NCBI GenBank assembly: GCA_001643675.2
Contig: LSRY02000002.1
Span: forward strand, 992,001-1,056,000
Direction of reading: 5' to 3'
DNA length: 64,000 nt
DNA from: Monocercomonoides exilis PA203
Lineage: Eukaryota > Protista > Preaxostyla
Positions 1 to 64,000 of this stretch are shown here, piece by piece. The notes beneath the pieces are model-generated. The model did not search any database, was not told the DNA's origin, and was given only the letters and a program-made list of their open reading frames with translations. Position 1 is the stretch's first letter; every line of letters starts with the position of its first letter. The translations under genes were made by a program, and so were the position numbers.

Positions 1-3000
1 GATAGCCTCATCACACACCACATCATCTCCAAATCACCTCCCACACACTCAATCAAACTACCCACTGCTTCACTCTTCACCAACACCCCAAATGTGCAGT
101 TTGCCATCTGTGTTTCTGTTGCTGTGTGAATCATCCCATTCCCAACCCCCGCCTCTCCCCACACCACATTCACATTTGTTCCTCTCTCCACGCCCTTCAG
201 CTCCCACTTCCATCCGCTCATCTCCACCTTCTCGCTCCAGCTGAACCCTTCATTCACAATTATCTTCTTCTCGCTGTTCGCAAACCTCAATCCAACCAGC
301 TTCCCAATAGTCGCACATTCATATCCTTCAAACCCACACCCTGAAAAGTCTCGCTCATTCACTCCTCCAACATACCCTGCAATGCCTTCAACTTCAACCA
401 TGAAAAACATCAGCGGAATCAGAAAACTCTCATCACCATCTTCAAACCCCATCGCCTCTCTCACTCTCCCTTTATCTGTCGCAATCACTCCCACAAACCC
501 TTCACTTCCCACTGCTTCACTCAGATCTTCAGCTTGTACAAAAACATTGTCTCCTCCTCTCGCTGCTTCATTCTTCCCCACACCTGTCCCAAACACCACT
601 CCACACACCTCATGATCCCATCGTTTTGATCCACTGCCTCCCTCCATTTTCAAAAACATCCCTCCTCCACATCCTCCAACTCCTTCACTCAAACTGCTCC
701 TGCACTTTTCAACCAGTGTTTCTTCCTCGCTCCTCCCTATTCGAAAATATCCTCCTGCTTCTATCTCCATACACACTCCACCTCCACATCCTTTCTCCAC
801 ACAACACACAGAAAAGCTGCTGTTTCCAATCGCAACGCTCTCCCCATCTCCAATCATGCACCGCACTCCACTCCCATTCCCTGCTGTGCTCTCAATCCCG
901 CTGAATGTGCACTTCTCCATCTCCAGATCGCTCCCTCCTCTCCCAACCACAATCCCACTCAACGAGCATGCAATCTCCTCAAATTTCGTCTGCTCAACAA
1001 CAAGCTTCCCACTGGATGCATAATATACCAATCCATTTTCACATTCCACTGTTCCTCCACTAATGTTTGTCTGGGAAATTAACCCTTCTCCATTATTGCT
1101 CACACAGACCATGCAGCTCCCCCCAAAGCTCAGCCCACTCGCTTCCACCTGTTGCACGCTCATCTTGCCTCCTCTGCATCGCATAACTACATATCCGATC
1201 CTCTCTCCTTCTCCTCCCTCGAAATTACACTGTCTCACCTCCACACTCCCACTCCGACACGCAATCACGCTTCTTCCCTCACCCACACTTGCTGGAAGCG
1301 ATATCACAAGATTCACAATCGTTGTTGTTGCTCCAGCTGTTGTGAACACTCCCTCTGCTCTCCCACTCTCACTGCTCTCTATCACCACTCGAGGTGGAGA
1401 TGCTTGTCCTTTCACCACAACAACTCCATTCATAAGTTCAACCTCGCCTTTCACGACCGCCCCGCTGTTCGCCACAACTGTTATCCCTGCCCCAGTTCCA
1501 TGCTTCCTGATCGCATAATCCACACTCGCACACTGCACATCTCCAAATCCACACATCTCCCAGTCTCTCTTGTTCAGCCCTCCAACATAGTATTCGCTTG
1601 GCTTGCTCCGCAGATACACCACAAGTGGAATAACATTCACTTCATCGCCATTCTCATATCCACACACCTCACTCAGATTGCTTTCATCAATCGCAAACTT
1701 CAGCCGCTCTCTCTTCGCCACCTCTGCCAATCGAGGCGCTCTCATGAACAGCTTGCTCCCTGCCTTTGTTGCCGCACACCCTGCAAACGATGCTTTATCA
1801 ATCACAAAATCATATCCTCCTTCCTTCACTTCAATCATCATCCCTCCTCCACATCCTCCTCCACTGCTCTGCCCTTCTCTCGCCTCACACCCACCAAACA
1901 AAACTTCGCTCTCATTCCCCACACGAGCACGGGCCCCCGATTCCATCCTAATTGCCATTCCTCCTCCGTTCCCGCTCTCACATCTGCATCCCTGCATCGT
2001 CACATTGTTCATCAGCAGCACTTCACCCTCTGCCACACTCTTCGATATCACACTCCCATCTCCCCTCAGCCTCACAATATTCCTGAAAGTGGTGAATGAC
2101 ATTGTCACTTTCCATTTCCCATCAACACAAACAATTGGAGCATCTTCCAGCACAAAGTTTTCAATCTCAACCTGCTCCATCCCCACTTTCCCTTCTCCTG
2201 CTCCAGACACGATCAGTGATGCGCCAAATGCATTCAGAGATGAATGCCCGTTTGATGGCTGCATCCGCATCCTCTTCAATTCTACACTTCCACTTCCCCT
2301 CACAACAAACAGTCTCATCTCGTGCTTCGTGTGAGAGTGCTCGATTGTGAACGAGCCGGTAAATACTCTTCCGCTCGTAACACTGAACAAACTATCTCCA
2401 TTCGTCATGCTGCTTGTGCTCACAACAGTCTCCTCCACACCTTCCCCACACACACTCAGCTCTCGAATTCCAGCACTTATTTCTCCCGCCTCTGATGCAT
2501 GTGTTCCTTTCCCCAAAAATATCCTCGACTCAAATTGAGTCATACACTTTCCCAGCGAATGGGAAATTGTTCTGCATCCCGATTCGTCAGATAACCCACA
2601 CAGCTCATCCCCGTCATTCCCATTTGTTGATACAAAGCAAGAGGTGAACAACTTTTTCGTTGTTGGAAGCCAATCTTTTTCGTATTTATTTGCGCCTCCC
2701 CAATATAATCTTTTTTCATTCATATTTGTTGAATAACTCTCTTTGAATGGAGTTGACGTTAGAATCACATCTGGTAATGAAACAATTAAGTAAACATCAT
2801 GCCCCAATGGAGTCTCTTCGGTTGAACAAGAACATCCGTGGAAAAACAAAAAGAAAAATGCTTTCAAATTCGTTTGATCTCCTTGGCACTTGACGAAATG
2901 ATGGCGAAGTGCTCCGCCTTCTTGCAAACTTGAACATTGAATGAATTGGCAACTCCTCATGGCATAATGTTGAGAGTAAGACCAAGACATGATACAACCA

Positions 3001-4496
3001 TACCTTCCTTCATTTGTGCAATTGACAAACTGGCAATCAATAAACTGTGCTTGACCTCCATTTCCATCGTCAAATCCAAGACAACTTGTTGTTGTATTCG
3101 TTAAAAAAGCATCATAGCAAATAGCGCTTCCTTGTCCTTTTTTGCTCACCAGATTATTTTTGAAAAGGCATTTGCGAGTGATTGAACAACCATAGTTCCC
3201 TGCCATGCAGTAGCTTCCTCCTTGGGCATCTGCAGTGTTGTTAATGAAAATTGTTTCAGCAAGTGATGTTCCTTTGGTAGGACGTGAACAAATTGCACCA
3301 CCTCCACCAAGAGCATAACAACAAGTTAAGTTGCATCTCGTCACACTGAGCAAAGCCTGAGCAGAGCTCACACTTAAAGCCCCTCCTGATCCAGAATCAG
3401 TTCGGCAGCCATAGAATGTGTCGTCTTCAAATGAAGCCGATGCACCAAGTACTCTTCTTCCTTCGCTCCCCTTGTAAATATCGTATTTGTTCGGATGTCT
3501 GATGTTGCCTTGATAGGTGCAGTTTCGCGAGACAACAGACGAAGAAGGCACGCTCAGCGGAGGCACAATGGCCCCATCCAGCACATCCTCCACTCGAATG
3601 AATTCCACACATTCAAGCCTTGCTTTGCAATTGTATTGTCCTCCATCCACGAACCTCCACTGGCTCCCCACTGTGATGTTCGCAAATCTCGAGCCGATCA
3701 CTTCAGCATTCCCAAGTGCTGGCGATACAATAAACGGTGATGATCCCCACAAGCTGAATGATCCAAAGCTGCACGCAATAATCTTTGCCTCTCCAAGCTC
3801 GTTCTCACTTCTGCTCCATGATTCAGGATGAAGCATTGGAGGCATCATTTTCTCTTCCCCAACTATTTTCAGGCTTGTATTTTCCAAAAGTATCCTTCCT
3901 TTAATGCACAGAATTGGCGATACATCTGCGCATTCCACCATCATCTCCACACACTCGAAATGCAAAAACGAGTTTCTTCCCGCATCAATTCCCTTTCCTT
4001 TCTCTGATCCAACAACTTGCAGTTTGCGTATCGCAACTGAAGAATTCCATGCTCCAATCAGACATCTTATAATGCTTTTCACATCTTGTTGTTTGTCATT
4101 AGATATCAAAAATTTTTCATTATCAATATATTCTTCTCTTCTTTTTCGAGTTTCCTTTTCTGTTTCTTTTTCAATCATTTCTTCAATTTGTTGTTCTTCA
4201 ACTTCATTCAAAAGCAAGTCTTTGAAATGCCTTCCAGAACGTTGAACTTCATTAACCAAATTTTTATTTTCGTTTTCCATTTCATTGCATCCTCTTTCAA
4301 TTGTATTTATGCCTTTTTCTCCAAAATCAATAGAAATTCCTTTTTCTGTGCTTTCTTGTGTGTTCACACTTTTCTCCGATGATAGGTTAACAAGCACCAA
4401 AAGTATCAATATAGAGATGCAATTGCATTTTGCCAATCCCACGCGCATTGGAATGAAATTGCTGAATATTTTTCTCTTTCCTGCTTTCGTGATCAT
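1..4496 (-). CDS. Giant Cys/Gly-rich surface (receptor-like) protein, 5' part; the ORF runs off the left edge. Paralog of 51055-60141
   Basis: Manual translation gives one open frame from ATG 4496 (MITKAGKRKIF...CISILILLVLVNLSS, hydrophobic signal-like) to position 3. It is missing from the ORF track, presumably because there is no stop in the window. It contains GGA(L/I)/FxxN motifs and G-x-D-x3-CG-x5/6-C modules. Shared with the right-hand receptor: DGAIVPPL/DGAILPNL, FSFCFFHG/ITFCFFNG, DWLP/GWLP. Confidence 0.85.
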   Translation of the reverse strand, partial: MITKAGKRKIFSNFIPMRVGLAKCNCISILILLVLVNLSSEKSVNTQESTEKGISIDFGEKGINTIERGCNEMENENKNLVNEVQRSGRHFKDLLLNEVEEQQIEEMIEKETEKETRKRREEYIDNEKFLISNDKQQDVKSIIRCLIGAWNSSVAIRKLQVVGSEKGKGIDAGRNSFLHFECVEMMVECADVSPILCIKGRILLENTSLKIVGEEKMMPPMLHPESWSRSENELGEAKIIACSFGSFSLWGSSPFIVSPALGNAEVIGSRFANITVGSQWRFVDGGQYNCKARLECVEFIRVEDVLDGAIVPPLSVPSSSVVSRNCTYQGNIRHPNKYDIYKGSEGRRVLGASASFEDDTFYGCRTDSGSGGALSVSSAQALLSVTRCNLTCCYALGGGGAICSRPTKGTSLAETIFINNTADAQGGSYCMAGNYGCSITRKCLFKNNLVSKKGQGSAICYDAFLTNTTTSCLGFDDGNGGQAQFIDCQFVNCTNEGRYGCIMSWSYSQHYAMRSCQFIQCSSLQEGGALRHHFVKCQGDQTNLKAFFFLFFHGCSCSTEETPLGHDVYLIVSLPDVILTSTPFKESYSTNMNEKRLYWGGANKYEKDWLPTTKKLFTSCFVSTNGNDGDELCGLSDESGCRTISHSLGKCMTQFESRIFLGKGTHASEAGEISAGIRELSVCGEGVEETVVSTSSMTNGDSLFSVTSGRVFTGSFTIEHSHTKHEMRLFVVRGSGSVELKRMRMQPSNGHSSLNAFGASLIVSGAGEGKVGMEQVEIENFVLEDAPIVCVDGKWKVTMSFTTFRNIVRLRGDGSVISKSVAEGEVLLMNNVTMQGCRCESGNGGGMAIRMESGARARVGNESEVLFGGCEAREGQSSGGGCGGGMMIEVKEGGYDFVIDKASFAGCAATKAGSKLFMRAPRLAEVAKRERLKFAIDESNLSEVCGYENGDEVNVIPLVVYLRSKPSEYYVGGLNKRDWEMCGFGDVQCASVDYAIRKHGTGAGITVVANSGAVVKGEVELMNGVVVVKGQASPPRVVIESSESGRAEGVFTTAGATTTIVNLVISLPASVGEGRSVIACRSGSVEVRQCNFEGGEGERIGYVVMRCRGGKMSVQQVEASGLSFGGSCMVCVSNNGEGLISQTNISGGTVECENGLVYYASSGKLVVEQTKFEEIACSLSGIVVGRGGSDLEMEKCTFSGIESTAGNGSGVRCMIGDGESVAIGNSSFSVCCVEKGCGGGVCMEIEAGGYFRIGRSEEETLVEKCRSSLSEGVGGCGGGMFLKMEGGSGSKRWDHEVCGVVFGTGVGKNEAARGGDNVFVQAEDLSEAVGSEGFVGVIATDKGRVREAMGFEDGDESFLIPLMFFMVEVEGIAGYVGGVNERDFSGCGFEGYECATIGKLVGLRFANSEKKIIVNEGFSWSEKVEMSGWKWELKGVERGTNVNVVWGEAGVGNGMIHTATETQMANCTFGVLVKSEAVGSLIECVGGDLEMMWCVMRL

Positions 4497-4645
4497 TGAT
4501 GGATTTTCATTATGGAACAAATAATTATTTTTTGTAAGGTTCTTCAAAAACCATAAAACTATTGATTTAAAAATAAAAAATTGTAAATCAAAAAAACATT
4601 TTTTCAGAAATAAAAAATCCAAATGAAAAAATTAAAAAAGGAAAC

Positions 4646-7600
4646 CTAAAAGCTATCGACAATTATTTTTCTAAAATGTTCAAAGCTTCTGGCTACACTT
4701 GTCAAAGAGAAACAGACAACTCTGAAAATAGGCAAAGGAAAAGTGCTTGAATTTATTGATATGCTTTCTTTTTCTTGAGAAGATGGAAAATACACTTTTT
4801 CATTCTCTTCATTGCTTATGTTACCTTTCAATGCAAAGTCGAGGAAATGATTTGTTTTACAATCATTTGTCAAATCTTTGCAGGCTGAAACGTTATAAAA
4901 TTTCTGAAACACCTGGAAAAGCCATAACACATTCCAATTCGTTTTCTTGAAAAGCAACTGATCTGTATGTGGATTAGAAACTCCAGGCGAATTAATCAAA
5001 GAAGAATATGCTATTGATTTTGGCAAAATAGTTTCCGATGCTGAAATTTTTCCTGAAGTTTTGTCATCTTTCTGATTTTGAATTTGTTCAGAAGCATTTT
5101 CATTCGAAGAATCTATTTTTGGTAAAGAAGAACGAGTGGAATCTGATAAAGCAGAGCATGATGCTGGAGGATGATAAACCGTCGAATTAGATGAAGCAAT
5201 CGAAGGAGATGATGTTTTTGCTGATTTCTGTTTGGACTTCAAAGACTTAATGATTAATGCTTGATGCGAAAGATCAGCAGAAATTGAGAATGCCAAAAGA
5301 GACAAAGTGATAAAGAGAAATGAATCGAGTGTGCAGTTTTCCCCATCTGCACTTAAATTTCCTGTGTTTTCATCAGATTCTGATGGAGTTTGTGATATTG
5401 GCTGAGCAGAGGTAACTGATTGATTTATATGGCCAATGAAACCAGGCGGAAGGAAAGAAAAAGCGAATGACATGATTGCCTTTATATTCTGAAACATTGA
5501 TGACTGATGATTGTTGTGATCTGTTGATGAAGCAGTTTGACTTGATGAAGAAGGAGAAGGAGAAGAATAAGAAGCAGCAGAAGCAGAATCAACAGACTGA
5601 TGGGAAGGCAAAGAAGTTGACGAACAAGAAGAAGAGGAAGAAGGAGAAGAAGAAGTAGAAGGGGAAGATCCTCGAGGAGGAGCATCAATCAAAGAAAACG
5701 ATTGGGCAAGCTGCTTGAAAAGAAAAGGAGCTGACGGAGACGAAAACGAGGGAATAAGTGCCTCAGACACAAATCGGCTGATTATGTTGGCTTCCATTTG
5801 CTCCGTCTTCTGCTGCGCTTTGCAATCACACTTGATTTTTTCTTTTTCCTTGTTCGATTTGTCAATAAGATCCCTTTTTTGTTCCTCTAAAACTCTGTTT
5901 TGTGTCTTTAATTTGTCGTTTTCCTCTTTCATTTCTTTAAACTGTAATGCCAATTCTTCGTTTTGAATCATTTTCTTCTCAAATTCATTGATTTCCTTTT
6001 CTTTTTGCTCCAATTCCTTCTGAACTTGTTCCAATATACGTCTTGTTTCGCACTCTTCTTTGTCTTTTTCCTCTTCCATCCTTTTTTCATTCTCTCTCAT
6101 TCTCTGCAACACTTCTGCTTCCTCTTTCTTCGCATCTTCAATGAGTGTTTGAAGTTCCTTGTACTGTTTTTCTCTTTCATTATAACTTTGTGATAATTCC
6201 TCATAACTTGTTTGAGTTTTGTTCAACTTGTCTTCTGTTTCTTTGATTCTCTGTTGGAATTCTTTGACTGATAAATCCAACATATCCTTTTGCTTCTGTT
6301 GCTCAATCATTTTTTCCTTCTCTTCGCCAATTTGTTTTGCTACTTCTTCTTTCTCACCTTGCAATCTTTCGATTTCCTTTTCCAACGTTAAAGATCGTCC
6401 TTCCACTGCAGAAATATCTTGTTTTTTCTTTTCAAATGTTTCCTCAAGACTTTTCAGCATCTTCTCTTTGTTGTTTATCTTGTCACTTATTTTCTTGCTT
6501 TGCTTTTCCATTTTCTCTTTTTCTTCCTTTTGCACTCGAATTGAATCATCAAGTGCCTTTTTTGATTGCCTTTGCTCAAATAATTCCTTCTGAATGTTTT
6601 CCAAGTTTATTTTTTCTTTCTCCAACTGTTCTTTTCCTTTGGCTAATTCTTCTTTCATTTCAGAGACTGTTGATTGTGTTTCCGCTTTTTCTTGTTCTAC
6701 TTTCTTGATCTCATTTTTCTTCTCTCCAATCTTCTTTTCAAATTCATTAACTTCTTTTTCTTTTGCCTTTGCTAATTGCTTCAATGTGTTGCATTCATCA
6801 GATATGCTCTTTTGCATCTCTTTTAATTCTTCCACTTCTTTTTCCATTTTTTCTCTTTCTGTTTTCATTTCTTCTTCCAATTCTGCCTTCTTTGCTTCTT
6901 TCTCGTTTATCTGCTCTTCGGTCTGCCTCAGCTGCTTTTCTGCCATTTCTTGTTGAGTTTGCAGATCCTTCAGTTTTTTCTCTTCTTTTTCATTTTCCTC
7001 AGCTCTTTCTCTCATTTCGTTTTCTTTCGTTTCTAACAATTTCTTCATTTCTTCCATTTTCTTATTCATATTTTCATTCTCTTTTTTGAGTGCTTCTTCT
7101 TCTTTTTTCATTACCTTGATTATTTCAGTTATTTCGTTCTTTTCTTCTTCCATCTTATTTTGCATTGTTTCGTTTTCACTCAACAACTTTGATTTTTGCT
7201 CGCATTTCTCATTGAAATCTTTTAACTGACTGGATTTCACCTGAATTTCTGCTTCAATTCTTGCTTTTATTTCTTCAAGTTTTGCTGTTTCTTTTTCAAA
7301 GTCGCTTCTAACTTTTTCAAGTTTTTTGACTTTTTCATCTTCTTTTGTGATTGTGTCATGCAATTGTTCCATTGTCTTCTTTAATCCTTCAATTTCTCCT
7401 TCTTTTTCCTCCACCTCCTTCTTTTTGCTCTCAATTTCTTGAGTCATTTCATTCAATTCATTCGCTTTTGTCTTCAAAGCAAAATTGTATTTTTCTTCTT
7501 CTTCTGAAAGAAGTCTAACATTTGATTCATGTTTGCTGACTTCATCTTTCAGCGTCAATATTATCAATGACATTTCTTCGTACTTTTTCTTTTCTTCCTC

Positions 7601-10600
7601 AATTTTCCTCTTTTCATCCTCCTCTTCTTTCCTCAGCATTTCAATTCTGCTGTTTTTGTCTATTTGTGCTTTCCTCAATTCTTCCATTGCTTCTCTTAAT
7701 TCTTCTTTTTCTTTTTTAATCAAATCTCTTTTTGCTTCTTCTCCTTCTTTCTGAAGAATGGCAATCTTCTTTTTCTCTTTCACTTCCTCCTCCTCTTTCT
7801 TCAACTTGCCTATTCTATTTATTAGTTCCTTTTCTTCTTCTTTCAATTTTTCAATGTGTTGTTCTTGTTCTATTTTCGCCTTGTCAAAATTGTCAAGTTC
7901 TTCTTTTCTTTTCTCTTCAGCAAGTTTCATCTCGTTCTTCATTTCTTCCAACTTTTGAATCAAATCTGATTTCTGCTGATGAAAATCTCGCAGTTCGCCT
8001 TTTCTTTCCTCGCTTTCCTTGTCAAATTCAACTTTCCTTTTCGCTTTCCTTTCCTCTTCTTCCTTCTTCTCTTCTTCCTCTTTCTTCTTCTTCTCACTTT
8101 CCAAGTTATCAATAGTACTTTTCAGATCCTTCGCATCTTTTACAAGTGAATCATATTCCTTTTGCAGCTTAGCTTCTTCTTCTTCCAACTTCTTTTTCCT
8201 TTCTTCTACCAACATTGTTTCTTCTTCGACCTTCTGCAAAGATTCCTTTGTTTTCCTTTCGCTCTCAGAAATCTGAGAAAGCACAGCTTCTTTGTCTTTA
8301 ACTTCCTTTTCCTTCTTTTCAATCTCTTTATCCAGATTCCTCAACACCTCCTTCTTTCTCCTCTCTTCCTTCTCTGCTTCCTCCATCTTCATGTTCATGT
8401 CAATCGTTCTGTTCACAATTGAATATTCCTTTTTGTTCAGCTCTTCAATCAACGCTTGCTTCGCATACAGCTCATTCTCTGTCATCTTCACTTTCATCTG
8501 CTGCTCTTCCATTTTTCTGTTTGCAGTTTTTAATGCCTCTTCCTTCGAAAGGATTTCAGCATTCAGACCTTGCAAAATGATCTTCTTTTCGAATATTTGC
8601 TTGTCAAGCTTCGTTTGCTCAGCAATTGCGAACTCAAATTTTTCTGCTTTTTGAGATTGGATTTCAAACAAATGTTGCCTTTTTTCATTCAAATTGTTGG
8701 ACTCTTTTACTTGATTGTGTTCATCAACTAACTTCTTCTTCTCCTCTTTCTTCTCTTCCTTCTCCTTCTCCTCTTTCTTCTTATCCTCTTTCTGGTTCTC
8801 TTCCTCTTTATCTTTCTCTTCCTCTTCCTCTTTCTCTTTCTCTTTCTCCTCCTTCTCTATCTTCTTATTCTTCTCATCCTCCAGCGATTTCATAACTTGT
8901 ATCTTTTCTTCTTTCAATTCAGATATTTCTGCTCTAATTCTCTCTTTGTATTCCAACAGAAGCTTAATCGTAGCGTCTTCTTTGATCCTCCTTGAAAGCT
9001 CATCATTCACTTGCTCCGTTTCCTTCTTCGAAGAAACGTCTTCAATGGAATCGCTCTTTGTTTGCTCTTTTTTATCTTTGTTTTCTTCTTCCTTCTCCTC
9101 CTCTTCTTTTTCTTTTTCTTCTCTTTCTTCTTTTTCCTCTTTTTCTTCTCTTTCTTCTCTTTCTTTTTCTTCCTCTTTTTCTTTTTCTTCCTCTTCCTCT
9201 TCTGCGCTTCTTTCGGAAATATTCACATTTTCACTCACTTTTTCATTCTGTGTCTCATTTTTGATATCAATTTGTATTTCTTCCGAACATTGCTGGTCTT
9301 CTGCATCATTCGAATGCATTTCTTTTGTCACTTCAGAATTTCCTTCTTCATCTTCTTTGTGTGAAAATTCTTTCTCTTCTAATTCAGAAGCAAGCTCTTG
9401 TTCAGCTGAATCCAATGAATCGCCTTGCAGATTGTGATCGCTCTCACAAACGTTCTCTTGTTTGATGTCATTTTCAACTGTTGCATTTTGAATCAACTCT
9501 GTTATTTTATCATCACTTTCTATGTTTCGATCAAATTTTGCATCCACTTCTTCGTTTCTTTCACTCACTGGTTCGATTTCATTGGCAGCCTCAGAATCTT
9601 TGCCTATGTTTGTATCTTCTTGTGGAATTTCCTCAACACTTTGAACTTCTGGCATTTCGTCAACTCCTTCTTCATGTTCTTTTTCGTCTGTATCAATTCC
9701 ACTTTCAGACAGTTTCATGCTCTTCACTTCATTTGAAGCAACTTCAACCTCCTCCTTCACCTCTCCTTCCTCCTCCACAGTTTCGTCAAATTGCTCGTTT
9801 TCTTCATTTTTATCGTCTTCGCACACAGAATTGTTGTCTGATGCATCTGCTGTGTCAAATATCTCCTTCATCATCTTTTCCATCATCTCCTTCATTGTCA
9901 GTGAAAATTCGTTGTCTGGCTCATCTTGTTGTGTTTCTTCCTCATCAATGCTTGGCTCTTCTGCATCCCGTTCTGTCTTTTCAATAAAACTAGTTGAATT
10001 TTCTTCGATCTCTTCATTAATGGATTCTTTATTTGCCTCGTTTTCCTTCACTTTCTGCTCATCGTTGTTGTCTTCTTTTTCAGGTTTCAGATTAACATTC
10101 AAGAAAGATTCGCTTGCCTCGCAATTGTCTGATGATATTGACGGAGCAATTTCATTTGATTTTTGGTCATCTTTATTCTCCGAAACAACATTTGCAACTA
10201 AATTTATCTCAAACTTAATGTGCTTTTCCTGTTCTTTTCCGTTCTTTTCCTCCTCTTCTTCTTCTTCCATTTCTATTTCTTCTTCTTTTTCCGTTTTGAA
10301 AGGTGTGCTTAGCTTCATGCTTATTGAATGAGGTGTAACAGCTTCCTTTTCTTCTTCCTTCGGTGAGCTGGCTTCAACATTTTCAGCAAATTGTTTCTTC
10401 GCCATTTCTCTGTTCATCCTTTCGATTTCTTCTCTTCTGCTTCTCAGTTCAAACCTGCTTTGTGCAGGTCTTCCTCTTCCTATGCTCGATTGGGCTCTTT
10501 GTAGTTGTTTCGGCTTTGTCTCCTTTTTCAGCTGCTGTTCATTTGTCTGCTTCTTTTCCAGCAAGTCAAGCGATGACTGCTTTCGAAGCAGTTCGTGCTG

Positions 10601-11902
10601 CGCAAACCCAAAACGGCGCGGGTCGCGTGTCTTTGAAGAAAGAGAGCTCAATCGGAGAGTTGGTGTTGAAGAGGATACAGGCAAAATGGCTGAAGTGGAA
10701 GGGGAGGGAGATAAAGTTGTGGGTGTATTGACAGTAGCAGCGAGTGATGGGGTCGTTGAATTGGAAGGAGAAAAAGAGGAAGATGGTGATGGTGATGGTG
10801 AAGGTGAAGGTGATAAAGATGAAGACGGAGACGGAGACGGAGACGGAGACGGAGATGGAGAAGAACGAATTGAGCTATGAGAATTAGGTTTAGCGGTGAA
10901 TCTTGAGAGGCGAGAAGTAGATGTGGTGACTGTCTTTGAAAGACGAGAATTTGACTTAAGTAGTGTAGTATTTGGGACAGATGATACTTTCTTCAATGTT
11001 CTATTAGAAATCACCGACTTCGTTTGTATCGATGTTGGTATTTCCCCTGATACAATACTTTGTGAATGGGCTAATGGACGACGTGCAGGAATTGTTCTTT
11101 CAGTCTTGGCAGTGCTTCGGTGTTGCAAGGTCCTTGCTTGGCGATATTCTTGGGCTTTTTGTTCCCTTAAATTAAAAACATTAATAATAATTATTCTCAA
11201 AGAAATTTCTTGAATAAAGCAAACCTTTCAAATTGTTCTCTTCGGTCTTCTTCCAAAAGCTCTTCCATTAATTTCTTTCGCAAAGCAGTTATTGATCCAG
11301 ATGTATGTGACGATGGGCGAAGAAGGCTTCTGCTTGTTTCATTTGTTAAAATATGTTGTTTGAGTTTCGTTGTTGCTTGTTTTTTTGGCTTACTTTCGCT
11401 AAAAGAGTTATCATGTGCAACTGTTTTCGTTTTTCGTTTATTGGTCTCCGCTTCCTGTTGGATTCGTTTAAATTCCTCTGGAGAAATAATGCTTATATCT
11501 TTATCATTCATAATTTCTCTTCTTGTTCTTCTAACCAAATCAAGTTTTCCTTTTTTAAAAGGAGATACATCGTTTAATATTTTCTTCAATTAAATATTTC
11601 TAACCTTGTCTTCTTGATTCATAATGCTTGAATCTTAAATCTGCTAATTCTTGTGGATATTTCCCGTCGCGAAACGTTTCCACGGGTTTAAACTGTAATT
11701 CACTTATGTTTATTCCTTCTTGAAGAACTGTTCATTTTAGTGAAATTTAAAAGAGAAAAATTTTTATGAAATTATAAACAACAATTAAGAATGATGCGGA
11801 AAAAAAATCAAAGCGCAAACGTGCTTCGCAAGAGCGAGGCGTAAGGTTTATATCTTCTTGAGTTCCGTCTATTTGCTCTAAATTCATTTTTAAATCCTGC
11901 AT
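4646..11902 (-). CDS. Large coiled-coil (Glu/Lys-rich) protein, ~2370 aa, at least 4 exons
   Basis: A 2184-aa ORF plus three GT-AG introns (11728-11820, 11550-11604, 11166-11224) that splice in frame to MQDLKMNLEQ...LTPRSCEALLQEGINISELQFKP...LRFKHYESRRQGKLDLVRRTRREIM...FEREQKAQ. Ser/Pro tract, acidic region, then a long heptad E/K region. The 3' end may be spliced differently. Confidence 0.8.
10786..10858 (-). repeat. Coding (Ser-Pro)n hexamer repeats, (GGTGAT)/(GGAGAC)n on +
   Basis: Direct reading: ggtgatggtgatggtgaaggtgaaggtgat...gacggagacggagacggagacggagac. Confidence 0.8.
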
Positions 11903-12295
11903 TTAGCTCATACAAATCAATAAATGAACTTAAGCCCATATTAAAATGTTCAATCTGTTTACGAAATAATTCACGAGTTACAAATGTTAAAATCATTCGT
12001 TTTTAGTGTTTACAGGATTTGAGTATTCAAAAGGTGTTTTTCATTGATTATAAAAGTTTGTTTTTAAATAAGAACAGGAAATATCTAATATAATAAATAA
12101 AATGAGAATATTTGTTGTAGAACACAACAAAAAGCTTGTAATGTGATTTGAGCATAAACAATAGACGTATTTCAGTTTATAAAATAAAAGAAATTATAAA
12201 TAAAAAGAAGAAGAGCACAAAATTTATTAAACCAAATAAAAAAATCTTCACATGATTCTATTTTTAATTCTTTTTTTCTTTTTTTCTCCTTTGAC

Positions 12296-15200
12296 TTATT
12301 TATTATCTTTTTCTCTCCTAACCATCCCTCTCCTTGCACTGCTCAGATCCCCCTCGCCTCCAAATCCCTGTGCCCCCGCTGCTCCAGACGAAGCATTCGG
12401 AGTCACAGGCGGAATTCGCATAGACAATCTTGATTGTCCAGGAAGCAACGTAGAAGAATGCGAAACATTGAGTGTGGAAGGAAGCGAGGACGAAAGCTGT
12501 GCAATGATTGACAAGAGCGTCGTGCGGGCGACTGAAGATGGGGCCTCAGAAAGCGGAGAGCACAAGTGCTGTTGAGAGGAAGGAGAGGAAGATAAGTCAG
12601 CTGTGCTGAGAGGAGAGGCAGAGAGAGAATGGGTGAGGGAAGATGGGGTTGAGTGTGAAGAAGAAGAAGAAGATGATGATGATGATGATGATGATGTAGT
12701 TGTTGTTGTTGCTGCAGAATTAGAAGAATGAGAAGAAGAAGAAGAAGAAGGAAGTGTTCCTCCGCTGCTTGCTCCAACAGAAGAAGAAGAAGCAGAAGGA
12801 GTCAATGGTGTTGAAGAAGAAGAAGAATTTGAACTAGAAGAAGATAAACTTGGCCGAAGAGTCGAAGAAGTGGAGAAAGTGCCTGAAGAGCGGAGTGTGG
12901 AAGAAGAGGAAGACATGTCTGTGCTCAGCGCAATCTGCACAGAACGAGGAAGCGTCACAAACTCTTCCTCTGTTTCTGCTCCTCTTTCAGCCTCCCTTTT
13001 ATCTCCTTGTCTCTCCCCTTTCTTCTTCTTCTTCTCCTCTTTCTCCTTCTCCTTCTCTTCTCGCTCTTTCTCCTTCTCGCTCTTTCCCATCGCACCTCCC
13101 CCGTTCATTTGCTGCTGCGTCTGCAGCATCTGCCTCTGCTGGCGCTGCTGTGCCCTCTGCATCATCACCCCCAGGCAGCTCAGCCACGCTGACAGCACGC
13201 CCGCCTTCTCCTCTACCACTCGCACAAGCGCTGCCTCCAGCTGACTCAGAGCAGAAAGCGCAGAACTTTCGGTGTTGATCTTCAGAGGTGCAGGGATCGA
13301 CAGAGAGAGACGGGAGGTGGAGGAAGAAGAGGAGAGCGAAGAGGAAGAAGGAGAAGAGATGAGAGAAAGAGAGGTTGTTGGCTGGGCAGTTTGAGGAGAG
13401 GAGCCGAATGAAGAAGAAGAGGAAGAAGATGAAGAAGAAGAAGTTGGGGTAGATGGAGCTAGTTTCAGAGAGGTGTCAATAATTGATGGAGAAGGCTGGG
13501 AAGCAGATGCTGTGCTGTTGTCTGAATACGAAGAGGTGACAAAAGAAGAAGGCTTTATTTGTTCGGCTGTGTTGCTGGAAGGCTTTGAGGAGACAGATGT
13601 GGTCACATTGGAAAAAGAAGAAGGTATGTGTGATTGAGTGTTAGCTGATGATGAAGATGAAGAAGAAGATGATGATGAAGATGCAGCACCAGATTTAGGC
13701 GATGTTAAAGGCGGTGGTGCAACTGGTACAGTTTTCAGTGGTGCAAAAGAGGAAGTCGATGATGAAGAAAACGGGATAGAAGAAGGATTGTAATTGGATG
13801 CAGATGAAGAGGAAGAGGAAGAAGAAGGAGACAAAATGACTTCTTCTTCTGGCAGATAGTCGGCCACTGAATACAACGCAGGAAGAAGGAACGTCTGAAG
13901 CATTGTGGTGTCGTCTTCTGATGTGAACGGCAGCATTTCTTCGAATGAGTTGAATGCGACTGCTCCGTCGGCCTCTGAAAAGGCCAGAGCAAATGGATTG
14001 GCAGAGAGAGAAGAGGAAGAGGAGGAAGAAGAAGATGATGACGACGATGAAGAAGAAGAGGAAGATGATGAAACAGACATGGTTCTTAAGAGTGGCTGGT
14101 GGAAGGCAGGAGATTGGGAAGACGGCAAAACAGGTGTGTTTGGAGAGGATGTGGTCAAAGAGTGGGAGCGGTGAAGTGCAGAAGACTGTGCAGCAGATGA
14201 AGAAGAATAGGAAGAGGAGGAGGAGGAAGAGGAGGATGATGATGAAGATGGAATGGATGATTGAGGGGAAAGCGTTGTTGGCTGTGGAGCTGAAGGTGAT
14301 GGAGATGGCTTTGAAGCGAGATTTTGTGGAGAAGAGGAAGATAAAGCAGAGGAAGAAGATGATGATGATGATGATGAATTCTGAGTAATTGATTCAGGTT
14401 TAGCAGGTGCGATTGGCTTTACAACGGGAGAAGGAGGAAGCGATGATGAGGAGACGATAAGCGAATTGTTGCTGTCTTTCGTTGAAGTGGCAGGCGTCGC
14501 AGACACATCCGACCACCTTTCCTCTTGTGCATTGTTTGCTCTATTTGCACTTTCATCTGCTTTTGGCGCTCCATTTTGTTGTTGCGCATCCTTCTCTGCT
14601 TTGCCGTTCTGCATTTGCTGTGTTTTCTGCATTTGCTGTGTTGCTTGTGCAGGCTGCTCTGTTTGTGGACTGCTCTGACTTTCCGCTTGTGGCTTTGTTG
14701 GCTTTCTCCGGATAAGCACCTCTGGCTGAATCTCTCCTTCGTCGCTTTCGTCGCCTTCCTCGTCGCGGTACCTCACCTCAGCCACTTCCTTCGCCTGCTT
14801 CGCCTCGCCCGCTTTTTCCTGCGCCTGGAGCTGCTCATATCGCTCATTTGCTCTTTTTTCCTCCTCTTTGCTTTTGCTTTTGTTTTCTTCTTCTTTTTCG
14901 TCTTTATCTTCGTTGTCGCTTTCGTCGTCTGAGAATATCCAGTCATCGTCCTCGCCGCCTTTTCTCGATCTTTTTGTGGACCCTTTCACAGAATTCCCTT
15001 TTGTGCTGCCTCTTCCAGTACTATTACTGTTTGACTCATCTCCTTCACCACTGACTTCGCTGTAGCGTTTTTTCCTTTCGACAAGATCAATTAAAATGCT
15101 GCTCTTTAGTGACTTGTACCGAGATTTCACAAACAGTTTATGCTTCAACAGATCCTTAGCAGTTGGACGCTCCGCTGGATTTATTTTTAAGCAATCGGCT

Positions 15201-15997
15201 ACAAATTCCTTCAGTTCCTTGCAAAAGAGTGGTGACGTTAGCTCTGGAGGCGGCTGATTTGGTATTAAAAATAAAACTCTCATTGGATGCACATCGGAAT
15301 GTGGCGGCTTCCCTGTTGCAAGTTCAATAGCAGTTATCCCTAATGACCATATGTCAGCCTTTGTGTCATAGCCATCAGTATTTTTTATGACTTCAGGAGC
15401 CATCCAAAAAGGCGTTCCAACAAATGTCTTTTTCTTATTCATTGTGTTTGTCAATTGCCCACTAACTCCGAAATCAGAAATTTTAACATCACCTTTTCCA
15501 GAAAGAAGTATGTTGGCTGCTTTTATATCTCTATGGATCTTTCCTTGTGAATGAAGATATTCCAAACCATGCAAAAGTTCTCTCAAAATGACAACGACAT
15601 AATTTTCTTCTAAAGGTCCAAGTTTCAAGATTTCTCCAACGGAGCCTCCTTCAAGATATTCCATTATTATCCAAAGCTTGCTTCCACTGACAAAGCTTCC
15701 ATAATAATTTGTGACATATGGACTCTTGCATTCCGAAAGTAAAGCAATCTCTCTCTGAATATCTTCAATGTCATCCTCTGCTTCTTCTAAGTCTATAACT
15801 TTAACAGCAACTATTTCATTTGTTTCTTTGTTTCTCCTACATTATTTCAAATATTTTGATCGATTTATTTGAAAAATATCAAGTAATCAAATTCTAAAAA
15901 AACAACAAGAAAAATCATACGCCTTCCACACTTTACCAAAGCTCCCTTCTCCAACAATTTCAAGAAGTTGAAAATTGTCAGTTTTTAATGAACTCAT
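12296..15997 (-). CDS. STE20-family Ser/Thr kinase, GCKIII subfamily (MST3/MST4/STK25-like), with long Ser-rich tail
   Basis: Exon 1 from ATG 15997 (MSSLKTDNFQLLEIVGEGSFGKVWKA), intron 15837-15920, then VAVKVIDLEEAEDDIEDIQREIALLS, HRDIKAANILL, DFGVSGQL, TFVGTPFWMAPEVI, HPMRVLFLIP. All catalytic motifs are intact. Confidence 0.93.
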
Positions 15998-16815
15998 TAT
16001 TTTTTGTGAAAAAGATATAAAATGGGTTTTGATCATGAAATAATGATTCTATGAGAATATCATTAATTTCACGAAAATTTTTCATTATCCATTAATCCTT
16101 GGGGGGAAAAAATTAATTTTTAAATACTTAGCAATTTGTTGAAACTCACAAACAACAGAAACTTTGTAAAAAACAAAACAAATAATTGGATTATATTCTT
16201 TTGTAGTTTAAATAGGTACATAACATGTCCCCTAAAGAAAATTTAAAACCGATCCAGGATGATTAAATAAAAATTCTTATTAAACAAATAAAAAAATTAA
16301 ATCGGAAAAGATAAGAAACAAGTCAGGTTGAGAAAGTTATTCGGCCAAACATTAGAAGAAGATTCATCCCAGACACTTCAGGAAAAAGTAAAAAAAGGAA
16401 AGAAAAAATGTTCGCGATATGAATTCAAATTAAAAAAGCCAACATTTGAAAAGAAAAACAGATTACAAAAATTTTTGTTTTCAAAAATACATACGAAAAT
16501 AACTGTCGCACCAACAATGGAAACTACATGTATATGTGACAGATATTTGAAACACCATGGAAACAGGAAAGAAAAAAATATTATTACATGGAAAAATGCA
16601 CTCGCAAAATAACAAAACAACAATTGCTTGGATCATAAAAAATAAACGAAAAAAAGGCAAAACCCTTGAAATATCGAAATTTTGCCAAATAAAAAATTAC
16701 ATTTTCCAGCCTCACTAATTGAGCCAAAATTTCATCGATTGTTGTATCAAAAAGGCCTCGCTGTTAATTATTCTGTAAATTGGAAATTCATTGAATAAGC
16801 GCTTGATAAAATACT

Positions 16816-17442
16816 TTATTTCGTTGCCCATGATATTGCGCCTTCAAAGGGGCTAACTAATTTCATGAAATATTTTTTGTACTTCTTTTCATCAATGTAA
16901 CACTCATAATTTATTATTTCTAAAAATGTCCATTCTGAAGCACAAATAACATTAAACTGAATGTGTAATAGCTGGCACAATGCTTTGTTAGAATAAATAA
17001 TATTATATTCTCGAACGTATTTTATGGCAATGATGATAGAGCACAAAAGTATTGTTCCAACAGTTTTTTGTGAGATATAACCTTCTCGTAATGCCTTTTT
17101 TTCAGCTAAATCTTTTTGAATAAACTTTTTCAGAAGTATATATGACACAACCATCTCACACACAGACAAATTACTTACAGATCTCATTAATTGTAACGTA
17201 TCAATTACCACTTTGAATATCGTTTCACCCATTTCCGATAAGCGTATTTTCCTATCATTTGACGATTCTTTATCACTTTGAGTATACCCAGAAATGCAAT
17301 CAGATAGAAGATCTGACACAGATTTTGACATTTGGTTGATCTCCTTGTCGCTTATTGGGTTTTTTGAATTTTCGTTAATACGTTGATTGAAGAGATCCAT
17401 TGCATCTTTATCTTCATTTTTCGAACTTTGACTTTCATCCAT
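16816..17442 (-). CDS. Cyclin-box protein (PHO80/cyclin-P-like), intronless
   Basis: VGTILLCSIIIAIKY...SNKALCQLLHIQFNVICASEWTFLEIINYECYI resembles the PHO80-type cyclin N-domain (LAxK, N, ExxFLxxxxY). Paralog at 46895. Confidence 0.7.
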   Translation of the reverse strand: MDESQSSKNEDKDAMDLFNQRINENSKNPISDKEINQMSKSVSDLLSDCISGYTQSDKESSNDRKIRLSEMGETIFKVVIDTLQLMRSVSNLSVCEMVVSYILLKKFIQKDLAEKKALREGYISQKTVGTILLCSIIIAIKYVREYNIIYSNKALCQLLHIQFNVICASEWTFLEIINYECYIDEKKYKKYFMKLVSPFEGAISWATK

Positions 17443-18019
17443 TCTTTTATTTGTTGAAAAAGGGATAAAATCAATTTTACATTTTCAGCTTGCACAAATT
17501 GAATAAAAAATCTTTGCACACTGTTCACAGACTTCAACTTTAACTTTTCTTCTTGGTAAATACATAGATCTATCAATTTTTTTCATAAAGAGATAAACGG
17601 TTCGGATAAAATTAATGCCCTTAATATATAATTAGATAAGATTGTTGTGTGAACAACACTTTTTTTATTCTGGTTCAAAATTTTTTCTCTAAATAATTTG
17701 TTTTATGTGCATTCAAATCAATGAAATTGAGTATTATTGGAATTGGTACAATACAGATTTAGTTGCGAAATATGAATTAACGGAGATTTTTTAAATAACA
17801 GTTTTTTTTTAATTTGAATAAAGTCAACTTTATTCTAATTAAAGGGTAAACATAAAAAATTCAACATGAGAATATATACATGTGAAAATCATATATATCA
17901 ATAATTAATGTGGGAAAGGAAAATTACAGCCTGTCCGTTAAAAAAAGATGATCTTTCCATATTAACCCTTTTTTTAATAACACAAAATTCCTTTTTATTG
18001 TGCTTGGGATTTGGAAAAA

Positions 18020-19285
18020 ATGGAATTCATTCAGATTATTGATGCGAGAACGAAGTTAAAAAGAATAGAAGTTGCAAAATCCACACCCAATCTTAAGAAA
18101 TATCGGGTTAAACCTATTATTCTTCCAGTCATTCATCCCATTGAATATCAACTTCACCTATCAATTAAATAAAAGTCGTATTTGATGGAAAAAGAAAAAG
18201 AAGAAAGACAAAGAAAAATCAAAGATCTGAGAAATGGAAAAGCAAAAAAAGAAAATGAGAAGAAAAATCCCAATACTCCAGCAACATATGCTAAATGAAA
18301 AAAATTAGCAGAATTGTGCAGAATTCTTGGCTAGCAAAAAGGAAAATTTGTGTGCAAATCAATGCACATTAACTCCAGTTACAACATCTATATATTTAGC
18401 AAAGCTTCGAATCGGAATTGACATCACTTAACCACTTGGCCGAAAAGGAAAAAAAAAGGTGAATAATGAAATCTTCAACAAAATTGTGAGAGAGAAAATA
18501 AAGTCTAATCCTCTCACATCTGTAAGACAAATTGCAAAAGAATTATCCATGACTGGGTTATTATTCGGAAAAACATCTGTTCACCAAATATTATCTGAAT
18601 CCAATTTTTATCAATAAGAATTTCCTTTGTTTTCATATCAAAGAACAACAATAAAACCTTCAATATCCAAATCTGAGGAAAATAAAAAATACGAATAGAT
18701 TTTTTGTATCAGTTATTTCACCATCAAAATGATGGAGCAAAAATATTTTTATCATGGAGGAAACATCTTGGAACATCAACTGTATAAGAAGATATGGCCG
18801 AACTAAAAAGGGAGAAAAACTGCTTGAACCGCCTCCTCCAATCACTCAGTCTATTGCAGCAATAACGTCAATATCACACGATGGGATGGGCAACACTGAG
18901 CTAATTCGAGGGTCTGTCACTCATGAAATTTTCGAATCATATTTGAAAAGGTTTCTAGTGACCATTCAGGACAAAGATTCATCCGTCGTCGTGTTGGATA
19001 ATGCTTCGATACACCATGTTCATGTGGATGAAATTATTCGTGAAGCTGGGTATATTGCTTTGTACAATGTGGCATATTCACCAAATATTTAACCAGAAAG
19101 ATAATATCTTTGGAATATGGATGCAAATGGCAGAAGAAAATTTTCTAAAATGGAAAGGTGAAGATCATTTCATAACAACTCTATTGAACACTTTTAAAGA
19201 AATATTGCCTCGTGTTGTGAGAAGATCAATAATGCAAGTCGAAAACGAAGTCTGGCCTCGAGTTCTCAAAAAAATGGATAAATGA
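18020..19285 (+). pseudogene. Tc1/IS630 (DDE_3-type) transposase pseudogene
   Basis: Fragments MEETSWN..RRYGRTKKG, VVVLDNASIHH, AYSPN/NQKDNIFGIW, HTH-like SVRQIAKEL...GKTSVHQIL. Several stops and frameshifts. Collinear with copy 2. Confidence 0.85.
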
Positions 19286-19660
19286 TCATTCATTATAATT
19301 TTTTATTCATTTCGAATTGATTTTCTCGTTTTTCAATTTCACAATTTTTTTGAAGAAAGCAAAGAAGCAGATATAAATCAGTTTGTTTTTATTTTAGAGA
19401 AAAATTGTTTATGAAATGACAAAATCAAAAATAGAAAAATCACATAAAAAAATTAATTCCCTGATATGGTGGACGTTGAACATTTTCTGAAATTATAAAA
19501 AAACAAACGTAATTCCAATCAAAATCAAATTCGTCATTTTTCATTGTTCATTATCAGGAGTGAATTAAACCTTGCGAAATTTTTGCTTTCTTATTTACAT
19601 TATGAAATCAAAAAAAAAACATAGCAGAAAATTTTGACACTTCTTTATTATTTCTTTATA

Positions 19661-20086
19661 CAGTGAAGCTCGGTTATATTCACCTCGGTTGTAATCGAGA
19701 CCGCAAATAATCACATTTTTTCGTACATCAATAAATTTTGCTTTTTTTATGTGTAATTTCATTGGTTATAATCACATTAAAATCGTGAATAATCACAAAT
19801 TTTGAAAATTAATGGGTATTTTTTCTCTCTATTTTGATGTTTTTGCAAAAATGAAAGTTGTTTTTTTCCCCTTTATGATGAACAATATTTTTCATTAAAA
19901 CAATATATTTAGAAAAATCGATTCAAATGTGTGGATTTTAATTAATATTGAAAATTTTCTTTTTTTATCTTCAAAAAATTTTCAGAAAAACTTTTTAATG
20001 AAAAAGATGGTTCGGTTATTATCAAGTTCGGTTTAAATCATAAAAAATCGTGCAAAATGGATTGTGATTATAACCGAGCTTAACTG
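19661..20086. mobile_element. 426-bp MITE (Tc1/mariner-pogo type) with TA TSD
   Basis: TA|CAGTGAAGCTCGGTTATATTCAC ... GTGATTATAACCGAGCTTAACTG|TA (23-bp TIR, 2 mismatches). Internal copies of the CGGTTATAATCAC motif near 19686, 19763, 20012 and 20029. No ORF. Confidence 0.85.
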
Positions 20087-20928
20087 TATATATTTTCAAA
20101 GAATAAACATTATATAAATTAAATCAGAAAAAGTTTGAACATATATTTTTGCAGAATCATTAACAAACAAAGATTACAACAAACAAACCCAGATCGCAGG
20201 ACTAATAAACTTTTCCAGTTGCTTCAACCATTGACGATTCATCTTTTCACCAAATTTAATAAAATTTTCAAAAATTATAAAACAGTTATGAAATCAAGCA
20301 AAATCTAACTTTTGCACGCTTTTTCACGATCAATTGTATGACAAAAAGTGAAAAATGGTAAAAAACAAGATTTTTCTTCCATTTTTCTTTCCATTTAAAA
20401 GAAGATGCTTGAAAAACATTGAAAAATAGTTACAAAGTTCATTTCATTTCTAGGAATGATCAACTTTTTTTTTAAACGGACAGATCAACTTAAATTCCGG
20501 ACAAACTGAACAATATGTTCGGAAATAAAGTTGATCTTTCCAAAAATAATGTTGATAGAACCATCAATTGTATAAAAAAATTGAAATCTTAATAACAGAT
20601 AAAAACAGTGAAAAAATATCTTCATGAGCAATATTAATTTATTGGATGTTCGAACAACACAAAAAACATTTTTGATCACTCAAAACGTCACAACTGTAGA
20701 AGAATATAGTGCCAGGCCAGTCATAATGCCCTTCATTCATCTACTGGAAGACAGTATTTATTATGTTATTCGTATGAGAGCAGAATTGAAGAAAAAAGAA
20801 ACCGAAGTACAAAAAAGCGAACAAATACAGAAAGCAAATGATTCTGAAACGCGTATCAACAAAAAACCCCACACTCCAGCTACATTGGAAAAAAGAAGAA
20901 AGCTTACGAATTTGTTTCGAATTCATGG

Positions 20929-21270
20929 GGCAAAGGTGTAACTGCGTCCCTTTTGTAATTCTTGTTTTTAGACATTAGTTTTGTGATGTTTGAAATGCAA
21001 AAATTATTTAAAAACTTTTGTATGGACCGGTTTTTCGCAAAAATTTTTGTTTCTCATGAAAAAACCATTTTTAAAAATGACCCATAAATATGAGTATTTT
21101 TACAAATTTTTAATAAAATAAGATAATTATGAAATAAAAAGTGTATAAAAGGTCTTTAATTATTATATACTCTTATTATATTAATTAATTTTTGAAAAAT
21201 AAAACATTCAAAAAAAAACAAATAAATTAAAAAATTAAATATATTGATCAATCCCACAATTAAATTTTCA
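20929..21270 (+). repeat. Left terminal inverted repeat (~342 bp)
   Basis: Reverse complement of 23605-23947. By eye there are 3 mismatches in the first 11 nt, one A-run indel and one inner-end mismatch. Confidence 0.92.
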
Positions 21271-21739
21271 TTATTCAAATAATAAAAAATTAGTTTCTTT
21301 CATCGTGAATTGAATTCTCGTTTGCGAACATATAACGAATCATATATATAAATATAGTTTTATAGTGTGTGAATAATAATTATCAATATATCATTCAAAT
21401 CTTTATGAATTTTGTTTATGATTTTTAATATGAAAATTTTTGTGCAGTTTGAGGATGTTTATGTTACACAATGATGATCATGAATAAAGAAGAACAAACA
21501 AATCGTGTGAAACATTCTTTTTAATTATTAACATTGTTTTATTAAAAATTTTGACAAAACTCATAAAATATCATTTATTTTCGTTTAAATATAACGAATA
21601 TTGAAGGCTAGACTATAATCAACACAGCGGCATCAGTATAAGAAGAAGAAAAGTTTATATAGATAAAAGAAACGAATTATAAAAGACACACGCAGTTAAA
21701 TTAAAGGTCAATGCCTACACTACATAAGCTGGAAAAGAT

Positions 21740-22960
21740 ATTTTTTGAATGAAACAATATTGGATTGAAGAACAATTAAAGGAAATTCCAGTTTTATCTT
21801 CGAGAAGGCCGTCACCCACGGATGAATGCGATTTATGGAATTGATGGTTGTGAACACACAAATGATGCTGATCTTATTGATTTTGTTGCGATCCATCAGA
21901 GTGAAACGGTCATTGTGAGCAGTGGGAATGAATCGAACGGGAAGCAATGTTGAATTAACACATTTCCATATGATTCAATTAATCATGGGCTTGTGTATCT
22001 GACATCTAAATATGTGAGTCTATTGTATGTTGACGCAGAGAGCGTGATTGGAAGAGAAATAAATCCGAATGAGATGGGTTTTAAAGAAGGAGAAGGAATG
22101 GAGAAAAACACATCTCTGCGGATATTGGATGAGGGATGTCAATTGGGAGGAATAGCGAGTGAAAGAGGATCATCATTTTTCATCCCTGTCTTGGAAGAAG
22201 TGAAGAGCACAACACAGGCGAGTGGGGGCATGGACTTGAGCATTCGTGGGAAGCTGTTTCTTCCTCACAAATTGTCACAAGAGATAAGTATGAAAGATGG
22301 GGATGAAGAGGAGATTGTGAGAAAAGGGATTGAAGAAGAAGGGTTTGTGTCAGAGAATGAGATTCACTCAGTTGTTACACGTTCAGAATGGGGGAAAGTG
22401 AGAGAAGAGACAGAAGTGAGTGTGTGGATTGTGTTTGGAAAAGCTGATTCTCCTTTATCAACAGAGCCATTTATTGTGAAGAACAGAAGTGAAAGTCAGT
22501 CAAGAGGAAATGAAAGAATTGTTGAGGAAGGAAAAGAAGGAAAATCATATTTGTTGCTAATTGTTACAATCATGGCAGCTGTTCTATTAATTGTTTTGAT
22601 TGCGTCTGTGATATTGGCAGTCAGATGGAGAAAACAAAAGAGATGAACAAAGGAATTGGAAGAGATTGTGAATGACACAGTGAAAAAGGATCCGAAGGCA
22701 TTTGAGATGGTGACGATGGAGATGTCACTGGAGGAGCTGCTGAAGAGAGCAGAGAGAGCAGAGAGAGCAGAGAGGGAGGGAGAGAGAGAGAGAGAGGGAA
22801 AGAGATGGAATGAGGGAGGGAAAGGGAAAGGGAAGGCAATTTTGAGAAGAAGACAAAGATGTTGAGAAAAGAAGAAGAGGATTGAGAATATGAAGAGAGA
22901 GATAGAGACAAGCGAAGAGAAAGGGATAGAGATAGAGATAGAGAGAGAATTTGAAACTTC
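21740..22960 (+). pseudogene. Captured fragment of a receptor-pseudokinase family gene (last ectodomain module start, membrane-proximal domain, TM and juxtamembrane)
   Basis: 21790-22080 aligns with 57120-57420 (MNAIYG..C....D.DLI.FV.IH.S.T.IVSS..SNG..C). 22085-22760 aligns with 58315-58990 (NTSL..L, SSFFIPVLE, VSV.I.FG..SP.ST..FI.KN.SE, TM, LAVRWRK, EIVND..KDPKAFEMVT.EMS.EE). Contains in-frame TGA stops. Confidence 0.9.
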
Positions 22961-23604
22961 TTGAAATGGATATATTGTTCATTCTGTTATTTATTTGTTA
23001 TTTTTTAATCAAGCTATTTTTTCGTAGTTTTTTGATATTCCAAATAAGTGAATCATGGAATTAAAAGACTGGTGAATAAAATGAACACTCTTTTTTCTCA
23101 ATGAACTGATTGAGTATTTAATAAGCGATAAGGAAAAATAAATATGAAATAACTATATTTTTCCTCAATGAAATTCTTTTTAAAGGAGAAACCTTAAAAA
23201 TTCATTCGTTTATTTTTAAAAAGAAATCACAATATGAACATAAAAAAAATTATAGATAATATCAAATTGAATCGTATATCAATTAACGGAATGCTGAAAT
23301 GAACATAAAAAAGAAAAAAACAAAATATGAATAATAAAAATGAACATTTGAGAAATAGAAATATTATGCAATACTAACAAAAAAGAGGAATTAATAAATA
23401 GCATTTTCAAAACTGAATCATTTCTGAAATGAACAAGAATGATCTTTGATATTCAAAATGAAAATGCGCAGCCTGTTGTAGCGAATTCTAAAGTTAATTT
23501 TCATCCATTTGTGTGAATTATAATTAACATAAAGTGAAAGGAAGATTTGCCAGAATTTGCGCAATCTATCATGCAAAAAAGCAAAAGCAAACATCTTGAT
23601 TATG

Positions 23605-23947
23605 TGAAAATATAATTGTGGGATTGATCAATATATTTAATTTTTTAATTTATTTGTTTTTTTTTTGAATGTTTTATTTTTCAAAAATTAATTAATATAA
23701 TAAGAGTATATAATAATTAAAGACCTTTTATACACTTTTTATTTCATAATTATCTTATTTTATTAAAAATTTGTAAAAATACTCATATTTATGGGTCATT
23801 TTTAAAAATGGTTTTTTCATGAGAAACAAAAATTTTTGCGAAAAACCGGTCCATACAAAAGTTTTTAAATAATTTTTGCATTTCAAACATCACAAAACTA
23901 ATGTCTAAAAACAAGAATTACAAAAGGGACGCAGTTTCACTTATGCC
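23605..23947 (-). repeat. Right terminal inverted repeat (~343 bp)
   Basis: Partner of the left TIR; ends ...GGGACGCAGTTTCACTTATGCC. Confidence 0.92.
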
Positions 23948-26148
23948 ATTCATGGTCAAGCAAAGACATAATCGTGGTCTGCCAAAGAACGCTTGCTCAC
24001 TGCAATTACAACTGCAAGATATTCATCAAAGTTGCAAGTTGGTGTGGACATCACACAACCGTTCAAAAAAGGAGGAAGGAAATGAATAGTCGATAATGAC
24101 ACTTCAAATCAGATAGAAAGAGAAATAAAGAAACTTAACCCGCATTCAACTTTGTGAAAAGTTGCACACGAAATGAAAAATGCAGGCCATTCTATTGGGA
24201 AATCTTCGGTTCATACAATTAAGACAGAAAGAAACAGTGATACACACAAGTTTCCTTTGTTTTCTTTAAAAAGAATAACTGTGTGTCTGTCAGATGATAA
24301 TTCTGAAGAAAATTAACTGCAAAGAATACACTTTGTTGAGAAGCTTATCCAAAACCAACGGGATGGAAATGATTCTTTTTTATTGACGAGATTTCTTGGA
24401 ACATTAGCTGCATCAGAAAGAACGGATAGTCGGAAAAGGAGGATAAAGTGCTTGTTCCTCCCTTTTCCTCTGTTTCAATCTATCACGACCATCACTTCAA
24501 TCTCAATGAACGGAATGGGATATCCAGAAGTTGTTCGAGGAACAATAAACCACGAACTTTTTGAAGCATATTCGAAAAGATTCTTGCTTTCCAGAAAAAC
24601 TTTTGAATCATCAGTTGTTGTCATAGACAATTCGTCATTTAATTATGAGAACACTGATAAAATAATTACAAAATTTGGACACAAAGTTCTGTTTTATTCC
24701 GCTTTCTCTACTGATCTGAATCCTATCGAAAACATTTCTGGTTTCTGGAAAGTCAAAGTTGAAGAAAACTATTTGAAATGGGAGGATGAGTGTCATTTCA
24801 TATCAACAATGCTTCAAACTTTTCAGAAAATAAAAGCATATGAAGTTAGAAAGACAATTATGCACGTGGAAAACGATGTGTGGCCTTGGGTTTTGGACAA
24901 AAAGGATTTGGAATGAACAACTCATATTCCTTGTCCAATTTCATTTCAACTAGTTTTTTCATTTTCAATATTCACTAAATAAAGAAAAGAAATCATAATA
25001 ATCATGAGCTTTTTTAGTTTTATTTTGAAGTTAAAAAGTTGATTGAATAAAAAAGGAAAATGAAAAAAATAGCTCACAAGTGGAATAATATTTCGCTTCA
25101 AGTATTTTCATTTAAAAATTATGCACTTTTCATTGACTATTTCATATAAATAAACACAATAAAAATTGGTTCATTTTTTGACATTCGTGAAATGTTGGAA
25201 AACTTAATGTTTTTATTTCAACGATGCTTGTTTTCGGATATGAAAATCATATTTATTTTGAAATCTAAGAAAGTTAAATAAAGTTATGAGCGAAGCAATT
25301 ATTTTGTGCTTTGTTCATAAAAAGCTTGAAATTCGGTATTTTCCCCCATTTTTTCATTCATTTTTTTGCTAATTATTTTTGTTTTATGTAAATTCGAAAA
25401 GAAAAAAATTCATTTCCATATAAAAAATTGATGTCTTTCTCATTATTTCCGAAAAAAACAAAAAATTGATTTGATAAAAAAAATGCTTGTTTTTTGTTAT
25501 TCAAAAGCATGTATTTTTTTTATATTTTTATTATCAAAGTGATGATTTTTGTAATTGTCATAAACTAATAATAATTTATTTTTCATCAGTTGTAATTTTT
25601 AAAAAACAGTTTTCTTTGAGTCAAAATATTTGATTGGTTAAATAATGACTTGAAGTTTACTGTAATTAATACTCAAAATAAACTTAAAACTTCAGGAATA
25701 AATGAATTTCGAAATTTAATTATTAATTCCGAAATCGAATTATTTTTTTATCGAATTCGAATTATTAATACCGAATTTGTATTATTCTTTCACGAAGATG
25801 AATTATTTTTGGTGTTTGAGAAAAAATAAATAAATGAATAAATAAATAAATTTCTGTGACAATGAATACACATACCAGATGATAATATTGATCTAACGAA
25901 ATAATACTCTTTTTTTAATGTTGGTTCATTTTTTAAAAATTTTTAAAAAATATGGGACAAAATTTTATGCTTTATGTACAGATACTCACTGTTCTTGTTA
26001 ATTGTTAATTCTTTTTGTATTATTGAAATAAAGAAAAACAAAGATTTGATGAATATTTTGTTTATTTTATCTTGTTTTTTTTTGTAATGCACCATGAAAT
26101 ATAAATGAAAAAAACTCTTACACATATCAATTGTTCTCCAAGTGTTGT

Positions 26149-27560
26149 TTATTGCGGAAGTCCTAAATAAACTGACATTTTGTCAATGTTCATTATTCCC
26201 CATAAACCTCTCTTTGTTTGTCTTGTTTTTCTTGTATATGAAAGCGACATTGATTTGTTGTCCAATTTCACAATTTCTTTCACTTTTTTGAAGCTTTCTT
26301 CAAAGATCTGGGCTGTTAAAGGAGTTTTATGATAATCATTCACAAGTCCACTTTCTTTGAATGCAGAAAAAATGTTGATCGATGAAGAAACTTGCAGAAT
26401 GGCATTCACTGCAACCCACAAAAGTTGCTCCATACTATCATGCGTTGAACCTGATCTTACCTGTTGAATTTGAAGTTTCCAAAGAGAAAAAATTAATAAA
26501 TCCAATGACTGCAACAAGTGTTTTGTATTCGGAGGCAAAACCAAAAGCAAAATATTCTCATTATAAAGACGAGTCAATACATTATCCGATAGGTGGATTC
26601 TGCAGCCATCAAGAATCAACACTGCCTGTACGTGTTTATCTGGCAAAATCATTCTTTTAATGTTGATATGAGGAATAAAAACTTTCTCAATCCAGTTTTC
26701 AAACCACTCCTTTGTGAAATATGACGAATTTCCGACTTCTACGCAACCATGAATTCCTATTTGATAGCCTAGAGACCGAAGGGATCTTGTGTTGAACGGT
26801 TTTTGCACCAGAAAACAAGGAGGGACAAAAGTTCCATCAAGTGAAATGCAATGAAGCAATGATAACCCTTTTTATCTCCTCTGTCAACAGGCGTGTGATC
26901 AATTACACGATTCTCATTTGTTCCGACTATAAGGTTCATTTTGTATCTTCATGCGCGTGATAACCTGATTCATCAGCACAGAAGATCATGGATGAATATT
27001 TTCCACACACATATTGAACCAAATGATTTTTCCAGATGATAATGCTTTGTTCCGATATTTTCATTCTTTTTTCTTCTCTTACGCTTGAAGGAACGATCAT
27101 CAATTCCTCGCTCTGCCTTTTTATGAATGAAGAATGAAAATTGTGAGAAGGCGTTTTATGACAAACTTTCGCAACAACTGCTTTTAGCATTTTCGGTGTG
27201 ATTTTCTTTCTTTTATCTCTCAGATTTTTTTAAAATTTCCATGACTCGTTTTACTTGCTTTCGAGTCGTCAACATGTTTTTTTTCTCAATTACCTTTTTC
27301 CTTATTTATCCGGTGCTTTCCTGGCAGACAAGGCTCGGTGTGCAGTTGAGTGCCTTTGCAATTCGCACGTTAGAAGGAATTTTAACTTTTCTCATTTTGC
27401 AAGCGTAGAAGAAGGAACGAATTAATGAAACTTTCGTTTTTGAAGTGTTTCGCGACAAGAAGGTTGAAATGAAGTGGAGGTCCAATTTTGGAATAAATCC
27501 TGTAAAAACTGTTTCAAATGAAGATGTGCAAAAAGTTGAAATAACGAAAGGCATTTCCAA
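26149..27560 (-). pseudogene. pogo/Fot1-like (DDE_1) transposase pseudogene, DD35D
   Basis: IFCADESG, LHCISLDGTFVPP, FENWIEKVFIP, AVLILDGCRIH...LVLPPNTKHLLQSLDLLIF (35 residues between the 2nd and 3rd D). Broken into several ORFs by stops and frameshifts. Confidence 0.88.
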
Positions 27561-28435
27561 TAAAAAGATATACAAATATGTTTAACTGAAACAACCATAA
27601 TAATTAAAGAATTATCGTTGGCAACATTTAACAATTAACATGAACGATGAGTGACTGTATTTTGTTCCACACAATATTTTCTTTCATTTTTCTCAATTTT
27701 TTAAATTTTGCTTATTTTTTGACAGAGAATAAAAGATTTTTTATGCTGCTATTGCAGAAGAACTTAGGAACAAATCTTTGTTTTTTCATAAATGCAAGAA
27801 TTTTATCCCATATAATCAGTTATTTTTAATGGTCAGTGTTTAGCAAAATTTTCGTCCCAAGTGTTATTATCTAAATTGCAGAAATTTTCATTTTAAAGAA
27901 TTATTTGAGTTTTTATTTTTTATTTTTATTTTTATTTTATTTTATTTTTTTGAAAAAAAAAAAATCAATTGTTCATAATAATTTCCAGGTGAGAATGCAT
28001 TTGTCTTGTATAAGAAATCTCTATCAACTTCATAACCAAGCTTTGCCTTAACAACAAACATGAAAAGCAAAAAATTATAAAATAAATAAATAAATTTAAA
28101 AATTAAAAACATCAAAGAAGATAAATAAGAAATGAGAATATGGAATGAAAGAATCAGGGACAGTTGAAAAAAATAAACATAAGACAAAACTCGGTACTTA
28201 TTTCAGTCAAATAATAGAAGTATCAGTGTTGAGAATATGAAAAAACAAAAAATTCATAGAAAATGAAATATCAATTTACAATCAATTATACATATGCATT
28301 TACTGTTCTTTTAATTGTATATTTTTATTAAAATTAAAATAATCAGCCAGCTCACTCGCTAATTTCACTCTTACAAACAGCTGGGTTTTCTCTTTATTAA
28401 GTGACAGCAAGATTTACAGTTTATGTGATATTTTT

Positions 28436-29149
28436 TTAAATATCACCTTCTTCTTCATAACCTGCTTCGGGTTCATCCATCGCTTCCTGCTCTTCTTCAT
28501 TTGCTAATAAGCCAGTTTCTTCATCACCTTCTTCATCTGCTGTTGCAACTGCTGAAATGGAAACATCACCCCCCATAGAATCCGCATGATAAGTGGTCGT
28601 AACGACATTTCCATTCTCATCAACGGTTGTTGCTGTTGCTGTAATTTCTGCATTCATCGTTGGAGCCTCGTAGCCTTCTTCATATTCATCACTATCATAG
28701 CTAGTTGATCGAGTACTTGTTGAAGATGAATAACCCATTGATGATGATGAAGATGAAGATGTTGTAACTGTAGTTGAAGAATAGCTTATACCACCTGATG
28801 TGCTTTTTGACGTGCTTTTTGCTTTGCTTTTCCCGGTTGCAGCCTTTGTTTTTCCTTTTGATTTTCCCGCTTTAACTTTTTCTATTCCCTGGTCAATTTT
28901 TTTTGAAACCTGCTTTTGACCTGCAGAAATAACAGTATCCAACAATGTTTGGGGTTCTTTAGATTTTCCTTTTGATGCTGCCGGTTTGGCTGTTTTTTTT
29001 GGATTTCCTCCATTTAATTGTTTTTGAACAGTTTGAGTTGCCGTTTGCTTTGCTGCCTTCAAAAGCTTATCTTCTACTTGTTGTGTTGAAGTGATTCCAA
29101 CAGCTTTTTTAAATGAATCCACAGGAACCTGAGAAAAGCAATCTCCCAT
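28436..29149 (-). CDS. Hypothetical 237-aa protein with N-terminal MGxCxS acylation motif, basic middle and acidic tail
   Basis: Clean ORF MGDCFSQ..., followed by K/A-rich, S/T-rich and then E/D-rich segments. Confidence 0.75.
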   Translation of the reverse strand: MGDCFSQVPVDSFKKAVGITSTQQVEDKLLKAAKQTATQTVQKQLNGGNPKKTAKPAASKGKSKEPQTLLDTVISAGQKQVSKKIDQGIEKVKAGKSKGKTKAATGKSKAKSTSKSTSGGISYSSTTVTTSSSSSSSMGYSSSTSTRSTSYDSDEYEEGYEAPTMNAEITATATTVDENGNVVTTTYHADSMGGDVSISAVATADEEGDEETGLLANEEEQEAMDEPEAGYEEEGDI

Positions 29150-29299
29150 CTCGATCTTTGTATTGATCTGGAATTATAATTTCTAATTAATTTCTCATCT
29201 TGTGTTTTTTTAATTACTTTCACAAACAAGTCACGTGAAGCAATCGGAAAGTTTGCGTATTTAATTTTGATAAAAACTATTTTTTGTTTTTTCCTCACA

Positions 29300-32200
29300 T
29301 GGACATAATTAATTATTTCAAGCAATCGTTTTCTGTTGAGAAATATTTTATCAATCAGAAATAAAATCTTCAGCTCTCCATCCATTTAACATTTCTGATA
29401 TTCCTATTTTCTGTACTTTTTCACACCCAAAAGAAAAATTAATACGCAATTGATGGATTTTTTACCTTTTCCAATTGCTCCTAAAGAAAATCAACAACAG
29501 TTATTAAGATATATAAAGAAAAATTTAATTTTTTTTCTTATAACATTTGACTGTTGCTTTCTGAGGAAAGTTTATTCAGCTTTTGTTGTCCTTTTGATTG
29601 GACGTAACAATTATCCATGTGATGAAATTGACAAAATTTGCTCGTTAATTTTGTTAGCATTAACAAAGAATATACCAACAAACCCTCATAAATATTATCT
29701 TTTAAAATTTCTTTGCATTTTATACGGAAAGTTTGAACTCGAAATCTTTTTATTTACAAAAATTAAATACTATATTTCCCTGTCATATTCATCTTGAAGT
29801 AAAAATATCACGAAAGTTTTTGTGAAGTTTGACAGTGCGACTCTTTTGAAGATGTATAAAGCAATCTCAAACTTGGGTAACACTCAATCAGACGATTCGT
29901 ATGTTATTTAAAAGAATATGAACAATTTTCAGAAGTCATTTTCATTTTAATTGTTTTGTTAATTTTCATAGAAAAATCAACGAATTGAAAATGCAGATAT
30001 TCAATTATTTATATTGTAATTTTCATCCTTCGTCTGGAAGCAAAATTTTGTCTCATCTAAGAGCTGAATGCTTTGGTATCAATTTTGACACCAAAAAGTT
30101 CTTTACCAAACTGTACACATTTTTCCCAAAAGTGACGCAAGAAGTTCTTTCAACAAAGCTCGTTGGGGAGCTATTAAAATATTTTGAGATTTCAGGTAGG
30201 AAACATTTTTAAGTCTGCAAAACAAAATAAAAATAAAAAAAAAATATTTATTTAAATTTACAGGTACTGAAGGAAAATTGGCAGGAACTTTGTTTTTTGG
30301 ACGATGCTCGCAATGGGGAAAAATTTTGTGGACAAAAGAGCAGCTTGAACGAGTATTCCGTCCATTTTGGAAAGCTTGGATTGAACATTTGCTTGCATCC
30401 TCCTCAGACAATAGCGGCGGAGCAGATTTTGACTGCTCTGATGATTTTCGTGACCTTGAAAGCGGTTCTGATGCCCTCATCACTGAAGAAGCATATGCCA
30501 TTTTTATAGTCGATCTATTTGGAAAAGGCATAAACGAGACACTGAAAAACATACAAAAAGAACAATGTGTAGGAAACAGTAACAAATGCATCAGAGAAGC
30601 TAACAAGCTGGATAACGAATTACTTGTCGAGAAAAGTTCAAGTGACATTCGAGATTCTACCATTTCTCCTGCAACACAGAAGATTCATTTCACCAACTGT
30701 CCATCGACTTCCACAAGCAACTCGCAAAGCAGCACAACGTTAACAGCTCAGCAGCAGGAAATCAACCATGTTATGAATTCTGTGGCAGCGGAGCAGCTTC
30801 TGATGATTACGAATGGCATTCAGACAGCCTGCGACCCCCAAACGTCGTCTGATGTGAACGAGCCCGCGACGCTGTTTGTGGTTTGGTTTTTGAGAACATT
30901 GTGCTTGCGAGTCGAAAGCAGCTACAACGCCCGCACTTTGGAGCCGCCGTTCCACCAGCTGCTTGGAGAGCCAATGGACCGGGTTGTCGGGCTTGTTCTT
31001 CCGCCGCTGTGGAAGCTGTCGTTCTCGCAGGAGCACGCAATTGTCAAGTCGACACGCACAGGCTGGCTGTTTGCGAGCGAGCTGTGTCCAGGCGCAGTGG
31101 TGGACTTTTTGTGGGAAAAGGACATTTTGTCGTTCACGTCCTCGGTCACAGAGGAGCAGTCGAGCTGTTCGATGAGCATCTGCCTCGGCGTGTTTTCTTC
31201 AATTCTCGTGAGTCTGAGAAGGATTGAAAGAGAAGAAAGAGAAAGAAACGAGGAGATGAAAGAAAACAACAAAGTATTAAATTATGAACAAAGCAACGGA
31301 AACGTGGAAATGGCAGAAAATGAAGTAAACCAAAGAAAATCCGAAATTAACAATGATTTCAGCTTCTCTTCTCACAAAAAAAGCACTTCGACAAATTCAG
31401 GCTCTTCTTCTAGTGAAAGTTCTCTCTCGACAATTCAGAAGGCCATTTTGCTGCTTCAGAACATTCTGGACACGGCTGTCGAGATGTTAGACATGAACAA
31501 CCAGAGTGCTGCAAAGTATGCCTTCAAAATAATCAATTCATTTCTCAGGAGATGCCCAATCATCGACGCGAATGCAATAAAAGTCGAAGCTGCTGATTAT
31601 AATAAGCTCTTAAAGTCCTGCGACTCTTCTTCAGAAACTGACACCGATTTGCATTTGCAATTCCCTGCAAAGCAGTCAAAAGCAGACAATCCTGCAGATG
31701 TTCCTTTTTCAGGTCAAACAAAAGCTTCTTTGGAATCCACCTCACACCACACAAACACATCACACTATCCAATTCACAAAAGCTCACTTCAAAGTTCTTC
31801 TTCATACTTGCCCTTTTCCCAGTCGACGTATTCTGCTCTGCTGAAATTCACTTCATTTCTGCCAGATTGGGCCACTCGGCTTCTCACCCGCGTTCTGTCT
31901 CTCACTCACACCGTTCAGCCGTTTGAGACACACATCTCATTCCAAATGTCGTCTCTTGTGTCCACCACACTCACTTTGCTCTTTTCGCAGGTGAGTTTTC
32001 CCGTTCAGTCAATGCAGCACTCAAATATGACAGAAGGAAGTGATTCTGTGTCGTCTTCAATGCGAATACAGGCACTTTCGTCACAGAAGGCACTGCTGGA
32101 TGGGATGTTTGAGCAAGTTGTGGAGCATCTCTCACAAAACATAGCCACGATGGATGTTGTTGTAGCTGGCGATGTGGCGAATGCGCTGTGCTTTGGTGTG

Positions 32201-35200
32201 GGAGTGGAGAAAGTGCTCGAGAAAGTCATTTTCAGAGTCTGGAGGCGCAAAGGATGGTGGCCGATTTGGAAAGACGAGGCAGAGAAAGAGAAAGAGAAAG
32301 AGAATAAAAATAAGAAAGAGAATAAGAAAGTGGAAGGAAATGTCGAAGGCGAAAAGAAAAGTGAAGCGAAATCACGGAAATTTGAAATGAGCGTGTTCAA
32401 GTTACGCCCAGTTTCAGACATACGACATGAAATAATTGAAGATTTGAATTCACAGGGAGTCAATCTATTTTCAAAGCAAGTTTCTTTGCTATCTTCGGTT
32501 TGCCAATTGATATCTTTATGTAAATTATGTTGAATGTGAATGAGATTTTTCAAAAATAAAGCAAATGAATGAGAATTATTAGATTTCCACCCCCTTTTTT
32601 GATTTGATATTTTTGCTCTTTTTTTTATCTTTTAGCATATTTTTATTTGTCATTATCATTGATTTCTTTAAAAAAATGCTTTTATATGATGATTTTGATT
32701 CTTTTTCTTTTCTTCGAATATTTTTTCATCAAAATTTTATTCACAAAGATTTTATATATGAGCGGCCGTGCAATAATCCCTTATGTCTCTCCTCTTGTCA
32801 CACTTTCACTCGCCTTTGCTGAAGTTTCTGTTGAAGACGAGGTCTCTAAAGCAGGAATCGAACTTCTAGCACATGTCTGCCAATCTGTTTATTTATTGTG
32901 GTTAAAAATGATTTTTCTGTTTCTGTTTCTATTTCTTTCTCATTTCTTATGAAATTTTTTATTTTATTCTCACGTTATATATATAAATTTATAATTTCTT
33001 TCTATCAAATAAAAAAAATTCGATTAATAGGTGTTGCGCACTCTTCTCACATGCTATCCGATTGAAGCGCGTAGTCATCCAATCAGCTGCTTTTCGGATC
33101 CTTCGTTTTTGGCATCTCATCCGCTTTTCTGGAATGTCAGGTTTTACAATTCTGACAAAGGAAAGAAGCCATTTTTCACTCCTTCCTTTTATTCGGGTAT
33201 AGACAACACTTTTGGCGAGATGGACGAATTTGAAGAAGAAGAATCTCAAACCAATTCAACATCAAATTCATTTTCCTCAACTTCACAATCTTCATCAACC
33301 ACAAAGCAACACACACAATCGTTCTTTTATGATGACAGCCGCTATTCTAACAAGTTGATCACAAAGTTTCGACAGAAGCCGAGTTTCAAAACAAGCAGTG
33401 TTTGGCACATTCCGCAGCCAGACGAAATCGAAGGCGGAGCTTTTGTGCTGCGGCAGACAATATCGATGCTGCTTGACGAAATGAAAGGCATTGTCAAAGA
33501 AGACAGTCTGTTTATTTCCACTTCAAAGATTTGCGTGAAGAAAAAAACAAAAATAAACAAAAAAGCTAAAATGGAAGAGAATAATGAAGAGCTCGAGTTG
33601 GATGAGATTGAGATTGAAGAAGGTTTAAGCAAAGAGGCAGATGAAAATGAAAGCGAAGATTCTTTCGATTGGAATGAAGAAGCAGACCAGGACGAAGACG
33701 GAAATCGATCAAGCAAAAGCGAGCTTGACGACTTGGACGATATGGATTTGGATTCAGAGACAAAAGAAGCACCGAAAGAGGCAATGAAGTTGTCAAATTC
33801 AAATTCAGAAGCAAAAGATGAAGAAGGCAAAGAAAGCAAATCGGACGAACCATCTTCCCAACAACAACAGCAGTCTTCTGCCTCAGTCTATCGCTCCCTC
33901 CGCATCCAGGTCAGAGCGAAACTTATGAAAACTATCAGTTTCTTGTATCTTGTCATTGCAGAAGCGATGCCGCTGCTTCAGCCGTTCACCTCCACAGATC
34001 TTACACCGTCTTTACAGCGCTTTGCAATAAGCAGAGGTTTAGCTTCTTTAAAGCCACCTACGAGTAAAACAAGATATTCTCCATCTTTTGTTCCTGGGCC
34101 AAAAGACGTCACTCCATCACTTTCGCCTGTTTTGATGTCGGATTCAAGTTCTCCGACATATGAACTGGCTGCTTCACCAGCTATAGGCAGCTTGGAATAT
34201 ACATCCGATTCAGCTTATTCTCCAAGCATGTCTAACGTCAATGGAGTTGTTGAGGCTGTTGCTGAAAACAACTTGGAATCGTATTTTGAATCTGAGGAAG
34301 CGATCGAGCTGAACATCGATCTTGATGGAGGCACCAGCCTTGGGAATCAGACGGAAGAAGATGAGGCACAAGATGAAGCGGAGGCGATTGATACGATCGT
34401 CGCAGACAACGAAGAACAAGATGCAAATGCAGGCTTGATTGATCCGTTGGATGAAGAGACAGCGATGCAAATAATGGAACGAGTGTTGACAGTTGAGATT
34501 GGTGAGAATGAAAATGGAAACGCAATATTTGACCCAGTGCAAGGGAAGTTTGATTATCCTATTCCGTTACCTTTGAAAAGCGAGTGTAAACCAATGCACA
34601 AAGAAAGAAAATTCCAGGAAACTGTTATGCGAACAATGAATACCACCGATGGAGGAGCGGCAGATATTGAAAACGGGATTATAATGGATAAGTATCCAAG
34701 AAAAAAGACAAGGAAAGAAACAGCTTATTGGTTCAAAAACAAATACGACGATGAAGAAACAAGTGACTCTCAAGACGATGAGATTAACAACACTTCTGCA
34801 TCTTCTTCAGAAACAACAGAAACATCAAGCACAGAGGAAGATAAATCGACAAACACTTTCCAGATAATTCCAGTGACATTTTCAGTCCCCACGTTGGAGC
34901 ACATATTTGAAATAACACATCTCCTTGCACATTTTCTGATGAAATACACTCCTGATGAAACAGATGCCATTATGATTGTTTTTAGTCTTATGCGTTCGCT
35001 TCTGGCATTTCCGGACTTGTCCACAATGGATCGATTTGCGCTTCTCAACTTATCCAACATGGATTCCACTAGAATCCTTACGGAAGCTGGCTCTTCACGA
35101 ATTTTTGCAATTGCCGATGAAAACAAAGATTCTGTTAAAAGATGGGAATTTCAGATGTCACAAATGCATAACTTTAAAGTTGGTACAAAAAAAGAAAAGA

Positions 35201-38200
35201 AGAGTTTTCCTCAATCTGGTTCCTCTCCCAATCTTGTTTCATCATTTGCTCAAAATAACAACGATGGAGAATTAACATTTTCTTATCCTTTTCATTCATC
35301 TCATATTCTTCCAGTCATGCAGATCATTCTTCAAGATCTTCTAGAATTGTTTGTCCGCACGTCAGTTTCATTTGGGCGTGTTGCTGCTCTCACCACGCTC
35401 AACAAATCTCAGCTGAAAATCATTCTTTCACAGGGAATGAAGATGTTTGTAGATGGAGTGACAGATGAGAAAGAGCTCCAGCGTCTATTGCTAATCCTGT
35501 CACACAAACAATTTCAGGGATTTTACATGTCGATGCCATGGCTTTTGAGGGCATATCTTTCGCATGTGACTGACACTTTCAAATGCAAAGACGAACGCAT
35601 TCGCCAGCTGGCTCTTCGTGTGTTTCCGAGAGATTTGACTCGCTTTTGCACAAATCAGTTTACTATCAACTATCCTCCTGCTTATGCAATCTTTGATGAG
35701 GAGTACGAAGTCTTTAGAAACAGACAGAAGTGGCTTATCACTGAAGCAAATGAAAGATGCGATTTAAATAAAAATGATTCAAAAGGCGATCAACATTCAA
35801 GTCAAAGAGAATCAAGCTGCTCGCAAGAAAAGAGAAATAATGATGAATATTCAGACGCTTTTGAAGAAGACTCATTAGACTCTCTGGACGAGATATTGCA
35901 GCCTCACAATCTTCTTATTCCATACGAAACAATTTCGCAAAAAGAGATTGCTGCTGTCCGCAACAGTTCAAAAGCAAAATTGAGGAAAACGTTAATTCTT
36001 CGAGCGCTTCACATTTTGAGTATCACCCGTCTGTCAGAAGATGCATATGCTCTTCTCACTCGGACAGAATGCCCCCTGCAGCTCGTATGCCTTCTTCTTC
36101 GAGTTCTCTACTTCTGCAGCTGCTCCTTGCTTCTGACTGAGCCACAGCTTCGTGCGCTCCTCCCAATTATTTTGAGCAAGAGAAAAGAAGAGTCCACATT
36201 GGCATTAGAGATCATCGGCAATCAACTGAAAATGCGTCTCAACATTGAAGAATCATTCGTCAAGCTAGACACAGATACTTGGGAGAGGACTCATATCAAG
36301 ATGTTTGATTTAGCTCCAATGCCACGAAATCACGAAGAAGCACAAAACCTGGTTAATTTGAATATATTGCTAAAAGGAGTGTATGCATGGCCACACTCCG
36401 TTGGGGTAGTTCCATTAACATTGTGGAGGTCAAGCAAGAGTTACGAGAAAAACAAAGAATATTTGAAGCAATGGACTAAGAAGTGGATGGGGAGCAAGAG
36501 AAAGTTTGAGTCTCCGCAAAATCTGATCCCATTGCTTCACAACATTTGGAGTGCTTCAAATGAAACTCAACTCGCAAGTGAATATGAAGCAAAGATGAAA
36601 GTGGACAAAAAGGAGAGCGAGGTATTTTGCTGCAAAGATCAAAGGGAAATAACGAAAGCAGATGGAAATAATGAAATTGAAGCAGGAAGATTACCATTTT
36701 CTGAAGCAAAGAAGGAGGATGATAATGAAGGATCATTGGACGATAAGAATTGCATATCTTCCAGGCTGCATTCACTTTCTACGGATGTTTCTGATTTTTT
36801 TATTCCATATCAAAACGAATTTGATGAATTGCTGTCTTTATTGGAGATTGATAAAGTTGTTTCAGTGGTTTTTGAAGCAATAAAGAAAAAGTGCTTGTGC
36901 AGAGATCCATGTTCACCAACTGCTTTCCCTCAATCTGCATCTCCATTGAGCTTTAATAGCAATACAGAAAAACTGACTGCTCAAAAATCACCTTCTAATT
37001 CGTTGTGTGAATCTTTTGATCACTCAGAGAACAATTCATTGAAATCAACAACTCCATTAACAAAATCAAAAAATCTCAATACACAAAATATTCAAAGTGC
37101 AGAAACAGCAGATTCACCATTAACTTGCATTTTTGAATCATCTTCACCTGCATCAACAAATTTGCCTTTGACTGGCTATAACTCTTTTTCAGATAACTCT
37201 CGTGGATTGTCATTCTCGCACTCTCCTCCTCTTCCCAAAACTTTAGAAGACCATTCTTTGTTCTTGCAACTTCTACTAAATTTGATTGAAAGAACCTCAT
37301 ACAATTATTGCGTTGAAAAGCATAAAAATTTGCGAGAAATCATTTTTTATTGTGCAAAAAAGGAAGTCAGAAAAAGAACAAATTTGCTCAAAAAAGGAAG
37401 CTCGATAAATGAAGTGATGGATATTGCAAATAACGATAAGGTTGATCACATCAATCTTTCAAACATGGAATATGAACATGAGAAAACGGAGAATCACTCA
37501 GATGAAGATAATTACACTCATAGAGATAGGAAAAATTCGATTTCTGAGGAAGAAGCAAAAATACGATTTCTTCGAAACGAAGAAATTAGATATATCAATT
37601 TTGCAATCTTTGACCCATACTTCCGTTTCTTTCAAAGAGACTTTGAAACATATATTTTCACTTACAATTCGCAATTAACTGGACGTCTCGTTAAGCTTTC
37701 GTTAAGCGAGCAAACGTCCTTGTCAAAACTTGCTCAATCAGCATCCTCACCCACAATTGCACAGATGGAGCAACAGTCCAGTGAATCTCTTCGGAAGCTG
37801 CAAAACTGTGAAAGTCTAATAAATTCGAATTCAAATGCTTCTGATTATTCTTCACTTTTATCTGCACTTACAACACAATCACTCTGCAACCGCGAGAATA
37901 ACCGCAACTTAACAGCAGCAACTTTACTTCATTTCTTTTCTCTTAAGTCGAATAGTTCTCAGTTTATATTTATTCTCACATATGTGGCTTCTGCTCATTC
38001 GAAAGAAGACGCAATTTTGAAATACTTTGCACAGAACTTTATATGCTTTTGCTTGTCGTTGTGTGGGTACGCATTCTTTCAGATCTGGCTGCCTTACCTG
38101 GACGACATTATTTCAGAGGAGAAAATCAGCCAGTCGGAAAATGCGGCATTGTTCTCAATGTTTGTCACAATTTTGCTTCGAAGCGGACCATTGTGCAACT

Positions 38201-41200
38201 TCGACGAGTGGATGAAGATGAGAGATGCGATGAAACCGCTCATTGTCCAAGCAACGTATGGAATGGGGTCGAATTTTGGGTATTTGCTTCGGGCATTTGA
38301 GAAAGGGCGCTCAACTGGAGATATTCGCTTTACAGCATGGCTGACAGAGCTGTTTATTGCTCCAATTATTTACGTCCCAAAGATGACAATCACAATGAAG
38401 ACACAGGTTAGTGCTTTGGCGATGGAAAAAAGATACCAACAAGTTCTGAAAAACAAATATGACAAGCAAAGCGTAGAATCAAATGAACGAAATAGCAGTC
38501 AAACACAGCTATCTCCATCGAATAAAATACTTTGCAAGCCAACTTCAACACCTTTTTATCAGCAAAAACAGTCAACATTGGAAATTGCTTCACAAACAAA
38601 TGAAAACAATATTTTGTTTGATTCATTTGATAATCCTCCACAAAGCATTGTTGAAGCAAATTGGTTTGATCACCGTCCATATGATTCACAATTGACACCA
38701 GCGAAAACACCTCTTCGGATTGATTCAGCTTCATTCCTGCCAATCACCGAATATCCATATAACCACATTCAGAATCTTATTAAACTTTGGAATTCAATAA
38801 AGATATCTCATAAAGCCGAAGCAATCAAAACGGAAGTAGAAAAGGAGAACGATGAAGAGTCCGATCAAAGTTCTTTCAAAACTCTTCTTGAGGTTGCCGA
38901 GCGAAATGCAGATGAACCAACAAAAATTAATGCACGGCCTTCATCATCATCATCATCATTAGAGATTGAGCCGGCAATCAAAGACAGAGTCATTCATTCT
39001 TTGGAATCCGATGATGAGACACTGTTTGGCTTATCGCCATCACTGGAGCAGAAGCTGATGAGAGCATGCCGTGTTCTTCTGAAAATGTTCAGCACAACTG
39101 GAATGGTCCATTCAGCAATTCCAACAATGCTTACTCGCTTGGACAATCAAATCCGCTTCGTGCTGTCAAATTCAGCAGTAATTGTGTCTCAATTAATTCA
39201 AACAACACAAGCACCGCTGAGGCGTTCTACAAAATCATGGATTGATTCAAATTGTAGCAGGGCCAGGAGCAATTGTCATTTGAATTTAACAAGAGTTCTC
39301 GAAAAGTCAATCACCTCGAATGAACCTTTTGATAATGAAAACAACAGTATTACTGTAAATTCAACAAAAGAAGAAAATGACGAAATCCACAGGCCACAAA
39401 AATCTGAATCATTAGAATCAATTTGCTCAGTTCCTTTATTTATGGACAAGGCATTTGAAATGCGAATAGATCAAATGAACCGCAATGTATTTTGGGCATG
39501 TTTTCATGTTGATTGCATCAGGTCTTCGAATATTTCTCATTTATCTTCATCACCCTCTTCTTCTTCTTCTAATAATAATAATGACTACGTATCAATGCAA
39601 CTGTGCTCATTGATTACAAATTCCCCGAGATCTCCATCTCCTTCTCTTCCTGCTCTTAACGAAGTATTACCTTGGATTCAGAAAACTACTGTTGGAGATG
39701 TAAGAACGATGATAAATTTGGAAGGTTGTGGACCATTGCACGATGATGAATCAGATATTGGGCAACCTGTGAATGATAGCATAGAAAAAGAAAAGACCAA
39801 TTTAATAGGAAATACAACAACATCAACTGAGAAGCACATTAATTACCCGACTTCTGATTCTGAAACGATTAATCCTGGAACGACTGTTATTGTTGATCCT
39901 CTGTTTAATGAATCAGCTCGAATAGTTGCATCAAAAGAGAACTTTTATGTGGATGATGGATCAGCAGAACTTATCTTTGGCTGGATATTTGAAATGATGA
40001 AGAGGCTAAAAGAAAACTACATAGATGCTATTTGCGAAGAAGAAGTGATGAAAACAATGGCAGGCGAGGAACTTATTGAAAAAACGCAGCAGGCACATTC
40101 AAAGCCGAAGACAAGCAAAAATGGCAAAAAAACAAAAGAATTGGATTCTTTGTTGATTACCTCATTAAACGCACAGAATCCAGAAACTGATACACCTCTT
40201 TTCGATGATGAGAAGATACCTTCTTTGGATCAATTTTTACCTGAAACATCTTTCAGGAATGATTATGTTGAGCAATTGAAACAGATATTGCTTTCTTCTA
40301 CAGAGCCATTAACACTTCCCGAACCACTTACAGCAAATACAAACAATTCAGCTTCCGTGGAACTGCCACTTTTAGATGAAAAAGTGGTTGCTCTTTCATC
40401 AGAAGAATCTGACATTTCATCACTATCCCCTTCAGTTAGCGTGCAGATACAAACTTTTTCTGCAGGAAATGCTTCTGTTGATTCAGCGACTCATCAATCA
40501 ACAACCCCAGTTTCAACGGTTAAACACAAATCGTATGTTGCTGAGGTTCTGTCAAATGCTCAATCACACTTCGAGACAAACCTTCATTCGCAAACATTTG
40601 GAGTGGCAAAAGATGCGCGCTTGCTGCAAATGAATCATTTTCTCGAGTCAGTTAATATTATCATCTCAAATCTACTCCTCAGAACGCAAACATATCGCAA
40701 CGTACGATATCTGATGCCTCTTCTGAGAAGCGTTGCGTGGACGTGTGAAATCGACGATAGCGAACTCAATAGATATGGCAGAGAAATAATAACTTATATT
40801 TGCATTGTTTCACACAGGAAGCAAGATGTGCAAAATGTGCTGTTTGACATTGTCACTGCTGTAGAAGAAGAGGCATGGAATTGGCAAAAGGAAAAGGAAG
40901 CAGGAAAAATGAAAGCCAAAAATAAGCTTTTTGGAATGTTCAACCAGAACGCTTCTGAAGTTGCGACCGACAAACAAAGCGTTAGTCAATTGCCTGATGA
41001 GAAGGGTTTCCATTCAGTTTCTCCTCCTCCTTTTGATCAGGATTCTCTTTCAAAACATTCCCGATCTGTTTCACCTGCTCTTTCGCATTTTGCTTCTCCT
41101 TCTGCTTCTGCTTTGTCCTCGTTTGTTGGAATAGATGAATTTGATGAATTGAGAAATCATTTAATTTCTTATACTCTTCCTTCTTCATTCCAACTTGCTT

Positions 41201-41811
41201 ATTTGCATGCTTTGCCTTGGAAATCTGCATCTGCCTTGTTGCTTTTTGTTTCTTCCTTTTTCTCTTCCAATTTTTATTTCGATCTTGTTGCCCCTGTGAC
41301 AATTATCTGTTCAGCGATGCTCACACACAGAAGGATTGAGGTACGGAGCAGTACACAATCATATTTTATCTTTTTGTTCAGCGGATTTGCAACCAACGAG
41401 CAGCTGACAGCGCTTGTGGATTACTTCTACAAGCTAAGCACAGTTGGAGATCAAGAAATTCAGAAGCACAAAATTGCTTGCAAGGAAGCTCGAAGCAATT
41501 CACAGAAAAAACCAAAACTTCATCTCGAAGAAAGGACATTGTCAAGAAGACATGGCGGTGTGCTGGGGCTTTCTGCTGCTATCAAAAGCTATCCGTTTGA
41601 AATCCCCCCTTTTGCACCTTCAGCGCTGATGCGCCTTGCCAAGCTGACTGGATCGGAAGAGCCAGAGATTGTTCGCAAGGAAGCAAAAGAATGCCTCCAG
41701 GACTTCTGTCTCAGCCACCGTGATGCTTGGGTAGATCACAAAAAGCACTTTACAGAAGATGAGCAGGATATTTTGGAAGGATGCGCCTATGGTCATAACT
41801 ACTTTTCATAG
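29300..41811 (+). CDS. PSME4: Proteasome activator PA200/Blm10 (PSME4-like), multi-exon, ~3900 aa; 5' exons approximate
   Basis: The C-terminus RRHGGVLGLSAAIKSYPFEIPPFAP...VRKEAKECLQDFCLSHRDAWVDHKKHFTEDEQDILEGCAYGHNYFS is the typical PA200 C-terminal domain. Upstream exons carry DMNNQSAAKYAFKII..PIID and LRTLLTCYPIE, which resemble PA200 motifs. GT-AG introns at ~30197-30262, ~32480-32748 and ~32887-33030. Confidence 0.85.
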
Positions 41812-42193
41812 TACTTTTTATTAGTTTAAAATTTTTTAAAATTCATTTGATTTAACTTTGCGAATGCTTTTTTAAACGATTTCAGTTTTGAAAACTAATG
41901 TGAAAATTGGGATTATAAATACTTTTCCTATTCGATCATTTTTGATTCAAATGAACAACCGTTCGAGAATTGGAGCGATTGTTTTCTTTTCCTTTCCTTT
42001 TTTTTCAATTTTGAAATGTCACTTGGCAATAAAAAGTTTTATGTTTTAACAATATTTTTTATAAAACGAATGTTTTTGCTGTAATGATTTTAACTACTTA
42101 TATTACACTTATTTGCCAAAAATACACAAATAAATGATTCGAAATGAGCTCAAAAAAAAAAGAATTGAAAAATAAGTTTAATGCGTTTCTTTT

Positions 42194-44395
42194 TTATTCT
42201 TTCTTTTCCTCGGATGCAGCCTTTGCTTCTGCTGCTTCCTTTTCAGCTTGGGCTTTCAACTTTTCCTCCTTTTTCTTTCTTTCCTTTTCTGCTTTTTCAG
42301 CATTCTTTTCTTTGCTTTTCTGGATTTGAAGAGCTTTCAAAGCCTGTTTTTTAGCAGTTGCCTCTGCAATTGCTTTCTTCTGGTCGACCATTCCAATCTT
42401 CTCAAACAGCTTTGCGTCTGAGAAGTTGATCGGGCGATTGAACTGAATTGCACCAAACTTGCAGAACTCAACATATCGCTGCTCCTTCGGAACATTGAGC
42501 CTATCAAGAACATTCGCCGCAGCTGAAGGAATGAACGTGAGCAGCAGTGTGGATGCCACTCTCAGTGCTTCGCTCATCACACACAGAATCGTGTCCAGAC
42601 GTGGCTTCTTTGTGGCTTTGACTTCATCGCTGTCTGTCGCAACGGGCTTCAGCTTCCAAGGCTCAGTGCGCTGAGCATACCCGTTTGTTGCTGTCAGCAC
42701 CTCCAGAATGGCCAGCACAGCTGCCTGTGTGTCGACTTCTTGCATGGCTGTGTCGACTTTAGCAGCAGCATTGTTCATGAGCGTGATCAGATTCTGCTCA
42801 ATCTCACCCAGCTCAACAGGAGCAGGCACAATCAAAGAAGGATTGAGCGTCTTTGAAATGCAGCGGAGAACAAGATTTCCCAGCGAATCAGCTAAATCAC
42901 TGTTGACCAAAGAGGTCATTGTGTGATCCGAAAAATCGCAATCAATCGAAATATTGCTGAAAGACATTTAAAAAATCAAAAATTTTAGAATTTCAGAAGA
43001 GAAAATAGTTTTTGAAAAAAGTTTCAGACCTTTCTTTCATCAAGATGTATCTGAATGCATCGCATGGATACGTTCCTCCGATCTGCTTCAAAGTGTCATC
43101 AATGTCAAATGCATTTCCAGCAGATTTTGAAATCTTCATTTTGTTCTTTGTCCACCACCCGTGCACAACAAGTTTGTAATATGGTTCCAGTCCCAATCCA
43201 AGCAAGAATGCAGGCCAATAGATTGCATGGAACTTTATGATATCTTTTCCCACAAGATGGATATTTGCTGGCCAAGTGGCAACAGCCTGCTTCGATGGGA
43301 TTGGAAGTGGTGCAGACGAAGATGAATCACCTTCACTGCTTTGCGAACTTGTTGGGGTTGCTGAAGAAGGACCTGCTGATTTTGAAGGTGCATCAAGCGA
43401 CTCGGAGTCCTTGGCATATGAAAAGTTATCGGGATATCCACATGCTGTAAGGTAGTTGGTGAGAGCGTCAATCCACACATAGATTGTGTGATCAGGATCG
43501 TCTGGAACCGGAATGCCCCACTTCACAGTCTTTCGGGAAACTGACAGGTCGAAGTCCTCGATGTTCTCCGGATGCTTATCCTGCTCTGCTATATCGTTCT
43601 TTAGCATCGCTATGATTTCGTCTCGGCGGAAAGCAGGAACTATAAATGAAGGATGCTCCTCAATCCACTTAACCAGAGGAGCCCTAAATGCTGAAAGTCT
43701 AAACTTGTAGTTCTCTTCTGAAAGCCATTCAACTGGACGATCTGAATCAATTGTGCGCTTTTCTGTTCGTCCTGTTTTTGGATCAACAACCACATCATGA
43801 ACGTTAAGTGCTGTTGCAAAAGCTTCATCTGATTTACAATACCAGCCCTCATATTTTCCTTTATAAATGTGCCCTGCTTCTTTAAGTTTTCTCCAGACGT
43901 GTTGTACTGCACGAACATGATCATCGTCAGTAGTTCTAATGAAGCGATCAGGCATAATATCAAATTGTTTGTAAAGAGCGCTAAATTCCGCAACCATTTG
44001 ATCACACCAAGCCTTTGGAGAAATGTGCTTTTCATCTGCTGTTTGCCCAACTTTTTGACCATGTTCATCTGTTCCCGACAAAAAAAAGTTTGGAATTTTT
44101 CTAAGATCACACCAACGTTTCATTGAATCAGCAAGCAATGAAGTGTACAAATGCCCAACATGCGGTGCTCCGTTCACATAATAAATGGGTGTGGTAATAA
44201 AGAAAGGTTTACAGGGAATTGGCTTAAGTTCATATGATTTTTCTTCGGCTGAAGATTGTTGCGAAGAACTTGGTTTTTCTATTGTTTCTGTAATGGTTGG
44301 AAATAAACGGTTTAAAAGTGTTAAAGCGAATGCACATAAAAAATTTCATAATTTATAAGTCTGCAACACATTAAAAAATAGAACAAACCAGACAT
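42194..44395 (-). CDS. metG: Methionyl-tRNA synthetase (MetRS1 type), 3 exons
   Basis: FITTPIYYVNGAPHVGHLY (HIGH-like), GTDEHGQKV, YEGWYC, DLSVSR..VKWGIPVP, IYVWIDALTNY, GKDIIKFHAIYWPA, KISKSAGN (KMSKS-like), LADSLGNLVLR. Introns 44288-44388 (ATG 44395) and 42957-43029 splice in frame. Confidence 0.95.
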
Positions 44396-44647
44396 CACTG
44401 AGCACTTCAATAAGAAAGGTTATCAAATGCAATTTATGGGAAGTTGATATTTTGAATAATTGCAGACATTTAAAAACTAATATCACACCGCCTCAAGTCA
44501 TCTTTTTTTGCTCTTTTCTGTTTAACCATATTTAAAATTTATAATATTTCATAATTGAGATTTTGAGTTGCATTGTGTGCATAAAGTTTTCTGATTTTGT
44601 TTATAATGTTTAAGTTGCGTTTTATATCAATATTGAATTTAATTTTC

Positions 44648-45082
44648 ATGGATTCATTTTGTAATTTCAATACAGTCATTGCTTTTTAAAGAAAAACTTG
44701 AAATTTTATGAACTTTGTTCAATGAGCCAAAGCACTGATGCAAATTTTTTATCTTATCAACAATTTTGGAGAATTATTGCAACAACCAAAACTCCATCGG
44801 AATTCAAGGGTATGTTAAACATAATTAACGCTTTATCTTCAAAATTTTTTGTTAGCTCAACAAGAGTCAAGATCGACAGAAATAGTTGCATTTGAAGAAG
44901 AAAAGACACAGTCATCACAAACATTTTCACATCAGAAAAAAAAGACTCGAAAATTACCTGCTGCTGTTCAAGAACGTATGAATGCTCTAAATAAACTTCT
45001 GGAACATGTTCAAGCGAAAAAAGAATCTGAACGAGAACAATTAAACGAAAATGAGCAAAATTCTGAAATTGATTCCACTTAG
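44648..45082 (+). CDS. Small hypothetical spliced protein
   Basis: ORFs 44698-44895 and 44849-45082 join in frame across GT-AG intron 44810-44855 (FK|AQQES). Start is uncertain. Confidence 0.5.
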
Positions 45083-45875
45083 CAAATTGATCAAGAAAGA
45101 GAATGGAAAAACGAAGAATTAATTTTTACAAAATCATTTGGATGAAATTTTTTTCAAATAAAATTTTTTTTTGTTTGAGGAAGGCGATTAAAATTGCGGA
45201 TTGTTTTATCTCTTTCCCTTTATAGGTCTATTTCTTTTGCTTATGTGGTGTATATTTGCAAACAGATAATTTGATCATTTGTGTTTTTAATTTCATAAAT
45301 TTGGAATATACTTTTTATGCAAATTTAAAAAAATCTAATAGTTAATATTTCAGAAGTTCATAATTGTAAAAATGAACAAATTAGTGCTTTTGAATTAGTT
45401 TTCTTTAAAAGATGAAAAACAAAGATGAAAGAAATAATCTGAAATGCTTTTTTTCTTTCATCTGTTTTAAAAAAATCCAGCATTCAAAGTTCCACTCAAA
45501 GAACAAATATATCAAAAAAATAATTTCCAGCATTCAAAGACATTGTAACTTCATTTCGCTTCTGCTCATTTGGTACGCTAAATTCATGGGGGAAAAAAAT
45601 ATTAGATTGCTGAAATCAGATATTATATCTCTGTGAAAAAAATCATACGTATTTGCATAAAACCATATTGATATTCTTTATTCACACAAATGTGATTTAC
45701 CAACAATGCGAGTGAATGAATGCTCATTTTTGCTGTGGGGAATAAACTTTTAGAAAATTGAACAATTTTTGGAAATTATCCAATCGATGAAAATCGAAAG
45801 AATTTCTTGATTATATACAGAAGCTGATGTTTCATTTAATATGTAATAAACTCTTTTGTCTCCTTTGTAAAGTCA

Positions 45876-46720
45876 TCAATCGAACAAATATCCATTTCCT
45901 CCATCAATGATTTTTGTTGCTTCTTCAACAAGGCATTTAATTTCTTGCTTCATATCATTCAATGGATAGCAAAAAGTCGCTTCTAGCCTCCTCCTTACGG
46001 CTCTGAGACTAATTGTGCGGCTTTCAACATCCTTGATAAAAAAATTACGAAATTTTGATTTTTGGTAATTTACTATCGTTAATCATACCTCAATGATTAT
46101 ATCAATAATCTTTTCCAATAATTGTTCACTAGAAGGCTTCTAAATAAGTTTTTAAGTCAACATTTAAAAAGGAAAACAGCAAACTGAAGTAAGAGGAGCT
46201 AATGCAGTTTCAGGTTTCCTCAAACGATCAAAAAGAAAATGAGGAATTTGTAATTGTTGAAGCATTTTTTCTGCTCCTCCAAAATCTTTGACGAAAATCA
46301 ATAGATAAAGTTTAATGTGAATGCTAAAAGTTTTCTATAAAATTTCTTTTCAAGCACACTCTCATCTTGTTCAATTTTCAAGTCATCTTCCTCTCCTTGA
46401 AACGAATCCGTTTTTTGTAAGAATTGTTTTTTCTGTGATTCTTTCAAAGAATTCCATATAGTTATAATTCCGCTTGCAATGCGCCTGAGCGGGAATTTTT
46501 CTTTACTAAAATGCTTCAAAAGAAGTGGAAACTTTATTTAAAACAAAACAAAGACTGAATATCACAAAAAGGATAACAATATATTAGCATTCACACTTCA
46601 TTTTTAATACTGATAAGAAAATTTAAATCTGGAACAAGTTGAGATTTAGAATTATCGTAAAGAGTCGAAGAATATGGTGATGAAGTCCGCAGAAAGGATA
46701 AAAAATGTCTTTGTTCCATG
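45876..46720 (-). CDS. DEK C-terminal-domain protein (possible HMG-box-like N-terminal part), multi-exon; boundaries approximate
   Basis: Spliced PSSEQLLEKIIDIIIE|DVESRTISLRAVRRRLEATFCYPLNDMKQEIKCLVEE resembles DEK_C. Upstream LRRIASGIITIWNSLKESQKKQF resembles HMG-box helices 2-3. Confidence 0.55.
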
Positions 46721-46894
46721 TGAAATAAAAAGAATTCAATTGAATATATAGAGTTATTTTTTTAATAACAAAAATATCGGTAATTCCTCAAAAAAATGAG
46801 TATTTTCAATTATTGAACCATAAAATTAATTTTTCCATAAGAATCCAATTATTATTTCAGATCACAATAAATCATTTGCTTTTTGCGTTTATAA

Positions 46895-47584
46895 ATGTCG
46901 CAAGCAGATGTTCCAGATATAACAATACGAGAAATGGCTAGCTTTGTTTCATCACGCTTTATTGGGTATTTTGGAAATGAACTTATCGCAGACTGTCAAC
47001 TTCACTCAAGGCTACAATCATTTTATGAATTTTTGAGGAATATAACAAGATTCAACTTGATAGAGTTTTTTCATTCAATTTATTTAATAATGTTAATTAT
47101 AAAGGAAGATTCAATTTCATCTGATGAATCGTCAAAAAGTTCAACTTTGCCTCAGTTTCATGTTGTGAAGACAACAAATATTGGAACAATTTTGCTTATA
47201 TCAGTAATGTTATCTTTGAAAATGTATCGCGACTATCCTCCACGAAACAGTTATTTTGCGAAAGAACTTTTATTGCCTCTCGAAATTATAAATCAATCTG
47301 AAAGTTCATTTTTAAAAAAAATCCAATACAAACTCCATCCTTTACCTAATGGTTTGCTAGGTATGATTCAAGATATTATTTTGATAGGAGAACCAAAGAA
47401 ATATTCAATGGAACAAGCTATAAGATGTCCAAAAGATTACACAGGATTTCCCTATATTTTGCATATTCCAAGATCATATGAGTTGAAAAATGATTGTTTT
47501 GATTTTGGAAAATTTCAACAGCAAGAAAGAGATACCCCATCTCCAGAATTTAAAACAAAATGCGCATCTCCAAAACTTGATTAA
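46895..47584 (+). CDS. Cyclin-box protein (PHO80/cyclin-P-like), intronless
   Basis: NIGTILLISVMLSLKMYRDYPPRNSYFAKELLLPLEIINQSESSFLKKIQYKL; homologous to 16816-17442. Confidence 0.75.
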   Translation: MSQADVPDITIREMASFVSSRFIGYFGNELIADCQLHSRLQSFYEFLRNITRFNLIEFFHSIYLIMLIIKEDSISSDESSKSSTLPQFHVVKTTNIGTILLISVMLSLKMYRDYPPRNSYFAKELLLPLEIINQSESSFLKKIQYKLHPLPNGLLGMIQDIILIGEPKKYSMEQAIRCPKDYTGFPYILHIPRSYELKNDCFDFGKFQQQERDTPSPEFKTKCASPKLD

Positions 47585-48795
47585 AGCAATAAAGTCACAT
47601 AATTTAATATCTTAATTGTATTGCTACAGTTGTTTAAAAATTTGATCCGAAGCTATTTTAGTACTTATGTGCTTGACATTCTGTTAAGTGGGCTGGGGTT
47701 TTTATATTTTTCGTTGTTTTTATGTTTCAACACAGTTATGATTTATTCATTTTTCTGTTAAAGTTATTTCACTTTATTAGTGTGTTTTTGAATTGATTTT
47801 TGGTTTATGAGAAATCTTGATTTTTGTTAATAGTATTATTTTGCAATGACTATTAGTTTACGTTGGATTAATGCTTGATAATTTTTGCTTTTTATACTTA
47901 TTTATATTTTAACGTTTTCATTTTCTAATTTTTTCGTATGAAATTCGAATGCGAATAACATTGTTGCTATTGATATGCTTGAATACATCAAAATGTATTG
48001 CATGAATAGTATATTCGAAATTGCATCTCAACGATTTTTCAAGCAAATATTCAATATTATGTTTCATTGTTATTCATCCATTTATTTATTGGAAAAGATT
48101 TTTTGATTCTTATTTAAGTTTCAGTTTTTAATCTCTAACATATATTCTCCGTTTTATTATTATTTAATTTGATATGTTAATTTTTTTATTTTTTTTATCT
48201 TTTTAAAGTTGTATAGCAAATTGTTTGCAAGAAGAGCTTCACTCATTTTGTTCTTCTTTTAATGATGGTGCTGGAAGAATTATTATAACATATTTTAAAT
48301 TTCATTTTGATTTTCGTTTCAAAAACTTAAATTCAATATGAATTTTATGCTTTTAAAAAAAAGTTTTTTGTTTTAAAATTCATAATTTCTGTTTTCAACG
48401 AAAAATGGAAAACTATAAGCTGTAAATAATTATTAAATTCGAAAGGTAAAAAACATTTGTCTCTCTAACTCCAGAAATACCCTCAAAAGTACAAGTGTTT
48501 ATAAATCAAAAAGCTTTAAAAAGCTCAAGTTGATTACTCATTAATATCGTACTTATTATTCATTGTGAATTTCGGGGGAAAATCCCGCAAAAAAAAGATG
48601 AAATCAGTACAACTGTCTTGTGAATCAAAATTTTTAATAACTCATGTATTAATTCTTCAAACTACATAAAAAAAAAACAAGGAAGAGAATGCAGCCCATT
48701 TATATTTTGTTGCACGTTTTCAACAAAATCTCATATTTTGAAGCAGATATGCAAACAGAAATACTCAGATTTCTCAACTTTTGACAAATAACGTC

Positions 48796-50524
48796 TCAAT
48801 TAACATTTGGTGGAACAAATGAAATGAATCGCTGCTTTCTAACTTTCTTTCTCTCGAAGAGATTGTTCCTTGATAACCGATTGCACGAATCAAAAAAGAA
48901 AAATTCGCTTTCGATTTCGCACTCATTATTTCCAAGCTTTATAAAAAACCTTCCGTTAACACCCCACTTTGCACCCCAGCTAAACGCAAATGCAGAGAAA
49001 TATCCGTTTCATCACAGCATATAAAAAATTCAAAATCATGATTATTATTAATTAACTCACAGAAACCTGTTTTGAACAATCCAATACTCCGAGCCATCTT
49101 TTGTTTTGTTCCAACTAAAATAACAATAACAATAATTATAATTATAAAAAGAAAAAGAAAAGAAAAACAATAGAAAGTTTAAAACATTCATCAACTTTTA
49201 GTGCATACAACAAAAATGTCCAAAATTAGTATGAAAAAAACTAATTATTCACTTTCTTAAAAAAAAAATTATTATTTTTCTCTTTCTTTAAACCACAAAC
49301 CCAACTATTTTCACGGCAGTGTATCCTCTATATTCTCCTTTTTGATGCGTATAAACATTTATGTCATTCGTATCATTGGAGCTAAAGGAGAATGTCAAAA
49401 GATCCTCATACACAGCCAATCCCACTTATACATAAAAATTACAATAAAATTGCAATTTATAATTGAGTACATGATAGATTCGTTTGCAAAAATTATTAGC
49501 AAACAAAAAGAAACAACGATAAGATATTTTCAAAAAGATTGAAATATTCCTATAAGAAAGGATTTATTTATAATCAAACCCAACAATGATCCATGCTCTA
49601 TTAATGCTTTTTTCATCTTCATAACAGAAGCTTCAGTTTCAACAAAACTGCATAATCCACTAAAGATAATTGATGTTCATAATAATAAAAAGAAAAAATT
49701 ATAGCATTTTATTAATATACTTCTCTGGTTTCATAAGCTTTCCATTTCTGCAAAAAATTGAACACTCTCGATCTTTTCCAACATATGGCACGCAAGAATC
49801 TTCAGTAATTCCATATTCAGAAATCCCTATATATTGACAAATTTGCAATTATGAAGATATAAAATCAGAAGATTAAAATTACAACATTGAGCAGCTGCAA
49901 GAATTGTTCCACCATTGCAACCAGCTTTAAATTTTTATTTTCACAAACAGAATTTTCACAAGAAATTCGAAAAATCAAGCAAACAGTTACATAATAACTT
50001 TTTTGGCTCTTCAATACACGTCTTGTCGCAATTCAACTTTTGTCCATATTACAAAAGTTACAATAAAAAAAAATTTTTTTTTATAATTGGGAATAAAAAA
50101 CAAACAAACTTGATATTGGGCAGATGGGGTAATTGATTGATTAAGATGAATGCAAAGAGAATCAGCATAACATTGACATGCTGCAATTGCCCAACTTGAT
50201 GCACAATTCCCTTGAACTTGAATTGCATGTAAAGTTTTGCAGTGATCGAAATTCTTTGAATACATCAAAATTTATATCTTAAAAACATCACTATCAACAG
50301 CGAAATACCTTCAAAAGATCAAATGTTTCTGGAACTGCAAAATACTCTTTATTAACTAAAAAGTTAATAAAAAATAAAATATTCAAGAAAAAAATATGTT
50401 ATAATATATATATATATTTACATATAACAATTAAGAAAGTACGATCAAGAAACGTTACACAACATAAAAAATGAGATCTGGCAAATGTGGAAAAAACTAA
50501 AATTACAAAATATTCACATTTCAT
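48796..50524 (-). CDS. Cathepsin B-like (papain family C1A) protein with substituted catalytic residues, many short introns
   Basis: Exons encode VPETFD, QVQGNCASSWAIAA..ADSLCI, SAQY, GCNGG, GITEDSCVPY, KKALIEHGS, VYTHQKGEYRGYTAVKIVG|WNKTKDGSEYWIVQNS|WGAKWGVNGRFFIKLGNNECEIES. Stop at 48796; start approximate. Confidence 0.8.
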
Positions 50525-51054
50525 TTTAAATAATTATGGTTAGTTTGAAATTTTCCCGTTTTTTCATAAAACGGGTTAATTACATAAGGAAATTCGTTTT
50601 CGTTTGTATTATAAATCAATTTTGTTTATTGGAATTCACAAAAAAATTTAAAGTGAATTTATGAATAAACATTTTCAATATCATCTTTTGTTCATTCTGT
50701 GTTCAATTCTTTCACTTTTTCAACATTATGAAAAATTGTACAACGTGATTTCTTTTTTAAGTTTTTTAAAAAAAATCAAATTTGGGGCAAAATTTTTCCG
50801 ACTGTGAAAAAAACTGAGATGTGTTCCAAACTTTTTCTACAATCATTTCATTATAAATCAACCTAAACTATGCAAATAATTACTGAAAAATTGAAAAATT
50901 GAGAAAAATATATGTTAGAGAAGAATGGAACAAAATTCATAAAATAAAATCTATTCCCATTTATCCACATGTTTTGAAAAAGAATATGGGGGGCAGGAAT
51001 TTTTCATTTCTTCATTTTTCCTGCATCCACAATTGTGTCGAGGAGCTTCCCCAC

Positions 51055-54000
51055 ATGAAAGACGCGTACAATATTGTTGCATTACTGTTACTTATTGTTG
51101 GCTGCTGTATTGGTGAAGACATTGCAGAAAGGCAATTTCAACAAAAATGGAACGGGGAGATACAGATAGGCAAGATCAACATTGAAAATGGAAAAAGAGA
51201 TAACAACAATTATTTTGGCATTTATGCAGCAAGAAATGAAAATTCAGTTGGCAATCACCTTTGCAGCATTCAAACAAGTTTGAATATCGTCAACGCCTCC
51301 TTGTGTGTGACCCATCTCAACCTCATCCCTCTCACTGGTTGTCCACTCCTCACTGCCCAACACCACTCCGCTGCCTCCATCTGCTCCTCCACTTGCACCA
51401 TCCACCCACCTTCACTCAACAACAACCACCACCACTGCCCCCTCTTCCTCTCTGCCCATGCCTCCATCGCCCTCACAAACTTCTCCCTCACCATCCCTCA
51501 ACCAGCCTTCCTCTCCTTCCCCCTCTTCTCCACCCCAAACAATCTCCTCCATAATGCCCACTCCCCAATCCCTGCTTACTTCTCCATCTCCCGCTCCTCT
51601 TTCTCCTCCTTCATCTCCCTCGTCCAGCCCTTCCTTTTTTCTCCTTCTTCCCTCTCTTCTCCATCCCCTTCTCCATCTCCATCCCTTTCCCCTTCTCCTT
51701 CATCTTCCTCATCCTCATCCTCATCCTCTTCTTTTTCTTCCCCTTCCCCTTCTCGTTCTCCTTCTATTTCCCCTTCCCCTTCCCCTTCCCCTCTCCATAT
51801 CCTTCACCAATCCCATCCCCACCTCCAAATCCACCTCAATCTCCATCTCTCAAATACCCTCTTCTCCAACATCTCCTCTCCTCAATCCCCTCTATCTCTT
51901 CAATCCCTTCCTTCGTACTCACTCAATTCATTAATCTCAACCACCTCAACCACTTCTTCCACTTCCACTTCCACCAACATCAATATCAATACTATCCCCT
52001 CCTTCTCTCTTCACTCCTCTCTCTCCATCCACTCATCCATCTTCCTCCACACCCACAACTCCATCGATGGCGCCATTCTCCCCAATCTCAACAGCCCATC
52101 CACTTCTCTCTCTGCCTTCAACACCTCTTTCCTTCACCAAACACGCACTTCGCTGAATGCTCCTATTGAACACATTGGAACTGAAACTCAAAGAGCGAAA
52201 CCTGGAAGACTGACTTCATTCGATTTGGACAGCCATAAATTTGAATGGTGTGAATGGAATGATTCGAATGTTGAATCAAACGGTGGCGCTCTTTATGTTG
52301 CATGCACAAATGCAAATCTTACAATCACTTCTTGCCACTTTAACAGTTGCCATTGCACAGGCATTGGCCAAGGTGGAGCTTTGTACTGTGGAAGTTTGTT
52401 TAAAATCAATTTTACAAAGTCTAATTTCACATATTGCTCTGCTTTACACGGAGGAGCTGCAGCGATATTGCATCCACGATCAAATTCTGTTTATTCATTT
52501 TCGGATAACAGAGTGGAAAGTTGTTCAATAACAAATTGGTGTGGAACTGGTTGGCATTTTAATGTATATGATATGACCTCAAACGGTCAATTTCTTTTAT
52601 CCAAATGCAAGTACATCGCAAATTCTGGTGGAAATGCAGCTGGTTCTTTAACGTTTCATTATCCTCCAGCCAACAAGCCAAATCAGTTTTCAATCAATGA
52701 TTGTCAGTTCATAAACAACAAATTAACTTCTTTTGCCAATTACGGCGGAGCTGGAATATACTTTGATGGAACTTACTCTTGGATGAATGGAGTAAAATTC
52801 ATCACTTTCTGCTTCTTCAATGGCAACACAGCAACAAGTGGCAGAGGGAATGATGTGTTCTTTAACGGAAGCATCATCACACAATCCCCATTCGAGAACT
52901 GTGGCTCAACAACCCCAACAAAAAGAGTTTGGAACAGCAACACAGCTGATAATGACGTGTACAATGGCTGGCTCCCCCTCATCGCTCAGAACAAAATCGT
53001 TTCTAACAGCGGAACTGATGTCGATGCCTGCGGCAGTACCCAACAAACCTCATGTGCCACTATCGAGTATGCCCTCAATGGCTTCATTTCCCTCCTCCAA
53101 AACACCTCCCTCACTCTCCTCAACTCAATATTTGTTCCAACTCAAACACTCACTTTCAGCGCAGTTGACACCAAAATCACCGGAAATGGCACAGATACCA
53201 CAATTATCTCTTCATATGGAATTCCTCAGCCTTCATCTTCCTCTTCCTCTTCACCAGATCCATCTGCCTCGTCTGCCCTCTTCCAACAGACTCAGGGCTC
53301 CCTCACAGTCTCTGCCCTCGCCATCGCACACAACTCCACAAACACAATCACTCCCATCCTCTTCCACCTCTCCGGTAACTCCCCTTCCCTCAACCTCAAC
53401 ACAACCACCATCACAGGAACAACCTCCATAACAATCACAACTCCCCTCTTCTTCCTCACTGCTGGCTCCCTCGCCCTCAACCACACAGCAATCACCAGTC
53501 TCACTCTCAACAGCCAAAGCATCTTCCACCTCACCTCCCTCACAGCACCCCTCACCCTCAACTCCTCCAACATCACCGACATCACCTCCACAGCCACTCC
53601 CACCAGCTGTGTCCTCTCCTCTGCCACCTCCCCTGCCCTCTCCCTCTCCCTCGCCAACTGCACCATCACCAGTATCAACTCAGAACAGTTGAGCCAACAA
53701 ACTGCCACAGATGGCGGGTGCATCTCATTCGCCTCATCTGCCCCTGCCAACTCGTTTTCTGTGAGTGACACCACCTTCTCCAGCTGCTGTGTGAGCGAGG
53801 ATACAAGTTTTGGAGGAAGAGGCGGCGCTCTCATGATCGAGTACAAGGATGATTCGGAAGTGTCAGAATCCTCCTTTTCCATAAACAATATCGTGTTTTC
53901 AGCAAATAAGGCCAGTGTCGGAAGAGATATGTATTTTGTGTGTGAATCATTTGTCGCTTCTGTGAAAGAGCCCATGTTCACTTTCATGAGAAGCATCACT

Positions 54001-57000
54001 GAAAAAGACAACTCAGTTGTTGGACATGACAGAACAGAAGCATTTGGTGATTGGGATGTGGATTTATTCATATTTTTCGATGGATTCTTTGCTGACACGA
54101 TATATGTGGATGAAACATCTGGAGTGGAAGAGGTGTATTGTGGATTGGAGAAGGCACCTTGTTTGAACGTGAATTATGGAATGGAACGCTTGAAGAGAAC
54201 ACAGAATAGAAAAGAGGAGATTATTGTAATTTCAAATACATTAATGACTGGATGTGTGGATGTGGGTGGAACGTGTGTTAAAGCAAAAGAGGAGACAGTT
54301 GTGCAGATTGAATGCCAAACAGAAGTAAGCGGATCTGAAGAATGTGTTCTGAAATCAGCATCGCTGACGGAAATGGAGTTCATTGGTATTGTTGTCCCCT
54401 CGAGTTTTAACAAAACAATCACATCTGTGATTGAATCGAGCAGTTCAAATGGCGAGTTGCACATGAAGAACTGTAAGATGAGTGTTGTTGGAGGAAAGGG
54501 AAGCACAATTGGATATTTCTTGATCAAATCAACAGGGAAGATGATTGAACTGGATTCTGTCACGATTTCAGATGTGAAATCAACAGTTTCGTTATTTTTA
54601 TTTTCACTTTCATCAGAAAATGTGAATGATCAGGAATACAAAGTGAAACTGTTAAATTGCACACTAGAAAGATTGGAGATTGATAGCACAGCAACAGTAG
54701 ATGAAAAGGCATCAGTGTTTGGAGACAGTGTTGGAGTTGGGATGGTTATGAATGGAAGTACAATTAACGGGGCTTTATCAGAAAAGAGCAAAGAAGGAGG
54801 AGCACTGAAAATATTGTTGAGCGAAGGAGGATATATTACAATTCAAGAGAGTTCATTTACTGGATGTGTTTGTGAGAATATGAGTGAGGGAGGAAAAGGA
54901 GGAGGGATATATCTGGATTGCAGTCTGAATGAAGAAGGATTTCAACTTTCATCGATATCGTTTTCTAGATGCAATGCAGCAATTGGGAAAAACATGTTTG
55001 TGAAGAGCAGCATTCTGGTTAATACTGTGAATACAGAGCGTTTTGCATTTGATTATTCAGATTACGTGGAGGATGGGAATGCATTTGTTGGGGAAGATGG
55101 AAAATATGGAGAAATGGATCTGCGAGTATTTCTTGTTTCTTTGAAGTGGATAGAGGTGTCTGTGTCGACTGGTGGGCATGACACATTGGGTTGTGGAAAT
55201 GAAAAATTCCCATGTGAATCAATGAAAAGTGGAATTGACCACATTGACAGAAGTGGAGCAGTTGGAGAAGAAAGGAAATTGAATGTGAAAGATGAAGGGA
55301 CAATTGAGAATATTTATTCCTTTACAGATGCACTTGTGATTGATGGAGAAGCCATTAAACACAAGCCAATTCATTTTGAATCTTCAATCAAAGGGAATTC
55401 TGCATCATCAACAAGTGTTATTTCATCAATTCAGCCACTCAGCTTCTTATATTTGAAATTGCAGATCCCAAATCAATTCACACTTGGTGTGAATTCCTTA
55501 ATCTCATCAAGCGAACATCTTCAACTTGAAAACTGTTTGTTTGAGATTCAATCAGCAACAAATACTGTTCAATACTCGTTGATAACAACAACTACTGGAA
55601 ATTGCACATTGAAAGGATGCAGTTTGACAGATTGTTCATTTATCAAATCTCCATTGATATTAGATTCTTCTGTTGTATTTGAGAGCAACAACTTTTCAAA
55701 CATTGTGAACAAGGGCAGCGGTGAAGAAGGAGGCGTTACAAAAGTGACATTGCAAGAGAATGAAGAATTGGTGATGAAATCAACAAATGCATCATCTTGT
55801 TCGCTTTCTTCAAACAATGGTAAAGGAGGATTTTTATATTTTGATTGTCAAAATTGCTTGAATGAAAAGCCATTTCTTTTAGAAAACGTTTCGTTTGTAA
55901 ACAACAAAGCAGCCATTGGAAAGAACATGTTCATTTTGGGAAAGGATTTTAATTCTTCTGTGACAAATGATTCATTCAAATTTAATTTCTTGTCAATGAT
56001 TAATGATGGAAATTTGTTTGTTGGAAGTGACAACTTTCATTCAAACAAAGATTTATTCATGTTTCTGATTCCATTCAGCTCCATTGAGATATTTATCTCA
56101 TCAATTGGATTTGATGTTGCAAGATGTGGAAGCGAGGAAGAGCCATGCTTTACAATGTGGAAAGGGATGGAAAACATGAAAAAGGAAAGTGGAAAGAAAA
56201 CAATTCAGATTGAAGGATCAACAACAATTCGAGATTCATTCAACATGTCCAATTATCAGATCAAAAAGGGTGTGAAGATGGGAGAAGAGAATGTGAAAGC
56301 AATATTGAATTTTGAAAAGGCAGTTGGAAATCAATTGGAATATTTCATGGGAAATGATATTCATCTTGAATTGACGAATATCCAACTGCAACTTGCATCT
56401 GGATTTGACAATTCAGCCAAAACGATAATTTCAAACAGAGGAGGAGATTTGGTGATAACTGAATGTTCATTCCTATCAGAGGCTGGAGTTAATAATGGAT
56501 TTGATTGTGCATTTGTGGATGTGATTGGAGGAAGTGTGGAAGTGAATGATTTGTCGATGGAGTCGTGCTATGTTGGAAACAGTATTTTTGTCATTCGTGA
56601 TTCTGGAGTCTATTGCCATTTTGTGAATATTCGAGTGGAATCGTTGAATGCAAGCAGAGGATGCATTTTATCAATCAAGAAAATTGAACCAGGATTGAAG
56701 ATTAATGAAGGAGTGAATGAAGAATGTTTAAATATTGAGATTGATAATTCATCATTTTCAGAAGTGAAGAGAAGTGACAATAGAGCGAGTATTTTGGAAT
56801 TAAAGAGTGAGAAAAAGATTTGTTTGATTGTGAATGAGAGCGACATCACAGAAGACAAAGCAGAAACAAGTGAAAAAGGAGGAACAATATTCTTCATATT
56901 GGGTGCAGCTGGATCAATGAAGATGATTGACTCAATAATCACTAATTGCAACTGCAACAACAACACAGGAAGAGGAGGAGGGGTGTATCTGGCTACAAAG

Positions 57001-60000
57001 GAAACAGGGGATTTGAACTTCACATTTGCGGGAATGAAATTCAGTTCAAATACAGCAAGAGTGGGGAATGACATTTTCATTGAATGTTACAACATCACAT
57101 CTCAAATCAATGAAACCCAATTCCGATTTGATCTTCGAGAGAATCATTATTCGCGAATTAATGCAATATATGGAAGAGATGAGTGCGATTATCCAAGCGA
57201 TACAGATCTTATTGGATTTGTGACGATTCATAAGAGTGACACGATCATTGTGAGCAGTATGAGTGGATCGAATGGGAGGAGATGTGGAACAAATACACTT
57301 CCATGCCATTCAATTGATCATGGGCTGGAACATCTGACTTCAGATTTCATGAGTGTTATGATTGTTGTTGAAGAGAGTGTGATATGTGAAGAGGTTAATT
57401 TGAAGGAAATGAGTCTGAGTTCGAAGAGCAGAGAGATGTGCAAAGTTGAAGTGAAATCAGGAATTTCAAGAACAAGAGAGGCATTGGTGATAACAACTGG
57501 AACAGTCTCAATGCTGAGAGTGAACTTTGTGTTTGAATCAAATTTCATTTCTCAACATGAATCATTGATGTCTCCAGAAGGAAGCATTCTCGAGATAATG
57601 AGTTGTTCATTCAGCTCGAAACAATCTAATGAAGAAGGAAATGCAGGTTTTGCAAACATTCCATTTCACATAATAAATATGGGAAAAGGAGAATTACAAC
57701 TTATGGAATGCACAGTGTCAAATCTCATTCTTCAAGAATCTTCATTACATTTTTCTTCACCACTTACATCAGTAATCGATTCATTAACAATTTGCAATTC
57801 AACAATAAAAACTTCTCTGATAGATATTAATGAATGCGGGCAATTAACAATCAAGGATTTCAAAACAGAAAATATCACAGTTGAAGGAAATGATGAATCA
57901 TTGATATCGTGCCTGTCAATGAAAAAGACAATTCAATTAGCAAATTGCACAATAGGCGGAGTCAGTTCAAAGACTGCAAAAGGAAAATTAATGAAAGTGG
58001 AGGATTGTTTGAATGTGAAAATGGACAGTTGCGTTTTTGATGGGAATTCAAAGGAAAGAAATAATCAGGTTTTTAATGAAAAAGGAGAGATGTGCAGATG
58101 GGAAGGATCTCTTGTGGATGTTGTGAAGAGCTCTGTTTTGATGAAAGATACAACAATCACAAATTCACCAGAAGGTGGAATAACAATGAGTGGAGGAAAT
58201 ATGAATATTGAGAAAGGAGAGTTCATTAACAACAATCCCTCAATTGAAGGATATCCATCATTGAGAAGAAATATCATCTGTTCAGATTCAGGAACATTGA
58301 ATGTGATGAGCTTGAAAGGAGGAGATGGATTGGAGAGAAATACATCACTTTGGATGTTGAATGATAGGTGCAATTTTGAAGGGATTGTTTCGGTGAGAGA
58401 TTCATCATTCTTTATTCCTGTTCTGGAGAGTGTAGAGGCAAAAGAAGAGACAGATAGAATGAAGCTGACATTCAAAGGAATGCTTCTTGTTCCATGCAAT
58501 CTGTCATTCTCAGTTGTGAAGAGGAAAGGAGAAGAGAAAGAGATTGAAAAACATGATTTTGATTCAAATGGATTCATGTCAGAAAGAGAAGTTGAAGGAA
58601 GTGTGGAAAAAGATCTTATCAGCAGTTGTGGAAATGAAATTGAGGTGAGTGTGCATATTTTGTTTGGGAATGGGGAATCTCCTTCTTCCACACAGTCATT
58701 TATTCTGAAGAACAAAAGTGAAGCAAAGATGAATGGAGATGAAAAGATTGTTGAAGGAGGAAACAAAACAGTGCCTTATTGGATTATCATTGTTGTGGTA
58801 TTTGCAGTTTTGTTTTTGATTGTTCTGATTGTATCTATTGTTCTGGCAGTTCGATGGAGAAAGGCAAAGAACGAAGCAGAAGATCTGAGAGAGATTGTGA
58901 ATGATAATATCAGAAAAGATCCAAAAGCTTTTGAGATGGTGACGACGGAGATGTCTCCTGAGGAGCAGTGGAGGAGAGCAGAAAGAGAGGCAGAGAAGAA
59001 GAATGAAGAGAGAATAAAGAAGAGAGTGTATGACAAGACACTGGAACATTCAGAATCATCAGAGCATCTACTGAGTGAAAGTGGATCAACTGAATATATC
59101 CTTGGAAGAGACTCAGACAAGATTCCTGAATGGGTGCTGGAGAAGGTTGATGATGAGGAAGAGACAAGAAAGAGATCGCCCTCGCCATCCATCTCATCCA
59201 CTTCAACTACTGATTCAGATTCAACTTTTGTTCGAGTGGAGGATCTGTGCCCAACCACCTCATCGATGTCAAACTTGGTGGATGCAATGGCCTGCTCATC
59301 ACCTTATGAAAAGCTTATTGTGGATCTGCGAGATTCTCTGTTCATGTTGCTTCATGGGCTGAATAAGACAAAGGAGATGGCAATTGGAACTCTTCAGGAG
59401 AGGGAGGTGACAGGAGCGCAGATGCTGTTCTGGGCAGCGAATGGGGCGTTGCACTCGCTTGAAGATGAGGAAGACGAACTTCCCTCTTTGCGAAACCTGA
59501 GTCCGCACATTGTGCTGCTGTCAGAACACATGGTGATCTGCATTGCCCTCCACTCCCACTGCTCCTCTTCATCTGATGATTCAGATTCATCCTCAATCTC
59601 ATCAACCACGATTGTGACATCTGCAAGTGATGATGATGATGGTGATGAAAGAGATTCTCTGCCCTCATCAGCATTTGAGGATGATGAGGAGAAGTGGAGG
59701 GAGTGTTTGAGGTGGAAGGCACCAGAGCTGGTGATGAACAGGAAGATGGGAGCAACAGAGAAGTCGGTGGCATTCTCGATTGGGATGATGCTGTGGGAGT
59801 GTCTGACACTCGAGATCCCGTTTGGAGAATACGAGGCAGAGGTGGCAGGAGATAAGATTGTGAAAGGAGAGAAGCCAGATGAGAGGGGAATTGAAGAGAG
59901 TGTGTTGAAGAATGTGGTAAATGCATGTCTGTCAGCAGAAGCATCGAAACGACCAACGCTCATCGAAGTGAAGAAAGAGCTGGTTGGACTGTTTCCTGTT

Positions 60001-60141
60001 GGGACATTTATTGTGACGATGACAGATGCAATCATTCTTGAGGAAAGCAGTGAACATGAAAAAAGCAGAGAGAGCAAAGAAAGCGAAAGGGAAGGGGAAA
60101 TGGAAGTGAATAAAATGAAAGACATGTTAGGAGATGGATGA
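51055..60141 (+). CDS. Giant single-pass receptor (~3030 aa): signal peptide, repeated beta-helix-like Cys/Gly modules, TM, C-terminal tyrosine-kinase-like pseudokinase
   Basis: MKDAYNIVALLLLIVGCCIG signal. Five G-x-(D/E/N)-x3-CG-x6-C modules, with GG(A/G)(L/I/V) and FxxNxAxxG motifs. TM YWIIIVVVFAVLFLIVLIVSIVLAVRWRK. Kinase C-lobe LRWKAPEL..TEKSVAFSIGMMLWECLTLEIPF..CLSAEASKRPTL. Confidence 0.9.
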   Translation: MKDAYNIVALLLLIVGCCIGEDIAERQFQQKWNGEIQIGKINIENGKRDNNNYFGIYAARNENSVGNHLCSIQTSLNIVNASLCVTHLNLIPLTGCPLLTAQHHSAASICSSTCTIHPPSLNNNHHHCPLFLSAHASIALTNFSLTIPQPAFLSFPLFSTPNNLLHNAHSPIPAYFSISRSSFSSFISLVQPFLFSPSSLSSPSPSPSPSLSPSPSSSSSSSSSSSFSSPSPSRSPSISPSPSPSPLHILHQSHPHLQIHLNLHLSNTLFSNISSPQSPLSLQSLPSYSLNSLISTTSTTSSTSTSTNININTIPSFSLHSSLSIHSSIFLHTHNSIDGAILPNLNSPSTSLSAFNTSFLHQTRTSLNAPIEHIGTETQRAKPGRLTSFDLDSHKFEWCEWNDSNVESNGGALYVACTNANLTITSCHFNSCHCTGIGQGGALYCGSLFKINFTKSNFTYCSALHGGAAAILHPRSNSVYSFSDNRVESCSITNWCGTGWHFNVYDMTSNGQFLLSKCKYIANSGGNAAGSLTFHYPPANKPNQFSINDCQFINNKLTSFANYGGAGIYFDGTYSWMNGVKFITFCFFNGNTATSGRGNDVFFNGSIITQSPFENCGSTTPTKRVWNSNTADNDVYNGWLPLIAQNKIVSNSGTDVDACGSTQQTSCATIEYALNGFISLLQNTSLTLLNSIFVPTQTLTFSAVDTKITGNGTDTTIISSYGIPQPSSSSSSSPDPSASSALFQQTQGSLTVSALAIAHNSTNTITPILFHLSGNSPSLNLNTTTITGTTSITITTPLFFLTAGSLALNHTAITSLTLNSQSIFHLTSLTAPLTLNSSNITDITSTATPTSCVLSSATSPALSLSLANCTITSINSEQLSQQTATDGGCISFASSAPANSFSVSDTTFSSCCVSEDTSFGGRGGALMIEYKDDSEVSESSFSINNIVFSANKASVGRDMYFVCESFVASVKEPMFTFMRSITEKDNSVVGHDRTEAFGDWDVDLFIFFDGFFADTIYVDETSGVEEVYCGLEKAPCLNVNYGMERLKRTQNRKEEIIVISNTLMTGCVDVGGTCVKAKEETVVQIECQTEVSGSEECVLKSASLTEMEFIGIVVPSSFNKTITSVIESSSSNGELHMKNCKMSVVGGKGSTIGYFLIKSTGKMIELDSVTISDVKSTVSLFLFSLSSENVNDQEYKVKLLNCTLERLEIDSTATVDEKASVFGDSVGVGMVMNGSTINGALSEKSKEGGALKILLSEGGYITIQESSFTGCVCENMSEGGKGGGIYLDCSLNEEGFQLSSISFSRCNAAIGKNMFVKSSILVNTVNTERFAFDYSDYVEDGNAFVGEDGKYGEMDLRVFLVSLKWIEVSVSTGGHDTLGCGNEKFPCESMKSGIDHIDRSGAVGEERKLNVKDEGTIENIYSFTDALVIDGEAIKHKPIHFESSIKGNSASSTSVISSIQPLSFLYLKLQIPNQFTLGVNSLISSSEHLQLENCLFEIQSATNTVQYSLITTTTGNCTLKGCSLTDCSFIKSPLILDSSVVFESNNFSNIVNKGSGEEGGVTKVTLQENEELVMKSTNASSCSLSSNNGKGGFLYFDCQNCLNEKPFLLENVSFVNNKAAIGKNMFILGKDFNSSVTNDSFKFNFLSMINDGNLFVGSDNFHSNKDLFMFLIPFSSIEIFISSIGFDVARCGSEEEPCFTMWKGMENMKKESGKKTIQIEGSTTIRDSFNMSNYQIKKGVKMGEENVKAILNFEKAVGNQLEYFMGNDIHLELTNIQLQLASGFDNSAKTIISNRGGDLVITECSFLSEAGVNNGFDCAFVDVIGGSVEVNDLSMESCYVGNSIFVIRDSGVYCHFVNIRVESLNASRGCILSIKKIEPGLKINEGVNEECLNIEIDNSSFSEVKRSDNRASILELKSEKKICLIVNESDITEDKAETSEKGGTIFFILGAAGSMKMIDSIITNCNCNNNTGRGGGVYLATKETGDLNFTFAGMKFSSNTARVGNDIFIECYNITSQINETQFRFDLRENHYSRINAIYGRDECDYPSDTDLIGFVTIHKSDTIIVSSMSGSNGRRCGTNTLPCHSIDHGLEHLTSDFMSVMIVVEESVICEEVNLKEMSLSSKSREMCKVEVKSGISRTREALVITTGTVSMLRVNFVFESNFISQHESLMSPEGSILEIMSCSFSSKQSNEEGNAGFANIPFHIINMGKGELQLMECTVSNLILQESSLHFSSPLTSVIDSLTICNSTIKTSLIDINECGQLTIKDFKTENITVEGNDESLISCLSMKKTIQLANCTIGGVSSKTAKGKLMKVEDCLNVKMDSCVFDGNSKERNNQVFNEKGEMCRWEGSLVDVVKSSVLMKDTTITNSPEGGITMSGGNMNIEKGEFINNNPSIEGYPSLRRNIICSDSGTLNVMSLKGGDGLERNTSLWMLNDRCNFEGIVSVRDSSFFIPVLESVEAKEETDRMKLTFKGMLLVPCNLSFSVVKRKGEEKEIEKHDFDSNGFMSEREVEGSVEKDLISSCGNEIEVSVHILFGNGESPSSTQSFILKNKSEAKMNGDEKIVEGGNKTVPYWIIIVVVFAVLFLIVLIVSIVLAVRWRKAKNEAEDLREIVNDNIRKDPKAFEMVTTEMSPEEQWRRAEREAEKKNEERIKKRVYDKTLEHSESSEHLLSESGSTEYILGRDSDKIPEWVLEKVDDEEETRKRSPSPSISSTSTTDSDSTFVRVEDLCPTTSSMSNLVDAMACSSPYEKLIVDLRDSLFMLLHGLNKTKEMAIGTLQEREVTGAQMLFWAANGALHSLEDEEDELPSLRNLSPHIVLLSEHMVICIALHSHCSSSSDDSDSSSISSTTIVTSASDDDDGDERDSLPSSAFEDDEEKWRECLRWKAPELVMNRKMGATEKSVAFSIGMMLWECLTLEIPFGEYEAEVAGDKIVKGEKPDERGIEESVLKNVVNACLSAEASKRPTLIEVKKELVGLFPVGTFIVTMTDAIILEESSEHEKSRESKESEREGEMEVNKMKDMLGDG

Positions 60142-60989
60142 GAGCTGAAAACAAGAAATGTGTTTCAAGCATGAATGCTTAATGTGAGAGAAAGAAAGTT
60201 TTTTCAACATATTTGCCTCGATTTTAATCATAGCTGAAATTCACTTAGTTGGTTTTTATGATGAGTGTGACAACAAGTAAAAGGTTGATGGTGATTAGAA
60301 TTTTGAGATTTGTATTTTTTTAGAGTTGGTTTGAGATGTTTTGTATAGATTACTTTAAGACTTTAAAAAATTAAATATTCAAATTTGATAAAGTTATACA
60401 CAACATTAAAAAAGAATTATTGAAATTATATTTTTATCTAGCAGAGAAAAATGTTTATTTTGAATTGCAGAAATTCAAAAAAAACATAATTTATTGAAAA
60501 GAGTTCACAATTTGTTAAAAAAATATATTTCTATCAACTGCGTTCGTCTGAAGAAAACAAAGAACAAAAATGAAAAAATAAAGGGTGAAATGAGACAAAA
60601 ATGATGTATTTGAACATAATACAAAATTTCTTTTTGTTCATCATTGTGACGAACAAAATAAAAAATAAACATGATTGAATTTTGAAGACTTCAATAACCA
60701 GATGGTTGTCATTCTTTTCTCAAACTCGTAAATTTGTCGGAATGAAAGAAACGGCTGATAACTTCCTTTAAATTTTCATTAAGTTGATTACAAAACATCG
60801 GAAACTGAAATTTGTTTGGTGAATATTTTATTTTTTTGTTTATAAAAAAAAATTAAACATATTTGTTTTCATTATTTTTCCTTTGCATTTGATTGAGTTT
60901 TCTTCCTTTAATTGATATTTTTGAGCTTTGTTCAGTCAAGCATTTATTAAAGTTGCACATTGACTGAATATTATTCAGTGTTCACTTCC

Positions 60990-60993
<4 letters not shown>

Positions 60994-61023
<30 letters not shown>
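60994..61023 (+). repeat. 30-nt poly(A) tract
   Basis: Direct reading; abuts the truncated Merlin transposase relic. Confidence 0.9.
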
Positions 61024-61026
<3 letters not shown>

Positions 61027-61028
<2 letters not shown>

Positions 61029-61353
61029 TGATATTATTCATTCATCAATCGAGGAGCATGTTTCAAAAAAGAAAAAGATCTTTCCAGATTGATGGAAGGA
61101 TTATAACGGAATCAATGTAAAAGATTATCTTCACGAAACTGTCAACCACAGAAAAGGATTTGTTGACCCAATAACGAAAGCTCACACACTTCTCATTGAA
61201 AGAAAGTAGAGTTTGAAAGAATAAGATATTCCTTTTGAAGGCGTCAGAAGAAAATACTTAGAAGAATATTTGGATGCATTCGCATTTCAGAGAAATCAAG
61301 TCACTTCTGATGAAAAATTTTTACCAATTTTTTGCAATCACTCAATAGAATAA
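61027..61353 (+). pseudogene. Merlin/IS1595 (ISXO2-like) transposase C-terminal relic
   Basis: Manual translation: IEEHVSKKKKIFPD*WKDYNGINVKDYLHETVNHRKGFVDPITKAHTLLIERK*SLKE*...GVRRKYLEEYLDAFAFQR. This matches the IS1595/Merlin signature (D.W..Y, H.TVNH..FVDP.T..HT..IE, YL.EF). Three in-frame stops. Confidence 0.82.
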
Positions 61354-61394
61354 TTTCATGAAAATTATGAGTTATTTAAAAATTCATTATTTTT

Positions 61395-62293
61395 TGGTGG
61401 AAAATACGGACTATCAAGCTTTTTTTTTGCACAAGGCATTGAAAAATAACTACGCTCATAACTTTATTTAACTTTCTCAGATTTCAAAATATATTTGATT
61501 TTCATATCTGAAAACAAACATCATTGACATAATAACATTTTGTTTTGTGACATCAAATGTATTTTAAAAAACAAACCCATTTTTTTCAAATTTATGATCA
61601 CAAAAAGTTAATTAAAAGTGCATAATTTTTCAATGAAAATGCCTGAAGTTAAATATTTTGTCCCACATGAGAAAGTGCTCGTAACTTTTTCAGTTGATTC
61701 TTTTCAGACACAGTATTTGGAACTTCTTCAGTAGGACAGAGAAAGTCAGGGTTACTTGGAATAACATCTTTTGTGGATTGAACAGATGAATCCCAACACA
61801 TCCTTTGAAAACACAATTGAACATTTGAAAGCTCAATATTTTTCTTTCAATGACGTAAGTTCAACCGAATATGATTTGAAAAACAAACCATTTCTGAAAT
61901 TGATAATGCTTATAAGAGTTTATGAATGAGCCAAAGCGATTTGATCTCCTCGTTCTTTCCCTAAAAATGAATTGAACAGTTGGATTGGAATGAAGATAGC
62001 TCCAAATCACAAATCATATGGGGAAAAATACGGACTTTCAAGCTTTTTATGCACAAAGCATGAAAAAAATGTTTGACATTCAACATTATTAAACTTTATC
62101 AGATATCAAAAAATAATTTTGATTTTCATAACTGAAAACAAGCATCGTTGATATAACAATAATATGTTTTGGGATCTCACATGTGAATCAAAAAAGAAAC
62201 ACATATTTTTCATATTTTTCTACCACAAAAAGTTTATCTGAGGTGCGAAAATTTTCAATGAATATGCCTGAAGTCAAATATTATGTCCCATAT
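61395..62293 (+). repeat. Two diverged ~275-bp direct repeats (61395-61668, 62019-62293), probably TE ends plus ORF start
   Basis: Both begin GG(T/G)G(G/A)AAAATACGGACT(A/T)TCAAGCTTTTT and end ATGCCTGAAGT(T/C)AAATATT(T/A)TGTCCCA (M.MPEVKY(F/Y)VP). Confidence 0.7.
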
Positions 62294-63421
62294 TATGAAT
62301 AATTTGGAAGATTTTGCATGAAAATGTGGGTGATTTTTTTTTGAGATGATAATATCGTTCAATGTTTGAACTTTTTTTGAATTTTCGTGGGACAACCTTT
62401 TTAATGCATGGGAAATAAATTTATATGATAAAAAAATCATTTTCTGTAATATTTTTAAAACGCAAATTTGGATTGATTCAATTTTCCAAAATAACCATAA
62501 TTGTTCACAAATTAAGCATTTTCTTTTTGTGCTGAGTATTATTCGGTCGTGCAAACTTTTTGATGTTCGAAGAATAAAAATTTTCAATCTTTTATAAGTT
62601 TCATTTTCTCAAAATCTTTAATTGTTCATGAACACACATGAATGGAAGCTTTTTATTCTTTTCAAATTTTAAAAGATTTCTTGAGATTAGCAATATAGCA
62701 ACGACAACAAACATAGAAGATAAGAAGAAGAATTTGAAGTTTCCACAAGTGTCACATTCTGGCAATAATTTTGTTTTTGATTTTTGATGATCTAAACTTT
62801 TTTGCATCTTATTATTTTCCATCTTTTCATTAGTCTTTTATTTCATGCAGCATCTAACATACAAAATATATTTCTATCATTGTGTTTGCAACAAATAGCT
62901 TTAATCTTTGTAATGATTAAAATTTCTGTTTTTTATTGAAAATTCATTAATTTGTTTTTAACCTTTGACATTCAATGACATAGTTAATGAACGATTGAAA
63001 AATTCAAAGCCGAAAAGAATGAATGAATCTTTCGAACAATTAAAAGGGGATATCGTTTTATTAATTGAAGTTCAAAGGAAAAAAAATATGAAGAAAAAAA
63101 AATCAAGATTAGGAAACGATTTGAGAAGAAAATATTAAATGAAAGATGCTTGAGGTTTTTAAGTTGAATTCACAAATTTATGGAAATAGAATGGTTGCAT
63201 AAAAAGAAGATTATAGGATAGAAGTTGAAGGGAAAAAAAATAAAGATAGAAGAAAAAGAAAGAAGAATAAGAAAAGAGAAAAAAAAGAAAAGAAAAGAAA
63301 TGTTGAAGTTTAAAGAAGAAGAAGAAGGCGAGGAAAGAAGGAAAAGGAGAAGGAGATAAAGAATAGGTGAGAAGATGAAGAAGAAGAAAGAGGAAGAGCA
63401 GGGTTTGTGGAAGAAGAGACG

Positions 63422-64000
63422 TTAGCAAAAACATTTTGAGTTTAACATAAAGATAATCTTCCATTTGAAGAAGAAGAAGAAGAAAGAGAGGAGAGAAGAA
63501 GAAAGAGAAATTAAAAAAGAAGAAAAAAATAAAAAGAGGAAGGAAGAAGAAGAAGAGAGAATCAAAGAAGTTCTTGGAAATGGTGCAGGCTGATTAGCAG
63601 AGTTATCATTACAATTTTGTTTTGACTGTCCAGCCAGCATTCTTCCATTACCAATGTCTCTTTCTTTGAGCGAGTGCAGCACACTTTCGTCGTCCATACA
63701 CAGCTCCTTCCTCTTTTCTCTTTCGATTGCTGCTTTCTCCTTCTCCTTCCGCTCCATCTCCAACGCCTTCTCCAGCGGTGTCTGCAGTTGCGAGTGCACT
63801 CTCGTTCTCTTCAGCTCTGCCACAGCCACCGAACAAGCAGAAGACGCCTTAAGAGCTTCACTTCCGAACACACCATTACATGGCCAAAGTTCGGAGAAAG
63901 CGGATAATCGTCATTGCTTTCGTCGTTCTTCCAATTTTTTTTTTTTCGAAAGCATTGCCAGCTACGCCTAATGCTCCTCTCTCTCTTTCTCCTTCTCTGC
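63422..64000 (-). pseudogene. Gene or pseudogene fragment of unknown family entering from the right edge
   Basis: Higher-GC coding-like frame (..LKRTRVHSQLQTPLEKALEMERKEKEK..) with an in-frame TGA near 63911. Decays into a purine/pyrimidine low-complexity tract. Confidence 0.35.

Follow-up and report, generated by a model that had tools for sequence, protein, structure and literature searches.

A Merlin-type transposon unit with probably inherited receptor-pseudokinase cargo in Monocercomonoides exilis

The locus described here raises the question of how a transposon that has no transposase came to hold part of a host receptor gene, i.e., whether it captured the fragment itself or received it from an ancestor. 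The window (the whole stretch of 64,000 nucleotides of M. exilis PA203 that was analysed) contains a unit that a preliminary description had read as a Pack-type element, probably Merlin/IS1595-like, that captured and moved a piece of a surface receptor-kinase gene (Table 1). The genome of this gut protist (82.3 Mb, 101 contigs) was searched, and 16 whole elements (3.0-13.9 kb) as well as most of a 17th were read among roughly 25-30 copies.

Table 1. Features of the transposon unit, its target and the receptor gene, in window coordinates
Feature	Position	Strand	Remark
Interrupted Tc1-type transposase pseudogene, 5' part	20624..20928	+	
Left target-site duplication, 8 bp	20921..20928	.	ATTCATGG
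Merlin-type unit, whole	20929-23947		3019 bp
Left terminal inverted repeat	20929..21270	+	342 bp, GGCA at start
Left subterminal region	21271..21590	+	family-wide; 81% to positions 1-660 of the long C61 copy
Cargo block 1	21738..22082	+	receptor ectodomain piece; three in-frame stops
Junction of in-frame deletion	22068..22082	+	~890-bp deletion
Cargo block 2	22068..22736	+	membrane-proximal ectodomain, hydrophobic span, start of cytoplasmic linker; without kinase
Hydrophobic span in cargo block 2	about 22551-22622	+	
TGA stop	22644-22646	+	just past the membrane span
GA-rich simple sequence	22737..22918	+	after the receptor homology
Right subterminal segment	22918..23604	+	
Right terminal inverted repeat	23605..23947	-	343 bp
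Right target-site duplication, 8 bp	23948..23955	.	ATTCATGG
Interrupted Tc1-type transposase pseudogene, 3' part	23956..24916	+	DDE_3, E 6e-6
Free-standing full-length receptor-pseudokinase gene	50899..60141	+	3080-codon frame; 95% to MONOS_10916

The unit, its insertion site and its superfamily

The two terminal inverted repeats (TIRs) of the unit are 98.5% identical over 343 columns and both begin with GGCA. They are flanked by ATTCATGG, an exact 8-bp target-site duplication (TSD) that does not extend to 9 bp and whose chance probability at the local composition is about 2e-5, which agrees with the outline in the preliminary description of near-identical TIRs of ~342 bp between exact 8-bp duplications. 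When the unit and one TSD were removed in silico, a single Tc1 frame of 1266 bp was obtained whose course follows that of the Tc1-like paralog at 18020-19279, which lies 2.6 kb upstream. The unit therefore splits a Tc1 transposase whose frame rejoins on removal, as had been claimed, albeit with four internal stops that persist in the rejoined frame, so that this Tc1 copy is dead. Between the TIRs of the unit no transposase was found, again as first described.

A genome-wide TIR search for an autonomous relative had been suggested, and it succeeded: ten of the 17 copies have a transposase between the same termini. The TIR gave at least 41 genome matches, mainly as inward-facing pairs, and a 22-base terminal pattern matched 51 times compared to 0 for the control pattern. 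Among 16 copies, exact 8-bp TSDs were present in nine, duplications with one mismatch in two and none in the remaining five, one of which is the closest relative of the unit, on C29; these five show that recombination has also moved ends. The transposase belongs to DDE_Tnp_IS1595 (PF12762, E 7.5e-21; 75 and 72 bits, cut-off 27), has the DDE residues as well as two N-terminal CxxC motifs, is uninterrupted in two copies (C13 and C61) and shows dN/dS values of 0.08-0.36 between copies. A database search with this protein for relatives in other oxymonads returned one M. exilis protein and otherwise distant Merlin/IS1595 proteins at 36% or less. Judged by its GG termini, 8-bp TSDs and IS1595-type transposase, the element is a Merlin (IS1595-like), which confirms the initial preference for this superfamily over MULE. 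MULE, hAT and P were rejected because the sole transposase between the termini is of the IS1595 type and, in the case of MULE, because the TSDs are 8 bp long rather than 9-11 bp. The common termini and TSD length suggest that this Merlin transposase mobilised the transposase-less window unit.

Origin and composition of the receptor cargo

The assignment of the cargo to the receptor-pseudokinase family was borne out by sequence comparison. The ~1.2 kb of homology that had been reported was revised to ~1.0 kb (21738-22736), ending shortly past the membrane span, and kinase sequence is absent from the window copy. In this family, a membrane span is followed by a kinase C-lobe without HRD and DFG; neither motif was present in the last 450 residues of any of 120 host proteins, the Pfam match was limited to profile positions 161-258, and no Pfam match to a beta-helix ectodomain was obtained.

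Receptor-pseudokinase sequence was found in all 17 elements, and the ten that bear a transposase have the same order, i.e., TIR, 5'-truncated receptor and transposase, on one strand. The 5' end of the gene is missing from every element, because even the longest cargo begins near residue 1157 of the 3080-residue host frame. The junction between receptor and transposase aligns through in nine elements, whereas host genes match the cargo only as far as ~200-225 bp past the stop codon. In this unrooted comparison, a junction common to nine elements and a host match that ends at this distance point to one old capture that would have included the 3' flank. The alignments indicate that the transposase-bearing ancestor already had the receptor piece as a fixed component, which the window unit inherited. 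Additionally, five copies contain a second, decayed passenger downstream of the transposase, with relatives at 66-68% on C9 and C17.

Close copies of cargo block 1 are found on C29 (98%), C11 (92%) and C80 (87%), while host paralogs reach 81% at most. The ~890-bp deletion is common to seven copies, namely the window unit and those on C29, C80, C13, C40 and two on C25. The first 1.84 kb of the window unit are colinear with the left arms of the C80, C13, C40 and two C25 copies (80-83%), and from the juxtamembrane codons onward the match is to the right end of a lineage that has no transposase. In the five non-autonomous copies that were aligned, the receptor homology ends at the GA-rich sequence. 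The right subterminal segment is present in seven family copies (78-99%), of which six were read and all six are transposase-less; compared with other parts of the elements it gave no convincing match, only a 67% inverted pair on C1. With its left part resembling the deletion lineage and its right part the transposase-less lineage, the window unit is, on these alignments, a recombinant deletion derivative that was joined within sequence both relatives carried. Its sister on C29, 98.3% identical over 2.7 kb, has the same cargo between different flanks. Cargo and ends thus moved together, and the claim that the receptor fragment travelled with the element is upheld. The accompanying claim of capture by a non-autonomous element was not sustained, since the cargo appears to be inherited from transposase-bearing copies together with the deletion common to the seven.

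In nine of the ten transposase-bearing elements, the right end is an inverted copy of the left. These arms measure 1583-3747 bp and are 96.6-99.9% identical inside one element, compared to mostly 80-90% between elements. A 450-bp MITE with TA flanks occupies the same position in both arms of the outer C25 element, which indicates that one arm is a copy of the other made later than the MITE insertion. The copying likely took place during repair, by strand invasion from one TIR into the other.

The cargo was also overwritten in blocks. The copies on C13 and at C25:1445505 are 99-100% identical in the TIR and the transposase as well as over most of the ectodomain piece, while in one block of ~900 bp they are only 79-82% identical. 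The dS of 1.5 and dN/dS of 0.09 in this swapped block, compared to a dS of 0.016 in the transposase, imply that the source of the block was a gene with a history of selection. No donor above 86% was found among the best 40 of 1028 candidates for the C25 block. A tree was built from the membrane-proximal segment, which is absent from the C12 copy, with 16 cargo rows and 38 host rows that combined the nearest matches with a wider sample. In this tree, monophyly of the cargo was rejected (AU p 0.0024) and the cargo required nine label changes. Moreover, a 290-bp kinase tract of the C61 copy shares 96% identity with host genes on C10, and the other elements have no match to it. A single donor paralog for the cargo of the unit, which the preliminary description had expected, was not found; the cargo was overwritten in patches and its best host is at most 87% identical among the scored matches. 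The receptor gene in the window itself was ruled out as the donor by the alignments and the tree.

Host genes showed the same pattern. In three segments of 118 host proteins, pairwise identities were uncorrelated (Spearman 0.00-0.05), and the nearest neighbour was the same across segments in about one-tenth of the proteins. Because the host genes are equally mosaic, the overwriting can be read as family-wide conversion in which the transposon is not special; on these identities, the patchwork is a property of the receptor family and not of the transposon. Diversification specific to the element was rejected on the same grounds. Neither the converse proposal, domain shuffling back into host genes, nor small-RNA control of the family gained support. 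The one lineage-specific cargo segment that was tested, from beyond the deletion, occurred at 93% or more only inside elements, with the best other match at 87% and no sign of element-to-host flow among the best 40 of 223 candidates. The receptor family is mostly free-standing, and nearly all top matches are long frames outside elements. The element as the engine of the expansion of this family was ruled out, as the top matches are free-standing and no element holds the 5' end of the gene.

Proposed history and alternative explanations

We consider it probable that the window unit is a non-autonomous cut-and-paste Merlin with inherited receptor cargo, the product of patch conversion, recombinant deletion and insertion in trans. 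An ancestral Merlin would first have acquired the last two-thirds of a receptor-pseudokinase gene and ~200 bp of the 3' flank, upstream of its transposase. The structure of the transposase-bearing descendants shows that one end was then replaced by a copy of the other; the resulting inverted arms of 1.6-3.7 kb were kept identical. Blocks of host paralogs, which are visible in the cargo sequences, may have been introduced by ectopic gene conversion as it occurs between host genes. The structure further shows that the left 1.75 kb of the deletion lineage was joined to a transposase-less right end at common juxtamembrane coding sequence. Finally, a Merlin transposase acting in trans would have inserted the unit into the Tc1 copy, which produced the 8-bp TSD.

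A more active role, in which the Merlin lineage is a shuttle for the receptor family that takes tracts from one paralog cluster and donates them to others, with hairpin RNA from the mirror arms acting against the conserved tail, seems unlikely. Slightly more doubtful is that the cargo was retained for use, either as a truncated membrane protein or as mirror-arm hairpin RNA that silences or tunes the receptor family. The cargo is present in every copy, some copies have long open cargo frames (916, 1280 and 696 codons) and the common deletion is in frame; furthermore, arms of up to 3.7 kb could form double-stranded RNA, and captured fragments are sources of siRNA in maize (PMC13317346). However, no copy has the 5' end of the gene, stops and frameshifts are common in the cargo copies, and long frames are to be expected when intact host genes overwrite the cargo. 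Between the window and C29 cargos there are four silent and eight replacement changes and a stop, too few to be separated from neutrality. The sequence comparisons gave no sign of a cargo function, and the cargo is probably a passenger.

The history of a classic Pack element, in which the transposase was lost first and each non-autonomous copy then captured a receptor fragment by gap filling, is very unlikely. It would explain why different non-autonomous cargos group with different hosts (inner C25 with P0104, C49 with P0091 and C58 with P0114), but all five of the aligned non-autonomous copies break at the same juxtamembrane point and have one right segment in common, and the left part of the window unit is colinear with transposase-bearing copies that have the same deletion. 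Independent captures would not be expected to repeat identical junctions on both sides. An artefact of assembly or polishing, i.e., fold-back in the nanopore data or polishing with multi-mapped reads in so large a family, is highly improbable: the assembly is indeed nanopore-based with repeated Pilon polishing (PMC8767320) and several arms are 100% identical, but exact TSDs flank both sides at nine unrelated sites, junctions recur across contigs, the C13 and C40 copies, which are identical, have one and the same difference between their left and right arms, and polishing, which may have smoothed the arm identity, cannot build the structure.

Relation to known systems and significance

Seven Merlin families of Monocercomonoides were described by Lopes et al. 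in 2021, mostly with TIRs of 23-29 bp, and cargo is not mentioned in the passages of that paper that were consulted (PMC8101967). The elements studied here have the same GG termini, 8-bp TSD and DDE_Tnp_IS1595 domain, and the TIR of 340 bp lies within the published Merlin range of 24-462 bp, whereas the receptor cargo and the arms of 1.6-3.7 kb, which are beyond that range, set them apart (PMC8101967). A text search of the supplements of that paper did not find the terminus of the unit among its Monocercomonoides families. Gene fragments are carried by Pack-MULE, Pack-CACTA and other Pack-TYPE elements of plants (PMC8903248, PMC6379663), and in animals by Pack-TIRs and Ssk-FB4, the latter with long TIRs and membrane-protein cargo (PMC8277862). 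The window unit is likewise a non-autonomous TIR element with a TSD that moves a host gene fragment, but the known cases belong to other superfamilies, and here the cargo was already in the transposase-bearing element and was later overwritten by paralogs. Pack-TYPE elements are recognised by an identifiable parental gene and capture by a non-autonomous element, neither of which was found for the window unit among the matches scored and the copies aligned. The word Merlin is absent from PMC8277862 and PMC13317346.

Long arms with high identity within a copy are also known, on a smaller scale, from Galileo of Drosophila, whose TIRs are >99% identical within a copy and ~7% apart between copies (PMC2775673). 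Galileo/Foldback elements differ in belonging to the P superfamily, with a 7-bp TSD and TIRs of up to 1.2 kb of their own sequence, whereas the arms here hold host coding sequence. Among bacteria, transporter IS (tIS) are frequent in the IS1595 family and their passengers are usually whole genes, unlike the truncated and decaying eukaryotic host fragment found here. KAONASHI MULEs are autonomous TIR elements with a captured ULP protease gene that is whole and under selection in the element; they resemble the present elements in having a fixed host-derived passenger in an autonomous TIR element, but here the cargo is truncated and selection was not seen. Bacterial transporter IS with passenger genes are described in PMC3129680 with reference to Siguier et al. 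(2009) on the IS1595 family, a similar placement of an IS1595-type transposase beside a passenger.

No paper on cargo-carrying Merlins was found in a literature search that mostly covered sources outside subscription journals. With the elements described here, the carriage of host genes now includes the Merlin superfamily and a metamonad protist. We found no description of the form that it takes: a passenger built into the transposase-bearing element and into terminal arms of several kilobases. In M. exilis, no gene family is larger than that of the tyrosine-kinase-like proteins (PMC6759080), and the receptor family was reported to overlap with unclassified repeats (PMC8767320). The elements account for a small part of this overlap, with ~25-30 copies against more than 1000 candidate loci. 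As near-identical copies differ only in swapped blocks, they record gene conversion in this largest family neutrally and in a form that can be dated.

Related termini and insertions within family copies

Termini that are related to those of the window unit, with small changes, gave about 200 matches on many contigs of the M. exilis assembly, among which there were many 2.4-kb pairs, known from the terminal matches, as well as elements of 7-11.5 kb with Merlin transposases (C7:1625522, C16:1369301, C74:69871 and C40:833747). Further copies of the left cargo block of the window unit were found at C11:1188422-1188858 (92%) and C80:218168-218673 (87%); no terminal match was listed at either place, and these copies are possibly truncated elements. 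A non-autonomous family member (L033, C25:1204732-1208630) was nested inside a transposase-bearing one, between the receptor and the transposase of its host, and had its own 8-bp TSD. The C29 element, the 98.3% sister of the window unit, had a near-perfect palindromic insertion of about 390 bp with TA flanks (element positions about 2700-3095), which was confined to its right TIR.

Surroundings of the window unit

The Tc1-type transposase upstream of the window unit was a paralog (31-45%) of the interrupted Tc1 copy. The outer C25 element, a transposase-bearing family copy, has a MITE in each of its two arms, and the MITE in the window was similar to it.

Features of the window and the second passenger of the C61 element
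Feature	Location	Strand	Details
Canonical protein kinase	window 12296-15664	-	
Second Tc1-type transposase	window 18020-19279		decayed; same strand as interrupted Tc1, 2.6 kb upstream of it
MITE, Tc1/pogo type	window 19657-20090		~430 bp; 27-bp inverted ends starting CAGT; TA flanks
Pogo-type DDE_1 transposase piece	window 26149-26859	-	
PSME4/Blm10-like gene	window 33031-41811	+	
Methionyl-tRNA synthetase	window 42993-44177	-	
Cyclin	window 46895-47584	+	
Second passenger	L041:700-2800 = C61:445199-447299		decayed; behind transposase

Passenger uptake and inverted receptor duplications

On C16 and C6, too, a piece of the second C61 passenger adjoins transposases, and these are more distant ones; the uptake of this passenger is therefore older than the subfamily split. 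Convergent pairs of receptor tails with equal scores were found at C10:1444153/1447128, C38:642866/652914, C8:1496949/1499885, C13:1246552/1257819 and C58:2060326/2075169, mostly with one frame long and the other short. Among the scored matches, no Merlin transposase lay between the tails of these five pairs, and therefore the inverted duplication of receptor sequences is not limited to the Merlin elements.
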